From a virus, in the IMG/VR virus record IMGVR_UViG_3300033233_000020, positions 1 through 64,000 of that record: DNA of 64,000 bases. One strand, given 5' to 3'. The translations under genes and the position numbers were made by a program. The notes below the pieces were generated by a model. The model saw nothing but the letters and a program-made list of their open reading frames with translations, searched no databases and was not told the DNA's origin. Shown here piece after piece: positions 1 through 64,000 of this stretch. Position 1 is the stretch's first letter. Each line of letters begins with the position of its first letter.

Positions 1-1833
1 GCGCCATGGCGATTCAATCATGTAAGCATCATTTTCCTGCTGTACTGCAAGCTCCATTGCAAGCGGCAGGCGATTAGTTTCGCCGTTGCGGTATGCGTGA
101 ACAGCAGCAGACCAAATCGCATCGCGTTCCATCAGTAGGGTTGCGGTGTTAATTTGATCGACCTGGGTTTTGGTTGTAGGGATTACCCAAAAGCGACGGT
201 TTCCAGTTTCATCAACCAAGAACCCAGCGGTCTTATTGGTAGTGCCAACAATAATGCCACGCCTAGGAAATGCCTCAACAGCCTTACCGTATGGAACCCT
301 AAGTAGGTCAACGGCTTGCGACAGGAACGCCTTAACTTGGCCGGCGTGCTTGCGGTTGGTAATGTGATCCAGTTCTGCCCATTCCATAATCCAAGAACGG
401 TGCAGCACCATTACGTCATCCTTGGTGCTGATGTCACCTAGGGCATCTGAGTAGAACGGACCGCCAAGGCAACCCCAAAAGCTGGACTTGTAAGCGCCTT
501 GATCGCCCATGATCACGCAAGCGGTGTCATGCTTGTAGCCGGGGTCAAAGGCACGGGCAACAGCACCGATCAAGGTGCGCTTGAGCATCTCGTCGTAGAT
601 ACTGGTGCCGCCATCGCCAGGCCTGAGGTACGCGGTTGCCAGTCCGTCGATGTAAGTCGGTTCAACGTGCTGCTCGCAATGGAGCAGGTACTCGGTGACT
701 GGGTTGTAGAGGTTTTCGTTGGCCACTTGGACCAGGCAGTCAATGGCTAGCTCCTTGCCAACCTTGTAACCCATCTCAGCCAGCTTGAGGTAGAAGCGGT
801 CGGCGCCGTCGATCACCTTGCCTTTGATCTCGATTTGCTGGGTAAAGACGTTGTAACGGATCTCATCAGCCTGGCTGCGCAGCAGTGCCAACAGCTCTGC
901 GGTTTCCAGCTTCTCCGGCTTGGTGATGATCGGAGGCTTATCGCCTCCACCATCGCTAGCTCCACTGGCAACAGTGCGGCTCGGTTCACGCCGTTGCGAG
1001 CGCCAACCGTCCTTCTTGGCCATATCGCCAAGGGTGCCAAGGCTGATGCCGGATTTCTTGAAGCTCTTCCACTTGCGCTGGCAGTCGCTGGGCTTGTGCT
1101 TGCCAGATTGCGCTGACCAGTGCTCCCAATCGTTTAGAAGGCTGTCATCGCCAACGCTATGGAGCGCCATGCCAACAGCTAACCAGTCGTCGTAGTCATC
1201 AGCGCGGCTGCCGGATAGCGCATCAAGGTATGAGCGCGCACGGTCTGCGTCATTAGAAGCCGCCAGCAATGGCAACGGCTCAGCCACTGGCTTAAGCATC
1301 CGCTCGATAAGGCAAAGCGGCGCTTCTGCTAGGTCGAGGTCTTCAGGGCTGTATTTGGCAACCCAGTGGTATCCGGTAGTGGTTGGATGCGCGCCAGCTA
1401 CAACTGACTGACAGCCTGTCCAGCGGAGTTCGATCTGCTCTGGCTTGTTGTCGGAATCGGTGACACCAGACTTGTATTTGCGCGTGGCGATGTCTGGCCA
1501 GTACTGCTCTGGTACGCGGTAGATGACCTGAAACCTGCCATCACGGCCAGATGTGACAGTCCATGAGCGCGGCATCGACGACATGGGGCAACCCCAGTCG
1601 CGGAGAATGGTGCTAGCGCTGCGGCCATCGTGATCAAGAAACAGCAAACCACCAGATGGCACGCCACAGCAGACGCCGATGGCCTTAGCGCTGCCGGCTT
1701 CTAGCTCAGCCTGCAAACCAGCTTTGTCCAGCGGCCGTTCCTGCCACTTGGTCTGGTATGGGCGCTTCTGATCATCGACAGCGACATAACCCCACCCATC
1801 GGGCAGGCGTGCAAGCTCTTCGGTAAGGCTCAT
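1..1833 (-). CDS. Primase-helicase: Prim-Pol + PriCT-2 + VirE/VapE-like ATPase (3' end runs off window)
   Basis: Not in the ORF track because it is truncated. Hand translation from ATG 1833: MSLTEELARLPDGWGYVAVDDQKRPYQTKWQ...GLLFLDHDG...IELRWTGCQSVVAGAHP (Prim-Pol); DDYDDWLAVGMALH...WEHWSAQSGK (PriCT-2); IMGDQGAYKSSFW...EWAELD (P-loop/VirE). Confidence 0.9.
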   Translation of the reverse strand, partial: MSLTEELARLPDGWGYVAVDDQKRPYQTKWQERPLDKAGLQAELEAGSAKAIGVCCGVPSGGLLFLDHDGRSASTILRDWGCPMSSMPRSWTVTSGRDGRFQVIYRVPEQYWPDIATRKYKSGVTDSDNKPEQIELRWTGCQSVVAGAHPTTTGYHWVAKYSPEDLDLAEAPLCLIERMLKPVAEPLPLLAASNDADRARSYLDALSGSRADDYDDWLAVGMALHSVGDDSLLNDWEHWSAQSGKHKPSDCQRKWKSFKKSGISLGTLGDMAKKDGWRSQRREPSRTVASGASDGGGDKPPIITKPEKLETAELLALLRSQADEIRYNVFTQQIEIKGKVIDGADRFYLKLAEMGYKVGKELAIDCLVQVANENLYNPVTEYLLHCEQHVEPTYIDGLATAYLRPGDGGTSIYDEMLKRTLIGAVARAFDPGYKHDTACVIMGDQGAYKSSFWGCLGGPFYSDALGDISTKDDVMVLHRSWIMEWAELDHITNRKHAGQVKAFLSQAVDLLRVPYGKAVEAFPRRGIIVGTTNKTAGFLVDETGNRRFWVIPTTKTQVDQINTATLLMERDAIWSAAVHAYRNGETNRLPLAMELAVQQENDAYMIESPWR

Positions 1834-1994
1834 CGCTTGGTGGCGGGCAAGATGCCGTGCAGGTGCAGATCAAGCGACTGCTCCAGTAGAAGCCGTATGG
1901 CAGTAGCGCGGCTCATGCGATCACCACGCCACGAGTCAAGACGCTGCAACTGATCTGGTGTTAGTCGTATATGGGTTGGATGGCTTAAGCGCAC
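1830..1994 (-). CDS. Small ribbon-helix-helix (CopG/Arc-like) regulator, 54 aa
   Basis: GTG start; MRLSHPTHIRLTPDQLQRLDSWRGDRMSRATAIRLLLEQSL fits the RHH pattern; ATGA overlap with the primase gene. Confidence 0.7.
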   Translation of the reverse strand: MRLSHPTHIRLTPDQLQRLDSWRGDRMSRATAIRLLLEQSLDLHLHGILPATKR

Positions 1995-2020
1995 GGTGCT
2001 GGGCGGGATGCTTGCACACT

Positions 2021-2037
2021 GTAGCAGCGGCTGCTAC
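2021..2037. promoter_or_regulatory. Perfect inverted repeat GTAGCAGC-G-GCTGCTAC, candidate operator between divergent promoters
   Basis: 8-bp arms with a 1-nt spacer, lying between the RHH gene and the rightward operon and overlapping a minus-strand TACAGT -10-like box. Confidence 0.55.
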
Positions 2038-2059
2038 GGAAGCGATAGGGCTCAGGCGC

Positions 2060-2088
2060 TTGACAGCCTGCCGCCGATCCTTTAGTGT
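2060..2088 (+). promoter_or_regulatory. sigma70-type promoter TTGACA-17-TAGTGT
   Basis: Consensus -35 and 17-nt spacer upstream of ORF 2186. Confidence 0.55.
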
Positions 2089-2185
2089 CTTTGACAGGCG
2101 GAACAAGCCGGTCTCGACCCCGGCCCGCTCCTAGCCATCAGCTAGCACCATCATCACGGCCAGCCTCCGGTTGGCTTCATTATCC

Positions 2186-2722
2186 ATGTCTCCTTTTGAC
2201 TTTTCACGTTGGAGTGGCGACGACCAGCGCCGCAAATTTACTGACCTTGCTTTGTCTTCTGAGCAAGTTGAGTCGATTCTTTCAACTAAGCACGGCATTA
2301 GCGAAGTGCTGCTGCAAGAGTTTCCCGACTTGACGCGCAGGGGAACCATCCCTCACGCTTTTATGAAGGCGCTGCTTGTCTTTGAAGAATACGGACGCGA
2401 CACCAGCTATGCAGCGATTGCCGCTGCTCTTGAGGTCACTGCCGACACTGCTAAGGAGTACCTCCGAGAGGCTCGCGTTGCAATTCGATCTGCACTCGGC
2501 GTTGAAATGACCCATGGCGGCGACACGATCCGCCTTGTGGTCGCCAACGATGCACGCGAGAAAGCTATCCGCGTGTTGAACGTGTTTGAAAAGCACGTTG
2601 AGCCAGCGCTTAAAAAACTGGAGGCTTGCACCAAAAGTTTGGCCGTCAGTAATGTGCAGATGGCGCTACCTGCTCGTGCAGTTGCGCTGCTTGAAGCCAA
2701 CAAGATCAAGGAGGTCGTCTGA
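2186..2722 (+). CDS. Hypothetical protein with HTH-like segment
   Basis: Long ORF; TSYAAIAAALEVTADTAKEYLREAR is HTH-like; coupled (TGATG) to the next gene. Confidence 0.6.
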   Translation: MSPFDFSRWSGDDQRRKFTDLALSSEQVESILSTKHGISEVLLQEFPDLTRRGTIPHAFMKALLVFEEYGRDTSYAAIAAALEVTADTAKEYLREARVAIRSALGVEMTHGGDTIRLVVANDAREKAIRVLNVFEKHVEPALKKLEACTKSLAVSNVQMALPARAVALLEANKIKEVV

Positions 2723-3801
2723 TGCAAACGACTACCCTCGCGGTGGTTGAGCCTCAAGAGGCTGTGTTTCTGCTGGAGAGTCCTCTCTCTCCGGCGGAGT
2801 CCGCCCAACTCCAGTCGTGCGAGCTGGCCATTGAACTGGCCGGCAAGGATCGACTAGAGAAGGCTCTGATCATCGGTGAAAAGCTCAGCGCCATCTACAA
2901 CGGTGCGCTGTTCCGTGGAGCCGATGGCGGCTGCGGTTGGGAACAATGGCTTAAGGATCGGCTACCAAAGCTGCTACCGGAGGCGGAGGGTAGGTCAACT
3001 GACTGGGGTGACAGGCGAAGGCTTCTTTGGGAGCAACGAAAACTACTTTCCGCGTGCGCATGCGCACCGGGAATCTTGCCTGTTACTACTCGAATCGTTG
3101 ATGCTCTTACAGCATTGGTCCCCAGGCAAGCGTCTAAGGGTCCAGGCAATTGGCAACCCGCCATCCTTGACGATCCCGAAGCCGCCGAAGGCATTGCCAA
3201 GGTCTGGGAGCTGGCGTGCACCAACGCCGAATCCAACCAGCGCCGCAACGGTCCAACCGCCGAAGACGTGCGCGCTGCTCGTGAGGAGCTTCGCCCCGCA
3301 CTAGAGCATCAAGGGCTGATTCGCTCAGCGCCAGCATCCTTCCAAGCCGCAACAGCGGCCAGAGTGGAGGCCGCCCGCCAGCGAACGGTTGACGTGACGC
3401 CTGCCGATGCAGAGCGGTTCAAAGAGACCATGGCCAACATTCGCGACACCAAAGCGGAGCGCACGGCCAAGGTTGAAGTGGATCACGTTCGGGAACAACT
3501 GGATGCTGTCGAGCAAGATCAGCGCCATGATCTTGAAGAGCAAGTACGCCACTACAACAGGCGATTGCATGATGCCGGCACTGCCATTCACGATTTACTG
3601 GGATACCTGCAAACGCTTTCGCGAACGCATGGCACTCAATACCTCGACCAAATGCGTTGCATTGACGTACTTGGGTTGATCACTGTTGGCGATGACATGC
3701 AACGATTGCAAGAGATGGGTACTGAGTTGATGGATGCCGTAAAGCTGGCGCGCACCTCTGACCCATCAACTGGCATCAATGCGCAAACCATAGAAGTGTG
3801 A
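2722..3801 (+). CDS. Hypothetical phage protein, helical/coiled-coil
   Basis: 359-aa ORF, translationally coupled; followed by a CCCCC-TTCG-GGGGG hairpin at ~3809-3822. Confidence 0.65.
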   Translation: MQTTTLAVVEPQEAVFLLESPLSPAESAQLQSCELAIELAGKDRLEKALIIGEKLSAIYNGALFRGADGGCGWEQWLKDRLPKLLPEAEGRSTDWGDRRRLLWEQRKLLSACACAPGILPVTTRIVDALTALVPRQASKGPGNWQPAILDDPEAAEGIAKVWELACTNAESNQRRNGPTAEDVRAAREELRPALEHQGLIRSAPASFQAATAARVEAARQRTVDVTPADAERFKETMANIRDTKAERTAKVEVDHVREQLDAVEQDQRHDLEEQVRHYNRRLHDAGTAIHDLLGYLQTLSRTHGTQYLDQMRCIDVLGLITVGDDMQRLQEMGTELMDAVKLARTSDPSTGINAQTIEV

Positions 3802-3835
3802 CCTTGTGCCCCCTTCGGGGGGCTTTACCAACGCC

Positions 3836-5200
3836 ATGACCTACAAAGACTTCCTAGACCAAAAGACACACGAGGGCGCAACGCACGGGTTTGAACCTGT
3901 GTTCATGCCCAACCAACTGTTTGATTTCCAGCAATCGCTGGTGGATTGGGCTGTGCGCAAGGGTCGCGCTGCGATCTTTGCTGACTGCGGACTCGGCAAG
4001 ACCGCCATGCAGCTCACATGGGCTGAGAACGTGGCGCGCCACACTGGTAAGCCGGTGCTGATCTTGACGCCCTTGGCTGTTGCTGCGCAAACTATTCGCG
4101 AGGGTGAGAAGTTTGGCATTGAATGCGCCCGATCCTCCGATGGCGCTATCAACAGCCGCATCGTGATCACCAACTACGAGCGGCTTGAGCATTTCAAACC
4201 GGCTGGCTTTGCCGGCGTGGTCTGCGATGAGAGCAGCATCCTTAAGAGCTTCGACGGCGCCCGCCGCAATGAGATCACCGATTTCATGCGCAAGGTGCCC
4301 TACCGACTACTAGCCACCGCCACTGCTGCGCCTAACGACTTCATTGAACTAGGCACCAGCTCTGAAGCCCTTGGCTACATGGGCCACATGGACATGCTCG
4401 CCCGGTTCTTCAAGAACGATCAGAACAATTTGACTAGCCGCCGCATGTACGGCGAGGCGCCCAAATGGCGCTTCAAGGGTCACGCTGAGCAGCCGTTTTG
4501 GAGGTGGGTTACCAGCTGGGCTAGGGCGTGCCGCCAGCCATCAGACCTTGGCTTTGATGATGGCCGGTTTACTTTGCCGCCACTGAAGGAGATTGACCAC
4601 CTGATTGAGACCAGCACCATTCCCGAGGGGATGCTGTTTGCCATACCAGCAACAGACCTAAGGGAGCAACGCGCTGAAAAGAAACGCACGGTTGTGGAGC
4701 GATGCGAGCAAGTGGCCAGCATGGTTGCCGATACTGGCCAGCCGGCGCTGGTGTGGTGCCATTTGAACGAAGAGGGCGACCTGCTAGAGCGGCTGATACC
4801 AGGCGCGATACAGGTATCTGGCAAAGATAAAGATGAGGCCAAGGAGCGCCGGTTAATTGATTTTGCGGAAGGCAGATCGCGAGTATTGGTTACCAAGCCA
4901 AAGATCGGCGCATGGGGGTTAAATTTTCAAGTTTGCAGCCATGTGACTTATTTTCCGTCTCATAGCTTTGAGCAGTATTACCAATCCGTCAGGCGTTGTT
5001 GGCGGTTTGGGCAAAAAAACTCTGTGACTGTTGACATCATCCTCACAGAGGGAGAGCGGCGAATTATGCAAAATCTACACCGCAAGCGGCTGCAGGCTGA
5101 GCAAATGTTTGGCAACCTAGTTGCTGAAATGAATCACTCGCTGGACATCCAGCGCAAAGAATACAACACCACTCCTATTGAGGTTCCATCATGGCTATGA
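3836..5200 (+). CDS. SNF2-family helicase
   Basis: ADCGLGKT, VCDESS, ATATAAPND, GLNFQ, YYQSVRRCWRFGQ motifs. Confidence 0.9.
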   Translation: MTYKDFLDQKTHEGATHGFEPVFMPNQLFDFQQSLVDWAVRKGRAAIFADCGLGKTAMQLTWAENVARHTGKPVLILTPLAVAAQTIREGEKFGIECARSSDGAINSRIVITNYERLEHFKPAGFAGVVCDESSILKSFDGARRNEITDFMRKVPYRLLATATAAPNDFIELGTSSEALGYMGHMDMLARFFKNDQNNLTSRRMYGEAPKWRFKGHAEQPFWRWVTSWARACRQPSDLGFDDGRFTLPPLKEIDHLIETSTIPEGMLFAIPATDLREQRAEKKRTVVERCEQVASMVADTGQPALVWCHLNEEGDLLERLIPGAIQVSGKDKDEAKERRLIDFAEGRSRVLVTKPKIGAWGLNFQVCSHVTYFPSHSFEQYYQSVRRCWRFGQKNSVTVDIILTEGERRIMQNLHRKRLQAEQMFGNLVAEMNHSLDIQRKEYNTTPIEVPSWL

Positions 5201-6156
5201 TCACTGACCGCTATGCAATTTATAACGGCGACTGCATTGAAGTAATGCAAAGCCTGCCGGCGGCTTCTGTCCATTTCTCGATCTACTCGCCGCCATTTGC
5301 TGGACTGTATGTTTACAGTTCAAACGAGCGCGACATCAGCAACTGCAAAGACTACGATCAGTTCATGAGCCATTATGGTTTTGTTGTTAAAGACCTGCAC
5401 CGGCTAACGTTGCCTGGTCGGCTAACTGCTGTTCATTGCACCGACATTTCAAGCGGCAATAGCGGCAAGGATTCATTGATTGACCTTCCTGGCAAGATTA
5501 TTGAATTGCACCAACACCATGGCTGGCATTTTGTGGCTCGCCATACGATATGGAAAGAGCCGCTGTGGGTGAGAAACCGAACAATGGTAAAGAGCTTGGC
5601 GCATAAAACAATTGTTGACGATGGCGCTTATGCCGGTGTTGCAAGTGCTGATTATTTGTTGATCTTTCGGCGCAGTGGTGAGAATACTATCCCAGTTGCG
5701 CATCCAACCGGGCTAGACCACTACGCCGGCGAATGCCCTATCCCGGTAGAGCTGCATAAGTACAAAGGATGGAAAGGCAAGCAAACTGAAAACCGCTTTA
5801 GCCATTGGATCTGGCGCCGGTACGCCTCGTCTATTTGGGATGACATAAACATGGGACGGGTGCTTCCGTTTCGTGATGGCAAAGATCCTGATGATGAAAA
5901 GCACGTCCACCCGCTGCAGCTTGACGTGATCGACCGTGCTATCTGCTTGCGCTCTAACGTAGGCGAAACGGTGCTTACCCCATTTATGGGCGTTGGCAGT
6001 GAGGTTTACGGCGCTGTGCAGCTTGGCCGCCGTGGCATCGGCATCGAGCTAAAGGAGTCCTACTTCAAACAGGCGATTAAGAACATGGAGATTGCAGTGG
6101 AAGACACGCGCACTCCAGATCAAACAGAGTTGCTCGATACTCAGGGGATGGATTGA
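5191..6156 (+). CDS. DNA methyltransferase (N4-C/N6-A, beta class)
   Basis: GDCIEVM, YSPPF catalytic motif, VLTPFMGVGSE SAM motif, GIELK. Confidence 0.88.
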   Translation: MAMITDRYAIYNGDCIEVMQSLPAASVHFSIYSPPFAGLYVYSSNERDISNCKDYDQFMSHYGFVVKDLHRLTLPGRLTAVHCTDISSGNSGKDSLIDLPGKIIELHQHHGWHFVARHTIWKEPLWVRNRTMVKSLAHKTIVDDGAYAGVASADYLLIFRRSGENTIPVAHPTGLDHYAGECPIPVELHKYKGWKGKQTENRFSHWIWRRYASSIWDDINMGRVLPFRDGKDPDDEKHVHPLQLDVIDRAICLRSNVGETVLTPFMGVGSEVYGAVQLGRRGIGIELKESYFKQAIKNMEIAVEDTRTPDQTELLDTQGMD

Positions 6157-7517
6157 TGAACCTCCGCCCCTACCAGACCGAGCTGATCACCGCTATCAGG
6201 CTCCAATACCAACTAGGCCACCGCAAAGTGCTGGCGGTGCTGCCAACCGGCGCTGGCAAGACGGTCTGCTTTAGCCACATTGCCCAATCCGCCGCCAAGA
6301 AAGGCAACCGCGTGCTGATCGCGGTGCACCGTCAGGAGCTACTGGACCAAGCCTGCCGCTCACTGCCGATGCCTCATGGTGTGATCGCCGCTAACCGCGC
6401 CATGGACCTATCTGCAGCAGTGCAGGTGGCCAGCGTGCAGACCTTGGCCCGCAGGCTCCACAAGCTGCCGCGTGACTTCTTCCAGTTGGTGATCATCGAC
6501 GAAGCCCACCACAGCAACGCCGGCACCTGGGCACGCACACTGGAACACTTCCACCAATCGCATCTGCTGGGTGTCACTGCAACACCGATACGCCTAGACG
6601 GCCGCGGCCTTGGCGAGCACTACCAGTCAATGGTGGAAGGCCCTAGCGCTGCCTGGCTTACTGACAACGGATACCTAGCACCTGCGCGTGTGCTAGCGCC
6701 GCCAGGGTTCGATACCACTGGCCTACGCAAGCGGATGGGTGACTTTGATACCCGCGAGGCTGAGCACCGGATCGGCACGATCATGGGCGACTGCTTAAGC
6801 CACTACCGCAAACACCTAGACGGGCAGACGGCGATCGCGTTCTGCTGCAGCGTGGCACATGCCGAGGCAGTGGCTTCTCTCTTCCAGTGCAACGGCATCC
6901 CAGCCGCAAGTATTGACGGCAGCATGGATGCGGCCAATAGAAGGCAGCTATTGGCTGATCTGGCAATAGGTCGGATCAAGGTACTCACCAGTTGCGCGTT
7001 GATTGGCGAGGGCGTGGACGTGCCATCAGTCGGCGGCTGCATCCTGCTGCGGCCTACCGCTAGCACCAGCCTGCACCTGCAGATGATCGGTCGCTGCCTC
7101 AGGCCATCACCCGGCAAAGCTGCTGCGGTGGTGCTTGACCATGTTGGCAACACCTTGCGGCTCGGCCATCACCTTGAGCCGCGTGAGTGGACGTTGGAGG
7201 GCCTAGCTAAGCGCGACCGCTCCGCAGCGCCATCGGTCAAGGTGTGCCCGCAGTGCTTTGCTGCAATGGCCAGCCAGGCTAAGCAGTGCGGTGAGTGCGG
7301 CCATACCTTCGCCGCTGAGGTACGCGAACTTCAGCAGGTTGAGGGTGAGCTGGTGGAGCTTCAGAGGCAGCAGGCCAAGCGGGAGCAAGGTGGCGCTCAA
7401 TCGTTGCAGGATCTAATCGCGCTAGGCCATCAGCGCGGATACAAAAACCCAGTGGGCTGGGCTAAGCACTTGCTAGCCGCCCGCCAAACCAAAGGACAAT
7501 GGAGCAAAATCAAATGA
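6153..7517 (+). CDS. Superfamily II DEAD/DEAH helicase with C-terminal Zn finger
   Basis: PTGAGKT, IIDEAHH, TATP, QMIGRCLR, CPQC..CGEC. Confidence 0.92.
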   Translation: MMNLRPYQTELITAIRLQYQLGHRKVLAVLPTGAGKTVCFSHIAQSAAKKGNRVLIAVHRQELLDQACRSLPMPHGVIAANRAMDLSAAVQVASVQTLARRLHKLPRDFFQLVIIDEAHHSNAGTWARTLEHFHQSHLLGVTATPIRLDGRGLGEHYQSMVEGPSAAWLTDNGYLAPARVLAPPGFDTTGLRKRMGDFDTREAEHRIGTIMGDCLSHYRKHLDGQTAIAFCCSVAHAEAVASLFQCNGIPAASIDGSMDAANRRQLLADLAIGRIKVLTSCALIGEGVDVPSVGGCILLRPTASTSLHLQMIGRCLRPSPGKAAAVVLDHVGNTLRLGHHLEPREWTLEGLAKRDRSAAPSVKVCPQCFAAMASQAKQCGECGHTFAAEVRELQQVEGELVELQRQQAKREQGGAQSLQDLIALGHQRGYKNPVGWAKHLLAARQTKGQWSKIK

Positions 7518-7837
7518 GCCGCTACACATTTTCACTCAATCTTGAAAACACAACTCTTCCAGACGCTATAAGTGCGTTAGTTGAAGCTTGGTACGACTCT
7601 CAAGTAATTGAAGCCGATGGCGGCAAGCAAACTGAAGCGCGAAACTTGCGACTCCCTGAACCATCAAATGGCGAAAGCAAAAGAGGAACGTGGAAGCAAT
7701 GTGCTTGGTACGTCAGACCTAAAACATATTCAAAGCTAAAAAGATATGTCAACAGATTGCAAGAAAATGGCCGCAACGGCGATGCAAGTGATGTCGTAGA
7801 TTCCGCATTGCAAATGTGGATGGATGATTTTGTCTGA
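7514..7837 (+). CDS. Hypothetical protein (AT-richer insert, possible RHH-like C-terminus)
   Basis: ORF coupled to both neighbours; lower GC than its flanks. Confidence 0.5.
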   Translation: MSRYTFSLNLENTTLPDAISALVEAWYDSQVIEADGGKQTEARNLRLPEPSNGESKRGTWKQCAWYVRPKTYSKLKRYVNRLQENGRNGDASDVVDSALQMWMDDFV

Positions 7838-8177
7838 GCAATCCATTCAGCAACACATCCGCCTGACCTGCAGCACTGGAGCTACCAGGTTGTTTCGCAA
7901 TAACACCGGCACGCTGCGTGACCAGCATGGCCGCCCGGTGAGCTTCGGGCTGTGCAAGGGCAGCGCTGACCTGATCGGCTGGCGCACGGTGACGATCACC
8001 CCAGAGATGGTGGGTCAGCAGGTGGCGGTGTTCACCAGCATCGAGGTCAAGACCCCTACCGGCAGGCTCCTGTCAGAGCAAAAACTGTGGCTAGATGCAG
8101 TGCAGTCAGCAGGTGGCATCGCTGGTGTGGCCCGCAGTGTTGAGGATGCGTTACGGATTACGACGGCGGACGGTTGA
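7824..8177 (+). CDS. VRR-NUC domain nuclease
   Basis: GSADLIG...IEVKTPTGRL..EQ..W......GG.A.V pattern. Confidence 0.88.
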   Translation: MILSEQSIQQHIRLTCSTGATRLFRNNTGTLRDQHGRPVSFGLCKGSADLIGWRTVTITPEMVGQQVAVFTSIEVKTPTGRLLSEQKLWLDAVQSAGGIAGVARSVEDALRITTADG

Positions 8178-8201
8178 CGAGGGCGGCACAGGGTGTATTG
8201 T
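8174..8201 (+). promoter_or_regulatory. Putative early promoter TTGACG-16-TATTGT
   Basis: Near-consensus boxes ahead of the small-gene cluster. Confidence 0.45.
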
Positions 8202-8243
8202 TAGGGGACAGGAGGCGAGAGCTTCCACCCCAACCCGAGAACC

Positions 8244-8474
8244 ATGGCGATCTACACCCTTGAGCGCACCGAAACCCAGCAGATCCCAGCCGCTCGTTGC
8301 ACATTTCAGCAACGCGTTTCGGAGTCCGGCAAGAAGTGGGTTGATGTCACCATGCTGCATCTCACGTCAACGGGATGGGGCGGCACCATGGGGCGCGGCG
8401 ACGGCACCTACACCGTCAGCCAAGCTAGGGAGTTTTACAGCAGCCTTCTTGGCAGGGGATTTACCGCCGCCTAA
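8244..8474 (+). CDS. Hypothetical protein
   Basis: ORF with a ccATG start context after the promoter. Confidence 0.6.
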   Translation: MAIYTLERTETQQIPAARCTFQQRVSESGKKWVDVTMLHLTSTGWGGTMGRGDGTYTVSQAREFYSSLLGRGFTAA

Positions 8475-8480
8475 CCCCAC

Positions 8481-8510
8481 GCGGCCTGCCGGAGCCGCAC
8501 CCAATCCGGC
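8481..8510 (+). ncRNA. Candidate compact H-type pseudoknot in intergenic gap
   Basis: GCGGC-CTGCCGGA-GCCGC-ACCCAA-TCCGGC: P1 GCGGC/GCCGC; loop GCCGGA pairs with TCCGGC. Confidence 0.55.
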
Positions 8511-8534
8511 GTTAATTACCCCACACCGAGAACC

Positions 8535-8717
8535 ATGACTACTACGACCATCGCCCTGCTACTAGCGCTGCTGCTACTGCCGCTGCTGGTGCTGCTATGG
8601 GCCACTGAGAGCACCGAGCAACGCGTTAAGCGTCTGCGCAGCTACGGCTGGGCGCAGCGCCGCATTGCAGAGCACATGAACATCACCCGTTACCGCGTCC
8701 GTCAGGTACTCGCATGA
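8535..8717 (+). CDS. Small membrane-anchored HTH-like protein
   Basis: N-terminal hydrophobic helix, then GWAQRRIAEHMNITRYRV. Confidence 0.6.
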   Translation: MTTTTIALLLALLLLPLLVLLWATESTEQRVKRLRSYGWAQRRIAEHMNITRYRVRQVLA

Positions 8718-8857
8718 TCACCAACCCTTGGGTTAACCGCATCACCGCATTGGTGGTGCTTGCTGCCATCTATGCCGGTGGCTATGCCGGTGGCCGCGAT
8801 GCCACCGTGCAAGCCCACCACAACCATCCCGCTTGCAATACCAACCTCAAGCCATGA
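8714..8857 (+). CDS. Small membrane protein, 47 aa
   Basis: MITNPWVNRITALVVLAAIYAGG; ATGA overlaps on both sides. Confidence 0.55.
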   Translation: MITNPWVNRITALVVLAAIYAGGYAGGRDATVQAHHNHPACNTNLKP

Positions 8858-9054
8858 GCGAATCTGACGTTTTTTGGACTATGGCCACTGCTGCGCAATA
8901 CGCCGGCAGCTTCTACCAAGCAATGGGCAACGCTGGCCTTGCCGCTGACCCCAACAACAAGCGCCGCATCCTGCAGGCATTCCCTGAGATGGTCGCCACC
9001 TACGGCGTAGCCAGCAGGCTACATCAGACCATGCGCGCAGGGGTAGCAGCATGA
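8854..9054 (+). CDS. Hypothetical phage protein
   Basis: GSFYQAMGNAGLAADPNNKRRILQAFP; coupled ORF. Confidence 0.65.
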   Translation: MSESDVFWTMATAAQYAGSFYQAMGNAGLAADPNNKRRILQAFPEMVATYGVASRLHQTMRAGVAA

Positions 9055-9839
9055 CCAGCAATGCTGACTACCACGCCGACCCAGCTATCAGCGCCAGCCA
9101 TCTCAAAGCGGTAATGCAATCGCCTTACCACTACTGGAGCCGTTACCTAAACCCAAAGCGGCCAACCATGGAGCCTACGGCTGCGATGCGGTTAGGCAGC
9201 CTCGCTCACTGCGCAGTACTGGAGCCGGATGAGCTGCATAACCGGTATGCCATCGCCCCAGACCGCCGCACTAATGCTGGCAAGGCCCTTGCCGCTGACA
9301 TGGCTGCACGGGGCTTAGAAGCAGTATCGGAGTCCGATATGGTGCTGGCGGTCAATATGGCCATTGCGGTTCAAGGGCATCCATATGCCAATGCACTGCT
9401 ATCCCACGGCAAAGCGGAGGAGTCGTTCTGGGCGGATGACATTTCAACTGGTTTGCGCGTCAAGGCACGGCCAGACTGGCATGACGGCGGCACCATTGTC
9501 GACCTAAAGACCTGTCAAGACGCAAGCCCGAGTGGCTTTGCGCGTGCCTGCGCCACCTTTAGCTACCATGTGCAAGCTGCGCACTACTTGAACGTCACCT
9601 TTGCGGAGCGGTTTGTTTTCATCGCCGTTGAAAAGACCTACCCGTTTTGCGTTGGCGTGTACGAGCTAGACGCGGCTGCGATGGTTGCTGGTAAGGAGCA
9701 ATGCCGCAACAACCTGCAGACCATCGCCGACTGCCGCGCCATTGCTGAATGGCCTGGCTACGGCAACACCATCCAACCGCTGAGCCTGCCTAACTGGGCG
9801 CTCTACGGCACCTCAACTATTACCTCCGATGACTTCTAG
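9051..9839 (+). CDS. PD-(D/E)XK exonuclease, RecE/DUF3799-like
   Basis: [39 protein letters not shown]. Confidence 0.9.
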
Positions 9840-10590
9840 CTCCCTAGCGCTCTGGACACCAGAGCAAGTTCAGTTAATTTCCACCACCATTGCGCCTGGC
9901 TGCAGCAACGATGAGCTACGGCTATTTGCCTATGCCTGCCAGCGGACGGGATTAGATCCGTTCAGCCGCCAGATCTACGCCATTAAGCGTGGAAAAATGA
10001 CCATACAGGTTGGCATTGACGGCCTCAGGTCCATCGCGGAGAGAACGGGACAGTTGGCCGGCAGCCAACGCTTTTGGTGCGGCCCAGACGGTGAATGGCG
10101 CGAAGCGTGGCTTGAAGCCGCTCCACCTGCCGCTGCAAAGGTTGTCGTCTACCGCAAAGGCTGCGACCATCCATTTGTTGGCATCGCCGTCTTTAAGGAC
10201 TACAGCACTGGCGACAACCTATGGCGCAAAATGCCAAGCGTGATGATCGGCAAGTGCGCCGAGGCGCAAGCACTTAGAGCTGGTTTCCCTGCGGATTTGT
10301 CTGGGCTGTATACGTCAGACGAAATGGAGCAAGCCGATGTGCAGCCTGTTACGGTCACTGCCACCAGCACTGCTGCACCAGCACTGCCTGCAGGTGATGA
10401 CAAGGTGTTTATTGCTGGCAAGGCTGCCATCGCAAAGGCAACCAATATGGAAGCCCTAGCCAAGGTGACCGAGCGCATGGAAGCCCGCAAAGGTGACCTA
10501 TCTGCTGAGCAGCAGGAGATCCTGCTAGCGCTTGCGTTGGAAAAGGAAGCCAGCTTTACCACTGCTGAAGAGGATCCATTTGATGACTGA
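9829..10590 (+). CDS. bet: Bet/RecT-family single-strand annealing recombinase
   Basis: [57 protein letters not shown]. Confidence 0.9.
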
Positions 10591-10792
10591 GCCGTACCTG
10601 ACGACTGACCAGCTTGCAGCGCGTTGGGGGTTGCAACCAGCAGCCATCAAAAACCAACGTGCACGCGGTATCGGCCCTAGGTACTACACCATCCCGCGTA
10701 TCGGCTTTCCTGTTGGTACGCCACGGGTCCGGTATCCGCTAGCGCAAGTGCTGGCATTTGAAGAATCCAACTCCATTACACCACTGAACTAA
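10583..10792 (+). CDS. Excisionase/AlpA-like HTH protein
   Basis: [12 protein letters not shown]...RGIGPRY...VRYPLAQV. Confidence 0.75.
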
Positions 10793-10794
10793 TC

Positions 10795-11118
10795 ATGCTT
10801 AGCATCACAGCACAAGGCAACATTGGCCGCGATCCCGAACTTAAGCAGGTAGGCGCAAATCAAGTTGCAAGTTTTTCGCTTGCGGCCAGCACCGGCAAAA
10901 ACGAAACAACATGGATCGAGTGTTCCGTGTGGGGCGCCAGATCAGATGTGGCAATGCGGTTCTTAAAAAAAGGCGGCTCAATTACAGTTTCTGGCCGTGG
11001 AAAAACTCGCGCTTACCTAAAAAAAGACGGCATTGCTGCATCATCTATTGAGCTTGATGTTTTTGATTTTACTTTGCCATTGCGCGCGAGCAATACCAAT
11101 GATGAGGTTGCTTTCTGA
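10795..11118 (+). CDS. ssb: Single-stranded DNA-binding protein
   Basis: GNIGRDPEL, TTWIECSVWG, LKKG..ITVSG, acidic C-terminus ending in F. Confidence 0.9.
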   Translation: MLSITAQGNIGRDPELKQVGANQVASFSLAASTGKNETTWIECSVWGARSDVAMRFLKKGGSITVSGRGKTRAYLKKDGIAASSIELDVFDFTLPLRASNTNDEVAF

Positions 11119-11273
11119 TGGATAAGCCCGACCTAATCGAAGCCGCCTTCCGCGACTGGTGGTTCGACTCCTACAACCGCCCGCCTAACCCCCAGGCGAC
11201 TATGACGCACGTCGCCTTTGCTAATTACATACTCGCACTGCTGGAACTAACCCAAGATGTACAAACTCCTTAG
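11118..11273 (+). CDS. Small hypothetical protein
   Basis: MDKPDLIEAAFRDWWFDSY; coupled to ssb. Confidence 0.5.
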   Translation: MDKPDLIEAAFRDWWFDSYNRPPNPQATMTHVAFANYILALLELTQDVQTP

Positions 11274-11574
11274 CCTCGCGCTTCTACTGCTGCCCTTACC
11301 GGCAGCCGCCAGGCCAGTCACTGCAACGGTCTACGACGGCTGGTATCACGGCCGCACCACGGCTTGCGGCAGCACTTACCAGCACTGGGGCATTAGCGCC
11401 GCCCATCCTTGGCTGCCATGCGGTACGCCCGTTCAGGTCAGTCACCACGGCAAGCACCTGACCGTGCGCATCACTGACCGCTGCGACTGCAACAGCATTG
11501 ACCTAAGCGCCGGCGCCGCTTACCGCCTTGGTGTACCGCTTGATGGCATTGCCACCGTACAAATCAGCTACTAA
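11257..11574 (+). CDS. RlpA-like double-psi beta-barrel (DPBB) protein with signal peptide
   Basis: YHGRTTACG, SAAHPWLPCGT, VRITDR, IDLS. Confidence 0.85.
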   Translation: MYKLLSLALLLLPLPAAARPVTATVYDGWYHGRTTACGSTYQHWGISAAHPWLPCGTPVQVSHHGKHLTVRITDRCDCNSIDLSAGAAYRLGVPLDGIATVQISY

Positions 11575-11591
11575 TTACCCCAGCGACCCCC

Positions 11592-11873
11592 ATGACTAAT
11601 TCCATCACCCCACCGCCGGAGCTAGCCCAGCCCGAGCGGGAAGGGCCCGAGGGCTCCTACTTTACGGACGGTGACTACAACCGCGAAATCCACTACGCTT
11701 GGGAGCTGCACGACGCCGAGGGCGAATGGCAAGCAGGCGGTTCAGCTAACAGATTGGATGATGTCCGGCAAGAAGGTAGTCATTACCTGCAGACCTACTC
11801 CCAAGACGGCCCCCACAAGTTGATCATTCAGCGGCATTGCTTATCAACTATTGAAGAGGTGACCAATGGCTGA
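11592..11873 (+). CDS. Hypothetical protein with ITPPPEL N-terminus
   Basis: ORF; its first codons share 22 identical bp with the gene at 59266. Confidence 0.6.
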   Translation: MTNSITPPPELAQPEREGPEGSYFTDGDYNREIHYAWELHDAEGEWQAGGSANRLDDVRQEGSHYLQTYSQDGPHKLIIQRHCLSTIEEVTNG

Positions 11874-12078
11874 CCTTTCCCCCGCCACCGCCGCCATCCT
11901 GGACGCCTATTGGGAAGCGTTCAATGCGCCGCTTGAAGGCGCCGTGCATCGACCACTGGCCGCCGCCCTGCGGGCTGCTGCTGATCAAATGAGCTGCTAT
12001 CAATCCAAAAAGTTTTTGTACTCTATTGTTGACGCCATGAAGCTCCGCGCCATCGCCGCCGAGCTGGAGGGCCAATGA
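11866..12078 (+). CDS. Small hypothetical cyanophage protein
   Basis: LSPATAAILDAY...AAALRAAADQ...IAAELEG; coupled ORF. Confidence 0.6.
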   Translation: MADLSPATAAILDAYWEAFNAPLEGAVHRPLAAALRAAADQMSCYQSKKFLYSIVDAMKLRAIAAELEGQ

Positions 12079-12239
12079 CCCGCTGGCGCATCCTGGCCAA
12101 AGCCCTTGGCGAGAAGGGTCACCCTGACCCACGCATCGCTGATCGCATCGCCTTGGTGCGCCTTGCCATCCTGCTCAGCTACCTAACTACCAACACCGTC
12201 ATCATCGCCGGGGTTATCCGGCATTGGAACCACACATGA
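12075..12239 (+). CDS. Small membrane protein
   Basis: MTRWRILAKALGEKG...TNTVIIAGVIRHWN; ATGA overlaps on both sides. Confidence 0.6.
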   Translation: MTRWRILAKALGEKGHPDPRIADRIALVRLAILLSYLTTNTVIIAGVIRHWNHT

Positions 12240-12619
12240 AACCTGCTATAGAGCACGGTGAGAAATGCTACAACGCTCGCCTAACTGAAGAGCAAGTGCG
12301 CCTTGCTCGCATTTATGTAATGAAAGGCCCAGTTGGTACATTGCCGCTATGCGCTAGGCGGTGGGAAGTTGGCGTTCAGACACTACGCAATGCAGTGATC
12401 TACAAAACCTGGAAGCATATCCCACCACCTACTGCATCTGAGCTGGCTGATACGCCGCTGCCGCACTGGATTGATTCCATTGGCGCACCTCATCGTTCGC
12501 ACTGCGGTATGTGCGTCCATTGGTGCAACGCCCGGTCATGCACCATGGGGATCCCTGAGGCTGGCGGCTTCTTTGCTAAGTCATGCGCGGCCTATGCCGT
12601 CACAAGCCTCGCGGACTAA
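12236..12619 (+). CDS. Hypothetical DNA-binding/Cys-rich protein
   Basis: GEKCYNARLTEEQV HTH-like N-terminus; CGMCVHW..C...C C-terminus. Confidence 0.6.
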   Translation: MKPAIEHGEKCYNARLTEEQVRLARIYVMKGPVGTLPLCARRWEVGVQTLRNAVIYKTWKHIPPPTASELADTPLPHWIDSIGAPHRSHCGMCVHWCNARSCTMGIPEAGGFFAKSCAAYAVTSLAD

Positions 12620-12781
12620 CCATCGAATCTGCGACTTCTGGCTAGCTTCTAGCTCCGCTAACAGCAGCGCATATTCCAGCAAGCCATTCCAATCGCCTTT
12701 GGCGTGCAATGCTCGTAATGCACTTGCATTGGCTGCGCCATGGAACTGTGCTTCCATTGTATGAACTAATGGATTCATCAT
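12581..12781 (-). CDS. Small helical hypothetical protein, head-to-head with the sigma gene
   Basis: MMNPLVHTMEAQFHGAANA...QIRWLVREA; fills the otherwise empty gap. Confidence 0.5.
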   Translation of the reverse strand: MMNPLVHTMEAQFHGAANASALRALHAKGDWNGLLEYALLLAELEASQKSQIRWLVREACDGIGRA

Positions 12782-13685
12782 GTCCCCATCATTCAAAAGC
12801 TACCTTAACGAGATTGCGCGCTATCCACTGCTTACGAGCGCGCAAGAGCTGCTATACGGCAGACGCATCGCCAGGATGCGTGAGCTGCAAGAGCTAGAGC
12901 GCCCGTTGACAGATGCAGAGCAGCGGCTAGTGCGTAGCGGCCTGCGCGCCCGCGAGCGGTTTATGCAATGCAACCTACAGCTAGTGGTACATGTAGCAAA
13001 GAAGTACGAAAACCGTAAGCGCAAATCACTTGAGATCATGGATCTCATCCAGGAAGGCAATATCGGGCTAGCGCGTGCGGTTGAGCTGTTTGATTCATCA
13101 CGCGGGTACAAGTTTTCAACTTACGCCTACTGGTGGATCAAGCAAGGCATTCAACGTGCGCTATCGCAAAGCGACGCGATGATTAGATTGCCCACTGGCT
13201 TGCATGAGCTGTTGGCTAAGGTAGCTCGCACTACATCAGACCTCAGTCATTGCATCGGCCGCACACCAACACTGGCGGAAGTAGCAGATCATATCGACGT
13301 TGATGTTAATACTATCCATGATGCACTACGCCGCAGCCATGCAGTGCATAGCTTAGATGCAATATCAGCCAACAGCGAAACATTATCACTGATTGATATG
13401 ATCGCCGACCCTAAGTCATTGATTGATATGAATGAACTTAGCATCAGCCATCAAGCGCAGGAGATGCTTGAGTTAATTGATAAGTATTTAGACGACCGAT
13501 CTAAGTTTATTGTTCGCAGTCGTAGGTTGCAGGAGCCGCTGTGCTGGGATGAGATCGCCGCAAAACTTGGCATATCAAGAGCGCGCACGCAGCAACTTGA
13601 ACGCATGGCGCTGTTTAGATTAAAGATGATGCTCAACAAAGGAAAGGAACTAAATGGCACACCACTTGGCAACTACAACCATTGA
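12780..13685 (+). CDS. RNA polymerase sigma70-family factor (RpoD/group 2-like)
   Basis: YLNEIARYPLLT, NLQLVVHVAKKY, DLIQEGNIGL..AVELFD..RGYKFSTYAYWWIKQGI, region 4 HTH. Confidence 0.95.
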   Translation: MSPSFKSYLNEIARYPLLTSAQELLYGRRIARMRELQELERPLTDAEQRLVRSGLRARERFMQCNLQLVVHVAKKYENRKRKSLEIMDLIQEGNIGLARAVELFDSSRGYKFSTYAYWWIKQGIQRALSQSDAMIRLPTGLHELLAKVARTTSDLSHCIGRTPTLAEVADHIDVDVNTIHDALRRSHAVHSLDAISANSETLSLIDMIADPKSLIDMNELSISHQAQEMLELIDKYLDDRSKFIVRSRRLQEPLCWDEIAAKLGISRARTQQLERMALFRLKMMLNKGKELNGTPLGNYNH

Positions 13686-13777
13686 ACACATCAACAGCAT
13701 GTGGAGAGTATGCACTAATGGGATATGTAAAGAGCACCGGCAAGAATGGCAGGCGAAAGTTTATTACCACCAGATGA

Positions 13778-14842
13778 TCAATAATCCCAGCGCACACGCG
13801 GCCGAGGGCTGCCAGCACGAATGCCAAGATGAATGAAGCCTTTAGTGGCACCGTAACCAAGTGAAAAGGGCCACTTAGCATCGCACCAATCTTGCACGGC
13901 CTTTACGGGTACTCCGCTGATAAAAAAATCAATGGCACCGCATCCTGGTTTATAGAGATGCTCGCTATTGCTGGCACCACCGACTGCCTTGTTCACATTT
14001 TCTGGCCTGTTGCCGCTGGTGATGATGACTGGCTTGTTACCGAATTGAGTTCTGGCTTTCTCAATGAAAACGCACAATTCAGTGCAGATGTCACATTGAG
14101 CTTGGCTGGTAAAACGCCTGCGCTCTTCATTGACGCAAACATCGCCATATGTGATATGCGGTGTAATGAACGCAGTAAAAGGCGACGCCGGAGTAAAACG
14201 CGGCGCTGATTGCTGCAATGGCGGATTGCCAGCAAATAAAGCAACTTCAGCAGCGCGACGGCGTGTAAGGCCAGCTAGCGACTTGCCGTTTGCCTTGTCC
14301 CACCTAAGCAGCTCTTGAGGTACAACCATGATGCCAGGCTCGCCAGCTAACAGCCGATTGCGCAGGGTGCTGGATTCAACAGCGCCAAGACCTACGTTGA
14401 ATGCCCATGAGATCAACGCTGCCTGCTGATTGGCGCCCCATAGCTGGCTGTTGGGTAGTAGGCGGTGGATGCCATCGGCAAAACGCTGTAGGTCTTCGGC
14501 TAGCCATTGATCTGCTTGCGCTTGGCTGATAGCGGGGCCGCCAATAGTGATGCTGGGGCCAGTGCGGCCATAGCCCTGCGTCGCAACGCCAGCGGGGCAC
14601 ATGTACGGTTCAAGTCGGCAGCCTTCAAACTCGGCAACGATCTTGCGGGCAGGGTCAAACCATGCTGGGCGATCTGGTTGCTTGCCAGCTTGGCTCCATG
14701 TCTTAAACCACGGCTGATCCCTATTAAAGAGATCAGGCACTTGCTTTAATAACTCAGCTTCTAATTCAACGATCGCCGCCATTTGATGCGGCGTACCTTG
14801 GCGGTAGTAGCGGAATAGGTCGCTGAGCTTAATCTGACTCAT
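13778..14842 (-). CDS. Endolysin: GH24 lysozyme + peptidase M15A
   Basis: FEGCRLEPY.CPAGVAT.GYG, ALISWAFNVG, GLTRRRAAE; then ITSGNR...N..VGGASNSEH...AIDF...FIHLG. Confidence 0.9.
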   Translation of the reverse strand: MSQIKLSDLFRYYRQGTPHQMAAIVELEAELLKQVPDLFNRDQPWFKTWSQAGKQPDRPAWFDPARKIVAEFEGCRLEPYMCPAGVATQGYGRTGPSITIGGPAISQAQADQWLAEDLQRFADGIHRLLPNSQLWGANQQAALISWAFNVGLGAVESSTLRNRLLAGEPGIMVVPQELLRWDKANGKSLAGLTRRRAAEVALFAGNPPLQQSAPRFTPASPFTAFITPHITYGDVCVNEERRRFTSQAQCDICTELCVFIEKARTQFGNKPVIITSGNRPENVNKAVGGASNSEHLYKPGCGAIDFFISGVPVKAVQDWCDAKWPFSLGYGATKGFIHLGIRAGSPRPRVRWDY

Positions 14843-15528
14843 CGCTTGAGGTTGCGGATAGCTGCCTTAACAGGATCATAGGGACCCAGGATGGTGCTGA
14901 CCTGCGTGGCAGTAGCAATGCCGCCAATCTTTAGCTCCACGCGGAGGCGTTGGATGGGTACGTCAGGTAACGCCCCACCTTTAACATCACTGTATCTGTA
15001 CTTGCGGCCTTGCAGATCAATGATGTCCTCAGGGCCAAAGTTCTTGATTACTACCTGCTGAAGGTGATTAAGTGGATGGCATTGGATGCCATGCTTTTCG
15101 GAGCACTTGGCTACGTCAATTTTATTTGTAAAAGTAAAAACATCAGGTGCGTTGTCTTTACCGAAGTCAACTGATCCGGTAGCGCGTTTGCTGATGATGA
15201 CGCCTTGCGAGCCAAAGGTCAGCGTGTCAGGCCCGGTGGAACCAATGAATCGCCATGAGGTGTAGATACCGCGATCAAGGTGGAAGCCAAGGACCTTAGC
15301 TTTTGTTTCGCCTGCAGCTTGCATCTCGTCCCGCTTGCGTTGCGGGGTAGTGCGCATCTCTAGTCCCATGAGATGACTGCTTGGTGCATTTGCTTGGATC
15401 TTGACGATGCTTCCGTTCCTGTTGGTATCAAGCGCGAACGTTGAATACCCACGTTGCGTGGTATCCAGTGCGTTCCAGTTGAGTGCAACGGTGAGGATGG
15501 GCAAGATAGCGGCGGCTGGTGCTGGCAT
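14839..15528 (-). CDS. Hypothetical protein with hydrophobic N-terminus inside the lysis cassette
   Basis: 229-aa ORF coupled to the endolysin gene. Confidence 0.65.
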   Translation of the reverse strand: MPAPAAAILPILTVALNWNALDTTQRGYSTFALDTNRNGSIVKIQANAPSSHLMGLEMRTTPQRKRDEMQAAGETKAKVLGFHLDRGIYTSWRFIGSTGPDTLTFGSQGVIISKRATGSVDFGKDNAPDVFTFTNKIDVAKCSEKHGIQCHPLNHLQQVVIKNFGPEDIIDLQGRKYRYSDVKGGALPDVPIQRLRVELKIGGIATATQVSTILGPYDPVKAAIRNLKR

Positions 15529-15533
15529 GATCG

Positions 15534-15740
15534 TTAGGGTTTAGTTGGGACAAGGAGACCACCGATCCAGCCGGCGGCGGCACCAACCGCTGCACTGATT
15601 GCGCTGGATTGCGCATCACAGGCAGATGGTGTGCGAACGCGGCAAGCTGCTAGGTCAATGCTACTGATGATGATGCCTGTTGCTAGTAGCCCCACTAGGC
15701 AGCGGAGGAGATAGCTGCGTTCGTTGGGTGAGGTGGTCAT
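15534..15740 (-). CDS. Small two-TM membrane protein (holin-like)
   Basis: Two hydrophobic segments; lies next to the endolysin. Confidence 0.55.
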   Translation of the reverse strand: MTTSPNERSYLLRCLVGLLATGIIISSIDLAACRVRTPSACDAQSSAISAAVGAAAGWIGGLLVPTKP

Positions 15741-15976
15741 CTGCCTTCAAGCTTGCTGACTCGCTGCTCGACTGAGTTAAGGCGAGTGTAGGTTTCGCGT
15801 CTATCGTCTTTGATGTCGCTGTGCATTGCTTCTAGCTGTGTTGCTATGTGCTCCACCGCCGAGGTAAGGCGAATGACAGCATCACGCGCCTCATCGTTGC
15901 GCTTACCGAAGCCCATCGCACCCATCGCAGCCACGCTGATGGATGCTCCAGCGATAGCCGCGATGACCTCGATCAT
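15737..15976 (-). CDS. Membrane-anchored coiled-coil protein (holin/spanin-region gene)
   Basis: N-terminal TM helix plus heptad C-terminus. Confidence 0.6.
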   Translation of the reverse strand: MIEVIAAIAGASISVAAMGAMGFGKRNDEARDAVIRLTSAVEHIATQLEAMHSDIKDDRRETYTRLNSVEQRVSKLEGR

Positions 15977-15993
15977 GGTGGCATTCTACCTAC

Positions 15994-16308
15994 TTACATT
16001 GACCACGGCATACCCTGAGCAGTGGTCGGTGTGCGCTGCTGGTCGATCTGCACTTGTAGTGCAGCTTGAATTTCATCCACCTTTTCGGTGCCGCCGAGTT
16101 TGTCCTGCACCCAGCCGATGACAATCTCGGGGGTGAGGTCGGCAAAGGGGATAATAGCGTCTTCAGGAGCTTCAAGGCCAATGCTGCCGTAAGCGCCGGC
16201 AGAGTAGGTGCCGTCATTGGCATCTACGGTGTAGTGGGCAGTGAAAACAATGCCGTCAGCAGCATGACGCTCAAGCTGGGCAATGTTCCAAGTGGTGATA
16301 GTAGCCAT
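15994..16308 (-). CDS. Tail-fibre-associated small protein
   Basis: TWNIAQLERH..DGIV.TAHYTV...IPFADLTPE.VIGWV...GMPW; directly downstream of the fibre gene. Confidence 0.7.
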   Translation of the reverse strand: MATITTWNIAQLERHAADGIVFTAHYTVDANDGTYSAGAYGSIGLEAPEDAIIPFADLTPEIVIGWVQDKLGGTEKVDEIQAALQVQIDQQRTPTTAQGMPWSM

Positions 16309-16365
16309 GGGAAAATCAGTGATGGAACGATTGTAGCAGGATAGTAGAGAGTAGGTCTAGCGGGC

Positions 16366-19300
16366 CTAGCTCAGGCGGTAGAGAGTGAAAGCGTTAGCCC
16401 CAGTGCGCCGTAGCGCATAGCGAGCAGAAGTAAGTGTGGCCACAGTCAGAGAGCCCACAGTGGTGTTGCCATTGGCTCCCACGGTAAGGGCGTTCGGTCC
16501 AGTGTTGATCACACTAAACTCAAAGGTCATGTTGGTGTAGATGCCGCTGAAGCCAGCCTCAATGTCTGTACCCGTAGGTAGCGTCATCGTGACGGCTGCT
16601 GCGGTTGTGCTGGTGATGATGCCAGTCTTGAGGTTGGCAGCAGTGATGGTGGCCGTAGTATTAACGGTGGCTGGTGCGGCCTGGTTGTAGGCACGAACGC
16701 GGTCGTTAGTAATGCGGAAGGCTTCAGTTGGTGATGCCGAGCCATCTGCCGTAGTGGAGAACACTAGGCGGCCTGGCATGTCGTTGGTGCCGGGGGTGCC
16801 GTCTACTTCAGCATGAACTCTTGCAGCAGGTATCGGAGCAGTGCCATCAGACCCGCCAAAATAAATCTCGCCCAACGTATCGTTTACTTGAACAACCGTT
16901 TGACCATTGACCGTCCCCGAACGAGATTTAAGAAAATCTAAACGTGCTGCGAATTGATTATTTACATAGCAGCCAATGACTTGGGGGGCAGCCCCTCCAG
17001 CAATAGCTAATTTGTCAACAGCAGTGCCAAAAAAAGTGGTAAGCGCACTAGACGTCCCCACCAAGAGCCTGCCGGAGCTGTCGATGCGGGCGGATTCTGC
17101 GGTGTTAATCTTGGCAATGAAGGGTGCGGTAGCTGCGGCAGAAGTGAGAGTTGTGGTGCCTGCGCTATCAATCCTCATCCGCTCCGTAAGACTTGCACTA
17201 CCATCAGCAGTGGTGCTAAATATCAGACGCCCTGGCATGTCGTTAGCGCCGGGGGTGCCGTCTACAAAGGCATTGATACACGCAAGGTTGATCGGCTGCG
17301 TTCCGTCTGCACCGGCAAAAGCAATTTCTCCGACGTTATCACCGGACTGAACCGCTGTATTCGAGCCAAGCGTCGCACCTCTACTCTTTGCCAGAACGAG
17401 AAAGCCTCTTGCAAAAGCGTCGTTAAAATTGGCTACAAATGTCGCACCCGTATTATCAACTTTTTCTATTTGTAAAATATTACCGGTAATGGTTGACCCA
17501 TAGAACGCTGTACGCGCACTAGACGTACCAACTAAGAGCCTGCCGGAGCTGTCGATGCGGGCGCGTTCGCTTACCGCTCCACTGCCTCCTGTATGTATAG
17601 CCAGCGCACCGCCACTGCCAGCAGGAATCAATAGTTTGCCAAAATTGATAGCACCGATATTGAAATTAAATGCCCTAGTTGAATCCGCCCCTGATCCAGG
17701 ATCGAACTCAATAGTTCCTCCAACTACGTCAAGGCGGCCATTAGGACTCGTAGTGCCAATCCCTACGTTGCCTGCGGCGTTAATTCGCATCCGCTCCGTA
17801 GGACTAGCCGCACCATCTGCCGTAGTGGAGAACACTAGGCGGCCTGGCATGTCGTTCGTGCCGGGGGTGCCGTCTACTTCGCAGCGAATAAGACCAGCAG
17901 GAATAAAGTTTGTGCCATCTGCACCATTAAAATAAATATCCCCAAGGTCGTCGCCATCCGTTACGGTAGTATTTGTTCCTACAGTTGTTCCACGAGATTT
18001 GCTTAGGTCAAGACGCGCAGCAAATGCATCGTTTGCGTAACTGAAGAAAGAGACTGGACCCGAGGTTGTTGTTGCAATCTGAAATCTCGGAGATACCGTT
18101 CCAAATGCAGAAGCAAGGGCACTAGACGTCCCCACCAAGAGCCTGCCGGAGCTGTCGATGCGGGCGCGTTCGGTGTTATTGGTAAACAGCGAAAGCGAAT
18201 GATTACTGATTGTGCCGATGATGCCAACATTGCTAGCGGCAAGGGGCAACAGCCTGAGATCAACAGTCGAGTCAACGGTTCTTATCTGGCCGACAACATC
18301 CAATGGCACTGCAGGGCTAGTAGTGCCAATCCCTACGCGGCCTGCGTTTGTGATACGCATTGCCTCAAACATTGTTGCAGCGGCTCCAGCGGTGCCGGAT
18401 GCTGACGAATACTCAAATACATGCTCACCACTTGTATTTTGATAGTAGTTACTTGCATAGCTAGATCCGATGAACTTATTGCCCCCATCGTTGTACAGGT
18501 TCCGGGAAAAAAGCGTAAATCCGTTAACTCCGCCAGCAAACCAGTTGCTAACAGCTCCATTTAACTGAATTGCCGTACGTGTGCCAAATGCACTTGGCGC
18601 TGAAACCAGTCCAACATTCCCGCTCGCATCAACAAACAACCGCCCCGTGCCGGCTGTCGCCAGTGCCACCTGATCAGCGCCGGGGCTGTAGATGCCGGTG
18701 TTGGGGTCGCCAAGTATCGAAAGTGATGGAGATGCAGCTATACCTGAGGCGATCACTCCAGAAGTAAAGGTCGCAGTAGCGCCGCTTAGTGTGACAAAAT
18801 TACCACTAGTAAAACTTGACTGGGTACCTGTTATTGTTAATCCAGATACTTGAGTTGTAAAAACACCAGACACAAAGTTAGCTGTTGCACCTGTAACAGT
18901 AACTCCCGTAAGAGATGTAAAGTTTCCGGTTACTGAGTTTACAGTGGTTCCATTTACAGTGGTTCCGGTAATTGTTGTACCAGTAAGACTTGTAAATGTT
19001 CCAGTGGTTGAACTGATAGTTGTTCCACTAATAGTTGTTCCGGTAATTGTTGTACCAGTAAGGGAAACAAAAGTACCGCTAGTGAATTGGGCCGTAGTGC
19101 CAGTGATGGTCGCGCCTGATACCCTAGTTGTAAAAACACCAGACACAAAGTTGGCTGTTGTTCCTGTTGTAGTTGTTCCCGTAAGAGACGTAAATGTGCC
19201 GCTGACACCTTGAACTGTGGTTCCCTGAACGGTATTTCCCGTAACAGTAGCCCCAGAAACTGTAAAGTTTCCGATCAAAGTGGCTCCGGAGATTACACCA

Positions 19301-19413
19301 CTTACCGCAACACCGCTAGTAATAGCTCTATAAATACCAGATGCAGTTACATTCTGATCGGCGCCGCCGTTATCAAAAGTAATATTATCAACTTTTACGG
19401 TACCGTACGGCAT
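16366..19413 (-). CDS. Mosaic tail fibre protein
   Basis: Thr/Gly-rich N-terminal repeats, then repeated RIDSSGRLLVGTSSA and VDGTPGTNDMPGRLVFSTTADG modules. Confidence 0.85.
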   Translation of the reverse strand: MPYGTVKVDNITFDNGGADQNVTASGIYRAITSGVAVSGVISGATLIGNFTVSGATVTGNTVQGTTVQGVSGTFTSLTGTTTTGTTANFVSGVFTTRVSGATITGTTAQFTSGTFVSLTGTTITGTTISGTTISSTTGTFTSLTGTTITGTTVNGTTVNSVTGNFTSLTGVTVTGATANFVSGVFTTQVSGLTITGTQSSFTSGNFVTLSGATATFTSGVIASGIAASPSLSILGDPNTGIYSPGADQVALATAGTGRLFVDASGNVGLVSAPSAFGTRTAIQLNGAVSNWFAGGVNGFTLFSRNLYNDGGNKFIGSSYASNYYQNTSGEHVFEYSSASGTAGAAATMFEAMRITNAGRVGIGTTSPAVPLDVVGQIRTVDSTVDLRLLPLAASNVGIIGTISNHSLSLFTNNTERARIDSSGRLLVGTSSALASAFGTVSPRFQIATTTSGPVSFFSYANDAFAARLDLSKSRGTTVGTNTTVTDGDDLGDIYFNGADGTNFIPAGLIRCEVDGTPGTNDMPGRLVFSTTADGAASPTERMRINAAGNVGIGTTSPNGRLDVVGGTIEFDPGSGADSTRAFNFNIGAINFGKLLIPAGSGGALAIHTGGSGAVSERARIDSSGRLLVGTSSARTAFYGSTITGNILQIEKVDNTGATFVANFNDAFARGFLVLAKSRGATLGSNTAVQSGDNVGEIAFAGADGTQPINLACINAFVDGTPGANDMPGRLIFSTTADGSASLTERMRIDSAGTTTLTSAAATAPFIAKINTAESARIDSSGRLLVGTSSALTTFFGTAVDKLAIAGGAAPQVIGCYVNNQFAARLDFLKSRSGTVNGQTVVQVNDTLGEIYFGGSDGTAPIPAARVHAEVDGTPGTNDMPGRLVFSTTADGSASPTEAFRITNDRVRAYNQAAPATVNTTATITAANLKTGIITSTTAAAVTMTLPTGTDIEAGFSGIYTNMTFEFSVINTGPNALTVGANGNTTVGSLTVATLTSARYALRRTGANAFTLYRLS
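16742..18166. repeat. Interspersed direct repeats within the tail fibre gene
   Basis: Repeat A (48 bp): 17045-17092 and 18119-18166 identical, 17516-17563 with 3 mismatches. Repeat B (68 bp): 16742-16809 and 17813-17880 with 1 mismatch, plus a diverged copy at ~17201-17265. Confidence 0.9.
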
Positions 19414-19449
19414 GTCTTCACTGCTTTTTTCTTATTCTAACTTAACCAA

Positions 19450-21531
19450 TTAAGGAAGGATAATTAATGGTCCTTGGATTATAAAACCAGAAGTACCACC
19501 GGACACAACTCCTGAACATACTATAGCGGCAGTCGCACCAGAAGGAGTAGTAAGTGTGATTGTTGCACCTGTAATTGAAGTAAATAAACCACGGGTACCC
19601 GTTACGGTATCTCCACTTACACTTGTCGTAAAGGTACCAGAAACACCAGTTACATTTGAAAAAGATCCCGTATTACCTGTTACTGTAGCCCCACTAACTC
19701 TAGTCGTAAAGGTACCGGAGACTCCCGTTATATTTGAAAAGGAACCTGTGTCGCCAGTAATAGTTCCCCCGCTGACCCTAGTAGTAAAAGTACCTGATAC
19801 ACCAGTTAAGTTTGCAGCATTTACGGTATTACCTGTTAAAGTTGTCCCCGAAACTAATGTTGTAAATACGCCCGAAACAAAATTGGCAGTAGTACCAGTG
19901 GTGGTTGTGCCTGTAAGAGATGTAAAAGTACCTGTGACAAAACTCGCGGTAACACCCGTGGTCATCGTGCCTGTAAGGGAAATAAAAGTACCTGTTGTAA
20001 ATTGAGCAGTTGTTCCAGTTACTGTGCTCCCACTTATTGTTCCTGTGACAGTTAAACCAGAAGAAATAATTGCGTTGCCTAGTGTTTCCGTATTTCCTGA
20101 GAAAGTTAAATTACCACCAAATGTTTGGTTTACGGCAAATAAATTTTCAAAAACTCCGCTGAGGCCTTGTATTGTATTGCCTGTTATTGTGGCGCCGCTT
20201 AAGTTTTGAAATACACCTGACGTAAAACTAGCCGTAGTACCTGTTGTAGTTGTTCCTGTTAAAGAAGTAAATACTCCAGTTATATATGTTGCAGTTACGC
20301 CTGTAGTTGTAGTTCCTGTTAATGAAGTAAAAGTACCTGTTGTGGCACTAACCGTAGTACCAGTAAATGTAGTTCCAGTTAAGGAGCTAAACGTTCCCGT
20401 TGTTCCTTGAACGGTTAATCCAGATACTGTTGTAGTTCCAACTACTGTTGCACCAGTTACAGATTGAAAGTTACCGGTGGTTGCGTTAACAGTAGTGCCA
20501 GTTATTGTGGCACCAGATAGCGAAGTAGTGAAAGTACCAGTTACACCGGTAACACTTTGAACGTTACCTGTTGTGAAGTTGGCAGTTGTACCTGTTACCG
20601 TAGTACCACTCAGATTTACAAACTGACCAGTAACGCCTGTTACCATTGTTCCGGTTAAAGACGTAAAGCTTCCTGTTGTTGACGCGACCGTTACTGCGGT
20701 AATTGTTGTGCCAGTAACTGTGGTTCCGGTAAAGGATGTAAAGACACCAGTAGCAAATCTGGCGGTTGTACCTGTTACCGTAGTACCACTTAGGGTTCCC
20801 GTTACATTAACACCAGCCGCAAAAACAGCTGCACCGCTTACTCCCAGTGTACCTGTAACTGTTAAGTTTCCGCTTATGTTTTGCGTTGTCGCATTAACAA
20901 CTTGAAAAGTACCAGTGGTGAAGTTTGCGTTTGTTCCAGTGATGGTTGCACCTGAAACGCGGTCAGTAAAGGTGCCGCTTACACCAGTAATATTGGAACC
21001 CTGGATGGTATTTCCAGTTACTGTTGTGCCACTTACTTTGACAAAATTACCGGAGGTACCATTGATAACGTTTCCTGTTACCGTTGCGCCAGACACAACC
21101 GTCGTGAAAATACCACTAGCGTAAGTAGCTGTTGTACCGGTTAACTGTGTTACTCTTCCTGAGATTGCATCGATTGTTGTTGCTGCAACCAGTGTGCCAG
21201 TTAACGTGACACCACTCAGTGTCCCATTGAGCCTTAAATCATTCTGAACAAAAACGCCACTAAAAGTAGCAAGAGCAGAACCTGTAATACTTGTGAAGTT
21301 ACTGGTACCTGAAACCGTCAGGCTTCCGTTGATTACTATGTTTCCACTAAAAGTATCACCGGAAATACTGGGATAATATATGTCTAAATAATTTCTAAAC
21401 TCTGTAAACGTAATTTTTTTATTACGTAAAACAGGGTCAACTTCAAATACGTGAACAAGTGTCAATAGATCCTGGTCAACGATATCCGCTGCAGGAATAC
21501 TAGGAAATTCAGAAATCCTTCTATTAGCCAC
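19450..21531 (-). CDS. Thr/Gly-rich tail fibre/shaft protein
   Basis: MANRRISEF...NKKIT fibre-type N-terminus; ~5-residue periodic SGATI/TGTTA/TFTSL repeats. Confidence 0.8.
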   Translation of the reverse strand: MANRRISEFPSIPAADIVDQDLLTLVHVFEVDPVLRNKKITFTEFRNYLDIYYPSISGDTFSGNIVINGSLTVSGTSNFTSITGSALATFSGVFVQNDLRLNGTLSGVTLTGTLVAATTIDAISGRVTQLTGTTATYASGIFTTVVSGATVTGNVINGTSGNFVKVSGTTVTGNTIQGSNITGVSGTFTDRVSGATITGTNANFTTGTFQVVNATTQNISGNLTVTGTLGVSGAAVFAAGVNVTGTLSGTTVTGTTARFATGVFTSFTGTTVTGTTITAVTVASTTGSFTSLTGTMVTGVTGQFVNLSGTTVTGTTANFTTGNVQSVTGVTGTFTTSLSGATITGTTVNATTGNFQSVTGATVVGTTTVSGLTVQGTTGTFSSLTGTTFTGTTVSATTGTFTSLTGTTTTGVTATYITGVFTSLTGTTTTGTTASFTSGVFQNLSGATITGNTIQGLSGVFENLFAVNQTFGGNLTFSGNTETLGNAIISSGLTVTGTISGSTVTGTTAQFTTGTFISLTGTMTTGVTASFVTGTFTSLTGTTTTGTTANFVSGVFTTLVSGTTLTGNTVNAANLTGVSGTFTTRVSGGTITGDTGSFSNITGVSGTFTTRVSGATVTGNTGSFSNVTGVSGTFTTSVSGDTVTGTRGLFTSITGATITLTTPSGATAAIVCSGVVSGGTSGFIIQGPLIILP

Positions 21532-21582
21532 TTAACTCGTACAGATACCCTTAAAAGAATTATAGGCGTCCCTTACTCAGTC

Positions 21583-21897
21583 TTATTTCATCTTAATCTC
21601 AATGCGTGGCAAGGTATTGGTAATAAAATTAACAGCAAACTGAGTTCCAAATACAATGCCACAAGACAAGGCAAGCATAAGAATTATTTCAGCAACAGTC
21701 AGAGGACGCTTGACGTATACAACTTGTTCTAGCGGCCTTCCAGGGGGGATAGGTTGTGCTTGCTGTTGTTGATATACCTGCATAATTGCGGACTCCCTTG
21801 CACGAGCTTTCATTTGCTCTAGTTGTTCAGGCGTGATCTGCCCAACCAAACCCTGTGAAGCTGGAGGAAAATTACTAGCGGGAATTTGTTCTTCCAT
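21583..21897 (-). CDS. Hypothetical membrane protein
   Basis: C-terminal TM helix. Confidence 0.6.
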   Translation of the reverse strand: MEEQIPASNFPPASQGLVGQITPEQLEQMKARARESAIMQVYQQQQAQPIPPGRPLEQVVYVKRPLTVAEIILMLALSCGIVFGTQFAVNFITNTLPRIEIKMK

Positions 21898-21951
21898 GGA
21901 TCATGCAAAACGCCTAATAAAACTGTAGCATTTAATTAAACGGACTGCATT

Positions 21952-22470
21952 ATGACTACACCTTTAAAAAAAAGTCTGGAAGACATCGCCTTTGAATTAC
22001 GTGGCATCAAGCATGTTTTGTCAAGCATGTGGCATTCACGCTACAAGAACGAGGATACTGACCAAGTAAGCCCAGAGTTTTTTGCCGATGAGTACGTATC
22101 TACCGAAGAGTGCGCTCGCCGCCTGGGCGTAACAGACCAAACAATTCGCAACTGGATTTTGGTAGGTAGAAGGGAGCCTGACAAAGGATGGATCCAAGGG
22201 GTGCATTACATCATGATTAATCCTTTAAGCAAGAAACAAATCATTCGTATCCCTTGGAATCGATTAATTCTTTCCTATTCAAAAGGAGAAGAGCCAACAT
22301 TGAGATCTTTTGACAAGGGGCATGCGTTATATCAAGATCATCGTGGCAAAAAAGCTGATCACATTCCAGATCCTACAAAGCCTCGTATCGATATGGAAGA
22401 TGAAGAAAGTGACGATACCCTTAACACGACTTTTGTTAAGGCCTGGGTTGACGAGGCAACTGAGCAATGA
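21952..22470 (+). CDS. HTH DNA-binding protein
   Basis: YVSTEECARRLGVTDQTIRNWI...W.QGVHY. Confidence 0.75.
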   Translation: MTTPLKKSLEDIAFELRGIKHVLSSMWHSRYKNEDTDQVSPEFFADEYVSTEECARRLGVTDQTIRNWILVGRREPDKGWIQGVHYIMINPLSKKQIIRIPWNRLILSYSKGEEPTLRSFDKGHALYQDHRGKKADHIPDPTKPRIDMEDEESDDTLNTTFVKAWVDEATEQ

Positions 22471-22961
22471 TAGTCACTAGATTTGCTACGTTTTCAATTG
22501 AAGACATAACTATTGAAAACATTTCTAGTATCTTGCCTGAGTCACTTTACTTGCAAGTCGAAATGTTCCTGCCTCCCAGTGGTTCATTTAATGACGAGTG
22601 CTTGCAGCGATACTTAAAAAACCTAAAGGATTACGAAGAGGAAGACCCACACTCTTCTATGACCTTGGCAAATCGATTGCGATTAGCTTTTGTGGATATG
22701 GACCCCGATACGATATGTGGTAAATTCCCCACAGCAGACTTACCTTTGAAAAGGAGGTTGCGTTGTGTTGCCGAGTATTTAATTCGGGCCGGGGAATTTG
22801 ATAAACTAAGGGATGAGAACGGAAAACTTGTCAAAAAAAGAGGGGTACTTGGCAAGTTAGTTGTTTTGTACCAGCCCCTTCCAAGACTCCAAGAAAACTT
22901 ACAACGGCAAGGATTGTTACCCCATGAATCGAAGAGAGCAATTAATCAGCAAAACTCTTAG
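22467..22961 (+). CDS. Hypothetical protein
   Basis: Coupled ORF. Confidence 0.65.
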   Translation: MIVTRFATFSIEDITIENISSILPESLYLQVEMFLPPSGSFNDECLQRYLKNLKDYEEEDPHSSMTLANRLRLAFVDMDPDTICGKFPTADLPLKRRLRCVAEYLIRAGEFDKLRDENGKLVKKRGVLGKLVVLYQPLPRLQENLQRQGLLPHESKRAINQQNS

Positions 22962-23307
22962 CCCTTCATTAGATGAGAAGGAGGCTAAGATGCTGGACAC
23001 TACCATGCGCTTGATTTTGGGCGACATGGGAGAAATGTACATGAAATTTTGGGAGACAGAAGGACCAGGAGTTATGTGCTTTCAGCCAGACTCTGATCGC
23101 TCTATGTTCTTTTTGACTTTAGAAGAAATACACGCCGCAAAAGAAAAGGAAGAACGCGATAACAATGGAGACCTTGCAGAGAGTTTTCGTCGAATCCTGG
23201 AGGCCGCACAAAAAATTGATCCAGCGGAAAAAGCTGGTTACATCATCAATGATGAAGTGGGCATTCGCTATTTGGAAATAGACTATAACCAAGGGATTAA
23301 GAAGTAA
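22924..23307 (+). CDS. Hypothetical protein
   Basis: ORF from ATG 22924, coupled to the next gene. Confidence 0.65.
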   Translation: MNRREQLISKTLSPSLDEKEAKMLDTTMRLILGDMGEMYMKFWETEGPGVMCFQPDSDRSMFFLTLEEIHAAKEKEERDNNGDLAESFRRILEAAQKIDPAEKAGYIINDEVGIRYLEIDYNQGIKK

Positions 23308-23900
23308 TGCCCGCTTTTGTTGGTAACAAACAAGTCGAAGCTTACGAGTGGATAACCAATCGTGACTTAGTTGATTCCGCTCATCTTTTGATGGGTGGCA
23401 TTGATCTTGATCCAGCCAGTTCCCAGATGGCTAACACATATGTAAATGCAAAAAACTTTTACACTGTGATGGATGACGGATTGAATGACCAAGATTGGCA
23501 CGGAAGTGTCTACTTGTTTCCACCAAATAAAACTTATTTTTGGAATGCAAAATCGTATAGGTGGAAAGCAACTAGGGGCTTGTCACCTACGTTGATATCA
23601 GGCCATGCGCTCTGGTGGCAGACATTAAAAAGAAAATGGTTGAGTGGTGAGGTTGACCAAGGTCTTTACTTTTCTAATTGCCCTGATATGTTTCAATACT
23701 GTCAAGATATCTTTGACCATCCGGTATGCATCTTGCGTACACGTCCCGTACTCCTTCAACATTTCTTAGCAAGTGACGAAATCAAATCTCGAAACACTTG
23801 CATCTCTTTTGTGGTATACCTCCAGCCTAAGGAATATACCTCTGATGCTACTCAAAATTTTATTGATATTTACGGCGATAAGGGCAAACTCCTCTGCTGA
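23307..23900 (+). CDS. Phage adenine-methyltransferase-like protein (atypical catalytic motif)
   Basis: EWIT, GGIDLDPASS..AN, DGL..DWHGSVYLFPP; FPPN stands where NPPY is expected. Confidence 0.65.
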   Translation: MPAFVGNKQVEAYEWITNRDLVDSAHLLMGGIDLDPASSQMANTYVNAKNFYTVMDDGLNDQDWHGSVYLFPPNKTYFWNAKSYRWKATRGLSPTLISGHALWWQTLKRKWLSGEVDQGLYFSNCPDMFQYCQDIFDHPVCILRTRPVLLQHFLASDEIKSRNTCISFVVYLQPKEYTSDATQNFIDIYGDKGKLLC

Positions 23901-23932
23901 GTCGGTTAAACTGATCAAGCTTGACTGACGTT

Positions 23933-24520
23933 ATGAGCATTCTTTCCGACCGCGAAATCAAACACCTGGCACTTGAGCAGGGGATGATTCAACCCTTTCA
24001 GGACCGTCTCATTAGTGAGGAAGGTGGGAGGCGCCTTCTTAGCTACGGACTTAGTTCTTATGGATACGATATCCGACTTTCGCCTAAGCAGTGTTTAATT
24101 TTTGGTGGTGTCCAGAGAGGAGATTGCGATCCTAAAGCTTTTGATCCGGAGATTTTAAAGCCTGCCGACTTACTAGAAGATGAGAAGGGACAGTATTTTT
24201 TGATTCCGCCCTATGGCTACTGTTTGGGCGTAGCCGAGGAGTATTTGGAACTACCTGCTGATGTAACCGTTGTCGCTGTAGGCAAGAGCACTTATGCACG
24301 TTCAGGTATTCTTGCTAATATCACACCGGCCGAATCCACTTGGAGCGGCCACTTGACACTTGAAATCAGTAATTGCACTGCCTTGTTTAATCGTATTTAT
24401 GCCAACGAAGGGATCTGTCAACTCCTTTTCTTTCGCGGCAATCCTTGCGATGTAACTTACAGTGATCGCAAGGGTAAGTACAATGATCAGCCAAAGGAAG
24501 TAGTCTTCAGTCAGGTTTAA
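23933..24520 (+). CDS. dcd: dCTP deaminase
   Basis: MSILSDREI, SYGLSSYGYDIRL, GKSTYARSG, TPAE..WSGHLTLEI, ICQLLF, YSDRKGKY. Confidence 0.95.
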   Translation: MSILSDREIKHLALEQGMIQPFQDRLISEEGGRRLLSYGLSSYGYDIRLSPKQCLIFGGVQRGDCDPKAFDPEILKPADLLEDEKGQYFLIPPYGYCLGVAEEYLELPADVTVVAVGKSTYARSGILANITPAESTWSGHLTLEISNCTALFNRIYANEGICQLLFFRGNPCDVTYSDRKGKYNDQPKEVVFSQV

Positions 24521-24906
24521 AAACCTCTGAAGGTACCAGAGAAAGCACCGGGCTTTCGTGCATAGTTGGTACTTCCTACTGTACCAATAGCATCTCCCAT
24601 ACTCGGAAGCTGTGTCCCATCAATCACGGCTTCCGTTCTTGGGGTTTTACCACGAATAGTGGGCTCAGCAATTTGAGTTCTCTGGCGGTATTCTCCTGCT
24701 GTCCTGGCAGCGGCCATAAATTTCTTTACACGGTTCTGTTGAACCTCGTTGCCGGTATCTGCGCGATCTGCAAAACCTCTTTCAGTTTTATCCAGGTGCC
24801 GTGTATCAGTTGCGTAAGCACGTTCCGGATGTAAATCTGAATTATCACCGCCAGAACTACCTGCGTCCTGACGGGGATCGTAAGTGGGCTCAAAGAATCT
24901 TGCCAT
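24517..24906 (-). CDS. Hypothetical protein
   Basis: ORF with TACAAT 6 nt upstream of the start. Confidence 0.6.
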   Translation of the reverse strand: MARFFEPTYDPRQDAGSSGGDNSDLHPERAYATDTRHLDKTERGFADRADTGNEVQQNRVKKFMAAARTAGEYRQRTQIAEPTIRGKTPRTEAVIDGTQLPSMGDAIGTVGSTNYARKPGAFSGTFRGF

Positions 24907-24947
24907 GATAATATTGTAATTGAAAGAATTTAAACCCAGATATCTTC

Positions 24948-25310
24948 ATGATGCATTCCGCCCCATCTCCGGATGCGTTTTTAGATCATTTTATTGTTAG
25001 CGACAGCGAAGTCAAGAATCGTTGCTTAAGCCCACTTGATTTTGGTGGTGAGCTAGATAATGAAAACAATGACGTCCCACTAAATGACATGTATAATCGA
25101 GGTTTGGCACTGACCCAACAAGGTCGCGAGCGCCAGAATCTCCAAATTGAAGGTGGACCACGATGCGGACTAACGGGTTTAATTCCGAGTGCGGAGGAAG
25201 GAATGATGATGGGTGCTCAACCACAACCCCGCAGCTTGATCTTGGAGTTGGATGGACCGGACTCGAATCAGATCGAAATGTCGAAAAAACGCCGTGGTTT
25301 AACCCGGTAG
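24948..25310 (+). CDS. Hypothetical protein
   Basis: ORF that overlaps the next gene. Confidence 0.5.
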   Translation: MMHSAPSPDAFLDHFIVSDSEVKNRCLSPLDFGGELDNENNDVPLNDMYNRGLALTQQGRERQNLQIEGGPRCGLTGLIPSAEEGMMMGAQPQPRSLILELDGPDSNQIEMSKKRRGLTR

Positions 25311-25579
25311 AAGGGGAGTGTAAAGACGGATTTTGTCCCATGCCTCAACGTAAAGTTGACATGGTAAATCACCCACCACACTATTCCAACCCAAATAAAA
25401 AACTTGAAACTATCGATAAGATAGAGGATGCGGTTCAGTTTGCACCTAATCCTGTTCTTGGTGGTCTCCAGTGGCAAGTGCTGAAATATATGGACAGACT
25501 CTGGGACAAAGAAAACCCTAAGCAGGATGCTCAAAAAGCTCTCTGGTATCTTGAAAGACTAATCGCCAAACTTGACTAG
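25163..25579 (+). CDS. DUF3310-like protein (start uncertain)
   Basis: DMVNHPPHY...ETID.IE...LKY..R...K....D..KALWYL. Confidence 0.8.
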   Translation: MRTNGFNSECGGRNDDGCSTTTPQLDLGVGWTGLESDRNVEKTPWFNPVEGECKDGFCPMPQRKVDMVNHPPHYSNPNKKLETIDKIEDAVQFAPNPVLGGLQWQVLKYMDRLWDKENPKQDAQKALWYLERLIAKLD

Positions 25580-25890
25580 AAGGGACTCAGTTCCTTTCTT
25601 AACTCGTCATTGTCGTCATCTTCGTCATCATCGTCGAACTCGTCAGCACACATCAATGCCAACTCAGTTAATTCAAGCTGGGTTGGCATGTCCCACTCAA
25701 GTTCGATACTTTCATCTGCCAAAATATCTTTGATTGCTGCCCATTCAATCATTCGACGATGATAGAGGTTCAGAAGGGCAGCATATAGCTGATCCCAAGT
25801 CATTTCTTGGGCCTCCAGCTCTGCCTTACGCATAGCAAACTGCAGTTGCAGAGGGAGTTCTAGCTCTCTTGGATTGACTGTTTCTTCCAT
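25576..25890 (-). CDS. nblA: NblA-like phycobilisome degradation adaptor with acidic tail
   Basis: LPLQLQFAMRKAELEAQEMTWDQLYAALLNLYHRRMIEWAAIKDIL matches the NblA L.L.QQF..R......M...Q....L..LY pattern. Confidence 0.6.
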   Translation of the reverse strand: MEETVNPRELELPLQLQFAMRKAELEAQEMTWDQLYAALLNLYHRRMIEWAAIKDILADESIELEWDMPTQLELTELALMCADEFDDDDEDDDNDELRKELSPF

Positions 25891-25933
25891 TTGCATGCGA
25901 ATAACCTAGAAATATTCTAGGTCCTGTTATCGA

Positions 25934-26581
25934 TCACACCAGTAGCCTATCACTTTCCAGGTAATCGATGTGGTACTCATCTAAGATAAATTTATTGGCA
26001 AACGCTGCTAGAACATAAGGATTTAACTGCTCTTCAAGCTGCCTAATGGCATTGAGCTGCCTGGGAGAAGCCGTGTAGTTACGGAAAGCTTTGAGAAGAA
26101 TATCACTAGAAACCAGAACGGTATTTTTAATTTCGCTTAAAAAAAGCAAGGATTCTTCTCGCCGCCTGTCAATAAGGCCTCCAATTGTGCGGTCATAGTC
26201 GTCAAAAATCCAACGAGATATTTCTGCTGTCGCACCAGGCCAGTTCTCTCCTTCAATAAGATCAATGAGGTTACTGTATAAAAAAGAATCCCATCCAACA
26301 GAGTGGATAAATGAAATCAATGCTTCTCGCATTGATCCATCAATGCCCAGATTTAAACGTGCAACATCCTCTTCAATGATCCCTACATCATGCTGCAGAT
26401 ACTCCAGTGCCTTTTGCCTGGAACAACACTGACCTTTCTTTACTGCTGCTCCATCTGGGTAATATTGAGACCCATAACCAAACGTATAGGGTGCTCCACC
26501 AGTACTGGAATCAGGATAAGCACACTCACTGTATCCCTCATACTTCTTAATAATGTCAATTGCCCGCGCAAAAGAAGACAT
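25934..26581 (-). CDS. GH24 lysozyme with C-terminal accessory domain
   Basis: YEGYSECAYPD...PYTFGYG, ALISFIHSVG, GLIDRRREE. Confidence 0.88.
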   Translation of the reverse strand: MSSFARAIDIIKKYEGYSECAYPDSSTGGAPYTFGYGSQYYPDGAAVKKGQCCSRQKALEYLQHDVGIIEEDVARLNLGIDGSMREALISFIHSVGWDSFLYSNLIDLIEGENWPGATAEISRWIFDDYDRTIGGLIDRRREESLLFLSEIKNTVLVSSDILLKAFRNYTASPRQLNAIRQLEEQLNPYVLAAFANKFILDEYHIDYLESDRLLV

Positions 26582-26631
26582 AAGACATAACTCAGTTACA
26601 TCCCATGATAAACATATATTACTTAAAGGTG

Positions 26632-26757
26632 TTAGCCCTTTCCTTGCCCACGGGATTTTTTTCTCCCGTGATTAGGCTTGGAGTTCATACCTTGACCCTG
26701 CCTAGTTCCTTTGGGGCGGCCTTCTTTCTTTTGAAGAGTTGTTTTTACTTTGTTCAT
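26632..26757 (-). CDS. Small basic protein, 41 aa
   Basis: MNKVKTTLQKKEGRPKGTRQGQG...RGQGKG. Confidence 0.5.
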   Translation of the reverse strand: MNKVKTTLQKKEGRPKGTRQGQGMNSKPNHGRKKSRGQGKG

Positions 26758-26762
26758 TTAAG

Positions 26763-27068
26763 TCACCATTTTTCACGATCAGCCCAGTATGCGGCTGACA
26801 TTTTTCCTTTAGCTATATTTTTTGCGTGTCTAGCTTTAAAGCTAGCACGTTTTTGTTTCATGCGATCAGACTCACCTTCCTTTGGTTTACCAGCGGTCTT
26901 AGCTCCTTGTTCACCAAAGCGTATCAACTTTTCTTTACCTCCTTCACAAGCTTTTACAATATGACTTTTGGTGGGATGACCAGGAGTTTTTTGTGGTTTA
27001 TTGCATGCCATCTTGCTTTTTTGATAACGCTTGGCAGCACTAGCAGCTTGTTTTCGTTTGTCTACCAT
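26763..27068 (-). CDS. Small basic phage protein
   Basis: KLIRFGEQG...RASFKARH...SAAYWA motif. Confidence 0.7.
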   Translation of the reverse strand: MVDKRKQAASAAKRYQKSKMACNKPQKTPGHPTKSHIVKACEGGKEKLIRFGEQGAKTAGKPKEGESDRMKQKRASFKARHAKNIAKGKMSAAYWADREKW

Positions 27069-29257
27069 TGGAAATTAAAAAGACCAGAAGACGAGGATCC
27101 TTTTTCTTCTGCTTCTTTTTCAGCGTCTCCAAATAGTGTAGAATAACTATTCTCTTGCGAGCCTTTTGTTGATTGTTTTTGGGTATCTGAAAATAAAGAT
27201 CCAATTGAATCCATTGTTGCAAAAGGATCCGATGTATCTATATCAAAACCTAGGCCACTATTATCACCTTTTAACACATCAGATATTAGTTGTTGATCAG
27301 CTCTATCAACATCTGGCATAAAATCATTGTAGAATTCATCTTCACTTCCTTCATACCCAGAGTTTTTAAACAAGTTGTAAAGAGTTGTTTCTTTGCCCGT
27401 GGATTTAGTAACATCATCAATATCTCTTTGTATGTATTCAATGCCTAAGTTTTTTTGAGTTGGTGTTTTTTTCTGTTCGTTAAGTTGTTTAATAGCGGCT
27501 CTAATATCTTCGGCTGGCGCAGTCCTGGTTGCGTTAAGAAGTAGACCCTTGACTTCTTCTATCGATTTATTTGTACTATCAATGCCGTGCTCTTTTAAAG
27601 CTTTTTCCCAAGCTTCTGGCGTTTTTAATGGGTCAATGTTACTAACAAGTTGATCAGCTAACTGGTCTGATGTCATGAATTGTAAAAATACGCTGTCACC
27701 AAAAGCTTCTTTAGCTTCTGAAAGATAGGGTGTTAGTTCATTGTTAATGTAATTAAAAAGATCTGCATTTGTTGGCTTGTCAGAAGATGGATCAAACCCA
27801 CTTGGTTTTCCTACAACCTCGTAATGAAGTTTTGCAAATTGATCTTTATTATTAACATTTAAACCATATTTATACGCCCATTGATCCCATGTCATACCAT
27901 TGACTAGAGCAGTTGATTTGGACTTGGCTTGATCCCAAGCATTAGCGACATTTGTTTTTTGGGTTGTATACAGACTTGTTTTTGCGTCGTTTCCAGTGGG
28001 GTCAAAATAGAAACTTGAATCAAAGTAACCCTTGCTTTGAGCGGCTAACTGGCCCAAAAAAGAGTCTGCTTTTTGCATACCCAGCTCTTTAAGCTTGTTG
28101 CTTACTGTTTGCGTTTGCAGGATGTTTTGTTCACCATCCTGTACGTCCATATAACTGATAAACTCTGACATTGATTTAGAGTTATCAAAGCGTGGTTTTA
28201 AATAATCATCAACAAAAGTTTTAGCAAATTCTTTATCAATTGCATATTTTTTTTCTGCATCATTTGGATCTGTAATTTCAGTTAAGTTTTCATATTTACT
28301 GGCTAGACTTTCATCAAACCATTTTTGCCAGTTGTAAGAGACTGAATCTTTTGTCCCTAGTAGTGATTGAATACCTTCTTCCAGCCCCTTTGCTGTTTCT
28401 CCTTGACCAGCCAGTGTTAACATACCCCCAATGCCAGTATCACCTAACAAAGAATTAGATAATGTGGATTTAAAATTCATAATCTCATCAAAGCCAGGCA
28501 TTCCGGCAAACATGTCATATTTACTTTCTTGTTGACGCGCTTTATTGACTTCCGCTACTGTGTTCTTCAATACATCTTGAAGTAAATAGTTAAATTTATT
28601 TTGGTTTTCTTGGTTAACAATTTGTTCAATTGTTGCGTCAATGGGAGCCTTGCCTACCGTGGATCCTATTCCTAAAATGGTATCCCTAAATGCTTGTTTT
28701 TCAGCATCAGTAAGCCCTTGCCTTGTTTCTTCATACGTGCTCGCTGCGGATGCTGCTTCCTCAGCGTTACCCCTAAGCCCACTCGCTTTGCCTGTAGTTG
28801 AATAGTGCTGATGAAGAAACGTATTTTGATCATACCTTTTTGTAATGTCTACATCAGGTAAAGTAATTCCTCCAAAGGTAACTCCAGTTGCTGCACTTGA
28901 CCATTGATTTAAAAGGGCAGGGTTTTGGCTTGCATAATAAGCGGCGTTAAATGTCCCGGCGGGGGGATTCAAGCCTTGAGTTGTTGCACTCCAGGGGGTG
29001 GTTACATTTTTGGAAACATAAAAATCAGTTACTTTATTCAGTTCTCCATTTGGAATCAACGTGCTTAAATTGCTTGCTCCTTGACTTTTCGCAATTGATT
29101 CTAGTATTTGTTTGTAGCTACCAGGGGTAGACGTATTGAATGAGTTCGCGAGAGATGTGAATAATGTGTTTTGTGCAGTGTTGTCCCCACTGGTTACTGT
29201 GAGCAGCGGAGCGTCTGTCGCTGTTTTACCGATAACAAAAGTTGCAGCGGGCATCAA
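27062..29257 (-). CDS. Large hypothetical protein (probably virion)
   Basis: 731-aa ORF in the late block. Confidence 0.7.
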   Translation of the reverse strand: MMPAATFVIGKTATDAPLLTVTSGDNTAQNTLFTSLANSFNTSTPGSYKQILESIAKSQGASNLSTLIPNGELNKVTDFYVSKNVTTPWSATTQGLNPPAGTFNAAYYASQNPALLNQWSSAATGVTFGGITLPDVDITKRYDQNTFLHQHYSTTGKASGLRGNAEEAASAASTYEETRQGLTDAEKQAFRDTILGIGSTVGKAPIDATIEQIVNQENQNKFNYLLQDVLKNTVAEVNKARQQESKYDMFAGMPGFDEIMNFKSTLSNSLLGDTGIGGMLTLAGQGETAKGLEEGIQSLLGTKDSVSYNWQKWFDESLASKYENLTEITDPNDAEKKYAIDKEFAKTFVDDYLKPRFDNSKSMSEFISYMDVQDGEQNILQTQTVSNKLKELGMQKADSFLGQLAAQSKGYFDSSFYFDPTGNDAKTSLYTTQKTNVANAWDQAKSKSTALVNGMTWDQWAYKYGLNVNNKDQFAKLHYEVVGKPSGFDPSSDKPTNADLFNYINNELTPYLSEAKEAFGDSVFLQFMTSDQLADQLVSNIDPLKTPEAWEKALKEHGIDSTNKSIEEVKGLLLNATRTAPAEDIRAAIKQLNEQKKTPTQKNLGIEYIQRDIDDVTKSTGKETTLYNLFKNSGYEGSEDEFYNDFMPDVDRADQQLISDVLKGDNSGLGFDIDTSDPFATMDSIGSLFSDTQKQSTKGSQENSYSTLFGDAEKEAEEKGSSSSGLFNFQW

Positions 29258-29613
29258 GAAGCTCTTTTAATTAAACATAGAACGTCAGACAACTCAATTA
29301 TTTCAGTTGTCATCCAGTTCTTTATTTTACTTAGTTTTTCCTCTGAAAAGAAATTTTGTTTTTTATACCAGGGTTCCATTTCGGTACTTGCTTTATCTTG
29401 GTTACACCTCCTACAACAAGGAAGCAGGTTGTGCCTGAAAGAAAAGCCAGACTTAAAACGTGGGATTATGTGATCAAGGCTTGTTGCTATGCCACCACAG
29501 TAGCCACATGTATTGTCCCAGGCTTTGTATATGTCATCTCTAAATCGCTTTTTCGCTAGCTTTGGAGTTAATTCAACGAGAAGTGCAAGGGGCTCATGCT
29601 CACTCGCAAACAT
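29254..29613 (-). CDS. HNH endonuclease
   Basis: CGYCG...LDHIIPR.K.G......L.PCCRRCN. Confidence 0.88.
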   Translation of the reverse strand: MFASEHEPLALLVELTPKLAKKRFRDDIYKAWDNTCGYCGGIATSLDHIIPRFKSGFSFRHNLLPCCRRCNQDKASTEMEPWYKKQNFFSEEKLSKIKNWMTTEIIELSDVLCLIKRAS

Positions 29614-29684
29614 GCTCTTCGGTGCTGTTGCTTTATTTTAAGAGCACCTAGTCAAGATCAAAGCTAAAGGTTTGGTTAAACCGC

Positions 29685-29712
29685 TTGACACGGGGCTACG
29701 GGCATGTAAGGT
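29685..29712 (+). promoter_or_regulatory. Putative promoter TTGACA-16-TAAGGT
   Basis: Lies upstream of the isolated + strand HTH gene. Confidence 0.5.
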
Positions 29713-29736
29713 GCTGTTGTACTGCCACGCAATTCC

Positions 29737-29958
29737 ATGGGTAACAAGTCAGGCTGGGTCACGGCCAACAAAGCATGCGAGCTTCTCCAGCTCGACAAAA
29801 AAACACTGTTCCGCATGCGAGACACAGGTATCCTTCACCTGGGACCTCACTACGCAGCTTTTAATGACACGTTCTCGCGTGACTCATATCGTTGGAACGT
29901 AGCAAAAGTACGCAAGACTTTGGCTAAGCTAGAGCAAGCGACGCTAGCCGCTGCTTAA
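29737..29958 (+). CDS. Small HTH DNA-binding protein
   Basis: WVTANKACELLQLDKKTLFRMRD..L.LGPHY. Confidence 0.7.
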   Translation: MGNKSGWVTANKACELLQLDKKTLFRMRDTGILHLGPHYAAFNDTFSRDSYRWNVAKVRKTLAKLEQATLAAA

Positions 29959-30019
29959 CTTACCGTCTTCAATGTAGCTACCAGCAGTCGTCATTAAGTT
30001 GGCGGCTGTTTTCATATGT

Positions 30020-30247
30020 TTAAGTGCTGGGCCCCACACCGCTTGCAAAAGCTCCCCAGGCAAGCCCAACGGCTTGTATGGTAGATAGTTCGCCTGATGC
30101 GTAGGGAAGGTGTACAACGTCCCCTGGGGTGTACACAATAGGGTTCCCACTAAAAGACACAGGACTGAATCCGAACTGACTACGACTTAACTGCTCTTCA
30201 GATGTTACGTACCGTGTTTCAACCACATCACCAAATTCAACTGTCAT
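30020..30247 (-). CDS. Small hypothetical virion protein
   Basis: Coupled ORF. Confidence 0.55.
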   Translation of the reverse strand: MTVEFGDVVETRYVTSEEQLSRSQFGFSPVSFSGNPIVYTPGDVVHLPYASGELSTIQAVGLAWGAFASGVGPST

Positions 30248-31701
30248 GTGAAAGAACCATCTTTATTTTGAAGGGAAAAATTCTGTAGTCTAATAAAACT
30301 GGTCGGTATGTTCAATAGTTTTTGTAGCATTGGCAACAATTGCGGTGATTGTAAATTCTTTGGTGGCATATCCATATATGACAAACCTTTAACAGAATTC
30401 ATGTAATCAGTATTTGTTTTGACGTTGGTAACCTCTTTAGTTAACCGTTGCTCCCAGTTTACGATTCCCTCGTCCATATCTACGGGGAGATCCGATGGTT
30501 CAGGTAACAAGATACCCTCCTGAAAGCGAAGAGCGTAAATATGCTTGCAATATCGCATCTCGTCTAGCAATGGACTCCAATAGTCACTGAAGGAAATGAT
30601 TTGGTTGTCTTTAGCTTTGTAGTCAACAAAGGTAGCAGGTCCTTCTGATGCACCTGGAGAACTTGTATTCCTTAAGTAACGGCCGCCAAAGTCACGAAAT
30701 AAACCTGGGTTATCTACTGATTCAAATGTAAGCGCAAGATCACGATTGTTATTTAATTCTGTGTCAACGTTGTTGTTGACATTACCAAAGGAATCAGTTA
30801 AGACTTCATGTCTACCAAACTTTAAACCTGCAGGACGAGTATATGGAAATCTCTTTGTTGTTTGCGCTTCATTTCTTTTACTGAAATCAGCGTAACTACG
30901 TCGGCTAAAGTCTTGGCAAGTACATGCGTATCTACTACCAAGAATTAAAAAACGATTAAAGGCTGGTGGGCGAGTAGCTGGAGTTACGAAAACTCCGTCA
31001 ATTGTAGATTCAAAAGAGCCATTTTTCTGTAGTTTTAAGACGCCGTTGTCTTGATCAATGTCAATTAAAAGAGCTTGAACATATCCATACTTAGTGTCAG
31101 TAGCTGGATCTTTTGATGCAGCAGTAATAGGAATACCTTCTACCGTTAATACGCGATCTTCAACTACTTCTCCAATGAGTGGTTTAAGAGCTGGCCCACC
31201 GTTAACCCCTGGTATGTACAAAGGGGCTGGTAACGGGTTGATAGAAGACCAATTCCCGGCAAGCTGTACGTACCAGTAGTCGGCATCTTCAGTGTAAGAG
31301 TCAACTCTTGCCCTTGTTCCTGTGCTGTCAATTACGTTATCAAAACGAAGTAGAGCACTAACGCGACACCCTGTCCAGTGAATACCAAACTCTCTATTAG
31401 AAGTAGGAAATCCTTGTAATACGCCAATAATTACAGGGTCATTACCAGGAGCAGGAGTAGTTCCTTCTGGAACTGGTAAGGTGTAACGAAAGGGAAAATT
31501 ATATGATTTTTGGATTCCTACTGTAACAGCAATTTCATAACCACGTCTCCAACGTGTCCATGCAGACTCTCGGTCCATGGCAACGATGGAGTTCGGTACT
31601 GAACCCCTGGAGAATTCAGTAGTAATACGTTTGATAGCACCAAGTTTGTAATCGGTCTGGTTGTTAAAGGTACCAAATTTACCCCCAACTCTTTGTACCA
31701 T
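30244..31701 (-). CDS. Hypothetical protein with split SWIM-like Zn motif
   Basis: YACTCQDF and YCKHIYAL motifs. Confidence 0.7.
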   Translation of the reverse strand: MVQRVGGKFGTFNNQTDYKLGAIKRITTEFSRGSVPNSIVAMDRESAWTRWRRGYEIAVTVGIQKSYNFPFRYTLPVPEGTTPAPGNDPVIIGVLQGFPTSNREFGIHWTGCRVSALLRFDNVIDSTGTRARVDSYTEDADYWYVQLAGNWSSINPLPAPLYIPGVNGGPALKPLIGEVVEDRVLTVEGIPITAASKDPATDTKYGYVQALLIDIDQDNGVLKLQKNGSFESTIDGVFVTPATRPPAFNRFLILGSRYACTCQDFSRRSYADFSKRNEAQTTKRFPYTRPAGLKFGRHEVLTDSFGNVNNNVDTELNNNRDLALTFESVDNPGLFRDFGGRYLRNTSSPGASEGPATFVDYKAKDNQIISFSDYWSPLLDEMRYCKHIYALRFQEGILLPEPSDLPVDMDEGIVNWEQRLTKEVTNVKTNTDYMNSVKGLSYMDMPPKNLQSPQLLPMLQKLLNIPTSFIRLQNFSLQNKDGSFT

Positions 31702-31703
31702 CT

Positions 31704-32495
31704 TTAATAGAAACCGCCCTGCGCATAGACATGTGCTCCTGGCAGATAACCAGAGATATTAGGACCATCGGCAAACACACCAACGTATACGCGATCACCA
31801 CGCTCTAGAAAAATGCCTTTATTGCGTAGTGGTGCTGTTTCACCAAGGCCGGTAGTATTACCTGCACTCATAACAGGAGCAGATAAAGCTGGCATTACAT
31901 CACTACAATCAACTTGTTGCGTATTGGCCGGAACCTTCTTAGTAAACAACACCTTGTAGTCGCCACTCGCGGGAATTGGTGTAGTGGTACCTCGCGTTTG
32001 GTAGAAGACAAAATTTACGGCTGGTTGATTAGCGTAAATTGTTCCACCATAACTGAAGCCAGAGGTAACACCCGTTGAGTAAAGAATAGCTGTGTTGATT
32101 CCCGTAAGAGTACCTGATCCTGTGTAGGTGTAAAACCCAGCACCAGCAAAAGGTGCTCCTGCTCCAGTAAGAATACCGGTACTTACGATTTGTGCAATCT
32201 GACCGCTAACAAAACTAATGGGAGTACCAGAGGTACCGGAGCTTACCGTGTGATCTACGTCACGGTAATCATCGTTGCGGATAATGGTAATGGAATCAAT
32301 TACGCCGCCACTATTATTATCTTCACTGAGGTTGGCATCCATGTCCACCAAAATAGCTGGGGCCTGACCACCTTGTACAACCAAAGTATTTGCTGCACCA
32401 GCGATTTGAGTAGTTACTCGAACCGAATCAAATAGAGGCCGGTCAATTAGAAGGGGTTGCTTGTTGGTACTAGTACTGGCTATTTGACTAAACAC
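31704..32495 (-). CDS. Hypothetical structural protein (beta-rich)
   Basis: 263-aa ORF in the late block; start uncertain. Confidence 0.65.
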   Translation of the reverse strand: MFSQIASTSTNKQPLLIDRPLFDSVRVTTQIAGAANTLVVQGGQAPAILVDMDANLSEDNNSGGVIDSITIIRNDDYRDVDHTVSSGTSGTPISFVSGQIAQIVSTGILTGAGAPFAGAGFYTYTGSGTLTGINTAILYSTGVTSGFSYGGTIYANQPAVNFVFYQTRGTTTPIPASGDYKVLFTKKVPANTQQVDCSDVMPALSAPVMSAGNTTGLGETAPLRNKGIFLERGDRVYVGVFADGPNISGYLPGAHVYAQGGFY

Positions 32496-32544
32496 CCTGT
32501 CTCTGGTAGATTGACAGGGGCCTCCGAAAACTTCTTTTATTCTA

Positions 32545-33108
32545 ATGGTACAAACAACTTTCCAGTGCTTCCTTTGTGGTGTTTTTTATGAACGCAGTGG
32601 CAACACGGCAGCATGGCATAGAAAACGGTTGCGCGACAGAGGATATACGTTTTGCTCAAAAGAATGTGGTTCTTTTAGGCATGGAGGATACAAAAATAAA
32701 ACAAGTGAGTACGCTTCTTGGAATGCAATGAAAGATCGTTGTAACAATAAAAACTCCACAGCATACGCACGATACGGCGGACGGGGCATTACACACGATC
32801 CAGCCTGGGCCGATTTTAAAAAGTTTTTAGAGGATATGGGTCCTAAAGAAAACCCAAAACTAGAACTAGAACGTATTAACAACGATAAAGGTTATTACAA
32901 AGCGAATTGCCGCTGGGCTACACACAAAGAACAGACACGTAATCGTGGGGGTAAACGAGCAACACGGCTTTATACTTTCAATAACAAAACCATGTGTATT
33001 GCAGACTGGGCAAAAGAAGTGGGCATCAGCCCACAGTCAATGCAAAAAAGACTAAACAAAGGATGGGATTTGGATAGAGCCTTAACCCCACCCCTTAACA
33101 ATACTTAA
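32545..33108 (+). CDS. Free-standing HNH homing endonuclease-like gene, inverted in the late operon
   Basis: W.AMKDRC.N......YGGRGI...W..F..F..DMG...LERINNDKGY...NCRWAT..EQ.RN; FCSKEC Zn motif. Confidence 0.85.
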   Translation: MVQTTFQCFLCGVFYERSGNTAAWHRKRLRDRGYTFCSKECGSFRHGGYKNKTSEYASWNAMKDRCNNKNSTAYARYGGRGITHDPAWADFKKFLEDMGPKENPKLELERINNDKGYYKANCRWATHKEQTRNRGGKRATRLYTFNNKTMCIADWAKEVGISPQSMQKRLNKGWDLDRALTPPLNNT

Positions 33109-33132
33109 CTGCCTACCAAGCTTCCCTTCCTA

Positions 33133-33834
33133 TTAAAGCAGGGAAGGGAAGACTAACCCAGGAAGACCACGCGAGAAATCGTCAACAGTAGTGTTGGGAT
33201 CTGTAGGACCAGATAGTACATTCAAGAGTTCATTGTTCAACAATTTACTGATGGGAGATTGATAGTTAGCATTCTCCAAGAAACTCTTTTGTAACATCTG
33301 CTGAAATAAATCCGACTTCTTCGGGTCACTTGTTCCTGCAGTGGTTGCTGCAGATGCAATCTGCCCCTGCCCTGGAAGATCACCAAGAACACGTTGAGCA
33401 TTTGCGTACAAATCACCACCTTGCTTAAAGCGTGGTAGTGCACCAGCAACTGAAGTCCCAAAGGAATCTTTGGCGTTCAAAGAGACATTCGGATTCCCAC
33501 CTAAGACAGTTGCATAAGCACGATCAATTCCCATCTCACCTGGCTTAAAGCCACGGTCAAGAAGAAATTGAACAGCTTGTGGCATCTGTTCAGCACGGGT
33601 GTATTTACCCATGCGTGAAGGATCCAGGTACTTCTTTTGTTCAGAAGGACCAAATTGAATCATCCCATAGTAGTTGCCGCCAGCACCACCCCGAATATTG
33701 GGGTCCATGTTGACGCCTGACTCTAAGGAAAGGAATGCTCCCAGTTCGTATGGATTTAATTTTAGACGTTGAGCAGCATTAAAAATTGCCTGGCGATCAG
33801 CCGTAGGTAAAATGCCAATCTTGCTTCCAGACAT
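33133..33834 (-). CDS. Lytic transglycosylase-like (SLT) virion hydrolase
   Basis: LSLESG...YYGMIQF motif. Confidence 0.6.
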   Translation of the reverse strand: MSGSKIGILPTADRQAIFNAAQRLKLNPYELGAFLSLESGVNMDPNIRGGAGGNYYGMIQFGPSEQKKYLDPSRMGKYTRAEQMPQAVQFLLDRGFKPGEMGIDRAYATVLGGNPNVSLNAKDSFGTSVAGALPRFKQGGDLYANAQRVLGDLPGQGQIASAATTAGTSDPKKSDLFQQMLQKSFLENANYQSPISKLLNNELLNVLSGPTDPNTTVDDFSRGLPGLVFPSLL

Positions 33835-33844
33835 CGACGGTACC

Positions 33845-33961
33845 CTATTCTCCTACCCAATTTGAATTTGCCTTAAGACCGGGAACAAACACTGCTTGAA
33901 GAGCTACGACTAGACTCAGTTTTGCGGTAAGTCGACGGACAAAATTAGGGCAAAGAATCAT
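33845..33961 (-). CDS. 38-aa hydrophobic peptide
   Basis: MILCPNFVRRLTAKLSLVVALQAVFVPGLKANSNWVGE; fills the gap behind a structured leader. Confidence 0.5.
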   Translation of the reverse strand: MILCPNFVRRLTAKLSLVVALQAVFVPGLKANSNWVGE

Positions 33962-33967
33962 TGGTTT

Positions 33968-34044
33968 TTAGCAACAACACTGGTCTCCGTAGATCTTGTG
34001 ATCTGTTACCCAGTAGGTGGACTTACACACTAAGGTGCTGCCAA
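33968..34044 (-). ncRNA. Structured 5' leader with alternative folds (riboswitch-like candidate)
   Basis: TTGGCAGCA/TGTTGCTAA, ACTGG/CCAGT and AGATC/GATCT stems; TAAAGT -10-like box at 34053-34058. Confidence 0.5.
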
Positions 34045-34066
34045 GTGACTCTACTTTAACAAAAGT

Positions 34067-35017
34067 TTATTTTGCGCCTGCTTGTTTTAGGAGCTGCTCT
34101 TGATAAGCCTTGATCATTTCAGGTGTCACATCTTCGCCACTAAAGTTCATAAGCCGAGGACCTTCTCCAAGGGCGTAAATGGGACCAGCGGGATTCAGTG
34201 CTGGATCTACTTGTGGTACCAATGGTGATGGCCCCATTGTGTACTCACCAGCTCCTCTAGACATACCGGGGAAAGTACGCTCCATTAGAGGATTAAAAGC
34301 AGGAGTAGGAACTTGACCTGTCTGTTTGTAAATGGTATCAAAACCAGACTGTCCAGTTTGAACTTTTGCAGCTAATTTAGGCTTAGCCTTGGCCCACATC
34401 TCCATCCCCATGTCACGAACGGAGTTCATTTCTTCTTGGGTCTTAGCTGCAGACCTAGCCGCCTCATAACGTAGCAACTCAGGGTCTTGAGCTGTTAATT
34501 GAGCAGTACGAGATAGTTCCTGTTGATACGCACGATCTGCAGGAGAGACTATACCAGGCTGTCCTGTAAAGGTGTTAAGGGAGTAACCAGCGTTTCCACC
34601 ACCTCCACCGCCCCCACCAGGTCTAGCTGCATCTGCAAGACGTAACTCAGCACGGCGATAGGATTCACCATCAGCACTAGGAGGAATAGAGCCAATCACA
34701 CCGCGATAGCGCCTTTGATTCGCAGCAACAGCAGTGGGACTAGAGCCAGCATACCCACGTGTCTGTGTAGAAAATTGATTTTGAATACTTGTTCCAAGAT
34801 TTTGTAAACTTGTAATGATATTATCGTTTGGGTTAAAAACTTTAGGCACGATATATGCAAGGTCCATTAGTGTTCCAACCGGCCCTAGCAATCCAGTCGC
34901 TCTGGGCACCCCACCTCCACTCTTAGGCATTGTTGTACGAGCGTTTAGACGTTGCCGTGCAATACTACCGGCATCGCGTCCACTGGGATTACGTAATAAA
35001 AAGTCAAGCGGGTTCAT
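34067..35017 (-). CDS. Hypothetical virion protein
   Basis: 316-aa ORF. Confidence 0.65.
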   Translation of the reverse strand: MNPLDFLLRNPSGRDAGSIARQRLNARTTMPKSGGGVPRATGLLGPVGTLMDLAYIVPKVFNPNDNIITSLQNLGTSIQNQFSTQTRGYAGSSPTAVAANQRRYRGVIGSIPPSADGESYRRAELRLADAARPGGGGGGGGNAGYSLNTFTGQPGIVSPADRAYQQELSRTAQLTAQDPELLRYEAARSAAKTQEEMNSVRDMGMEMWAKAKPKLAAKVQTGQSGFDTIYKQTGQVPTPAFNPLMERTFPGMSRGAGEYTMGPSPLVPQVDPALNPAGPIYALGEGPRLMNFSGEDVTPEMIKAYQEQLLKQAGAK

Positions 35018-35019
35018 GC

Positions 35020-35481
35020 TTATCTCCAGTTAAGGTTTAAGAAAATACTGGAACCAGTACTTACGTCAGCAGGGCCAGGCAGCGCCTGGATAAATTCAGC
35101 ACCGGAACGTTCGTAGCGATACCTGGCCTGGAACGGATCTTTGTAGTTGGGAACGTAAAGGATGTTGGCAAGTCGATTTGTCTCATAAAGATAAATCTCA
35201 TCCCATACCTTTAATGCTTCCTTGGCATTACTGGATCTGATCGTACGATCAACGTCACCAGCAATGTTCTCAATCCGAGTAGAAGGCGAAGTTGCTACTT
35301 CGGTTTTCTTCTCGGCTGTGTCGCAGCGACCAACCTGAATAATGATCTTATCGTAGAAATAAGAATCAGGTACCGTGTTTAAGGATTCCTCCAGGCGAGC
35401 ATAGTCACCCGCTGGTACAGAAACAACGTAATACCCCAAGTGGTATCTAACTCTACTTTTGTCGAAGTCAGATAAACGCAC
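35020..35481 (-). CDS. Hypothetical protein, possible head completion/adaptor
   Basis: LSDFDKSRVRYHLGY N-terminus; position downstream of the capsid genes. Confidence 0.6.
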   Translation of the reverse strand: MRLSDFDKSRVRYHLGYYVVSVPAGDYARLEESLNTVPDSYFYDKIIIQVGRCDTAEKKTEVATSPSTRIENIAGDVDRTIRSSNAKEALKVWDEIYLYETNRLANILYVPNYKDPFQARYRYERSGAEFIQALPGPADVSTGSSIFLNLNWR

Positions 35482-35516
35482 TTTTTGCCTTCAGTATTGT
35501 TTTATTATAAAAGCAC

Positions 35517-36158
35517 TTATCCAAGCAGGCCTTGTGTTGGTATTAACCTAGATAGCTCTTGGCTTAATAACTGTTGCGTCAATGAAGGTTGTTGGCTTTG
35601 ATTTAGTAATTGTTCAAATAAAGCGTATTGTAATTCTTGATCTTGACTGTCAGGCGCAGCAGATGGTGTGGCCGCCGCAGAAGCAGGAACAACGCTGGTA
35701 TTAGTAAGATCAGTTGCTTCCCCCAAGTTTTTCATGTGGCCATAACCTAATTCATATTTGTTATCTCCCGTTGTCCACGTAGCAAGATTACCATAACCAC
35801 CAGCATCTTTACGTGGGGTGAATTTAACGTCGCCCTCTACAAAAATTTCAGTCCCTTCTGCTCCAGCAAGATCACGTCCTCTGTGATTAGTAGAGGCACC
35901 AGGAATACCCGTATTCCTTGGACCAAATCCAGAAGTAACTGTCAACCCAGCGGCGGGATTTAATGTGATTTCTCCGTTCTTACCTTGAAGATATTTCGGT
36001 ACTCGATTAGCTCCTATCCTCACGCCCAGGAATTTGCTCTTATGGTATTTTGGGTTTTCGTATTCGCCGGTAAGTAGGTTCTTTACATACTCATGAAGGT
36101 GTGGACCACTAGAAACACCAGTGGAACCTAATTGCCCCAGTCTTGTGATATTCGCCAT
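35517..36158 (-). CDS. M23-family peptidase (circularly permuted)
   Basis: GSTGVSSGPHLH at the N-terminus; TSGFGPR...HRGRDLA...GGYGN...YGHM later. Confidence 0.8.
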   Translation of the reverse strand: MANITRLGQLGSTGVSSGPHLHEYVKNLLTGEYENPKYHKSKFLGVRIGANRVPKYLQGKNGEITLNPAAGLTVTSGFGPRNTGIPGASTNHRGRDLAGAEGTEIFVEGDVKFTPRKDAGGYGNLATWTTGDNKYELGYGHMKNLGEATDLTNTSVVPASAAATPSAAPDSQDQELQYALFEQLLNQSQQPSLTQQLLSQELSRLIPTQGLLG

Positions 36159-36231
36159 ATATTAATTTTACCAAGAAAAAACCCCGGTCACCCAGGGCAA
36201 GTAATGCGCTAAAAGCGGAAAGGTAGATGTG

Positions 36232-36663
36232 TTAAACGCGGATCAGATCGGCTGCCATTACGGATTCCCAATCGACCCTTCTAATCTGTTTCAACTGCTC
36301 AAGACTGCTGAATTTCTCACCCGATAAAGAAAGTTGAAGATCTTTAATTTCTCGAGCAGTTTTTAGACCAATACCCTTAATATGGTCTGCAATCATTTGG
36401 GCTGTAGCACCGTTGATGTTAAGTCTTGTGTCGGGAGGGAAAGTACGAGGTGCTTCTTTAGATGCTCGATCTTTTACTTGAAGAGTTTTGACTTTTTGAG
36501 TCGCTTGCTCATCAGGAAGCAATTCGGTTTTGTACGCGGTATACAGGCGACCATCTTGGTCTTCGACCATGAACCAATCACCTGCATCCCACTCACTAAC
36601 AATTCTTACCCGTGCTCCAGTCTTTTTATGACGATGGAGAATTTCTTCGGTGCTAGTAGCCAT
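36232..36663 (-). CDS. ComEA-like helix-hairpin-helix DNA-binding protein
   Basis: LNINGATAQMIADHIKGIGLKTAREI...FSSLEQLKQI. Confidence 0.8.
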   Translation of the reverse strand: MATSTEEILHRHKKTGARVRIVSEWDAGDWFMVEDQDGRLYTAYKTELLPDEQATQKVKTLQVKDRASKEAPRTFPPDTRLNINGATAQMIADHIKGIGLKTAREIKDLQLSLSGEKFSSLEQLKQIRRVDWESVMAADLIRV

Positions 36664-36693
36664 AAGACCAGATCAATTAACAATCTGGTCTTA
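36663..36693. promoter_or_regulatory. 11-bp hairpin covering the translation start region of the HhH gene
   Basis: TAAGACCAGAT-caattaaca-ATCTGGTCTTA. Confidence 0.5.
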
Positions 36694-36704
36694 GTTTAGC
36701 CTAA

Positions 36705-37499
36705 TCAGCTAACAGTGCGACCAGTTAAGTAGCCATCGATGTCTTCGTAGCCAGGTGCATCGTCAGGAACGATGTAGCAAACTTCGACACAGAGGTAACC
36801 AGTGCGGCCAGCAGTTGAGTCACCGCTGGAGATGTAGAAACCACCACCAGTTGCTGTGGCGTTACCAGAGGCCTTGGAGAAGACCTTAAAGGTAGTTGCG
36901 CTGGTATAGGTAGCATAAAGTCCGGTGACGGTCGCAGACTGGCCGGTAGCGGTCAGGATGGGCACGTTACCAAACGCTTGTACACCACCAGCGAACAAGA
37001 TCTCACCCACTTGACCACCAGAAACGGTAGAAGCAAGGTTGGCTTGTGCAGTAGGCTCACCGGAATAAGCAACAGGGCTACCAGCGTTGTCGCGGCCAAA
37101 GGAGATCACGTTGCCGGTGGCGGCATAGATACCAGAAGCAACACGACCATCACCCCAACCAGAAGCAACCGAAATTGCCGTACGATAAACGTAAGCAGAT
37201 TGGGTGGCGTTACCAGAGATCACCATTCCGGTGATGTCGGTACGGGTATCATCTTGCCGATAAGGCGAAGGGATGATAACAGAAGCAGTGGAGACAGGAC
37301 CGCTGCCAGAGGTTGCCGTCACAGGAACGTAACCACGAGCCTGGAAGTAACGATAACCAGGGATAGCCAGCACCGAAGTGGGGCCACCTTTGGAAGAATC
37401 GTCAGTACCGTTTTGGGTATTGTCAATATTCTTATACCAGCTATTCAGGGGTTCAGCCCAGTTGCCGGGAAAGATTTTTTTAGCTGAAAGATAGGACAT
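36705..37499 (-). CDS. Structural protein downstream of the capsid gene (decoration/minor capsid candidate)
   Basis: GGAGG RBS; Ser/Gly/Thr-rich; adjacent to the capsid gene. Confidence 0.7.
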   Translation of the reverse strand: MSYLSAKKIFPGNWAEPLNSWYKNIDNTQNGTDDSSKGGPTSVLAIPGYRYFQARGYVPVTATSGSGPVSTASVIIPSPYRQDDTRTDITGMVISGNATQSAYVYRTAISVASGWGDGRVASGIYAATGNVISFGRDNAGSPVAYSGEPTAQANLASTVSGGQVGEILFAGGVQAFGNVPILTATGQSATVTGLYATYTSATTFKVFSKASGNATATGGGFYISSGDSTAGRTGYLCVEVCYIVPDDAPGYEDIDGYLTGRTVS

Positions 37500-37528
37500 T
37501 TATTCCTCCTAATGTAATTTATTTTTTA

Positions 37529-38680
37529 TCAGACGTCGCCGTCGTCTTGCAGGAAGCTGAACGCAGTGGTAATGAAGTCCTTGTTCAGAATCTCAAAACC
37601 AGCGTACAGTTGCCAAATCAGAATGATAAATCGGCTGAAGTCATCGTTATTGTTGATGAGGACTTGAGCATTCGGGCCACCGATACCCACGCCAACTGCT
37701 TGAGGACCGAAGAAGTAACCTTGAGCGACTTCGTAGGTACCTGCGCCAGGGGTAGTGCCCAGGGTAGCAGCTTGGTTCTTGGTTGGGAAGTTGGTGGATT
37801 CGAAGAACTTCACACCTTCAAACTGAACGCCAGTAGGCATCACAGGTTCACCGGCAAGGAAGTAACCTTGACCAGCTTGAGGACCTTGGAAGAAGCTAGC
37901 GTTGTTAGGCATCATGGGGTTACCCATGTACATGCCTTGACCAGGATTACCGGAGTAACGTGCAATCTCGCGGAAGTCAGGGTCACGACGCAGATGCATC
38001 ATGAACGTGGGGTCGCAAATACAACGATACAGACCATCAGCGAAGGTAGGAACGTTGCGCTTACGCAGGTCCTTAACAACGGTCAGAAGGTCGGTACGAA
38101 CTTGGAACTGCTGAACGTTAGCAGTGTACTCGCCTGCGGTGTAAGAAGGGTTCTTGGTCTTGTTACCAGGGAAGTAGTAACCACCTTGGCTAGAAGATGC
38201 GGGACCATTTGCTTCTGCCTTGGACAGTTCGTCAAGGAAGACGCGGTCACGCCAGCGGCGGTAGTCGTCGAGCAGGGTCAGTGAACCGATGCTCTGGTGG
38301 AACATATTCAGGTTACCGGTGTCCAGCAGCATGCGCTGGGCGGTAATCAGAGTTTCACGAGCAATCTTAAAGGTGCTGGGCTGAGTCGGATCGCCGGGGT
38401 CAGCAGGACCGGTGTATTCCTTAAGCACCACAAGGACTTTCTCCTTGGTGATGTTACGGCTGTTGGCGGTACCGATGGTCTGGTCAGCGATGCGTTCGCG
38501 GCTGTCCTTAGTACCAGGGCTGCCCCAGAACTTGTAACGGTCGAGCTGAACAGTTTGGCCAGGCTGGGAAGTAAAGTCGTGGACAACCACGGGCTCTACA
38601 GCCATCTCGCAAATGTAAGCAGGGTGGGGGCGGTAAAGTTCCGCGCCCAGAATCTTAGGAAAGTCTGTATCAAGAAACAC
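37529..38680 (-). CDS. Major capsid protein
   Basis: GGAGG RBS; PGQTVQLDRY, LR..NVP....Y..ICDP, GVQFEGVKFFESTN, FFGPQAVG; portal-scaffold-capsid gene order. Confidence 0.8.
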   Translation of the reverse strand: MFLDTDFPKILGAELYRPHPAYICEMAVEPVVVHDFTSQPGQTVQLDRYKFWGSPGTKDSRERIADQTIGTANSRNITKEKVLVVLKEYTGPADPGDPTQPSTFKIARETLITAQRMLLDTGNLNMFHQSIGSLTLLDDYRRWRDRVFLDELSKAEANGPASSSQGGYYFPGNKTKNPSYTAGEYTANVQQFQVRTDLLTVVKDLRKRNVPTFADGLYRCICDPTFMMHLRRDPDFREIARYSGNPGQGMYMGNPMMPNNASFFQGPQAGQGYFLAGEPVMPTGVQFEGVKFFESTNFPTKNQAATLGTTPGAGTYEVAQGYFFGPQAVGVGIGGPNAQVLINNNDDFSRFIILIWQLYAGFEILNKDFITTAFSFLQDDGDV

Positions 38681-38790
38681 TTTCTTTTATCCTCCAGTGT
38701 CGCTGTGGACGATTATTTTATCGGGGAAAGATTCAGACACAAGTGTCTTATCTAACATAAATTTTAGCAGGCGCTAATTTACTAAGTAAA

Positions 38791-39378
38791 TCAAGCGTAT
38801 TGCAGGCCAGAAATAGACCGCGTTGGGATAGATCGCCGGGCGCCAGGCATGTTGCTGGATTGATAAGCTTCTGGGTCAGCAATTCCTTGTTGGAAACCAG
38901 GCGTACCCATCTCACCAATTGCACCACCAAGGGCAATGCCACCTAAGCCAGCTAAGCCAGCGGAAAGAGGTACAGCGGCGGCGGCGGCACCAGGAAATGC
39001 TGCTGCGTTTAAAGTAGCCGGCAATCCCAATAGATTTGTTCTAGCAATATTGCCCACAGTCTTGGGATCGTATAAAGTTGCGGCTTGGCCACGACTCATA
39101 TATTCAGGACTGTTAACAATTCCTTGATTAACACGTTCCCTAATAGAACGATTAGATTGTCCCATAGACTTATTCAAGCCCTTTTCAACTAATCCTGGAA
39201 GGGCTTGTCCATACTTACCAGCAAGTACGCGGGCACCCATCAAACCTGCTGCTCCTCCAAGGCCGCCTGCAATTGCAGCTAGTCCAGCAGAACCAGGATC
39301 TTCACCTTGAGAAAGAGCGTACCCACCCGTGGCTAGGCCAGCGGCAGCGGGTACGCCATACCTAAGATATTGGCGCAT
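38791..39378 (-). CDS. Ala/Gly-rich hypothetical protein
   Basis: ORF between the scaffold and capsid genes. Confidence 0.6.
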   Translation of the reverse strand: MRQYLRYGVPAAAGLATGGYALSQGEDPGSAGLAAIAGGLGGAAGLMGARVLAGKYGQALPGLVEKGLNKSMGQSNRSIRERVNQGIVNSPEYMSRGQAATLYDPKTVGNIARTNLLGLPATLNAAAFPGAAAAAVPLSAGLAGLGGIALGGAIGEMGTPGFQQGIADPEAYQSSNMPGARRSIPTRSISGLQYA

Positions 39379-39382
39379 GGCC

Positions 39383-40336
39383 TCACTCCATCACAAACAG
39401 TTTGTTTGCAACAGCTTGAGCAGGAGCTTGGTTGATAACGCGCCAGGCGTTAGCAGGATCACGATCCATTACTTCCTTAAAAGTACCCCAGAAATCCTGG
39501 GACTGTTGAGGAGAAGATGCAGCAGGAGGTGCAGGGAACTGACCCATTTGTTGCATGGGAGCTCGCGTAGGATAACCAACCGTTTCCAGTTGACCTTCGT
39601 TTTCGTACACAGGGTACGGACCTTCAGGACCAAAGAACTTCAGCGTGTAATCGCTGAGCACATCAGGGTTAGTAAGGATCTCGTTATATGCAAGATTCTC
39701 TTGATGCTCATTAACAGAAAACCGGGCGTAACCAGTCAACGTATTAGTTGCTTCGTGGCCCCATGCCACTGCGCTGTCCAGCATTGCTTCCAGGTTTAGC
39801 GCGTACTGGTTTAGTACTGCCGGAGCTTCCGTTCCGTACGCGTCGACCACCATCCGGCTTTCCGGACTCCACTGGAGCACTTCCGCTACCTCGGCCAAGG
39901 AGGGACTCGAGGAAGTTTGGGAATAGTTGGGCGAGTAGGTCTGGTTTGTTTGCCAGGTCTGCGGAGCCGATTGTTGCGTAGCTGGGCTGCTGACTTGTCC
40001 GTAGTTGGCCGGGATAAACTGAGTCGGACTGGCTTGTTGCGAGTACTGTCCCTGGAATGGGGATGGCACCGGGCTCCCCAGTAGGTTCACTACTTTGTTG
40101 AATGCCGACTCCCATGGGTTGCCGTTCTGTTCCGCCGGTTGGGATTGGGGGGCGTACTGAGTAGGCGCTGATTGGTAACTGGTAACCCCCTGAGGTGCCA
40201 TCTGGGGCACTGCTTGGGGATAGGCTGTTCCCACTTGGTAAGGAGCCACTGGTGACGCTTGGGTCACGTAGCTGCTTGGAGCCACTGCTGGTGCTTGGCT
40301 CATCTGTGGGATCGATTGGACGGTAGCGTCCTGCAT
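39383..40336 (-). CDS. Putative capsid scaffolding protein
   Basis: AAGGAG RBS; Gln/Pro-rich N-terminus; lies between portal and capsid. Confidence 0.65.
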   Translation of the reverse strand: MQDATVQSIPQMSQAPAVAPSSYVTQASPVAPYQVGTAYPQAVPQMAPQGVTSYQSAPTQYAPQSQPAEQNGNPWESAFNKVVNLLGSPVPSPFQGQYSQQASPTQFIPANYGQVSSPATQQSAPQTWQTNQTYSPNYSQTSSSPSLAEVAEVLQWSPESRMVVDAYGTEAPAVLNQYALNLEAMLDSAVAWGHEATNTLTGYARFSVNEHQENLAYNEILTNPDVLSDYTLKFFGPEGPYPVYENEGQLETVGYPTRAPMQQMGQFPAPPAASSPQQSQDFWGTFKEVMDRDPANAWRVINQAPAQAVANKLFVME

Positions 40337-42083
40337 AACTCATCTCCTTTTGTAAAGCTTCTAGTGTTCGATACAGATAGGGCGTCAGATCTAGACGAGG
40401 GTCCGCAGCCATTGGAAGATCCGGAGCTTGCGGGTGAGGGGTCTGCATCATGCCCCCCACGAGACGAGATAGTTGGGAGAAAGCTCCCTGCAACTCGTTT
40501 ACCATCCTGAACGGGAACCCAGATAACATCTCGGCCCGTTCCTCATCTGTTTTTGAAGGGAAGAGGTACTTCAATGCTTCAATGCTATCAACACCTAATT
40601 CCTGAAGGTTTCTAACAACAATTGAGTTGTTCAAGATGTCCTGCGTAGATTCTTCATAAACAGGTCCCATCCAACGCCAGAACACTGTAATGTCACCGTC
40701 AGGAATAAGTCCTTTGACACCAGGGGGAACCATCTTTGCTTCCACCAGGGCCATCATTATCTTCTTCAGTTGCTCGTTGTATTGCTTTAATGCATCTTCA
40801 TAAGCAGCCTCCTCTTCTGGACTAACACCTGCTTCTGGCTGAATAGGCTTCTCAAAACCTGCAGCATTAGCAAGCGTATCTTTAAACAGTTGCTCCTCCT
40901 GGTAGATAATCAACTCAAGGCAACGAGCGATACCGTGACTATAGATAGCATTGGCCTTCTTTTTAGATGTGGCTGATACGCGACCAAACAGTGACTTGTA
41001 TTCTGTTGCAGTAACACCAGCGGAAATTGAAAGCTCGTCTACACCGCCAAGCGAGGTACGAATCTCCTCTCGGTACTGACGAATAAAAGCATTTTGATCT
41101 CCACTGATTGCATCTGGAACAATGTAACCAACTCGGTCATTTGGTTCCAGGTTTGCAATAATACGTGGTACTCGCAGTTGGCCATCAACACCACGGCTAA
41201 TGGGATCTGCTTTAAACGTAGACCTAGTTAAATTAGCAGGACTAGAGAAGCCAGAGTTAGCAGCAATAGAAGGACGTTGAACAACTGAGTCACCACCAGC
41301 TTCTATGAGGTCAGTCTTGGGTCTAGAAGAAAGTAGGGTTGGGTTACCAAAGAACTGAATGTTCTTGCGCATATTACGCACCAATTCATCATGCGTGACA
41401 ATGTGATTCGCCATTGAATCAAAATCACCGCTTCCCTCCATTGAGAAGCCCTTAGGATTATTGAGAATCTCTACGCAGGGAATAAAACGCAACGTATTGG
41501 TAAACTTCTTTGTCTTACCAGGAATCATGTAGTTGATGTTGTCAAAAGACATCTCACCTTCTGAGTGAGTCTCTTCAATTACATCACGTTTAATTGAAAG
41601 TCTTATGTATCGCTTTGATCCTGGGGCCTCGCCGGAATTGATATCGTTCAGGTTGTTAGTGCCAATATCTGCGCCAAAACCATTCCCTCTCCGCACCTTA
41701 TAGCTATAGATGATCACAACTTCTTCTAGCTCTCCGTCTACGTTGTAAAACGTACGATACTCATGAGACCTGAAGTAGTAAAGGCGATAATTTGACTTAG
41801 TAGGACGAACGTAAAATAAACCCTTACCATCGGCAATAAAATAATCCCAAATGGAATCAAGCCGAGTATCTAGCTTGTTGTATTTTAAAACGCGATCAAT
41901 AAAGTCTTTTCGTTGGTTACCAAAATTGTCCTGTGAAGGAAAAAATTCAACTCCTTGGCGGATACCAAAAAGTTTCATCTGTGCAATATGAGAAGCAACA
42001 ATACCAGAATCAACGACCGCGTTCCCATCGCGCTCAATGTAAGCGTCAATGATTTCCTTGAGTCGACTGTTAGCGTTCGCCAT
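39744..42083 (-). CDS. Portal protein (long C-terminal extension overlapping the scaffold gene)
   Basis: Large ORF between terminase and capsid; FIPCVEI.N, GSGDFD, FFGNPTL, late W..MGP motif typical of portals. Confidence 0.75.
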   Translation of the reverse strand: MANANSRLKEIIDAYIERDGNAVVDSGIVASHIAQMKLFGIRQGVEFFPSQDNFGNQRKDFIDRVLKYNKLDTRLDSIWDYFIADGKGLFYVRPTKSNYRLYYFRSHEYRTFYNVDGELEEVVIIYSYKVRRGNGFGADIGTNNLNDINSGEAPGSKRYIRLSIKRDVIEETHSEGEMSFDNINYMIPGKTKKFTNTLRFIPCVEILNNPKGFSMEGSGDFDSMANHIVTHDELVRNMRKNIQFFGNPTLLSSRPKTDLIEAGGDSVVQRPSIAANSGFSSPANLTRSTFKADPISRGVDGQLRVPRIIANLEPNDRVGYIVPDAISGDQNAFIRQYREEIRTSLGGVDELSISAGVTATEYKSLFGRVSATSKKKANAIYSHGIARCLELIIYQEEQLFKDTLANAAGFEKPIQPEAGVSPEEEAAYEDALKQYNEQLKKIMMALVEAKMVPPGVKGLIPDGDITVFWRWMGPVYEESTQDILNNSIVVRNLQELGVDSIEALKYLFPSKTDEERAEMLSGFPFRMVNELQGAFSQLSRLVGGMMQTPHPQAPDLPMAADPRLDLTPYLYRTLEALQKEMSYAGRYRPIDPTDEPSTSSGSKQLRDPSVTSGSLPSGNSLSPSSAPDGTSGGYQLPISAYSVRPPIPTGGTERQPMGVGIQQSSEPTGEPGAIPIPGTVLATSQSDSVYPGQLRTSQQPSYATIGSADLANKPDLLAQLFPNFLESLLGRGSGSAPVESGKPDGGRRVRNGSSGSTKPVRAKPGSNAGQRSGMGPRSN

Positions 42084-42143
42084 TAACTATTTATCGCCCT
42101 TGATTTTTATATCTTAACAGATTAAAGAAAGTAAATTACTAAA

Positions 42144-42767
42144 TCAAGAAACGGTTTTTCTGTTGAAACCCGCTTGCTTGGTTTGCTGCATATTTGTCAT
42201 TGCTTGTATGTAACGACCAATTGGATTCCCTGTGCCAGAAATTAAAAGCTCTTCCGTCTCTGCTGGTTGTTGTGATACGTTGTCTACTTTGTCTTTATTT
42301 TGCATGTTTGTTAGTGCTTGTACGTAGCGACCAAATGAATTCCCTGTACCAGAAAGTAAAGGCTCTTCCGTCTCTGCTGGTTGCTGTGCTGCGTTGCTTT
42401 GTTGATTTATATTTTGCATATTTTCTATTCCTTGTGTGTAGCGGGTAAAAGGCTCTCCAGGGCCTGCAAAAGGATTAAATACTGTAGACATAGATGCTAC
42501 ATTTCCTATATTCATCGCTGGTTGACCCATTGCTTGAGGTCCAAATACAGCTCCTGGATTTGATTCCATGACATCACGAAGATTTTTTATCCGTTGCCCA
42601 GTTGGAGTGTTATCCATTCCACGACGCCAAAGTTGATTAACCCCTGGCTGCTGCCCTGGTGGGAAAGGATCCCGTGTCCATGTACCCGCAACTGTAGTAT
42701 CCGGTGCACCGGCATTCCCAATATATCCAGCTTGAACACTCTTTTGCAATGGATTGGAATTAAACAT
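42144..42767 (-). CDS. Hypothetical protein with a 38-aa tandem duplication
   Basis: QQPAETEE.L.SGTGN..GRY.QA.TNMQ occurs twice; DNA period 114 bp. Confidence 0.6.
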   Translation of the reverse strand: MFNSNPLQKSVQAGYIGNAGAPDTTVAGTWTRDPFPPGQQPGVNQLWRRGMDNTPTGQRIKNLRDVMESNPGAVFGPQAMGQPAMNIGNVASMSTVFNPFAGPGEPFTRYTQGIENMQNINQQSNAAQQPAETEEPLLSGTGNSFGRYVQALTNMQNKDKVDNVSQQPAETEELLISGTGNPIGRYIQAMTNMQQTKQAGFNRKTVS

Positions 42768-42792
42768 TTTTTTCAAACCTGTTGTTTTTATT

Positions 42793-42978
42793 TTACTCTT
42801 CTTTTACTTCGTAACCAGAAGGGTCATGTACTTTGCTCAATACAATACCCTCGCCCTTCAAATCCCAATTAAGAATATCCCCTTCTTTCCATCCAAGCTC
42901 ATCAATTAGTTCATCTGGAAACTCAATGAACAATTCCCCTTGTTCATTTTCTTGAACCTCCACAGTGTAACTTGTCAT
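42793..42978 (-). CDS. AbrB/MazE-like DNA-binding protein
   Basis: GELFIEFPDELIDELGWKEGDILNW. Confidence 0.75.
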   Translation of the reverse strand: MTSYTVEVQENEQGELFIEFPDELIDELGWKEGDILNWDLKGEGIVLSKVHDPSGYEVKEE

Positions 42979-43268
42979 TTTGTAAAAAGCTTTTCCACTA
43001 GCTTATCAAGCTTAAGGTTGATTTGCCTAAAGTTATCATGCATTTCCTGGATTTCCCTTAAGAAGTCAACCTTGAGAACGTATTCCAAGGGGAGCCGGCT
43101 CACTTGATTTTCTAATGAGTTTAAACGATTCTCTTGCTTACTTAACAATTCGTACACTGTTTTAACCCTATCGCTTGCACGTGAAAGTATCTTGTTTGCC
43201 ACCCAGCTCCCACCTCCAATTGAGGATATTACCGCCGTTAGGACGAGAGCAAAATATTCCGGGCCCAT
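42975..43268 (-). CDS. Membrane-anchored coiled-coil protein
   Basis: N-terminal TM helix; LPLEYVLKVDF motif. Confidence 0.65.
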   Translation of the reverse strand: MGPEYFALVLTAVISSIGGGSWVANKILSRASDRVKTVYELLSKQENRLNSLENQVSRLPLEYVLKVDFLREIQEMHDNFRQINLKLDKLVEKLFTK

Positions 43269-43297
43269 CAGTCAAATACTTTTCTATATTTTACTAT

Positions 43298-44836
43298 CTA
43301 AAAATCAATCTGAAGATTCCCTTTACGCATCAAGCCTGTAACGAGCCAGACCAGGGCGTCAACACAGTCATCGTGACTGCTTACACCGAAGTTAGTCAAC
43401 TCTTCAAACATTGCCGTAAAGTTTCGATAACGATTAAAAATGATCTTTCTATCTTCAAACATACCCATGATGCCACGGAATCTTGCCAGTTTATCTGCCC
43501 TAAAAGCTTTTACGGGATGCCAATTTAAGTTGTATAGTCCTTCATTATTTAAGCAAACTCTTTTGAAGTCTGATTCCAAAGAAGCCTGATAGGCTACTGC
43601 TTCAGACCAAATAGCACACGTTGAATAGGTAGGAAAATACATTCCACCTTCATCCTTACCAATAACAGACCAGTCATTTAAAAGCTCTTTCAACTCATCT
43701 AGTTTCTCCAAGTTACCCATCACACGTAGTCGCCTGTAATCAATGATGTGGATCTGATCGCCAATGCGACCACCCAATACCATCACCGTGTAATCATTCT
43801 TTTCTTTGATTCCAGCGGAGAGGTCAACCCCAATACCAAGAGCATCAAATTCAGTTGCTATTTCAGCTTTAACAATAAGTTCCGGCGTCAGCGACAATTC
43901 ATTTTGCCTGACAATCTGATTCATGTACTGGAAAGAAAAAGCAATAGGTGCCTGCCTCTTCTTTTCCTTCAAGTAATCAAGGGACCACATCTCTGGCCAA
44001 TAGGACTGCTCTTCTCCCGTGATGGGATCATTGTTGATTGCAGATAGAACAATCTGACGCCAATTATTTTGCTCATTAAAAGTGGTTGCATGGATGTCAT
44101 CATGCCTAAATCTGGTACCTAGACAAATTGCTCGACCACCTTCAAACATCGTTGGCGCAATAACTGCGTTCCAGTTATCTTGCATTGTGCGCCTGATATC
44201 TGGGTTAGAAATATCGGCACTACTTTTAATAGGGTCATCGATACAAACTAAATGACTACGCTTGGATGTAACTGATCCCTTTAGGCCTGCGGCACACAAA
44301 GTAAACTGTTCATCACCTGTGTTTTCAATACCCGCAAAACGATAATCAATTGACCAATATTCATTGCTGGTTACGTTCTTAAGAAGTCGTACAGACGGAA
44401 ATACTTCTTGATACCGTTTACTTTCAATAATTCGTTTAATGGTTGCCGACTTAGAGCGAGCAATGTCAACCGTATAGGACAAGTAAAGAATTTGAAGCGG
44501 TTTCTTCGCTGTGGTGTGAACACCAATAGACCATGCTGCAAGCAAACCCAAGACTGTTGATTTGGCTGAACCCCTGCTGGCAAGTAGGTCTAGGTTTGGT
44601 CCAGCAATCTTGAGTAAACAATCACTGTCTTGGTTTGTTACCAGATGTTGATGCCATTCAAGGTGGTGCTTCGCTGGTTTCTTTTTGGGATCAATGTACT
44701 CGCAGAAAAAAGCAAAATCATCTCTTGCTCTAATCAATGAGTCTTCATCTTTATGTTTGCGTATCTTGTGATTATTAGCGGCTGCTTGTGCGTTACGTCT
44801 ATATGCAAGATGAAGATTTGAAGCCACGTTAGCCAA
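43298..44836 (-). CDS. terL: Terminase large subunit
   Basis: ASRGSAKST Walker A, IDDPIK Walker B, GTRFRHDD, GVDLS, NDYT, HDDCVDA nuclease motifs. Confidence 0.92.
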   Translation of the reverse strand: MANVASNLHLAYRRNAQAAANNHKIRKHKDEDSLIRARDDFAFFCEYIDPKKKPAKHHLEWHQHLVTNQDSDCLLKIAGPNLDLLASRGSAKSTVLGLLAAWSIGVHTTAKKPLQILYLSYTVDIARSKSATIKRIIESKRYQEVFPSVRLLKNVTSNEYWSIDYRFAGIENTGDEQFTLCAAGLKGSVTSKRSHLVCIDDPIKSSADISNPDIRRTMQDNWNAVIAPTMFEGGRAICLGTRFRHDDIHATTFNEQNNWRQIVLSAINNDPITGEEQSYWPEMWSLDYLKEKKRQAPIAFSFQYMNQIVRQNELSLTPELIVKAEIATEFDALGIGVDLSAGIKEKNDYTVMVLGGRIGDQIHIIDYRRLRVMGNLEKLDELKELLNDWSVIGKDEGGMYFPTYSTCAIWSEAVAYQASLESDFKRVCLNNEGLYNLNWHPVKAFRADKLARFRGIMGMFEDRKIIFNRYRNFTAMFEELTNFGVSSHDDCVDALVWLVTGLMRKGNLQIDF

Positions 44837-44866
44837 CAGCCTTTAACTGCATACTAACTTACTTTC

Positions 44867-45019
44867 TTATTTATCGTTCTTTTGCTTCTTGTATTGCCTT
44901 GCTTTATCCAAGGCAACCTTACGTTTCTCCGTATCACTCATGTCAGATCCGTCTTCCTTTTTAGTTTCTGTATTTTTAAAATGCGCTATTAATTGAAGAG
45001 GTGTTTTGGGTTTATTCAT
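44867..45019 (-). CDS. Small basic protein
   Basis: MNKPKTPLQLIAHFK...; coupled to the upstream ORF. Confidence 0.5.
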   Translation of the reverse strand: MNKPKTPLQLIAHFKNTETKKEDGSDMSDTEKRKVALDKARQYKKQKNDK

Positions 45020-45231
45020 TAAACAGAACGAGCTTCTGGCTTACGGGAAACATTTAACAACTCTTGAAATTTATCGGGGTCGCCAGGGGTAGGTGCATCT
45101 GTTTTTTTGGGTTCTGAACTACGTGCTTGAAGTGGACGATCACCACTGTTTTTTTGTAGTCTTTGGACCATACTAAATATGTCTGCTGGGGTAATAAAAC
45201 CAGCGGTTGGCTTGTTAGCTTTATAGTCCAT
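45019..45231 (-). CDS. Hypothetical protein
   Basis: ORF in the late operon. Confidence 0.55.
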   Translation of the reverse strand: MDYKANKPTAGFITPADIFSMVQRLQKNSGDRPLQARSSEPKKTDAPTPGDPDKFQELLNVSRKPEARSV

Positions 45232-45234
45232 AAA

Positions 45235-45852
45235 TTAATCCTCGAATTGCATCTTAGCCCATACACTCATCGATGCTTCATGCAATGGACCTTCAATAGG
45301 ATCGTCTTTGAAGATTAACATTAACTCTCGAATTGCGCGGTCTGCGCCAGCCATCAATAAACCCTTGTTGTCCCTGGATGAAGTAAAGGAATCAACCTGA
45401 GAAATGGTGCTGCGTAATTCTTTTTGTAGGCTTGCAATACGCGCAACACCTACATCTCTTTTTACTGCAAAGTTTTCAATATCTTCTCGTAGTTTACGGA
45501 TGTCTTCCTGCATCTCTCTAATTTCTGAGAGCAAGATTTTAAGGTGATTAGGTTTTGGGAACTTATTGTTTACCCATGCTTCCGCAGCAACTATGCTGCC
45601 GCGATACCCAAGGAACCTGGAGTACAGGTAAACTTGAATAGGGGAGAACGTGTCTTTAGCAAAAGAATAAAACGAATCTAAGGTAGGAACATCCAGGCCT
45701 TCAAGCCAGTAGTCAAATACCTCAATATCGATACGCTCGTTGGGACTGCCCGTAGTCTCGTGCTTCGTCTGATTCGCCGAAACGCTGGGCTTGTTCTGCG
45801 CTTGTGCGCTGTTCTTGGGCGCTCTTTCCGAGACTTTCCCTTTGCTGTGCAC
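45235..45852 (-). CDS. Hypothetical helical protein (terminase small subunit candidate)
   Basis: Coiled-coil ORF upstream of terL; its start overlaps the previous gene. Confidence 0.55.
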   Translation of the reverse strand: MHSKGKVSERAPKNSAQAQNKPSVSANQTKHETTGSPNERIDIEVFDYWLEGLDVPTLDSFYSFAKDTFSPIQVYLYSRFLGYRGSIVAAEAWVNNKFPKPNHLKILLSEIREMQEDIRKLREDIENFAVKRDVGVARIASLQKELRSTISQVDSFTSSRDNKGLLMAGADRAIRELMLIFKDDPIEGPLHEASMSVWAKMQFED

Positions 45853-45967
45853 CCTGGTCCTCCATTTTCTTTTTGGAAAAATCGTAAGCTACGCCAGCTG
45901 CTTGACGATATTTGTCAAGATCAAACCAATCATCATTTTCGTAAGTTGGTGCTGGATCGATAGCCAT
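45722..45967 (-). CDS. Hypothetical protein
   Basis: ORF in the late operon. Confidence 0.55.
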   Translation of the reverse strand: MAIDPAPTYENDDWFDLDKYRQAAGVAYDFSKKKMEDQGAQQRESLGKSAQEQRTSAEQAQRFGESDEARDYGQSQRAYRY

Positions 45968-45981
45968 CTAAATAATCCTAC

Positions 45982-46191
45982 TCAGAAATTACTCATCATG
46001 CCAGCCATACCTTGGGCAAAGGTACCGCGACGATCTTCAACAGCTTTTTGACGCACTTGACGCTTTTTGGAGCCTTCAAGACGATCAAGCAGTTGTTGGA
46101 ACTCGACAAGATTAACAGCAGCGTCAGCACCAGTGTTGCCAGCTACACCTTGATTGGATACACCTTGATTGGATCCACTTTGATTAGCCAT
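45982..46191 (-). CDS. Hypothetical protein
   Basis: ORF with TATAAT upstream. Confidence 0.6.
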   Translation of the reverse strand: MANQSGSNQGVSNQGVAGNTGADAAVNLVEFQQLLDRLEGSKKRQVRQKAVEDRRGTFAQGMAGMMSNF

Positions 46192-46234
46192 AACTCCGAG
46201 ATTTAACTTCTTAAATTATAAGATACCTTATCTG

Positions 46235-46819
46235 TTAAAAGTTGAATGCGGAAACAAGACTACCAAGGATGGCGGTACTGCGATCAATTTTTTTACCTTT
46301 AATACCGTATTCACCACGAATATTTTCAACGTTTGCTGCACCGGCGTTGATAATACCTTGTAAATCAATGGCACCTTTGGCGCGAATATTTTCAGCTCCT
46401 AGGACACCTTCTAACTCTCTATCCGAAGAATACTTAGTACCTTCAAGATTTAATGCACCTAATCCTAAAGCAGTGTTTTTCTTTATCCTTTCAACAGCTA
46501 TTAGCGATTTACCGTTTTCTTTGGCTACATCAATAGAACTCTGAGCATTTAAAACTCCGAGGTTCTGAGCTAATGTGCCTTGGTATGCACCAGGGGTTAA
46601 AAACTCCTCGGAAGAAAAATCACCAAAACCAGGTACGTCTACAGGGGAAGAGTTACCACCCTCTCTTGCACCATAACTAACATCAATGCCCATAGACTTA
46701 GCTATGGGTATCACACCGCCTTTTATACCTAGCTTTTTCTTGATTAGATTTAAACCAGCAAGATTTAATGTATCCCTGCCTTTAAGCGCATCTCTTATTT
46801 GTTGTTCATTGCTTGCCAT
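46235..46819 (-). CDS. Hypothetical protein (internal virion candidate)
   Basis: ORF in a tightly packed operon. Confidence 0.6.
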   Translation of the reverse strand: MASNEQQIRDALKGRDTLNLAGLNLIKKKLGIKGGVIPIAKSMGIDVSYGAREGGNSSPVDVPGFGDFSSEEFLTPGAYQGTLAQNLGVLNAQSSIDVAKENGKSLIAVERIKKNTALGLGALNLEGTKYSSDRELEGVLGAENIRAKGAIDLQGIINAGAANVENIRGEYGIKGKKIDRSTAILGSLVSAFNF

Positions 46820-46825
46820 TTTTTA

Positions 46826-47401
46826 CTAACCTCGATACACAAGAGGATCGATCTTTAGCCCATAACGAGCACCTGTAAAACCAACTGCTCCCGTATTGGG
46901 ATCTTTTGTTGGTACAAGTCGCCCGTACATTGCAGATACCGCCTCCTCAGAAGGAGTTTCCGCCTGCGCAAAATTACTAGCAGGATTTGAGTAGGCCATA
47001 CCAGCTATCTCTTGCAGAGAAGGGCTTTCTTTTTTGAAATATTCACGTTCTTCAGGATTCATTACTCTTCCCAGGGCGGAAAGATAAGTTTGCTGTGCCT
47101 TATCCAAGGCTTCTTTTTTGGAAGGGCTATAAGTTGCTTTATAAGCATCAGTCCAGGTTCTGCCTCCAGGTTGGAAAGTTCTTGATTTAGGATACATTTT
47201 TCCTATTGTAGCAATATCAAAAGCTGCCTGGCTTGGGTCAGTCCCAGAGGAAAGCACTGATTGAAATAAATCAGAAAGCCTGTTTTCTTCTTTTTCACCT
47301 AGGCGATCATTGCTGAATATTGTTTTCCAATATTCCTGTGCATCCGGATCCATGTCTGGCGCATCAGGACCCCCAAAAATACCACCAAGAAAACTACTCA
47401 T
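46826..47401 (-). CDS. Hypothetical protein (internal virion candidate)
   Basis: Coupled ORF. Confidence 0.6.
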   Translation of the reverse strand: MSSFLGGIFGGPDAPDMDPDAQEYWKTIFSNDRLGEKEENRLSDLFQSVLSSGTDPSQAAFDIATIGKMYPKSRTFQPGGRTWTDAYKATYSPSKKEALDKAQQTYLSALGRVMNPEEREYFKKESPSLQEIAGMAYSNPASNFAQAETPSEEAVSAMYGRLVPTKDPNTGAVGFTGARYGLKIDPLVYRG

Positions 47402-47907
47402 TATGTTCTCCGATAAATAGGGCCATACAAATCTTTTCTAGCAGCAGAAGCAGTGACGCCACGCGTGTTTAAAAGATTTTCAAAATCCTGTGGTCCATAA
47501 TAACCAGCTTGCCTGGCACTAGCTTTATCCCTAAGGGATTGCATCTCTCTGCCGTACTCTTGGTTTTTTAAAAATTCTTGGCCTGCCAGGTTAGCAACAA
47601 AGCCAATTTTTGCTTGGCGTTGTGCATTCTTCATAGAAGCTTCTGCTGCTTGGGTAGCCGCACCAGCACCATAGAGACTCATGAGCCCACCAGCAATTAA
47701 GCCAACAGGGCCTCCTGCCAACCCAAGCAATCCACTAGCAGCCCCACCTGCGGCAGCAGACCCACCTGCGGCAGCAGCTCCACTTGCGGCAGCAGCCGCC
47801 CCTGCACCAGCAGCAGCTCCACCTGCACCAGCAGCCGCCCCTAGCCCACCAAATGCAGAAGCCGGATTAAAAATGGCGGGATTAAAACCAGAAAAAGAAC
47901 CAAACAT
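47401..47907 (-). CDS. Ala/Gly-rich membrane-active protein (ejection/pilot candidate)
   Basis: GGAGG RBS; poly-Ala/Gly stretch then a hydrophobic helix. Confidence 0.6.
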   Translation of the reverse strand: MFGSFSGFNPAIFNPASAFGGLGAAAGAGGAAAGAGAAAAASGAAAAGGSAAAGGAASGLLGLAGGPVGLIAGGLMSLYGAGAATQAAEASMKNAQRQAKIGFVANLAGQEFLKNQEYGREMQSLRDKASARQAGYYGPQDFENLLNTRGVTASAARKDLYGPIYRRT

Positions 47908-47919
47908 CTAATCAACCTC

Positions 47920-48444
47920 CTAAAAGTATTTTACCACTTGAGGTGCTTGAAAATTCTCTGTCTGTCTTCCGAAAGCAGTTGCAGCTTCTCGGCCATACAT
48001 CTGCCCTGCGTTTGCAATTTGACCAGGAATATTAGTAATTGTTTTAAGTAAGTTTGTAGCTACTAACTCTTGAAATTCAAGGGGTCTTGCTTTTAATCGG
48101 TTAGCGAATTGCCTTTGCTCAGTCATATCTAAAATCTTAGAATAATTCTCTAACAGCTGATTGTCACTTTGCTGTCTCATTTGATTACCAAAAAGCTGAG
48201 CCATGGCCATGCTACGTGCAGTTTCATCAGGAATAGCATTAGCTGCATTGACAGCAGCTTGAAAATCCTGACCACCAAATCCACCCATATTACTAGATAT
48301 TCCTTGTGGAGGCTCTAGTAGTGTTACCGGTGTGGTTACCGTGGGATCTAGTTTAGTTCTAAACGCGTTACTGTAATTTGGGTCAAAACCCTGGAACCCA
48401 CTAGCAAGAAGATTACCAAAAGCTTGTGAAGAAGCAGATGCCAT
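47920..48444 (-). CDS. Hypothetical protein (internal virion candidate)
   Basis: ORF in the operon. Confidence 0.6.
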   Translation of the reverse strand: MASASSQAFGNLLASGFQGFDPNYSNAFRTKLDPTVTTPVTLLEPPQGISSNMGGFGGQDFQAAVNAANAIPDETARSMAMAQLFGNQMRQQSDNQLLENYSKILDMTEQRQFANRLKARPLEFQELVATNLLKTITNIPGQIANAGQMYGREAATAFGRQTENFQAPQVVKYF

Positions 48445-48449
48445 GTTAT

Positions 48450-49403
48450 TTACCCGAATGCGATACTAGGTGCTTGAAGGTTAGCACTTGCGTAAGGATT
48501 AGATTGCAATGCAGTACGTAACGTTGCACCCATCTCAGCCTGACTGCCTGTTGCTAGTTTACCAGCGGTTGCCAAGGTTCCAAGCATCGCATACTGTTGG
48601 CCTTGTGTAGCCATCAATGCTTGCTGACGTACTAGGTTAGCATTGTTCATCTTTTGAATCAAAGGATTCATCCTTTGCATATCAAGATAATCTTGCTCAC
48701 TATTGAACAAACGTAAATCTTTAATATTGCTGGTTTGAATTCCTTGAGCACGACCAAATAAATCAAGTCCTTGATCAGCCATTAAATACTGTTCAGCAAG
48801 TTGATTTTTTAAATCATCTTTCCCAGTAATAGGATCACCAGTTAAAGAACGCTTGGTACTTTCAGCTAGCTGTGCTCCAATATTACCACTAATCATGCCA
48901 CCAGCTACAGGCAAAGCAGCTTGCCCTAATTTACCTAGTAGACCAACAATGCCAGGAGCTTTGGCAACTCCACCAAGAACAGCCTTACCTAAACCAACAC
49001 CAACAGCAGAACCCAGTAAACCTCCACCAAGAGCACCTAAAGCGCCTGTTGGACGGCCAGCTTGTGCTTCTTCTACTGCGGTGAATACAGGAGCGATGGT
49101 ACCGCCTATTAAACCAACGCGGCCCATAGGAATATTTTGTAACGTCCCTGGCAATTGACCCAATGCTGCGCGAGCACGTGTAAGTTGTTCTTGCGCAAAA
49201 TCTTTTGCGTTATTAAAACGAGAAGCTTGTACGTTTTGCTGTGTAATATCAACGTCACTTAAAAAGGGTTGTGACGTACCTGCTACAGAACGCCTTTGCT
49301 TAAGGGTTATATCCTCAAGAGGTGAACGCGCACCATAAGTGTTAACTCCCCCTAGGTCAACACCTGCTTGTAATGCAGCTAACTGTTCGGGAGTAAGGGC
49401 CAT
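48450..49403 (-). CDS. Gly/Ala-rich hydrophobic protein (ejection candidate)
   Basis: GxxxG-rich hydrophobic core. Confidence 0.6.
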   Translation of the reverse strand: MALTPEQLAALQAGVDLGGVNTYGARSPLEDITLKQRRSVAGTSQPFLSDVDITQQNVQASRFNNAKDFAQEQLTRARAALGQLPGTLQNIPMGRVGLIGGTIAPVFTAVEEAQAGRPTGALGALGGGLLGSAVGVGLGKAVLGGVAKAPGIVGLLGKLGQAALPVAGGMISGNIGAQLAESTKRSLTGDPITGKDDLKNQLAEQYLMADQGLDLFGRAQGIQTSNIKDLRLFNSEQDYLDMQRMNPLIQKMNNANLVRQQALMATQGQQYAMLGTLATAGKLATGSQAEMGATLRTALQSNPYASANLQAPSIAFG

Positions 49404-49433
49404 CTATACATGTATTACATTAATTAAATTCTA

Positions 49434-50363
49434 TCACTGCATATCTTGTTGGTATTCAACAAGCGTTGGTAATCTTGGTCGATTACCTTGTGCGATTGCT
49501 TCGTTGATAACGGTACCAATCGCAGCACCAGCAGCAGAACCTAAGCCTGCGCCAACAATGCCCCTACGGAAGGCCTGCTTGGGTCCAGGAGCTGTCCTGA
49601 TTGCTGCTGCGGTACCAGCTAAGCCAGCAGCCGCTGTTGTGGCTGAGGCTATGTTTACGGGGTAACCAAGGACACGTAACTCTGGGACGCCTTCTAAGTT
49701 CTCAGGTGTGGCTTTGACTAGCCCCATGAGACCTTTGTCTTGATAATAATTCCGCATAAACTGACTATAACGCTCAGGCGTTAAGTCAGGAATATCTTCT
49801 TTTGCTGTTTCATATTTTAGTGGTCGGCCGGAGCGACCCAAAAAGAAACGTTCAAATAATTCAAGACCTGGTTGAGTGGTTTCCCTACGATCTTCTGAAC
49901 CTTCTTCTGCGTAACTCTGAGCGTATCCCTTGGGACGAAACATCTCGCCGACATTGGTAATGTCATAGTTACCTGCAAGTGCTGTGGCTGGTAACGCAAT
50001 AGCGGAACCAATCAGACCGGTCTTTAGTGGACCCAGCTCCTTGTAAGTTTCTTTACCAATGGTCTTTTCAATTCCTTTCTCAAGTATTGCAAGCGGATGG
50101 TTGTACCGCCAATAAACACCACGTGTACCATCATTGGTGATGTCTGTGGCAATACGTGCTGCCATAGCACCAACTGCTTGAAGAGGAGTCTCCTTAAAAG
50201 AAACACCCCTACTTGCTAATTCTTTTTTGTAAGGACTGGCAAGATTTAAAACACTTGGATATGCTTCGTTTGCTGCTTTGCTTGATTCCGCACTCTTACG
50301 TGCGCCAAGTAACACTTGTCTACCACCATGTAACAGTGCTTGAAAGGGACCTGGATTAGACAC
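49434..50363 (-). CDS. Hypothetical virion protein
   Basis: 309-aa ORF with a Gly/Ala-rich C-terminus. Confidence 0.6.
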   Translation of the reverse strand: MSNPGPFQALLHGGRQVLLGARKSAESSKAANEAYPSVLNLASPYKKELASRGVSFKETPLQAVGAMAARIATDITNDGTRGVYWRYNHPLAILEKGIEKTIGKETYKELGPLKTGLIGSAIALPATALAGNYDITNVGEMFRPKGYAQSYAEEGSEDRRETTQPGLELFERFFLGRSGRPLKYETAKEDIPDLTPERYSQFMRNYYQDKGLMGLVKATPENLEGVPELRVLGYPVNIASATTAAAGLAGTAAAIRTAPGPKQAFRRGIVGAGLGSAAGAAIGTVINEAIAQGNRPRLPTLVEYQQDMQ

Positions 50364-50934
50364 CGACTATAGCCCCCATCTGACGACCGATACCAGCGAT
50401 GTCATATTGCTGTGGATTTAAGGCATCTTCAAGAGCACTACGCAGGGCGACATTTTCAAGACCTTGTGCCTGAAGCATGGTGCCAGGGAAATAAGAGTTG
50501 GGTGCACCACCGGCAAGCATACCCTTGTTAATTAAATCCCTTTGGACATTTTGCTGAAGAATCTGTTGTTGCTGTAAAGCTTGATCCTGTGGTGGGATGT
50601 ACGGTTTCTCTAGAGAAGATACAGCTAAACCAGATAGAACAGACGCAACAATGTTGGTGGGTATCTCTAGGGAAGAGCGTGGGTTCTCGGTTCGTATCTT
50701 ACCAGTTGCCGTATCTTTTATCTGCACTGGTGACTTGGGGCGCAAACCACGCACTGCAAGAGTTGCTGGATATGAAAATAAAAAGTCTGCCGCACCGTAT
50801 TTTAATGCTGCCCCAGGATCACCAGCCAATAAACCCATGCCTGTAGTGAGGGCTGCACTGATACCAGCATCCATAGCCACTCCAGGATTCTTCTTGATCA
50901 GGTTCATTAAACCCTGGAAAACCTGGCCTTTCAT
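50356..50934 (-). CDS. Hypothetical virion protein
   Basis: ORF with TATAAT upstream. Confidence 0.6.
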   Translation of the reverse strand: MKGQVFQGLMNLIKKNPGVAMDAGISAALTTGMGLLAGDPGAALKYGAADFLFSYPATLAVRGLRPKSPVQIKDTATGKIRTENPRSSLEIPTNIVASVLSGLAVSSLEKPYIPPQDQALQQQQILQQNVQRDLINKGMLAGGAPNSYFPGTMLQAQGLENVALRSALEDALNPQQYDIAGIGRQMGAIVGV

Positions 50935-50969
50935 ATACGTATCTTTTTACTTATTATACGAGACTTAAA

Positions 50970-51542
50970 TTAAGTATTCTCAGGACGCTCTTCTTTTTTC
51001 TTATCAAATCCTGATTCACCGGACAACAAGCTTGCAACAGACACGTTGCCATCCGCTTCATTTTCTACGCGGCTTTCAGCAGCAGCCATAATATTACCCT
51101 TGGGATCTGGATTACGTACACTGGGAAGTGGGTTTCTAACTTTATCTTTTTGTGAAATTGTTGGGCTTAAACGATAAGCATCTACCCAAGTCTCTTTGAA
51201 ATCAGGAGCAGATTTAAAATTCATATTTGTCCTGGCGCGGCCTAGATCAAAATCAAATAACTCAGAACGTTCAGTATCAAAACGACCAAGGCCAGCAAAG
51301 ACCTCATACTCTTCTGGTTGATTGCCTACAAAATTAAGACGAGGATTAAGAGCAAGCTTTCGTGTTACTAGTTTGTTACTTAGTTCTCTTGCGCCAAACC
51401 TATTAATATTAAAGGGAGGTTCGCCTTCAGAAGATTTAGCTTGAAATGAATCAGCGTAGTCAACTTTCTTTTGCTTTAGAAAAGATTGCCCTACTTCATC
51501 AATGTAATCAGAAGGATTACTTAGTCGGCTATCTCTTGGCAT
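50970..51542 (-). CDS. Hypothetical protein
   Basis: Coupled ORF. Confidence 0.6.
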   Translation of the reverse strand: MPRDSRLSNPSDYIDEVGQSFLKQKKVDYADSFQAKSSEGEPPFNINRFGARELSNKLVTRKLALNPRLNFVGNQPEEYEVFAGLGRFDTERSELFDFDLGRARTNMNFKSAPDFKETWVDAYRLSPTISQKDKVRNPLPSVRNPDPKGNIMAAAESRVENEADGNVSVASLLSGESGFDKKKEERPENT

Positions 51543-51778
51543 TAGCTATTTTCCTTTTCAGATTTTTTCTTCTTATGTAAGCCTACTAGCGTTTGACGCA
51601 ACCGCGCTTGTTTCACCGTTTTTTCGTCATACTTATCAGGGCTGCCCAATACGTTTGACTGAAGTTGTGCCGATGTGATACCACGGCGCTTTGCTTTTGC
51701 TGTAAATGCACCTTCCTTCATCTCAGTCTTTTGAATCCACTTCTTATCTTTTTTCTTTTTATTGTCAGCCATGATCAA
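51542..51778 (-). CDS. Small basic phage protein
   Basis: KKWIQK...KEGAFTAKAK...KQARL..TL motif. Confidence 0.65.
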   Translation of the reverse strand: MIMADNKKKKDKKWIQKTEMKEGAFTAKAKRRGITSAQLQSNVLGSPDKYDEKTVKQARLRQTLVGLHKKKKSEKENS

Positions 51779-54700
51779 CCCCTCTGGTAAAACACATTGC
51801 GTTGAATGGGTTTTACAGTCTGACTTAGTGGAACCATTCTACCCTGCCTACGCACCATACGTTCCTTGGGTTGACGATCAGCAAAACTCCAAGTATCGAC
51901 TTCATCTTCGTCAAGTAAATCTTTACGTGGATTCTTTTTAAGCACGTAGTTTTCTGCTGTATCCCGCTCCAAGGCTTTTGTATAGAAATCTAAAGCAGAG
52001 TCAGGTGTGTAACCCCTGGGCGAAAGGGGATTAGTTTCCAGTACTCCTGGTATCACGGGTTGATCACTCCCTCCTGGTACGCGCACTTTATTTATTGCTC
52101 TGTTAATAGTCGGCCCCGGTTGTACACCGCGCTTATAAGCAGCTTGTGCCATCAGTTTATTACCAAAATCCTGAAGTTGTGCACCAGTTGTACCATAACG
52201 GGAAACAGTTTCTGATTCACTCAGGTTACCAAGGCCAGCGGGGATAACCCCCATGCCTTCACCAAGATTTAACGCACCACGAACAACGCGTCCCCCAGGA
52301 GTTAAGTTTGCATTTAAAGCAAGTTGATTACGCTCTTGTAATTGACGTTGAGAAGTTGGTTCAAGTAAAACTTTAAGTTGCCCTGGAGTATACTGATAGT
52401 TTCCTTCAAGGACACGAGATGCAGGCCCCGATGCAGCAGCGGCTGATCCTGTGTATGGATTAGACGTACGTGCTGTAGAACCTGTGCTAATTCTTGCGTT
52501 TCTAGCTCCAGGGGTTTCCATTTCCCTGCGTAACTTAGACATCAAGGAACCAACTTGAGTATTAGCTGTTCCCGTAAAATTAACACCTTGATTTTGTGCT
52601 AATTCAATAAGCCTTTGTTGGGAAGTAGTACTTATACGTGGCGTAAAGAACGCAACGTTTCTTTTATCCGGATAATCTTCCCCAATGGTCATGGGATCAA
52701 CACCACCGCCACCCGTGGTTTCATAACGCCCTGGGATTGGAATTTTTTCATCATCAGTTGCATATACAATGTAACCGCCCCGATTAGTTACCATCTTGCC
52801 TTTTTCATCGCGCAAAGGAACTAATCGACCATCTGAATCAACTTTAAATTTCTTACCGTAAACCGGAGTATTTTTTTCAGTTTTTAAAAGATTCATTGCA
52901 AACGTAGTACCGGCTTTGTCTATACCGTAATCACCTTCTTTTAAAATAGGAAGATTAATTCCTTTTTTATTCATCAAGAAATTATCAATTCTTTCTGTAA
53001 TAAAATTTTGATAATGATAAGGCTCGCCTATATCAGCCAAGGTAAGACCTTGCTTAAGTCCTGTGGTTAATAGCTCCGGATCTACACGCCGCAGATAAGC
53101 AGCCTTTTCTTTGGGATTATTGAAATATGCGTCTTTAGCAGCTTCTGCTTCATCCTGTAGTTCAGAACGAGATAAAGTTAGTTTTGTAAGGGGCGCATTT
53201 GGAACATCAACAAAGGGACTGCCTGCCGCATCTGGCTTAACGCCAGGAATGCGACTACGACGATAACCAACTAATGGCTCTTCTTCGTCCAGGAGTTCTT
53301 TACCTGGTGCAGAATACAACAAACCATCATCACCCTTTATTACACCTGAATTCTTTCGCCATTCTGATACTGGTTGGGTCGTGAGAAACTGGCTAACATT
53401 AACTTGATCTGATTGAGAACCACCAACAAGCTTGCTTCCCTGTGTGTTGATATCTGCAGATACTACCCTTTTGTTTTGCCGATTACCGACTTCAAGCGAT
53501 TTAAGATAGCTGCTCAAATTAGCATCAGCATTTAATTTACCTTTTAATGCATTTGCTTCTTCAAAAGAAATAGCATCAGCATTTAATAAAGCGTTGATGT
53601 TTTTAATTTCTTCTTCATAACTTGGCGCGGCAACTATACCTCTCGTCTGAGCATTATCTGCATCCCGGCGCAAGGGAAGAACAACGTCCTGGAACCGCTC
53701 CTCACGTTCAGATCCAGAAGCAGCCCCTCTCATTGTTTGGGTAGCTCCAGGGATCATAGTTGTTCCTTGGTTGGTTTTTTCTTTAAACGCTTCTGTCTCA
53801 ATTAAAAGATTACCAACACCTTCCGTGTCTCCATATTCAGCGCCACCATACTTACCGCCCGTCATCACTTCGGTTGGATCAATATTTACATCATCAACCA
53901 TTTGAACAAAATTACCTGTATTGGGATCACGTACAAGACCTGCTTCATTTAACTGTTCTATTTGCCTGAGTTGCTGCCAATCTGTAGTGTCAACAAGATT
54001 TGTCAACCCTTCACCACCAGCGCCTCTGGTCTGTTTGGAATAAGTAGGACTACCTGGCATCGAAGCTGCTGCGCCACCAGCAATTTCAAAGGTTGGGTTT
54101 GCACTCACACGACCCGCTCGCTCCTCAGGGGCTTCTCCAAGATACTTTTTAAGATCTTCAGTTTTGATATTAGGATTCAGAAACATATCTCGCATTTCCC
54201 TTGGATAAGACACCGAAGCCATGGTGCGATCTAGGATCTCTTGCGGGCTAAGACGATTTATACCAATGCCTTCACGTCCAGCAGAATCAGAAAATTCAGC
54301 AAGCCTGACTTGATTCCCACGAACGTTTACTCCTAATGCTCTTAATTTTTTAGCATCTTCAGCAGAGCGAAGTGAAAGAGTACCTGTTAAGTCAGCAGCA
54401 ATTCTACCACCTTTTTCGTAGATATTTTCTTGATACCTTCGATTTGCATTTCCCATCTCTTCTAACAGTTCTTCTGTCTCCCAAGGGTTACTTGTAAGTA
54501 CGGAGGGCTTCCTTTTAACTTGATCAACAGGGGAACCATCTGGTAATTGAGAAGCAACGCGAGCAGCTTCAGCAGAAACATTTTCTGCTTGTCGACTAAA
54601 CCTTACAAAATCGGTATCTGGTTTGGTGTGTTGCGTGACGTTCCCAGTAGTTTGGTCAACAGGAACACCATCTGGTAATTGAGAAGCAACACGATTGATT

Positions 54701-55350
54701 GGCTCATCTTGCTCCATCATCCAATTACGTTGCTCACTTGCAATATCTTCAAGTATTTCAATTTGGCCTAGATCAAGATCTTCATTACGTTGTAATTGAT
54801 TTTTTACACGGCCTGTTGCTTGGTCTTCCCCAGACTCCAAAGCAGCTATAGCTTGTCTTACATTGAACCCACCAGTTGTCTGTTGTTGATCAACAAGAGT
54901 ATTGGCGATATCTACTTTGCTAAGAACATCAGCCACTGCATCATCAACTGCGGAGCTAATATCCACTGCTTGTTTTACAGGTGCTACTGGAGCATCCATA
55001 ACGACTTTTGAAGGTGCTACGGATGTTGGTTTGGTCCTCCCGGCTTCCCTTATTTGTTCTGTGTCATATTTTGATAAATCAAATGAGGAAACACCCGACT
55101 GACCGGTCGCCTTGCCAGATCGCAACATGCGTCGAGCAGCAAGACCTGCTCCAGTAAGCCCAGCAAGACCTAAACCTATTCCAAGTCCAAGAGCTAAGGG
55201 GTTGCTGTTACTGGATTCTTGTGATTTAAGTTGATTGCGCCGAAATTCCAAAACCTCAGGCGCTTGTTGAGCACGTTCTTCCGGTGATTCTGGGTAAGGT
55301 TGTCCCGTTGCACGGGAATAAGCGTAAAAATCAGCAGGAGCAAGTGCCAC
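51775..55350 (-). CDS. Very large hypothetical protein (internal virion/ejection candidate)
   Basis: 1191-aa ORF; N-terminal TM-like LGLGIGLGLAGL; internal repeat RVASQLPDG.PVDQ occurs twice. Confidence 0.75.
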   Translation of the reverse strand: MALAPADFYAYSRATGQPYPESPEERAQQAPEVLEFRRNQLKSQESSNSNPLALGLGIGLGLAGLTGAGLAARRMLRSGKATGQSGVSSFDLSKYDTEQIREAGRTKPTSVAPSKVVMDAPVAPVKQAVDISSAVDDAVADVLSKVDIANTLVDQQQTTGGFNVRQAIAALESGEDQATGRVKNQLQRNEDLDLGQIEILEDIASEQRNWMMEQDEPINRVASQLPDGVPVDQTTGNVTQHTKPDTDFVRFSRQAENVSAEAARVASQLPDGSPVDQVKRKPSVLTSNPWETEELLEEMGNANRRYQENIYEKGGRIAADLTGTLSLRSAEDAKKLRALGVNVRGNQVRLAEFSDSAGREGIGINRLSPQEILDRTMASVSYPREMRDMFLNPNIKTEDLKKYLGEAPEERAGRVSANPTFEIAGGAAASMPGSPTYSKQTRGAGGEGLTNLVDTTDWQQLRQIEQLNEAGLVRDPNTGNFVQMVDDVNIDPTEVMTGGKYGGAEYGDTEGVGNLLIETEAFKEKTNQGTTMIPGATQTMRGAASGSEREERFQDVVLPLRRDADNAQTRGIVAAPSYEEEIKNINALLNADAISFEEANALKGKLNADANLSSYLKSLEVGNRQNKRVVSADINTQGSKLVGGSQSDQVNVSQFLTTQPVSEWRKNSGVIKGDDGLLYSAPGKELLDEEEPLVGYRRSRIPGVKPDAAGSPFVDVPNAPLTKLTLSRSELQDEAEAAKDAYFNNPKEKAAYLRRVDPELLTTGLKQGLTLADIGEPYHYQNFITERIDNFLMNKKGINLPILKEGDYGIDKAGTTFAMNLLKTEKNTPVYGKKFKVDSDGRLVPLRDEKGKMVTNRGGYIVYATDDEKIPIPGRYETTGGGGVDPMTIGEDYPDKRNVAFFTPRISTTSQQRLIELAQNQGVNFTGTANTQVGSLMSKLRREMETPGARNARISTGSTARTSNPYTGSAAAASGPASRVLEGNYQYTPGQLKVLLEPTSQRQLQERNQLALNANLTPGGRVVRGALNLGEGMGVIPAGLGNLSESETVSRYGTTGAQLQDFGNKLMAQAAYKRGVQPGPTINRAINKVRVPGGSDQPVIPGVLETNPLSPRGYTPDSALDFYTKALERDTAENYVLKKNPRKDLLDEDEVDTWSFADRQPKERMVRRQGRMVPLSQTVKPIQRNVFYQRG

Positions 55351-55453
55351 TTATTGCAATAACCATGTTTCTATACACTTATTTTAAATGTAAAAATTTA
55401 AAACGGATCAAATGCTATAGACTATATAGATACTGAGTACCGCACCAAGGCAA

Positions 55454-55684
55454 ATGCCAAGATATGGTGAAAAGACAGACAACGATATGTTGTTTGAACG
55501 CGCAGTTGCCTTTAAGGCTATCGCTACCAAGGCAGAAGAGCTTGGGGAAAAAGGAGCACTACCTTTTGAAGTACGTTCTTTCATCCAAGGGGCAAATAAA
55601 GAACTTGCAAATCAAGTGCCTGACCCTGAAATGTACAGCAAAGCGTTAAAAGTTGCAGCAACACAAAAAGTTAACAGAAGTTAA
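55454..55684 (+). CDS. Hypothetical protein
   Basis: ORF divergent from the late block. Confidence 0.55.
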   Translation: MPRYGEKTDNDMLFERAVAFKAIATKAEELGEKGALPFEVRSFIQGANKELANQVPDPEMYSKALKVAATQKVNRS

Positions 55685-55940
55685 ATAAAATAAACGCAAA
55701 TTTGGGGTAAAAATTAGGGCTAAGGCCCTTTTTTACTGACATTTTTTAATGTAAATAATTTTTTATAGTTTTTATTCAACATGTAATCTGTATTTGTACT
55801 AGGACGTTTTTGTACATACAAAAAGCCTCACTTTTTTACCTATTAGGGGTAAGATTTACTCAACCCTTCTCACATACCCTACCCGAATATAAGTACGTAG
55901 AGAAAAAAAGAAAGGCGGGATGGGTTGAATAAGAGTAACG

Positions 55941-55980
55941 GGGGCTGCGCATCCGAGCAACGCAGAAAACCAACGCACTT
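55941..55980 (+). repeat. Leader repeat family IV, copy 1 (GGGGCTGCGCATC..CGCAGA..CAAC.CACTT)
   Basis: Second copy at 56405-56440; CTGCG/CGCAG stem in both. Confidence 0.7.
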
Positions 55981-55988
55981 TCAGTCAA

Positions 55989-56279
55989 ATGACACCAGCA
56001 ACAACAGCAACAGCACCAACAGCTAAGTGGAAGCATAACTGGCGTGAATCAACTGGCAACAGGCCAGTAGACGCCAAGCTTTTCCACAGCTATGTGGAAC
56101 AAGCGTATGAATTACTTAAGGAGTTTACTTCAGCAGACTTCTTATACCACGATGTGCGAGAGGTTTGCCAACCACAGTATCTGTTCAGTGTCGTATCTGA
56201 CATGACTGAGTGTAAGCTCAGCATGAAGATATATAACACTGAGTCAGGACTACGCGTCATTACCATCCATAAGGTATAA
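55989..56279 (+). CDS. Early hypothetical protein
   Basis: First ORF of the + strand early block. Confidence 0.6.
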   Translation: MTPATTATAPTAKWKHNWRESTGNRPVDAKLFHSYVEQAYELLKEFTSADFLYHDVREVCQPQYLFSVVSDMTECKLSMKIYNTESGLRVITIHKV

Positions 56280-56373
56280 TACCAGCCAATAAGCTGTCGT
56301 TCACCCCAAACCCCTTGCTATCACTACGTTCTTATACCCATTTAGGCTAAGTATCTAGGTGGGGCAAATAAGA

Positions 56374-56402
56374 TTGTCGTAGCAATTAGGGCTATGTATA
56401 AA
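56374..56402 (+). promoter_or_regulatory. Putative early promoter TTGTCG-17-TATAAA
   Basis: Directly precedes leader repeat IV copy 2. Confidence 0.5.
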
Positions 56403-56404
56403 CA

Positions 56405-56440
56405 GGGGCTGCGCATCTGTAACACGCAGACAACTCACTT
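56405..56440 (+). repeat. Leader repeat family IV, copy 2
   Basis: GGGGCTGCGCATCTGTAACACGCAGACAACTCACTT. Confidence 0.7.
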
Positions 56441-56453
56441 GCCTATCAACATC

Positions 56454-56675
56454 ATGGATTACAACTTTTGGGATCCTAGTAAAGACTCCCTTTGGGGAGT
56501 TTACGAGAAAGGACAATGCGTTTATGTTTATTGCTCCAAGCTTGAAGCTCAATTTGCTGCCGAAGACATTGGCGGTCAATTGGTTGAAGTCAGCAATCAA
56601 GAGCTGCCAGACTTTTGGTTTTACAACGCAGGTCTCAATTTAATTCGCACAGGTTGTTATCACCAAGTCTACTGA
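56454..56675 (+). CDS. Early hypothetical protein
   Basis: ATG after the leader repeat. Confidence 0.55.
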   Translation: MDYNFWDPSKDSLWGVYEKGQCVYVYCSKLEAQFAAEDIGGQLVEVSNQELPDFWFYNAGLNLIRTGCYHQVY

Positions 56676-56748
56676 ACTGTAGTACTCCGTTTGCGGAGGG
56701 CCAGGTGCAACTCCTGGCTTCAGTTATTGCCTCCAGCGGAGATAGGCA
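56671..56748 (+). ncRNA. Structured repeat family I (T-loop three-way junction + hairpin), copy 1
   Basis: AACTG/CAGTT; CTCCG-TTTG-CGGAG; GCCAGG-TGCAACT-CCTGGC. Confidence 0.65.
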
Positions 56749-56768
56749 CCGCACACACGGAGAACACC

Positions 56769-56987
56769 GTGACCAACACTACTACAGCTACACTTCCTAC
56801 CAGGGAAGAGCTAGCTAACACGGCCTACGATCTCATCCAGTTCTGGATGGAGTCAGGCCACTCGCAACTACTAAGCCGTGAGCAAGCACTTGAGATTGCC
56901 GCATGGGGTCTCAAGATTGCTGGCGAACGCGAGTTGCAAGCCCAAGTTCTTGCGGAGCTTGTAGAGCTTCCCGAGAACTACGGCTGA
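56769..56987 (+). CDS. Early hypothetical protein
   Basis: GGAG RBS then GTG; bounded by family I repeats. Confidence 0.55.
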   Translation: MTNTTTATLPTREELANTAYDLIQFWMESGHSQLLSREQALEIAAWGLKIAGERELQAQVLAELVELPENYG

Positions 56988-57050
56988 TCCGTCAAAGCGG
57001 AAGGCAGGGTGCAATTCCCTGCTCAGCAATTACCACTCACTGAGAGTGGT
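56983..57050 (+). ncRNA. Structured repeat family I, copy 2
   Basis: GCTGA/TCAGC; TCCG/CGGA; GCAGGG-TGCAATT-CCCTGC; ACCACTC-ACTGA-GAGTGGT. Confidence 0.7.
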
Positions 57051-57063
57051 CAACTCAACCGTC

Positions 57064-57252
57064 ATGTCTAACTACAAAACATTCAGCTTCGCTGTCACAG
57101 GCGTTGTAGCAACCATGGCTATTGTTTGTCACCTTGGTGTACAAGCACTAGACAAGGCTACAGCCGAACAATGCAAGACACATGCATGGCCTCAGGTTGC
57201 ACATCAAGTCCACATGGACTGGTGTGCAGACAATGGCTATGCAACCAACTGA
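57064..57252 (+). CDS. Small membrane-anchored early protein
   Basis: TM helix then QCKTHAWP...WC..NGY. Confidence 0.6.
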   Translation: MSNYKTFSFAVTGVVATMAIVCHLGVQALDKATAEQCKTHAWPQVAHQVHMDWCADNGYATN

Positions 57253-57317
57253 GTCCGTAAACACGGCACTGGGAGGTGTAAGTCCTCCCCCAGTTATTAC
57301 CACCCACTGAGGGTGGT
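57247..57317 (+). ncRNA. Structured repeat family I, copy 3
   Basis: AACTG/CAGTT; CCGT/ACGG; GGGAGG-TGTAAGT-CCTCCC; ACCACCC-ACTGA-GGGTGGT. Confidence 0.7.
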
Positions 57318-57330
57318 TACACCACTGACC

Positions 57331-57483
57331 ATGGCTATCCGCAAAGCTATCGCCACTCAACTCTCCAATGCTGCCAAGGCTTTGGAGAAAGACCAGACTA
57401 AAGAGCAAGCCGGTAGGTTAATCAACAGCATGCGCATTGGCTTAGCTAATGTCATCATGCCTAACATACCGCTGGCTAAATAG
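57331..57483 (+). CDS. Small early protein, 50 aa
   Basis: MAIRKAIATQLSNAAK...; follows family I copy 3. Confidence 0.55.
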   Translation: MAIRKAIATQLSNAAKALEKDQTKEQAGRLINSMRIGLANVIMPNIPLAK

Positions 57484-57543
57484 TACGCACGTACTACTCC
57501 CCTCCCACCCGCAAGGGTGGGCACACACCCCTAACTAATCACC

Positions 57544-57729
57544 ATGCTTCAACCTATTCTTGCGATTGTCATGGGCACTGGTGCTGGCATGCTTCTAACC
57601 GTCGCCGGGCAGAAGCTACTCAACCAGCATTACCAGGAAACATGCCCATCCAAACCTACACATCAGCTAGTATCTATCACCAGCTTTATCGGTGATGCAG
57701 ACTACTGTATCAACAAGAGTTGGCTCTGA
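57544..57729 (+). CDS. Small membrane early protein
   Basis: N-terminal hydrophobic helix. Confidence 0.55.
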   Translation: MLQPILAIVMGTGAGMLLTVAGQKLLNQHYQETCPSKPTHQLVSITSFIGDADYCINKSWL

Positions 57730-57736
57730 CACTTCT

Positions 57737-57763
57737 TGTCCTAAGCATGACATTAAACTGCTA
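57737..57763 (+). ncRNA. Pseudoknot repeat family II, copy 1
   Basis: TGTC-CTAAGCAT-GACA-TTAAAC-TGCT. Confidence 0.65.
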
Positions 57764-57791
57764 CCAACTCAACCTAACCCAACTAAAGACC

Positions 57792-58004
57792 ATGTCTCAA
57801 TCTATTTTCGAAATTGAAAACGCATACGTATGCGTCGTGAATGGTGAACCAGAACTATTTGAGACACAACAACAAGCAGAAGATCATGCCATGGAACTTA
57901 GCTTTGCATGGTATGACGCACAGCTTGATGTCCCTGCTCCGCGATTAGCAGTTATGTCAGTCACCAACTGGCTAAACCTGCAATCACGATTAGCACTCGT
58001 CTGA
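57792..58004 (+). CDS. Early hypothetical protein
   Basis: ATG downstream of the pseudoknot. Confidence 0.55.
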   Translation: MSQSIFEIENAYVCVVNGEPELFETQQQAEDHAMELSFAWYDAQLDVPAPRLAVMSVTNWLNLQSRLALV

Positions 58005-58058
58005 TGTTTGCCCAGAGGGCTTCGGCCCTCTCTGCAGATTTCATATCTGCTACTCAAC
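58001..58058 (+). ncRNA. Twin-hairpin repeat family III, copy 1
   Basis: AGAGGGC-TTCG-GCCCTCT; GCAGAT-TTCAT-ATCTGC. Confidence 0.55.
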
Positions 58059-58077
58059 TACAACCCAACTAGGAACT

Positions 58078-58320
58078 ATGTCTCCTTCAAGCGTTGAACA
58101 TCTACTCACCCAGCAAGCTCGCCTTCTGGCACGTAGAGAAACACCAGTCATCGACCAAGAGCTTGAGAACTTACGCCAATCGGCATTGGAAGTATTCTTC
58201 CAGTGGCAAGATGGCTTATGTGAGTTCCAAGATCTAACACCTTTCGTTGCCATCCTTGAGAAGAAGGTTGATCTCAACCAGTCACTACTCAAGTGGGAAC
58301 AAGAACACATCACTGACTGA
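58078..58320 (+). CDS. Early hypothetical protein
   Basis: ORF with AGGA upstream. Confidence 0.6.
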   Translation: MSPSSVEHLLTQQARLLARRETPVIDQELENLRQSALEVFFQWQDGLCEFQDLTPFVAILEKKVDLNQSLLKWEQEHITD

Positions 58321-58322
58321 TC

Positions 58323-58496
58323 ATGGAACAGTTAACTCTTCAACAAACGGCATTACTCAACCGTTACCACCGTATTTATGCGGCATGGTTAAAGGTTGAG
58401 ACTTATGAAATGGATGTCATGCTCTGCGCAGCTTACGCTTCCGCACTTGACACCTGCCTTGCTGCTGACTTTAATCCTTTTGATTACCCTGAATAG
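58323..58496 (+). CDS. Small early protein
   Basis: 57-aa ORF filling the gap. Confidence 0.5.
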   Translation: MEQLTLQQTALLNRYHRIYAAWLKVETYEMDVMLCAAYASALDTCLAADFNPFDYPE

Positions 58497-58497
58497 A

Positions 58498-58560
58498 CTG
58501 ATCTCTGCACTTAACCCTGAGTAACACCAGGGCTTTCTGCAGGGTTCACCCCTGCTCAAC
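58498..58560 (+). ncRNA. Twin-hairpin repeat family III, copy 2
   Basis: CCCTG/CAGGG; GCAGGG-TTCAC-CCCTGC. Confidence 0.55.
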
Positions 58561-58581
58561 ACTCACATCATTCACAGCACC

Positions 58582-58815
58582 ATGAAAGCATTACTCCTTG
58601 CATTAGTTCTGACAACACCCGCCATTGCTCAATCTATTGATCCTATTGCATATGGCGAAAGGTATTGTCTATTACGTAAATTGAATATTGATTCTGCAAC
58701 GGCACGTAAAACTGCTGTTGAATACAGCTATGATACACACCGTAGCCTGGTAAATAGCAAAGAAGATATTTCTGCTGCTGCTAAATACACAGTTAAGAAC
58801 TGTCCTGACTTCTAA
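58582..58815 (+). CDS. Small secreted-type early protein
   Basis: Signal peptide MKALLLALVLTTPAIA. Confidence 0.65.
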   Translation: MKALLLALVLTTPAIAQSIDPIAYGERYCLLRKLNIDSATARKTAVEYSYDTHRSLVNSKEDISAAAKYTVKNCPDF

Positions 58816-58844
58816 CCTGAACTACTCACACCTTTGTTAACAGC

Positions 58845-59036
58845 ATGAAACAAATCATCTCACTTGGTAACAACCGCTACATTCACCTAGACACTTATGG
58901 TGGATACAGGGAATCCCCTCTGTCTAAACTCGTCATGACAACCCTTGTACTAGCTATTGCAGGAATTACTGCAGGAGCTATGGTTGGCATTGACAGCACC
59001 AAGATCAACCCACCTACTCAACACCAAACCAAATGA
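58845..59036 (+). CDS. Small membrane protein
   Basis: TM helix. Confidence 0.55.
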   Translation: MKQIISLGNNRYIHLDTYGGYRESPLSKLVMTTLVLAIAGITAGAMVGIDSTKINPPTQHQTK

Positions 59037-59266
59037 ACACCTATGTAGCACTCATTGCAGATGACAGTGGCAGATACTGTCACGTCTATGGCACTGCAAA
59101 CACATGGCATAATTACGTAGACCAACTCGAAGAGCTGGGCTGCGAAGTTGTCGAAAATCAAACCGACGACTATGACATACAAGACCTTGGTACCATCGAC
59201 GATGAAATAGGCGTGGTACCCATCACCAAGCTACTAACATCCACTGACTTTATCCCCTGCAGATAA
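59033..59266 (+). CDS. Early hypothetical protein
   Basis: Coupled ORF. Confidence 0.55.
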   Translation: MNTYVALIADDSGRYCHVYGTANTWHNYVDQLEELGCEVVENQTDDYDIQDLGTIDDEIGVVPITKLLTSTDFIPCR

Positions 59267-59640
59267 TGAATAACCCACAACATCCCATCACCCCACCGCC
59301 GGAGCTGGTGCAGCAGTGGTTGTGCTCAGACGACTACCTGTGGGGTCCGCTTGAGCAGACGTCCATCACCATCACGACCAACCGGCTCCAGAACGTCGCC
59401 GCCCAAGCCGCCCAATGGGGCGCCGACCAGGAGCTGGAGGGGTGTTGTAGGTGGTTGCCGAAGCTACCCCCGTGGAGCGCAAACGACCTGCGCAAGCATC
59501 GCCGCCCCAAGCCGCCGAGCTTGAAGGAGCAGGCGCTAACTGCGCTACACGCTGTTGCAACAGGATCTAATGACACCCGTGAGCAACACCAAGACCTTGA
59601 CACTATTCGCCAAGCATTAGAGGCATTACCTAATGACTGA
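59266..59640 (+). CDS. GC-rich mosaic cyanophage protein (ITPPPELVQQW...AAQWGADQELE...RPKPPSLKEQAL)
   Basis: Locally GC-rich; shares 22 bp with 11602-11623. Confidence 0.7.
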   Translation: MNNPQHPITPPPELVQQWLCSDDYLWGPLEQTSITITTNRLQNVAAQAAQWGADQELEGCCRWLPKLPPWSANDLRKHRRPKPPSLKEQALTALHAVATGSNDTREQHQDLDTIRQALEALPND

Positions 59641-59842
59641 ACGTGAAAACTTCTACAAGTGGATAAAAACCTGTCCACTTACTGACTACAAAATATGTGA
59701 GGCAACTCTAACTTCTGTGTCATATGAATTTAACTTCAACACTGTTGAACCAGACATTGATCAACTCATTGATGATGTATTGATTCATCTAGAGAAATAG
59801 CCAATACTACCCATGTATTGGCACATCTTCTAATACATAACC

Positions 59843-59869
59843 AGACCTGAGCATGTCTATAAACTGCTC
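59843..59869 (+). ncRNA. Pseudoknot repeat family II, copy 2
   Basis: AGAC-CTGAGCAT-GTCT-ATAAAC-TGCTC, with a compensatory stem change relative to other copies. Confidence 0.7.
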
Positions 59870-59900
59870 CGCAAAACCCACATTCAATCCCCTGCAAATC

Positions 59901-60101
59901 ATGCAATCAACCTCTGACTTCATTGATGAGCAACGCAATGCTGACATGCTTGATGCACTGGCAGACATTGCATACGAACAAGAACAAGCTATGCGTGAAT
60001 CCGAGCAAAGCGATTGGGATGGCATCGATGAAATATCTGATGCCGAACGCAATGCTTGTGATCACTACAACGAACGTTATGTAATCACTACCCATGACTA
60101 A
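59901..60101 (+). CDS. Acidic early protein
   Basis: ATG after the pseudoknot. Confidence 0.55.
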   Translation: MQSTSDFIDEQRNADMLDALADIAYEQEQAMRESEQSDWDGIDEISDAERNACDHYNERYVITTHD

Positions 60102-60191
60102 CAAAGCACCACAAGATGAGGATCTAATACTCATCGCTGTAGCAATCTGCTACACACTATTCACTTTACTATTCCAACTCATTTCAGAACT

Positions 60192-60551
60192 ATGGCACTC
60201 CTACCTGAACAACTACTCATTGCCGAAGTCGTTGGCTACGAACCCGTCACCAATGACGAAGGCATGCAACAATACCCAGCCGACGTTGACTTTCAAGATG
60301 CACCCAAAGGTGCCATCCCCTGTACAGGAAACGTCTACAAGAACAAGAAGGGCGTCCTCCGTTGCTACTGGATTCCAGCCGGTGGCAACTACTCGTCAGA
60401 GGAAGGGGACGAACTCACAGGTTGGTACGACGTACCTGACCTCGAAGACATCGAAGAATGGACTTTCGACTCAGTCTGCTTCACACCCTGTGACGACGAA
60501 GTCGAACCTGACCACCCCGATAGCTGGCTAAGTATCCTTGGCCTTATCTAA
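60192..60551 (+). CDS. Acidic hypothetical protein
   Basis: EEWTFDSVCFTP.D.VEPDHPDSWLSILGLI C-terminus. Confidence 0.65.
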   Translation: MALLPEQLLIAEVVGYEPVTNDEGMQQYPADVDFQDAPKGAIPCTGNVYKNKKGVLRCYWIPAGGNYSSEEGDELTGWYDVPDLEDIEEWTFDSVCFTPCDDEVEPDHPDSWLSILGLI

Positions 60552-60568
60552 TTAATTAGATTACGCAT

Positions 60569-60775
60569 TTAAGGAGCAAACTTCTGCATTTGATTTAATA
60601 ATCTAATATCTGCTTGTTTTTTTATTACAGGAATGCTTTCATTATTTACAATAGACTCTAAAAAGCTTATCACTTTATCTTGCGATGGCATAGAACCATG
60701 AGCTTTCATGTATTCTTGTTGCCATCCTTGCAGAAAAGGACTATTACTTATTGAATATCGACCAGCAATTAACAT
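60569..60775 (-). CDS. AT-rich hypothetical protein, inverted in the early block
   Basis: The only plausible ORF in this gap. Confidence 0.4.
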   Translation of the reverse strand: MLIAGRYSISNSPFLQGWQQEYMKAHGSMPSQDKVISFLESIVNNESIPVIKKQADIRLLNQMQKFAP

Positions 60776-60881
60776 CTTATTTACACTATAGATGTTAATA
60801 TTTTAACCCTGGGCAACCACAATCGCTAAGCACATAGCTTAGAAAGATATGGTGTAAGTCCCAGGATCAACCCTCAATTCA

Positions 60882-61166
60882 ATGCAAACCTACCCCGAGT
60901 ATCCAGTGTCTGACCACGCAAACATCCTACGCATCATCAAGGAACTCAACGAGATCCTTACACGTGAATCCAAGCGTTACGAAATGGATGAGCACCTGAC
61001 TCCATCTATGCGCAGCTTATTGGAGGAGGAGATCATTCCTGCACTAGAGAATGAAATCAATTGGGAACCAAGTGATGCAGACCTTGGCTATGGTGGTGAA
61101 CCACCTATGACTGCTGATGAAATGCACACTGCTGCATGGCAACAGCACCAAGAACTACATAGGTGA
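60882..61166 (+). CDS. Early hypothetical protein
   Basis: ORF after a structured leader. Confidence 0.6.
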   Translation: MQTYPEYPVSDHANILRIIKELNEILTRESKRYEMDEHLTPSMRSLLEEEIIPALENEINWEPSDADLGYGGEPPMTADEMHTAAWQQHQELHR

Positions 61167-61209
61167 GATACTTGTAATCCGAGTAACTACCATCTATTCA
61201 TAATCCGAA

Positions 61210-61268
61210 TAACAAAGGGCTGGTACGCATTAGTACCTAAGCCTGGTGCGGCCAGGCACCCTTTGTTA
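61210..61268 (+). ncRNA. Candidate three-way-junction RNA in a non-coding gap
   Basis: TAACAAAGGG/CCCTTTGTTA closes GGTAC/GTACC and GCCTGG/CCAGGC hairpins. Confidence 0.5.
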
Positions 61269-61525
61269 AACGACGGAATCCCAACGGGAAGAATAGATCA
61301 CTGGCCAGTGAGGTCTCGAGAACCACACAAAGTCTAACTTTTAATCAAACTTAACTAACTCAGTACAAATACCCAATGAGACTAAGAGATCCCCCCTGCA
61401 CCCCCCTGGCAACCCACCACCAGCACTATTAGATTTAGAAGTAAGTCCCATGTAATACACATAAGACTTACTTGCTCTTCCTTGACATCCCTGATAGACT
61501 ACCAACTCATTCACCCACTCATCTC

Positions 61526-61753
61526 ATGCCACTCATGTCACCACTCAACGACGCACCTAAGCCACGCATTCCAGATGCCATCGACAAGCAACGGCTGCAA
61601 GCAATGCAGCTCGTAGCAAAGATGAAAGAATCTGCGGATAAGTACGGCGTTGGTTTCGTCGGCGGCTTCATCAGCCCCAACGGACAAAAGTTCATGATGA
61701 CAAACATGAACGAAGATGACACCAACGCACTCTTGCCGGATGACCTTAAGTGA
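61526..61753 (+). CDS. Early hypothetical protein
   Basis: Follows a TTGCTC-17-TAGACT promoter-like sequence at 61472-61500. Confidence 0.6.
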   Translation: MPLMSPLNDAPKPRIPDAIDKQRLQAMQLVAKMKESADKYGVGFVGGFISPNGQKFMMTNMNEDDTNALLPDDLK

Positions 61754-61989
61754 TTTACAAATCAATCACTGATCGTTACGAAAAGATATGGCAGATTACT
61801 GCAGAGGTAATTGCCCATCCTCACCGTACGATTACACCTCATGACAAACATCGTGCAACCGTTCTCATCAGCTTCTTATCCGGAGATGATGAGATGGTTG
61901 AATACATTCATTCTCAAATGAATGAAGATGATTTCAAACAGACCAAACAAATCCGCACCTTTGTACATGACAAAAAAATCACCCATTAA
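61750..61989 (+). CDS. Early hypothetical protein
   Basis: Coupled ORF. Confidence 0.5.
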   Translation: MIYKSITDRYEKIWQITAEVIAHPHRTITPHDKHRATVLISFLSGDDEMVEYIHSQMNEDDFKQTKQIRTFVHDKKITH

Positions 61990-62164
61990 CTTTGACAGAA
62001 CCATCGCAGGTGTCAACATCACCGAGAATGGTATCAAGTCGTACACTAAATCGTTTCAGCTTGGTCCCTTCCAGCTGACACTTAATGCTCGTGACTCTGG
62101 CGTACATGGATCTATATCCTTGCCAGGCACAGGCTTGAGTAAGAGAAACATTAAGATAATCTAA
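61967..62164 (+). CDS. DUF4236-like protein
   Basis: KSFQLGPFQLTLN...SISLPGTGLS. Confidence 0.6.
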   Translation: MTKKSPINFDRTIAGVNITENGIKSYTKSFQLGPFQLTLNARDSGVHGSISLPGTGLSKRNIKII

Positions 62165-62168
62165 AGAT

Positions 62169-62197
62169 ACGTCCTGAGTATGACGTTAAACTGCTCA
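62169..62197 (+). ncRNA. Pseudoknot repeat family II, copy 3
   Basis: ACGTC-CTGAGTAT-GACGT-TAAAC-TGCTCA. Confidence 0.75.
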
Positions 62198-62222
62198 TCA
62201 CTCACCTTCAACTACCACTGCA

Positions 62223-62417
62223 ATGACTACAGCAAAACCATTTGAATCTAATCTCAACATACTTGACCGCGTTCATGTTGCAAATTGTGCAGCAGAACGT
62301 GCACGTATGTACTGCACCGATACCGAAAGGTTCAACGGTGAGTTTGCTACAGTACGCATGTGGACAAACTACAAGTGTTTCATCTCGAACTACGGTAGCT
62401 ACGTAGAAACTTACTAA
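62223..62417 (+). CDS. Early hypothetical protein
   Basis: ORF after the pseudoknot. Confidence 0.55.
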   Translation: MTTAKPFESNLNILDRVHVANCAAERARMYCTDTERFNGEFATVRMWTNYKCFISNYGSYVETY

Positions 62418-62674
62418 TGTCTGTCTTATCTATTCACGACACATCAATTGATAACAACCATGTCACAGTTACAGCAGTTGTGGAAGACATGCATCTCCTA
62501 CGCAGAGCAACTCGCGATGACCCTGATCAATGGGGTCCAGGCCTTTGTTCAACATCTTTTGAACTGGCTGACGACCAATCAATCCCTACTGATGAAGATG
62601 GCTTCTGCAGCTATCTTGATCAGCTTGACCCCCAATGGCAACTCGTTGACCTCTCTGATCGCTACCTAACATGA
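62417..62674 (+). CDS. Early hypothetical protein
   Basis: Coupled ORF. Confidence 0.6.
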   Translation: MSVLSIHDTSIDNNHVTVTAVVEDMHLLRRATRDDPDQWGPGLCSTSFELADDQSIPTDEDGFCSYLDQLDPQWQLVDLSDRYLT

Positions 62675-62874
62675 TTGGCTTCTCCTTTGAATTCAAACGA
62701 TGGTATGTAGTAGTACGTGGCCCCAAGGGTACCGTCTACTTAGCCTTTGGCTTTGCTAAGCAAATGCCTGTGTTCACACCAGCTAAAACTATGACTCTCC
62801 AAGAGTACATAGATGATTACAATGATGCCATCGTATTCACTAACGAAAGTGGTGAAGAGTTAATGCGCATCTAA
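62671..62874 (+). CDS. Early hypothetical protein
   Basis: Coupled ORF. Confidence 0.55.
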   Translation: MIGFSFEFKRWYVVVRGPKGTVYLAFGFAKQMPVFTPAKTMTLQEYIDDYNDAIVFTNESGEELMRI

Positions 62875-62878
62875 TCTA

Positions 62879-62907
62879 ACGTCCTGAGTATGACGTTAAA
62901 CTGCTCA
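62879..62907 (+). ncRNA. Pseudoknot repeat family II, copy 4 (identical to copy 3)
   Basis: Exact 29-bp repeat of 62169-62197. Confidence 0.75.
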
Positions 62908-62933
62908 CACAATAAATCCACCCTTAACTCACC

Positions 62934-64000
62934 ATGCAGTTCCAACTACCCACAAATTTACAAACTGAGTTGATTGCGTATGATCCACAGCTCAAGGCTT
63001 TGGCTCGTACTCAAAAGCAATCAACAACCAAGAAATCTAAATACCCACTGGGTAATCCTATTGATCTTATCCCTAATGAAATCATTACAGCAGAGAGAGT
63101 ACAAGATGCCATTGATGCAATCAACAAGGCACCAGCCCCTGGTCGTTACCGCGAGTTCACCAAAGTAACGTCGACAGGTACAATAACCCACGCAGTCCTT
63201 TACCACTACGAACAAGTATGGTACGCAGCCTGGCTGCCACCTAAGGGCAAGGAAGCTGACTATATCTATGGCTATACCTATGCATACAAAGATACAGCTA
63301 CTGTACGCAAGTTATTGCCACGTGCTTTAAACATGGCAAAAGATGATTGTGTAAACAAACCATCTGGTAGATGTACGTTTGTTACTTATACACAACAAGT
63401 AACCAAACAAGATGTCATCAATGGAAGAGATACATATAATTGGAACATACCAAACATGCAACGATACGCGCAAAAATCACAAAATATGCGCGAACCTATT
63501 GATCGTTTTGAAAACCAAATTGAAATGTCTATACCTCAATGGAAAGACTCTAGAAATATATTCGAACGTATCAAAACCACATGTATTGCAGAGTTATTTA
63601 CACGTGATTTCCATACTGAATACTGGAAAGACATAAACAAATCCAAGTGGTTACCTTCTGTTGATATTATCTTTAGCTTTATTAACAACCAAGATGTACA
63701 CAGCTCATACAACTTATTCGCTGAAGATCTTTATGGTTATAAAAGTATCTTGCACATATTAGATACACCATACTTTCGTAAGTGGATCCAAAACAAATGC
63801 AATGAATCTATAGAATCATTTAACAATCCAGATACTGATACAAAGATATCAATTACACAACCATGGCTTATGATCTTTCATCTGTGTAAACAGATCAAAA
63901 CCGTACACAATATCTGGGGAAATGCATGTCCTCTTGATTACTATCAAACAAACCTCAATGCTTTACTCAGTGTTAGTTATAACTCTGGTTACAGTAAAGA
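62934..64000 (+). CDS. Large hypothetical protein (truncated by window edge)
   Basis: Not in the ORF track; frame is open from ATG 62934 (MQFQLPTNLQTELIAYDP...) to the window end by hand translation. Confidence 0.75.
   Translation, partial: MQFQLPTNLQTELIAYDPQLKALARTQKQSTTKKSKYPLGNPIDLIPNEIITAERVQDAIDAINKAPAPGRYREFTKVTSTGTITHAVLYHYEQVWYAAWLPPKGKEADYIYGYTYAYKDTATVRKLLPRALNMAKDDCVNKPSGRCTFVTYTQQVTKQDVINGRDTYNWNIPNMQRYAQKSQNMREPIDRFENQIEMSIPQWKDSRNIFERIKTTCIAELFTRDFHTEYWKDINKSKWLPSVDIIFSFINNQDVHSSYNLFAEDLYGYKSILHILDTPYFRKWIQNKCNESIESFNNPDTDTKISITQPWLMIFHLCKQIKTVHNIWGNACPLDYYQTNLNALLSVSYNSGYSK

Follow-up and report, generated by a model that had tools for sequence, protein, structure and literature searches.

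The coremin motif of plant viruses, an Xrn1-resistant RNA, has the form GUCCGAAGACGUUAAACUAC, in which a first hairpin of 4 bp with a tetraloop is joined by a spacer of 8–10 nt to a second hairpin, and in which hexa- and octaloops are functional as well (PMC10520033). Mutagenesis of coremin found A15-A17 and C18U19 to be essential and U13U14 to be tolerant of change; the motif needs a pyrimidine-purine pair to close the loop, and a pseudoknot between loop and spacer with A-minor contacts has been suggested (PMC6546385). A bacterial enzyme, RNase J1, is blocked in vitro by both plant-virus and flavivirus xrRNAs (bioRxiv 10.1101/262683; PMC8374639), and one report places RNase J in cyanobacteria (PMC12464536). 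Among phage elements, the gene 32 operator of T2 and T4 folds into a pseudoknot that has two loops and two helices stacked coaxially, and the leader downstream of it is unstructured and carries repeats of UUAAA (PMC3014915); the PeSL elements of T4-type phages are a precedent for repeats that act in cassette exchange (PMC2839356, PMC4122927). Our search of the literature found no publication on a coremin-like knot in phages.

Here we analyse a window of 64,000 nt from a 95-kb IMG/VR record, the source of which is an S-EIV1-like freshwater cyanophage. The gaps between its early genes hold several families of conserved folded RNAs (Table 1), which the phage probably uses to protect and separate single messages on long transcripts.

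Results

The early-gene gaps hold strand-specific folded RNAs

A preliminary description of the window had placed repeated and single folds in these gaps, and all of them are present, far above chance as judged by shuffles and strand counts. Every repeat copy lies on the coding strand, and folding energies of the intergenic folds of families I and III and of the single hairpins have z values of -3 to -4.6. Because of this strand bias, the interleaved helices of family II and the free use of G-U pairs, the elements belong to RNA rather than DNA, as had been proposed for strand-specific structures between cistrons. We hold with moderate confidence that the repeats are cis-acting structures on long + strand early/middle transcripts, with RNA and not DNA as their target. 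The claim that diverged copies keep their pairing stands for families I and II, which covary when compared with shuffles, and for the pairing of family III, but not for family IV, in which covariation is absent because the stem is invariant. None of the elements has a real U-tract, as described earlier, and 3' of 61210-61268 there is only CCCUUUGUU; promoter, terminator and RNase III site readings of the elements are disfavoured.

Table 1. Coordinates of the folded elements and associated features in the early region
Feature	Position	Strand	Description
Family IV copy 1	55941..55965	+	GGGGCUGCGCAUCYG...CGCAG hairpin; head of early region, ~24 nt before ATG 55989
Family IV copy 2 and hexamers	56374..56429	+	TTGTCG-17-TATAAA (sigma-70-like), 2 nt, hairpin 56405-56429
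Family I copy 1	56671..56771	+	P1 ACUGA.../...UCAGU with upstream UGA, H1, H2 loop UGCAACU, AUUGCC linker
Family I copy 2	56982..57050	+	P1 CUGA/UCAG with stop codon, H1, H2 loop UGCAAUU, AUUACC
Family I copy 3	57245..57317	+	P1 AACUG/CAGUU with stop codon, H1, H2 loop UGUAAGU, AUUACC
Single hairpin	57504..57521	+	CCCACCC-GCAA-GGGUGGG, between genes 57331..57483 and 57544..57729; z = -4.0
Family II copy 1	57737..57764	+	S1 UGUC/GACA, L3 UUAAAC, S2 weak (4/6); coremin-like
Cassette (gene 57792..58004 and family III copy a)	57776..58084	+	Duplicated leader and first codons, 57776-57798 and 58062-58084
Family III copy a	58001..58050	+	Strand A (directly past UGA), inner hairpin, middle strand (M) UGCAGAU, strand B
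Family III copy b	58497..58556	+	A CUCUGCA, M UGCAGGG, B CCCUGC; z = -4.6
Family II copy 2	59843..59870	+	S1 AGAC/GUCU, S2 UGAGCA/UGCUCC
Single fold	60808..60865	+	Outer stem CCUGGG/CCCAGG, covarying inner stem and hairpin
Y-shaped two-hairpin RNA	61210..61268	+	In 359-nt non-coding gap
Family II copy 3	62169..62197	+	S1 ACGUC/GACGU, L1 C, S2 UGAGUA/UGCUCA, L3 UAAAC
Family II copy 4	62879..62907	+	Core as in copy 3

Family II is a covarying pseudoknot found in many phyla

Family II is not a plain hairpin but a 28-nt H-type pseudoknot, composed of S1 (CGUC/GACG), a 1-nt L1, an S2 of 4-6 bp and an A-rich L3, with S2 formed by the hairpin loop and the six bases 3' of an invariant UUAAAC. A strict pattern finds six copies on the + strand and none on the - strand of the whole genome, and a structural scan finds eight, all on the + strand and four of them additional copies outside the window. 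Among 64 distinct copies from 28 relatives, 86.8% of the cells of the 11-pair pseudoknot are paired, and its covariation score, with strong covariation in both stems, was reached in 0 of 500 shuffles. Single pairs change without leaving any cell unpaired (GC34/AU29, GC46/AU17 and CG41/UG23, the last being G-U in 23 of the 64 copies). S2 is complementary at five or more of its six positions in 118 of the 133 matches from viruses and in 34 of the 41 from genomes, compared to ~9% expected by chance. Since its interleaved helices cannot form in duplex DNA, family II is an RNA element.

The position of the knot is also constrained. In 51 of 83 copies, its 3' end lies 19-22 nt before an ATG; these AUGs are SD-less, and the leader contains 4.8% G, compared to 21.9% overall. 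S1 begins 3-5 nt past the upstream stop codon in about half of the copies; copy 3 starts 4 nt past a TAA (62162-62164), and 25 nt separate its end from the ATG at 62223. With the knot 3-5 nt downstream of a stop codon, the terminating ribosome must unfold it in every round, which counts against a roadblock. Downstream genes in this genome encode SSB, GP88-like, PcfJ-like and DUF5895 proteins. Nearly all relatives have a copy upstream of the SSB gene, and the position of copy 4, upstream of the gene for a 569-aa PcfJ-like protein (62934..64643), is likewise kept in nearly all of them.

Beyond these relatives, more than 113 IMG/VR phage contigs carry the knot, as do ~35 bacterial genomes (37 genome stretches) of many phyla, where ~4 would be expected by chance; the family II copies in the window had no match among Rfam models. 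In Firmicutes and gut phages, the knot often lies upstream of head-scaffold genes, and in Firmicutes it lies 12-55 nt or more from the AUG, with a normal SD present. In several Firmicutes cases, the knot is 3-12 nt past an intrinsic terminator, such that only read-through RNA would carry it. RNase J scored above the cut-off in three of five motif-bearing genomes tested and had no hit above it in the other two, both MAGs (Zixibacteria and Bacteroidetes); thus RNase J cannot be the sole target.

Families I, III and IV and the single folds

Family I folds as a three-way junction that covaries and has the upstream UGA within it; it is built from P1, hairpin H1, a T-loop-like hairpin H2, and a variable 3' hairpin or pseudoknot. 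Among 40 copies, both sides change in 14 of 16 pairs, and the score was reached in 0 of 500 shuffles; the 3' pseudoknot is 100% paired in 14 copies. The 3' part of copy 1 is a y-type pseudoknot (UGCCU..GCGG..AGGCA.CCGC) followed by a hairpin that sequesters a GGAG SD and a GUG start, and copies 2 (z = -3.98) and 3 (z = -4.35) carry x-type hairpins (CCACUC-ACUGA-GAGUGG and CCACCC-ACUGA-GGGUGG, respectively). Family III is a two-state fold that starts directly past a stop codon: in 12 copies, the middle strand pairs at 6-7 of 7 positions with the upstream strand and at 6 of 6 with the downstream strand, and in copy a the A:M and M:B helices are mutually exclusive. Families I and III are lineage-specific composite modules, and because their 5' strand contains or abuts the upstream stop, the terminating ribosome must melt them. 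Judged by their geometry, they probably tie the stability of the next cistron, or its initiation, to upstream translation or processing. In family I, the two structured domains are separated by an AUU, invariant and single-stranded, which is a candidate endonuclease site.

The family IV 25-mer pattern occurs in 97 IMG/VR stretches, with no - strand copy in the relatives examined. The hexamers upstream of copy 2 are kept in S-EIV1 (TTGTCG / TACAAC) but not in the relative L010. From their sequence, 56374..56429 is likely an early promoter with a transcript that would begin with the family IV hairpin, at a start site that we infer; by this geometry, family IV is probably the 5'-terminal hairpin of early-promoter transcripts.

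The hairpin at 57504..57521 is conserved in S-EIV1 and L010. The fold at 60808..60865 is present but is less of a singleton than first thought, as its internal loop carries UGUAAGU, shared with H2 of family I copy 3. All three helices of 61210..61268 covary in S-EIV1 and L011, and a terminator scan flags its second hairpin.

Breakpoints between related genomes fall at the elements

Over 7 kb, ten or more indels or replacements distinguish the window from a 93%-identical genome, and breakpoints in comparisons with this genome and with S-EIV1 fall inside elements or in duplicated leaders downstream of them. The cassette at 57776..58084 is absent from L010 and S-EIV1, and family III copy b is duplicated in L010, where the duplicates flank an L010-specific gene. 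Since modules and leaders recur, they also serve as homology for cassette gain and loss, which upholds, as a side effect, the earlier idea of homology anchors.

Discussion

From the structures, covariation, positions, spread and coremin match that we observe directly, we read the families, with a confidence that stands about even, as RNA roadblocks, stabilisers and insulators, and we infer every biochemical step of this reading. Family II would most likely be a one-way mechanical roadblock, at whose 5' foot an enzyme tracking 5'-to-3' from upstream halts; RNase J is a candidate, and RNase E in scanning mode or ribosomes past termination are perhaps others. The cistron downstream would be spared and would keep a ~20-nt G-poor landing pad for SD-less initiation, and chosen cistrons (SSB here, the scaffold protein in Firmicutes phages) would outproduce their upstream neighbors. 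Of the earlier alternatives of cutting or protecting the transcript, protection is favored by the match of family II to the essential residues of coremin, whereas cutting at T7-type RNase III sites is not, since the stems are only 4-7 bp and long dsRNA is absent.

We considered that the pseudoknot, together with the 3' hairpins found in families I and III, might instead be operators or enhancers for initiation on the G-poor SD-less leader, bound by a protein of the phage (SSB, for instance, in the way that T4 gene 32 is autoregulated) or by the 30S subunit/S1, a possibility we take seriously but think unlikely. The fixed spacing to the AUG suits a role in translation at least as well as one in stability, the leader is G-depleted, the SSB gene of nearly all relatives has a copy in front of it, and the gene 32 operator with its leader resembles the family II arrangement. 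The dimensions of that operator (loop 1 of 1 nt, stem 2 of 7 bp and loop 2 of 7 nt) are close to those of family II. Moreover, downstream of the y-type copies of family I comes a covarying hairpin in which the SD and start codon are hidden, and coremin blocks scanning ribosomes in vitro. However, the genes downstream of the knot are many and unrelated, in phages of many phyla with no obvious common regulator, the Firmicutes copies have variable spacing and a normal SD, and the invariant bases coincide with those that coremin needs for exonuclease resistance. The translation and roadblock readings are compatible with each other. Cleavage of the early transcript into gene-sized mRNAs at family I, akin to mitochondrial tRNA punctuation, seems to us improbable. 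In this case, family I would be tRNA-like, with an acceptor-like P1 stacked on a T-arm-like H2 and recognized by RNase P or RNase Z; alternatively, RNase E would cut at the AUU linker. The 7-nt H2 loop UGCAAAC conforms to the U...A T-loop pattern, H2 of variant d is GGGGG-AUCGAAU-CCCCC, the gap of 0-1 nt between H2 and the P1 3' strand is tRNA-like, P1 and H2 total ~11-12 bp in both variants, and the AUU-R-CC linker that joins two stable domains does not vary. Against this, ARAGORN called no tRNA at family I sites in the window and 16 relatives, the Rfam tRNA model, run against 201 nt, gave no hit even at E <= 10, and P1 is only 4-6 bp long; furthermore, RNase P cutting at P1 would remove the stop codon of the upstream mRNA, which lies in the P1 5' strand.

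Recombination as the primary function, with the repeats as homology anchors for swapping small host-takeover genes in the manner of PeSL elements, is in our view highly improbable. Several of the indels or replacements do break in family I, family III or leaders, a duplicated leader bounds one cassette, and family III duplicates flank the L010-specific gene. Homology anchors, however, require conserved sequence and not compensatory base changes, and here sequence drifts while structure stays, strand and spacing to start and stop codons are fixed, and family II is common to unrelated phages that cannot recombine with each other. We find it barely plausible that family II marks DNA-level middle promoters, in which host RNA polymerase and a phage factor would read TAAACT as a -10 box together with a recognition element upstream of it. 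TAAACT fits TAnnnT, all copies point toward genes 20-35 nt before start codons, and no other promoters are evident (a sigma-70 scan gave 12 sites, compared to 16.4 in shuffled sequence). Yet S2 pairs the bases flanking the would-be -10 box, covaries and has frequent G-U pairs in a topology closed to duplex DNA, a conserved -35 box is absent, a scan of 30 ORFs, including all >500 aa, revealed neither a phage RNA polymerase nor a phage sigma factor, and the motif acts as RNA in plant viruses. Least credible of all, close to implausible, is a ligand-sensing riboswitch or a put/nut-like antitermination RNA. The H-type topology and A-rich L3 (AAACU) of family II recall the minimal preQ1-I pseudoknot, and several copies lie along one transcription unit. 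But L2 is a single variable base and thus leaves no ligand pocket, there are no Rfam riboswitch matches, the downstream genes are unrelated to each other and the RBS is left unsequestered. Sites of the put type number two per genome and adjoin promoters, which does not agree with at least eight copies each at a fixed distance from a start codon, and the earlier suggestion of put-like antitermination is not supported.

The roadblock reading of family II is supported by its likeness to coremin. The core CGUC...GACG-UUAAACU is the core of the plant-virus motif. The invariant columns, UAAACUG preceded by a variable column, are the bases essential in coremin mutagenesis. Of the 64 copies, 60 close the loop with C-G and 3 with U-G. 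Family II differs in having a loop of 8 nt with G at position 3, where coremin has G at position 2, and in lacking the second hairpin that is obligatory in coremin. Thus, although the preliminary description could assign these repeats to no named family, family II does have named relatives, namely coremin/xrRNA-C and, more distantly, GP20-b and RAGATH-1 of Rfam.

The small-gene block and its repeated elements

The 55.7-63 kb stretch of the window aligned to Synechococcus phage S-EIV1 (KJ410740), a polar freshwater cyanophage, with 79% identity over 58% of its length; the 95,070-bp IMG/VR record, from which the window takes bases 1-64000, is 16 kb longer than S-EIV1. The + strand block that begins at ~55.9 kb contains ~24 small ORFs, nine of which were tested with no Pfam hit in any, and it is followed by a PcfJ-like gene, a tRNA gene and replication genes (Table). 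The early region adjoins a 1191-aa ORF on the - strand (51775-55350) that had neither a Pfam nor a PHROG hit; a virion RNA polymerase was one idea entertained for it. Relatives were gathered via the PcfJ-like protein, which yielded 28 (34-94% identity among them); in one of these stretches, L009, ARAGORN made an odd tRNA call with a 2-base anticodon (770-843, - strand).

We found every one of the repeat elements of the preliminary description at its place, and in the relatives the elements follow one another along the operon in the order family IV, family I, III, then family II through the replication genes. The claim that the copies keep their base pairing despite divergence was borne out by covariation in families I, II and III, but family IV is invariant in sequence. 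In families I and III and the single hairpins, minimum-energy folding of the intergenic regions gave stabilities far beyond those of shuffled sequence (z = -2.9 to -4.6), whereas the family II gaps showed no extra stability (z = -0.2 to -1.9), since pseudoknots are invisible to such folding. Rfam gave no match at gathering score in the window, and only noise at E <= 5 in 55600-63000.

Positions and properties of features of the early region and of the lineage
Feature	Position	Remarks
Family II knots in the window	57737, 59843, 62169, 62879	+ strand
Family II knots outside the window	68299, 71430, 72765, 75714	+ strand
Single hairpin	57504-21	conserved
Single fold	60808-65	conserved with compensatory changes; UGUAAGU of family I in internal loop
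Y-shaped fold	61210-68	conserved with compensatory changes
PcfJ-like protein, 569 aa	3' of the small-ORF block	followed by tRNA-Leu
tRNA-Leu(UAA)	genome 64900-64985 (relative stretch L038, 9900-9985); ~12000 in L010-L036	directly 3' of the PcfJ-like gene, kept throughout the lineage (ARAGORN)
Replication genes	after tRNA-Leu	GP88-like, DNA polymerase A, SSB, DUF5895, primase
Family I 3' domain, kind 1		hairpin CCACNC-ACUGA-GNGUGG
Family I 3' domain, kind 2		hairpin UGCCAC-AAUCCN-GUGGCA
Family I 3' domain, kind 3		small pseudoknot, 100% paired in 14 copies

Family II is a covarying pseudoknot at a fixed distance from start codons

The hairpin loop (UGRRYA) of every family II copy can pair with the six bases 3' of an invariant UUAAAC, giving an H-type pseudoknot with the layout S1 (A)CGUC, L1 C, S2a UGRRYA, L2 U, S1b GACG(U), L3 UUAAAC and S2b UGYYCA. 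The loop of the first hairpin (C-U-G-R-R-Y-A-U) is 8-10 nt long, and its middle bases pair with the 3' flank. Across 64 distinct copies from this genome, S-EIV1 and the relatives, the 11-pair pseudoknot was 86.8% paired, compared to 20-44% for slid partners, and the covariation score was reached by none of 500 shuffles. Three S2 pairs swap GC/AU or CG/UG with zero unpaired cells, while S1 has CG, GC, UA and AU variants, and stems with GGAC/GUCC, UGUC/GACA and AGAC/GUCU are all still paired. In the alignment, pair 11-20 is C-G in 60 of 64 copies and U-G in three, pair 9-22 is G-C in 58, columns T25 A26 A27 A28 C29 T30 G31 are invariant, and column 24 is variable. Since G-U pairs are freely used and the two helices interleave, these data argue for an element that works at the level of RNA rather than duplex DNA.

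The genome carries eight family II copies, two of them UAAAAC variants, and all are on the + strand: four in the window, and four outside it that precede the GP88-like, SSB and DUF5895 genes and one further gene. S-EIV1 has at least five copies in a single orientation. Across the lineage, the distance from the 3' end of the knot to the ATG is 19-22 nt in 51 of 83 cases, and in about half of the copies S1 starts 3-5 nt 3' of the upstream stop. The leader that follows the knot is unstructured, has no SD and is poor in G (4.8% compared to 21.9% overall).

The knot occurs in phages and genomes of many phyla

A strict 19-base pattern of the knot matched more than 113 IMG/VR stretches, as well as 37 stretches in species-representative genomes, where ~4 were expected by chance. 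The genome matches include Enterococcus, Ruminococcus, Finegoldia, Selenomonadaceae, Saccharibacteria, Zixibacteria, Bacteroidetes, Geobacter, Spirochaetes and others. S2 was complementary at five or more of its six positions in 118 of the 133 viral matches listed and in 34 of 41 genome matches (chance ~9%), with strong covariation at four S2 pairs out of six. No beta- or gammaproteobacterium was among the sources of matches with this degree of S2 complementarity.

Gut and Firmicutes phages carry the knot in front of head-scaffold genes from two PHROG families, within the 5' UTR. A compensated form (CGAC/GUCG, UUAAAA) is found in the cultured Latilactobacillus phage TMW 1.591 P1, 2 nt after a stop and before the scaffold gene. 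Moreover, in one Enterococcus and one Latilactobacillus phage stretch (L152 5396-5435, - strand; L353 1500-1546), the knot is followed by a second hairpin, CGUGG...CCACG, and then UAAAA(U). This tandem arrangement is close both to the hp1-spacer-hp2 order of coremin, an Xrn1-resistant RNA of plant viruses, and to the Rfam GP20-b consensus.

Families I, III and IV

Family I is present in 2-4 copies per genome among the relatives, and its core pattern matches 107 IMG/VR stretches, on contigs of the sizes usual for this lineage. Its 5' domain is a three-way junction in which the upstream TGA lies within the 5' strand of P1, H1 is a small hairpin, and H2 is a stem of 5-7 bp whose loop of 7 nt (UGCAAAC or UGUAAGU) is consistent with the U...A T-loop pattern; directly after H2 comes the 3' strand of P1. 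One variant has an H2 of GGGGG-AUCGAAU-CCCCC. Changes on both sides were seen in 14 of 16 pairs, and the covariation score was reached by none of 500 shuffles. An invariant AUU-R-CC then precedes a 3' domain of three interchangeable kinds (Table). The pseudoknot kind shows GC/AU and CG/UA compensation as well as a change from GCGG/CCGC to GUGG/CCAC, and a covarying hairpin after it conceals a GGAG SD together with a GUG or AUG start. The resemblance of family I to tRNA is limited to the 7-nt U...A loop and a P1+H2 stack of ~12 bp. ARAGORN called no tRNA at family I sites, and the Rfam tRNA model RF00005 gave no match to family I variant d at E <= 10; because neither tRNA finders nor this model accept family I, we use "tRNA-like" as an analogy only.

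In the 12 copies of family III, a middle strand UGCAGNN pairs at 6-7 of 7 positions with a strand whose first base lies 2-5 nt beyond the stop codon, forming a helix around a hairpin that varies from 20 to 48 nt. This middle strand also pairs 6/6 with one immediately 3' of it; covariation was seen in all three strands, and the two helices are mutually exclusive. Since a terminating ribosome would be expected to cover the first strand, the fold probably reports upstream translation.

Family IV (invariant GGGGCUGCGCAUCYG...CGCAG) is found in 1-3 copies at the head of the early region and in 97 IMG/VR stretches. Because it shows no covariation, a role at either the DNA or the RNA level is possible. 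Copy 2 begins 2 nt after TTGTCG-17-TATAAA, and copy 1 follows a conserved A-rich tract; promoter hexamers were seen only before copy 2, and a sigma-70 scan of the region was not enriched. Our best guess is that family IV is a promoter-proximal 5' hairpin.

Literature searches with the cores of families I and IV returned primer coincidences only. Families I, III and IV are likely to be new lineage-wide RNA families, with functions suggested by their geometry. Besides these families, the 359-nt non-coding gap at 61167-61525 holds the Y-shaped covarying RNA (Table) together with a further long hairpin at 61439-61473, and may represent a small RNA gene instead of a leader.

Mosaicism around the elements

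In shared blocks, the window and the close relative L010 are 88-94% identical, and within 7 kb they differ by at least 10 insertions, deletions or replacements. One breakpoint falls inside family I copy 2, where the two genomes differ in the 5' domain and have the 3' hairpin in common. Family III-b is duplicated around a gene specific to L010, and a cassette in the window, consisting of the gene 57792..58004 and family III-a, is flanked on either side by a copy of one leader with its first codons and is absent from both L010 and S-EIV1. The repeats had been proposed to serve as homology anchors for gene swaps. The position of breakpoints relative to L010 at the repeats agrees with this idea, but recombination is not what selection maintains, given the covariation, the strandedness and the fixed spacing of the elements.

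Two further differences concern the genes themselves. A 33%-GC insertion at 60552-60804, carrying a 68-aa ORF (60569..60775, - strand) with no Pfam hit, is absent from L010 and S-EIV1, where its flanks abut; it may be a recently acquired moron or mobile gene. A GC-rich gene of 124 aa at 59266-59640 is missing at that place in L010, although pieces of it match L010 13066-13210. Two unrelated cyanophages, S-CBS2 and S-RIP1, have nucleotide matches to this gene of 78-95%, and it looks like a cassette that moves horizontally.

What the knot may do

The best-supported reading of family II is a directional roadblock of the coremin type that would shield the cistron behind it, and might also insulate that cistron from ribosomes or scanning RNases coming from upstream. 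The main rival is a role as a translation operator, which may coexist with a roadblock. The H-type topology and the position upstream of an SSB gene are both present, as an operator of the T4 gene 32 type would have them, but seven other genes also carry the knot and the SSB is of a different family. With a possible promoter role of family II in mind, we looked for a phage RNA polymerase or sigma factor and found neither in the 30 ORFs scanned with Pfam and/or PHROGs (all of those >500 aa included); these encode replication and structural proteins, the PcfJ-like protein and ORFans. Intrinsic terminators are similarly disfavored, since, as the preliminary description had noted, no U-run follows any member of families I-IV; a terminator scan of the + strand found sites only at 55716-29 and 61241-60. 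Processing sites of the T7 RNase III type, another early proposal, require helices of ~20 bp or more, and the longest here are 7-8 bp.

We also set aside several other readings of family II. A small leader peptide is at odds with the lack of conservation of the ATG in the loop (U, A or C at column 19) and with a frame that soon closes. Against -1 frameshifting or readthrough, an in-frame TAA lies 6 nt 5' of the ATG at 62934. A preQ1-I-like riboswitch does not agree with an L2 of one base. The 5' half of the pistol ribozyme, which we take to share only ACGUUAAA with family II, was rejected because there is no P3, no cleavage site and no Rfam match; within 62150-62930 (781 nt), Rfam gave no match to GP20-b, RAGATH, preQ1 or pistol at E <= 10.

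A wider idea, which we offer tentatively and regard with some doubt, is that one minimal exoribonuclease- and ribosome-proof knot (CGUC-loop-GACG-UUAAACU) is common to phages of many phyla and to plant and fungal RNA viruses. In S-EIV1-like cyanophages it would then be one letter of a post-transcriptional "punctuation code", the others being stop-embedding T-loop three-way junctions, ribosome-sensed two-state folds and promoter-proximal caps, which together would govern how long each cistron of the long early and middle transcripts lasts and how it is translated, with no intergenic promoter or terminator. Should the knot halt 5'-3' decay in bacteria, it would be the first RNA with exoribonuclease resistance to be described outside eukaryotic RNA viruses. 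This would also give the orphan GP20-b and RAGATH-1 hairpins a testable function, and explain a far higher output of scaffold protein or SSB than from the genes just upstream in the operon. A portable stabilizer or insulator of 28 nt would serve operon design in RNase J-bearing hosts. The phage copies provide natural covariation for the loop-to-spacer pseudoknot of coremin that mutagenesis left unpinned, while families I and III are probably new, well-supported RNA families with stop codons built into the structure and would be a good system for ribosome-driven RNA switching in SD-poor cyanobacterial translation.

Comparison with known systems

In the early transcript of T7, irregular hairpins of ~20 bp or more are cut by RNase III, and the processed 3' hairpins stabilize the mRNAs. 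The elements described here are likewise structured RNAs between the cistrons of a long early transcript, but their helices are of 4-7 bp and are pseudoknotted or multi-branched. The promoter-early stem-loop (PeSL) cassettes of T4-type phages, made up of promoter plus terminator DNA motifs conserved in sequence (PMC2839356, PMC4122927), are similar in that short repeated regulatory elements flank small variable early genes and hold the indel breakpoints between close relatives. In contrast, the elements here are covarying RNA folds without U-tracts, and a promoter link is plausible for family IV only.

In the T4 gene 32 pseudoknot, loop 1 is 1 nt, stem 2 is 7 bp and loop 2 is 7 nt long, dimensions similar to those of family II, which shares the topology and has one copy upstream of the SSB gene. 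In T2, T4 and RB69, this leader pseudoknot has two coaxially stacked helices and two loops and is followed by an unstructured leader with UUAAA repeats; RNase E cuts the mRNA just 5' of the pseudoknot, and the processed form is the most stable T4 message (PMC3014915). However, the T4 operator occurs once, at 67 nt from the AUG, and is a gene 32-specific site that gp32 binds, whereas eight family II copies precede unrelated genes, the SSB belongs to the bacterial OB-fold type (PF00436) and the sequences are unrelated.

Two Rfam motifs from comparative genomics, GP20-b (RF03003) and the 5' hairpin of RAGATH-1-hammerhead (RF03152), are relatives of family II, and neither Rfam nor the papers searched assigns a function to them. 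The GP20-b consensus, GUC...GNCG-UAAAA with the loop paired to bases 3' of the A-run, has a second hairpin after this module and precedes phage GP20 scaffold genes. The 5' hairpin of RAGATH-1 in L182, an uncultured Eubacteriales contig, reads CGUC-N8-GACG-UUAAAAU; it belongs to a true RAGATH-1 hammerhead ribozyme (4534-4620, 68 bits) located ~600 nt from a family II-type knot. This suggests that the module may be reused beside ribozymes. The cyanophage form differs in having UUAAAC and neither a second hairpin nor a ribozyme, and the window copies matched neither GP20-b nor the RAGATH-1-hammerhead model (hairpin plus hammerhead core) at gathering score, at E <= 5, or at E <= 10 in 781 nt. An Enterococcus copy scored only 17.8 bits with the GP20-b model, compared to a gathering score of 36.2.

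RNase J is present in cyanobacteria and Firmicutes, and it was above cut-off in three of the five motif-bearing genomes that we probed, a mixed result. Xrn1 cannot be the enzyme that family II blocks, if it blocks any. In the xrRNAs of dianthoviruses and poleroviruses, a pseudoknot between the hairpin loop and the 3' flank rings the 5' end, function is rescued by compensatory mutations, and bacterial RNase J1 is blocked in vitro (Steckelberg et al. 2018, bioRxiv 10.1101/262683). Family II is similar in that its loop-to-flank contact is a full Watson-Crick helix (4-6 bp); by their description, the viral RNAs differ in size (~44 nt), in sequence and in a P1 that must unwind.

The link to coremin came from a full-text literature search for GACGUUAAAC; we found no literature linking coremin or xrRNAs to phages. 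Coremin, GUCCGAAGACGUUAAACUAC, consists of a 4-bp hairpin with a YGAD loop, a conserved spacer of 8-10 nt and a second hairpin, and YGNNAD hexaloops and an octaloop are also functional, although the octaloop tolerance rests on one natural octaloop tested (GRV); it stalls Xrn1 one nucleotide 5' of hp1, and stalls scanning ribosomes too (PMC10520033, Dilweg et al. 2023). Mutagenesis found A15-A17 and C18U19 to be essential, U13U14 to be tolerant and a pyrimidine-purine loop-closing pair to be required, and its authors proposed an unproven loop-spacer pseudoknot with A-minor contacts (PMC6546385, Dilweg et al. 2019). This RNA, or xrRNA-C, is found in benyviruses, cucumoviruses and many other eukaryotic RNA viruses (PMC6546385, PMC10520033).

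Family II differs from coremin in residing in a dsDNA bacteriophage rather than a eukaryotic RNA virus, in lacking hp2 after the spacer (its Firmicutes relatives do have a second hairpin), in a loop of 8-10 nt that makes Watson-Crick pairs with the 4-6 bases right after UUAAAC, and in having eight copies per genome, all set at a fixed distance from a start codon. The loop agrees with YGAD in a Y at the first position and A-D at the end, but has G at the third. In other respects the two correspond closely. Both are intergenic or in 5' UTRs. Coremin hp1 is defined by 3-4 bp of GUC/GAC(+C-G) with a 5'-pyrimidine/3'-purine closing pair; family II has the identical 4-bp CGUC/GACG with such a pair, and it has the conserved spacer, G-UUAAACUAC, with an identical UUAAACU. 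The invariant and variable columns of family II match the mutational map of coremin exactly: A15-A17 and C18U19, which are essential in coremin, correspond to invariant columns, and U13, where changes are tolerated, to the variable one.

Follow-up and report, generated by a model that had tools for sequence, protein, structure and literature searches.

Comparison between phages showed that each of the short repeats in a relative of Synechococcus phage S-EIVl encodes a predicted compact H-type RNA pseudoknot of about 28 nt on the sense strand, and that the motif belongs to a large, previously uncatalogued family carried by unrelated phages. The window, a stretch of 64 kb, is the first part of the 95-kb genome of this phage. 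The motif, P1(4-6 bp)-CYRAGYAU-P1'-N-UAAAC-UGCUY, occurs four times in it and six times in the whole genome, always on the sense strand; the two copies beyond the window span 68294-68333 and 71425-71464 of the genome. A covariance model retrieved all six at E ≤ 3e-10, cleanly separated from the next match (E 0.57). The exact 9-mer TAAACTGCT occurred in the window only at the four copies, all on the + strand, for a chance expectation of about 0.5 (simple arithmetic, 128 kb for both strands); matches with one mismatch were at chance level (20 found vs 20.2 expected). The motif was also the top direct-repeat family within 55.3-64 kb, and when the + strand of the whole genome was scanned blind to sequence, for the geometry only (4-bp stem, 8-nt loop, AAA linker, 5-bp second helix), seven sites came up, five of them real copies.

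The first-pass annotation had placed four stems at 57737, 59843, 62169 and 62878, and all were found there. In copy 1 (57737..57764, + strand; 40.7 bits, E 3e-10), P1 is TGTC/GACA (57737-57740 with 57749-57752), the loop CTAAGCAT occupies 57741-57748, the linker TTAAAC 57753-57758, and the 3' strand of P2, TGCT(A), starts at 57759, with a P2 of just 4 bp (AGCA/UGCU). Copy 2 (59843..59870, +; 43.5 bits) has P1 AGAC/GTCT (59843-59846 with 59855-59858), loop CTGAGCAT (59847-59854), linker ATAAAC (59859-59864) and a P2 formed by GAGCA with TGCTC, whose 3' strand lies at 59865-59869. Copy 3 (62169..62197, +; 47.7 bits) combines P1 ACGTC/GACGT with loop CTGAGTAT (62174-62181), linker TAAAC (62187-62191) and a P2 of (U)GAGUA with UGCUC(A) that includes one U.G pair; the upstream stop codon TAA (62162-62164, +) is 4 nt from the 5-bp stem and 5 nt from its 4-bp core. 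The same loop, CTGAGTAT, recurs at 62884-62891 in copy 4 (62878..62907, +; 50.7 bits), where P1 is AACGTC/GACGTT and the upstream TAA (62872-62874, +) is 5 nt from the 4-bp core of P1. As had been claimed, copies 3 and 4 form an exact 29-bp direct repeat (62169-62197 = 62879-62907) around three small ORFs (62223-62417, 62417-62674 and 62671-62874, all +).

Copy 1 is followed by an ORF of 70 aa (57792..58004, +) without a family match, and copy 2 by a probable ORF of 62 aa from ATG 59913 (59913..60101, +); a longer frame, from ATG 59853, begins within the motif. Downstream of copy 4 lies a 569-aa ORF (62934..64000, on to genome position 64643, +) with a weak PcfJ-like match, and its S-EIVl orthologue, AHV82189, is also preceded by a pseudoknot. 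Genes downstream of the copies in this phage comprise PcfJ-like, GP88-like, SSB and small ORFs, and the leaders 3' of the copies are G-poor and lack a Shine-Dalgarno sequence (SD). The earlier estimate that each copy sits about 25-30 nt before a start codon was roughly right: counted from TGCT, the start codon follows after 27-29 nt in copies 1, 3 and 4, and after about 44 nt in copy 2, if translation there begins at ATG 59913.

That the predicted fold has been kept by compensatory mutations is well supported by the alignments of the family. P1 consists of 4-6 bp, with a closing C-G pair, then A-U or U-A, then G-C or C-G. L1 is C(U), one single U sits at the helix junction, P2 has 5-6 bp ((U)GAGYA with UGCUY(A)) outside copy 1, and L3 is N-UAAAC, which appears positioned for the minor groove of P1. 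The free 5' arm was complementary over at least 3 bp in 125 of 131 pattern matches. In alignment A1, P1 was 95% paired, with alternative pairs at one of its positions (GC 64, CG 56, AU 6, UA 5) and at R13-Y33 (GC 85, AU 26, GU 9); none of 500 shuffles reached the observed pairing values. In a second alignment, of 93 matches retrieved with a P1-only model, 94.8% of cells were paired, as compared with 77.1% in shuffles and 18-38% in slid controls, and double changes were seen in 9 of the 10 pairs (0/500 shuffles). Uncommon variants of the P2 core, a paired C/G insertion among them, were mostly compensated (A-U to G-C, G-C to A-U, Y-G to U-A, R-Y to U-A). Orthologous S-EIVl sites showed the same behaviour, with CGTC/GACG replaced by TGTC/GACA or GGTC/GACC, and G.U by A-U. 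G.U pairs were frequent (36 U.G at pair 16-30 in alignment A1), and for this reason the fold is assigned to the RNA of the sense strand; all copies are co-directional with genes, and 123 of 132 share their strand with the upstream gene. Information content is limited to the 28 nt, with G-depleted flanks, and each helix alone is weak and marginally stable (P1 -2.3 to -5.6, P2 -0.3 to -4.5 kcal/mol). P1, P2 (loop GAGYA with UGCUY) and the C-G/U-G alternation in P2, all proposed from the window by the first-pass annotation, thus hold in more than 130 independent copies, with compensatory changes in the helices. Its AAAC linker holds across them as well, though as a near-invariant rather than an invariant element.

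IMG/VR contigs with the motif number well above 100, and cultured phages from unrelated families carry it too, namely SIO1, Lentibacter and Celeribacter phages, crAss-like phages, Lactobacillus phig1e and a Clostridium tetani phage, with a weaker match in the E. coli phiEcoM-GJ1 group. Hosts include cyanobacteria, Alpha- and Gammaproteobacteria and Bacillota, and probably also Bacteroidota (judged by crAss-like phages and a Saprospirales spacer) and Saccharibacteria (judged by MAG contigs). A search of Rfam and of phage genomes, which had been suggested as a check, gave many unrelated phages with the motif and no matching family in Rfam 15, without a model match even at E ≤ 10; literature searches brought up no description of the motif, and the T4 genome lacks it. 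A single copy per genome was found in 29 of 48 records and in 11 of 18 near-complete ones, the S-EIVl lineage having six. Because most genomes are single-copy, punctuation is not the general role, and a lineage-specific punctuation code was ruled out as a general explanation by the spread of this family.

Nine copies lie 4-11 nt upstream of tRNA genes, where about 0.05 would be expected. The motif ends 10-30 nt upstream of most start codons, at no fixed distance, and it is followed by a great variety of genes (PhoH, scaffold, primase, SSB, thioredoxin, Zn-ribbon protein); in prophages of Firmicutes (Bacillota) they have a strong SD. No shared neighbouring or partner protein was found among the motif-bearing phages. 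Upstream stop codons cluster at -12 (27), -13 (9) and -14 (8) relative to the loop. None is nearer than -11, which keeps the stop 4-5 nt away from the P1 core (4 bp). Textbook ribosome geometry suggests that a ribosome terminating at this distance would leave the pseudoknot folded. Of 137 viral copies, only 1 has an intrinsic terminator behind it, while on a Selenomonadaceae contig several copies are followed by one within about 10 nt; the reading of the motif itself as a terminator was rejected, and it has no terminator hairpin with a T-run. In the Hsp20/PK/Zn-ribbon group, the SD is sequestered in a CUCCUUAA/UUAAGGAG helix, with which the 3' strand of P2 overlaps.

We tentatively read the motif as a self-contained intercistronic module serving RNA boundary definition, processing or stability, a possibility that we hold somewhat short of probable. 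The pseudoknot would fold on the polycistronic transcript just beyond the upstream stop codon and act for the transcript itself, neither on the ribosome nor as a promoter. It might define or protect an RNA end, or shield the next unit, be it an mRNA cistron or a tRNA precursor, from upstream events; in the S-EIVl-related phage it would be one among several structured elements separating small early/middle genes and replication genes. Since nine copies precede tRNA genes, the role is not specific to translation, and the diversity of downstream genes, the breadth of hosts and the absence of a shared neighbouring protein point to a generic signal. Against this reading, the single helices are weak, unlike what is expected of a brute-force nuclease block, and stabilisers are usually simple hairpins. 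None of the results favoured the exonuclease roadblock or the protein-binding site that the first-pass annotation had listed as possible roles. Leader elements of tRNAs are, moreover, removed by RNase P anyway. The near-invariance of loop, junction and P2 across phyla looks more like recognition of a specific partner or ligand, or like a catalytic core.

The latter observation bears on a riboswitch-like or host-protein-binding element, in which a universal ligand or a conserved host protein would stabilise the pseudoknot and tune the downstream unit. The stems covary around unpaired and junction nucleotides that hardly vary, either helix by itself is marginally stable, most genomes have one copy, and many of the genes that follow function in DNA and nucleotide metabolism. 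The architecture also fits that of the smallest known aptamers, e.g. preQ1-I, an H-type pseudoknot with an A-rich third loop, and subsets have platform-like neighbours (the SD helix of the Hsp20/PK/Zn-ribbon group, the Selenomonadaceae terminators). Yet, there is no general expression platform: pairing of the P2 3' strand with the leader was 2.67 nt vs 2.56 nt in shuffles, P2 does not overlap the SD, and terminators are as rare as stated above. The downstream genes, tRNAs and scaffold proteins among them, are functionally incoherent, and the search for a shared phage-encoded partner was negative. We regard this explanation as rather unlikely. An action on transcribing RNA polymerase, similar to that of HK022 put, with the nascent pseudoknot altering downstream pausing or termination, would account for equal function before ORFs and tRNA genes, for the location within co-directional operons, for a stop-codon spacing that lets the RNA fold clear of the trailing ribosome and for the copies directly upstream of terminators; it would need only a universally conserved host machine, in keeping with the phylum-wide spread. 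The motif is, however, unlike put, which consists of two stem-loops, terminators are generally not close by, and the cyanobacterial hosts of S-EIVl-type phages differ from the presumed Bacteroidota hosts of crAss-like phages in polymerases and signals; we judge this mechanism unlikely.

A role in translation of the downstream cistron, as standby site, docking site or enhancer, would be consistent with the proximity of the motif to the ribosome-binding region (10-30 nt before most starts) and with the SD-less, G-poor leaders of the S-EIVl-related phage. The nine copies directly before tRNA genes argue against it, as do the variable distance to the start codon and the use of the same motif with strong-SD genes in Bacillota, SD-less genes in this cyanophage and genes of crAss-like phages (presumed Bacteroidota hosts); we consider it slightly less credible still, and the earlier suggestion of a translation enhancer for SD-less genes is disfavoured by the tRNA-proximal and strong-SD copies. 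The occurrence of one to a few intergenic copies in many unrelated phages, some beside tRNA genes, resembles the genomic ecology of twister, pistol, hatchet and HDV-like ribozymes in phages, and the conserved unpaired nucleotides gather at the helix junction. Pistol, for one, is associated with phages (PMC4604425). It is nevertheless very improbable that the motif is a miniature ribozyme, self-cleaving or with some other catalytic activity, by which the transcript would be processed between genes: it has 28 nt and two short helices, no conserved nucleotide beyond the pseudoknot marks a cleavage site, and no Rfam ribozyme model matched. To our knowledge, all known natural self-cleavers are far larger than 28 nt. 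A DNA-level signal, i.e. a promoter (host sigma, phage RNA polymerase or N4-type hairpin) or a recombinase or dimer site, is barely plausible. An oriented, repeated 28-bp element before genes and tRNAs does recall phage promoters, TAAACT reads like a -10 box, and the motif coincides with gene-cassette boundaries. But a double-stranded site would not impose pairing with free stem sequence or loop-tail covariation, and G.U pairs are A.C mismatches on the opposite strand. No -35, extended -10 or promoter-like site was found at the copies, most genomes have only one, the sequence is identical in phages whose hosts have different promoter types, the phiEcoM-GJ1 motif is not at annotated phage promoters, and no transposase or integrase is consistently close by. 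The G.U pairs, strand specificity and loop-to-tail covariation likewise disfavour a dsDNA site, which the first-pass annotation had named as the case that would refute an RNA element.

Beside its proposed role as a boundary module, the motif may affect gene content. At the orthologous place in S-EIVl, the 70-aa ORF is missing and a pseudoknot lies directly before the homologue of ORF 58078-58320. In our phage, as read from the sequences, this ORF is preceded by a solitary TGCTAC (58048..58053, +) and then a conserved leader, CTCAACTACAACCCAA, both matching the P2 3' strand and leader of the S-EIVl copy. The indel starts at copy 1 and its far edge is this TGCTAC, which lends some support to the idea that genes lying between copies can be gained or lost through them. 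Given the exact 29-nt repeat formed by copies 3 and 4 and the TGCTAC that bounds the indel, identical copies could, as a side effect, serve as sites of homologous recombination that adds or removes intervening genes.

Among known systems, T7 RNase III sites and tRNA-like punctuation share with the motif a structured element in a short gap between co-directional genes, whatever these flanking genes are; the motif is much too short for RNase III, and it is missing the T-loop and RCCA tail of tRNA-like RNase P substrates. The pistol ribozyme (RF02679; PMC4604425) has a similarly short P1 hairpin, a loop engaged in a pseudoknot, an A-rich linker after P1 and the same association with phages. The motif differs from it in having no P2, P3 or cleavage junction of the pistol type, merely 4-11 nt before tRNA genes and no Rfam match. 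In position, it resembles short repeated cassettes between small genes of a phage plastic region, with identical copies around gene sets and differences between close relatives that map to the cassettes. Such PeSL cassettes (promoter-early stem-loops) were reportedly described in T4-type phages by Arbiol et al. in 2010. Unlike them, the motif has neither a sigma-70-type promoter nor a terminator hairpin with T-run, its conserved feature is an RNA pseudoknot, and its family is found, mostly as single copies, in unrelated phages and not in T4. The closest known architectures are preQ1-I (RF00522) and the luteovirus (BWYV-type) frameshift pseudoknots, which are compact H-type folds with an A-rich third loop. 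The motif has other loop and tail sequences, no Rfam match and copies upstream of tRNA genes, with no link to queuosine genes as for preQ1-I and no slippery site or overlapping frame as for frameshift elements. It shares with both their size, a P1 of 4-6 bp, an L1 of 1-2 nt, a P2 that is likewise short, one nucleotide at the junction and an L3 rich in adenines that is able to occupy the minor groove of P1 and, with the frameshift pseudoknots, a location about 5 nt past the codon where the upstream ribosome stops.

The pseudoknot copies sit among small same-direction ORFs that run into the replication genes (coding for a PcfJ-like 569-aa protein, a GP88-family protein, DNA polymerase A and SSB), in a region with about 80% identity in patches to Synechococcus phage S-EIVl (KJ410740). 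The first-pass annotation had reported four copies of a minimal H-type pseudoknot at 57737, 59843, 62169 and 62878, and reading of the sequence bore out both these positions and the proposed stems. Of the direct repeats in the region, this family ranks first. Within the window, the exact 9-mer TAAACTGCT was confined to the four copies, on the plus strand each time, and its one-mismatch relatives occurred at chance level. Copies 3 and 4 have an exact run of 29 nt in common (62169-62197 and 62879-62907). The parent IMG/VR record is 95,070 bp long, the window being its first 64 kb, and two more copies lie further on, at genome positions 68294-68333, ahead of the GP88-like gene, and 71425-71464, ahead of the SSB gene. 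A covariance model run over the genome returned these six copies with E ≤ 3e-10 and the next match with E 0.57, which sets the genome total at six. All six are located on the S-EIVl-like side of the genome.

The fold was assessed through covariation. In an alignment of 134 motif sequences, P1 was 95% paired, with double changes at all four of its pairs (GC 64, CG 56, AU 6 and UA 5 at one of them). The pattern used to collect these sequences left just two P2 pairs free to vary; R13-Y33 was GC in 85, AU in 26, GU in 9 and something else in 14, and U12-A34 was formed in two thirds of the copies. The observed values were reached by none of 500 shuffles. To free P2, a P1-only model was built and run over the fetched loci. 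Among the divergent copies that it yielded, A14-U32 was changed to G-C (twice), G15-C31 to A-U, Y16-G30 to U-A and R13-Y33 to U-A, and P2 was extended to six pairs by a paired C/G insertion. One divergent copy had three G.U pairs, and only two or three changes were uncompensated. In the resulting 93-sequence alignment, 94.8% of the cells were paired, versus 77.1% in shuffles and 18-38% when the partners were slid, and changes on both sides were found at 9 of 10 pairs (0/500 shuffles). Orthologous sites in this phage and S-EIVl differed in the same manner, CGTC/GACG giving way to TGTC/GACA at two sites and to GGTC/GACC at one, and one S-EIVl orthologous site had G.U to A-U and U.G to C-G replacements. 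Covariation of both helices in the two alignments and at the S-EIVl sites thus gave strong support to the claim of an H-type pseudoknot with compensatory changes.

As G.U pairs are frequent and the orientation is fixed relative to the genes, we place the fold on the sense strand, which almost certainly carries it as RNA. This RNA pseudoknot is under strong purifying selection. Its information content is restricted to a 28-nt stretch that begins with the fourth P1 pair and ends with the base following UGCU, and both flanks are depleted in G. Each helix is weak by itself, with single-helix energies of -2.3 to -5.6 kcal/mol for P1 and -0.3 to -4.5 kcal/mol for P2. In P1, the type of each pair is fixed and its orientation free (closing C-G, then A/U, then G/C), as a minor-groove contact by the adenines of the third loop would impose. 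A near-invariant AUG (A17 U18 G19) is found at the P2/P1 junction, e.g. at 62180-62182. A peptide coded from this AUG was rejected, its frame with respect to the next gene differing among copies; that it shares the frame of the downstream ORF in copies 1 and 2 is a coincidence.

The spread of the family was explored by scanning IMG/VR with the pattern CYRAGYAT-N5-TAAACTGCT, in which both stem arms were unconstrained. Matches were found in at least 120 contigs and, in 125 of the 131 matches listed, the unconstrained upstream bases showed at least 3 bp of complementarity to the N5 segment, with many different stem sequences. With the same pattern, about three quarters of the matches in bacterial genome assemblies were devoid of P1 and represented chance hits, some within metH genes. 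About 30 had the stem and were judged real; they came from Enterococcus, Weissella, Lentilactobacillus and Clostridium isolates, where they are probably prophages, and from Saccharibacteria and other MAG contigs. BLAST with one common variant showed that cultured phages from unrelated families also carry the motif: Roseobacter phage SIO1, Lentibacter phages ICBM1-3 and Celeribacter phage P12053L; the crAss-like cr7_1 and cr124_1; Clostridium phage phiCT19406B and Lactobacillus phages phig1e and phiEF-1.1; and, in a version with a weak P1, the E. coli/Yersinia phiEcoM-GJ1 group. A model search gave one copy each in SIO1, phig1e, phiCT19406B and phiEcoM-GJ1 and two tandem copies in cr7_1. T4 was rejected as a model carrier, having no copy in this search. 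Among 48 IMG/VR records searched whole, 29 had one copy and 19 had two to six; the copy was single in 11 of the 18 records at least 90% complete. The S-EIVl lineage is at the upper end of this range, with six copies here and five or six in S-EIVl.

Several unusual arrangements were encountered. Two tandem copies 2 nt apart are present in cr7_1 (locus L257, 1455-1536) and in loci L019 and L094, the first of the two copies combining a GAG/CUC stem with a compensated U-A as the outer pair of P2; in L094, tRNA-Val begins 5 nt after the tandem copies. In a variant at 335-389 of locus L132, the junction U is separated from the 3' arm of P1 by an additional hairpin of about 15 nt, and the remainder of the motif is intact. 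A Selenomonadaceae MAG contig (L240, 246-4001) has six copies within 4 kb of mostly non-coding DNA, with strong intrinsic terminators within about 10 nt after at least two of them (4000-4031, and in the fold of the copy at 254); these copies could be small RNA genes or attenuators. In two bacterial contigs, a Bradymonadales MAG (L161, about 1700-1900) and a Saprospirales MAG (L191), the whole motif and some flank form a spacer of a CRISPR array, between direct repeats of 37 nt and 30 nt. It follows that hosts have taken up spacers directed at this conserved element of phages.

The pseudoknot sits at gene boundaries inside operons. The motif lies within co-directional gene arrays, the upstream gene sharing its strand in 123 of 132 cases. 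Counted from the start of the loop, the upstream stop codon was at -12 in 27 cases, at -13 in 9 and at -14 in 8, and never nearer than -11, so that 4-5 nt always separate the stop codon from the 4-bp core of P1. By standard ribosome geometry, this distance would be about the closest at which a structure escapes unwinding by a terminating ribosome. On the other side, the start codon of the next gene was mostly 10-30 nt past the motif, and tRNA genes lay 4-11 nt downstream of nine copies, on the same strand (about 0.05 expected).

The motif showed no preference for any particular following gene. The 155 downstream ORFs fell into many small clusters, with products including PhoH, a scaffold protein, primase, SSB, thioredoxin, kinases and an FmdB-type Zn-ribbon protein. 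We considered the possibility that a partner protein is encoded nearby. This was rejected, as all-against-all clustering of 1,798 ORFs from 120 loci disclosed no universal neighbour; the best candidate, Hsp20, was present in 21 of the 120 loci, immediately upstream in 20 of these. The gene for the Zn-ribbon protein follows the motif in 11 contigs. This family was also discarded as a partner, being absent from this genome, S-EIVl, phiEcoM-GJ1, cr7_1 and phig1e; SIO1 gave two sub-threshold matches only. A recurrent module made up of an Hsp20 gene, the pseudoknot and a Zn-ribbon gene of 58-62 codons was observed in loci L022, L027, L055 and L075 and their relatives. The pseudoknot is thus indifferent both to the type of gene that follows and to the host phylum, and its partner is therefore either universal or non-existent.

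Our tentative proposal is that the motif would act as a self-contained transcript boundary module, defining or protecting RNA ends or insulating the next unit. Such a module fits this phage, because other repeated structured elements occupy neighbouring gene junctions. Against it count the weak stability of the helices, the mostly single-copy genomes and a conservation of loop and junction that is stricter than a mere obstacle needs. These same three features keep other readings alive. An aptamer for a universal ligand or a host protein has a lesser, though appreciable, chance of being correct. Platform-like neighbours were indeed found in two subsets: in the Hsp20/Zn-ribbon group, the 3' strand of P2 (CUCC...) can alternatively pair with the Shine-Dalgarno sequence of the Zn-ribbon gene (..GGAG), forming a sequestering helix, and in the Selenomonadaceae contig, terminators stand about 10 nt after several copies. 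Yet pairing of the 3' strand of P2 with the next 50 nt equalled that in shuffled controls, which speaks against a general riboswitch platform. It is unlikely that the motif is a put-like RNA acting on RNA polymerase, and very unlikely that it is a minimal ribozyme.

A role in translation is improbable and disfavoured. The motif had been suggested to enhance the translation of genes lacking a Shine-Dalgarno sequence, a proposal that did not hold up as far as a translation-only element is concerned, given the nine copies directly preceding tRNA genes. A DNA-level role is highly improbable and likewise disfavoured. For a promoter, one would look for conserved elements; neither a -35 nor an extended -10 is conserved, most genomes have a single copy, and the identical sequence occurs in phages of hosts with quite different promoter types. 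No promoter-like site was found at any copy, the region totalling 12 versus 16.4 in shuffles. An N4-type hairpin or a promoter for a single-subunit RNA polymerase was rejected on similar grounds: there is mostly one copy per genome, loop-tail covariation and G.U pairs point to RNA, the motif is present in temperate Lactobacillus and Clostridium phages, and in phiEcoM-GJ1, whose polymerase is T7-like, it is found at a distance from the phage promoters annotated there. A terminator or attenuator was also rejected, since terminator-like sites were no commoner beside the motif (0/137 upstream, 1/137 downstream) than at ordinary gene starts (1.7% and 2.5%). 

In broader terms, and with the same reserve as for the transcript boundary module, the pseudoknot may represent a novel class of portable, autonomous RNA module of phages, in which the near-invariant junction recognises something universal to bacteria (a metabolite or ion, RNA polymerase or an RNA-processing enzyme) or is itself catalytic. 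Unrelated phages of hosts from at least five phyla would then use one element to control or process their transcripts, and this element would be among the smallest natural functional RNA folds.

Copies 3 and 4 had also been proposed as a possible cause of deletion or duplication of the three ORFs that they flank. The S-EIVl orthologue of copy 1 is directly ahead of the homologue of ORF 58078. Here, an indel (57759-58053) places an extra 70-aa gene (57792-58004) and two hairpins between the two, and the far edge of the insertion is marked by a solitary TGCTAC and leader at 58048. ORFs 57792 and 58078 share a duplicated leader and first codons (AACCCAACTA..ATGTCTC, a direct-repeat family of the region). 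The TGCTAC-bounded edges of this indel and the exact identity of copies 3 and 4 over 29 nt lend some support to the view that the copies can mediate gain and loss of the genes lying between them. Other repeats were noted in the early region: a 34-nt repeat (55937-55970 and 56401-56434) with an internal GCTGCGCA..CGCAG hairpin, and the word CCCTGCTC(A), present at 57017, 57932 and 58550, the last of these at the 3' foot of a GC-rich hairpin that immediately precedes a leader. Both may represent further families of junction structures.

A 28-nt fold with a nearly unchanged loop and junction is thus common to cyanophages, roseophages, crAss-like phages and temperate phages of Lactobacillus, Clostridium and Enterococcus, and is shared more weakly by an E. 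coli phage group. Such conservation over unrelated viruses and hosts implies a strong and general function, so far undescribed. The small size of the motif permits a complete mutational and structural analysis, and culturable carriers are available (SIO1, phig1e, S-EIVl and relatives of phiEcoM-GJ1 such as phage flopper, which grows on E. coli K-12). Any outcome, be it RNA-end definition, ligand sensing, action on the polymerase or catalysis, would add to the short list of minimal functional RNA folds. The motif might also serve as a compact, host-independent part for operon engineering and as a conserved marker for locating operon boundaries in phages, and host CRISPR arrays already make use of it as a target.

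No Rfam 15 family matched the window at its gathering score, and at E ≤ 10 the segment 57650-63000 gave five weak matches, none overlapping a copy. Sequence-string and keyword full-text searching found no description of the motif, which may be among the roughly 10,000 unnamed phage RNA candidates catalogued in 2023 (PMC10690425). We regard the motif as a new RNA family of a known fold type. The pistol ribozyme, as described in PMC4604425, did not fit: pistol has P2, P3 and the cleavage dinucleotide 3' of its pseudoknot, whereas the information content of the motif stops at the 3' strand of P2, tRNA genes may begin 4-11 nt on, and there was no RF02679 match. A programmed -1 frameshift or readthrough pseudoknot, which follows a slippery site or leaky stop codon at 5-9 nt and has an extended or overlapping downstream frame, would suit the stop-codon spacing of 44 of 127 copies (-12 to -14). 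This reading was nevertheless rejected, as other copies lie up to 150 nt from any stop codon, nine precede tRNAs, and the following gene begins at its own start codon, whatever the frame.

Gain and loss of genes between copies would resemble the PeSL cassettes of T4-type phages, minus the strong sigma-70-type promoter and the terminator stem-loop of PeSL, both absent from the pseudoknot copies. PeSL mark boundaries of gain and loss between close relatives; the possible likeness here concerns one indel bounded by TGCTAC in a single genome pair, this phage and S-EIVl, and the 29-nt identity of copies 3 and 4. The put element of HK022 is a nascent RNA that makes RNA polymerase terminator-resistant, and it consists of two stem-loops, in contrast to the one pseudoknot of the motif. 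The preQ1-I riboswitch is similar in being an H-type pseudoknot with an A-rich 3' tail. It differs in its association with queuosine/preQ1 genes, the motif being followed by PhoH, scaffold, primase, SSB, tRNA and other genes and having no RF00522 match. In the motif, the P1/P2 scheme is given by covariation, UAAAC is near-invariant, and the A-rich tail would dock on P1.
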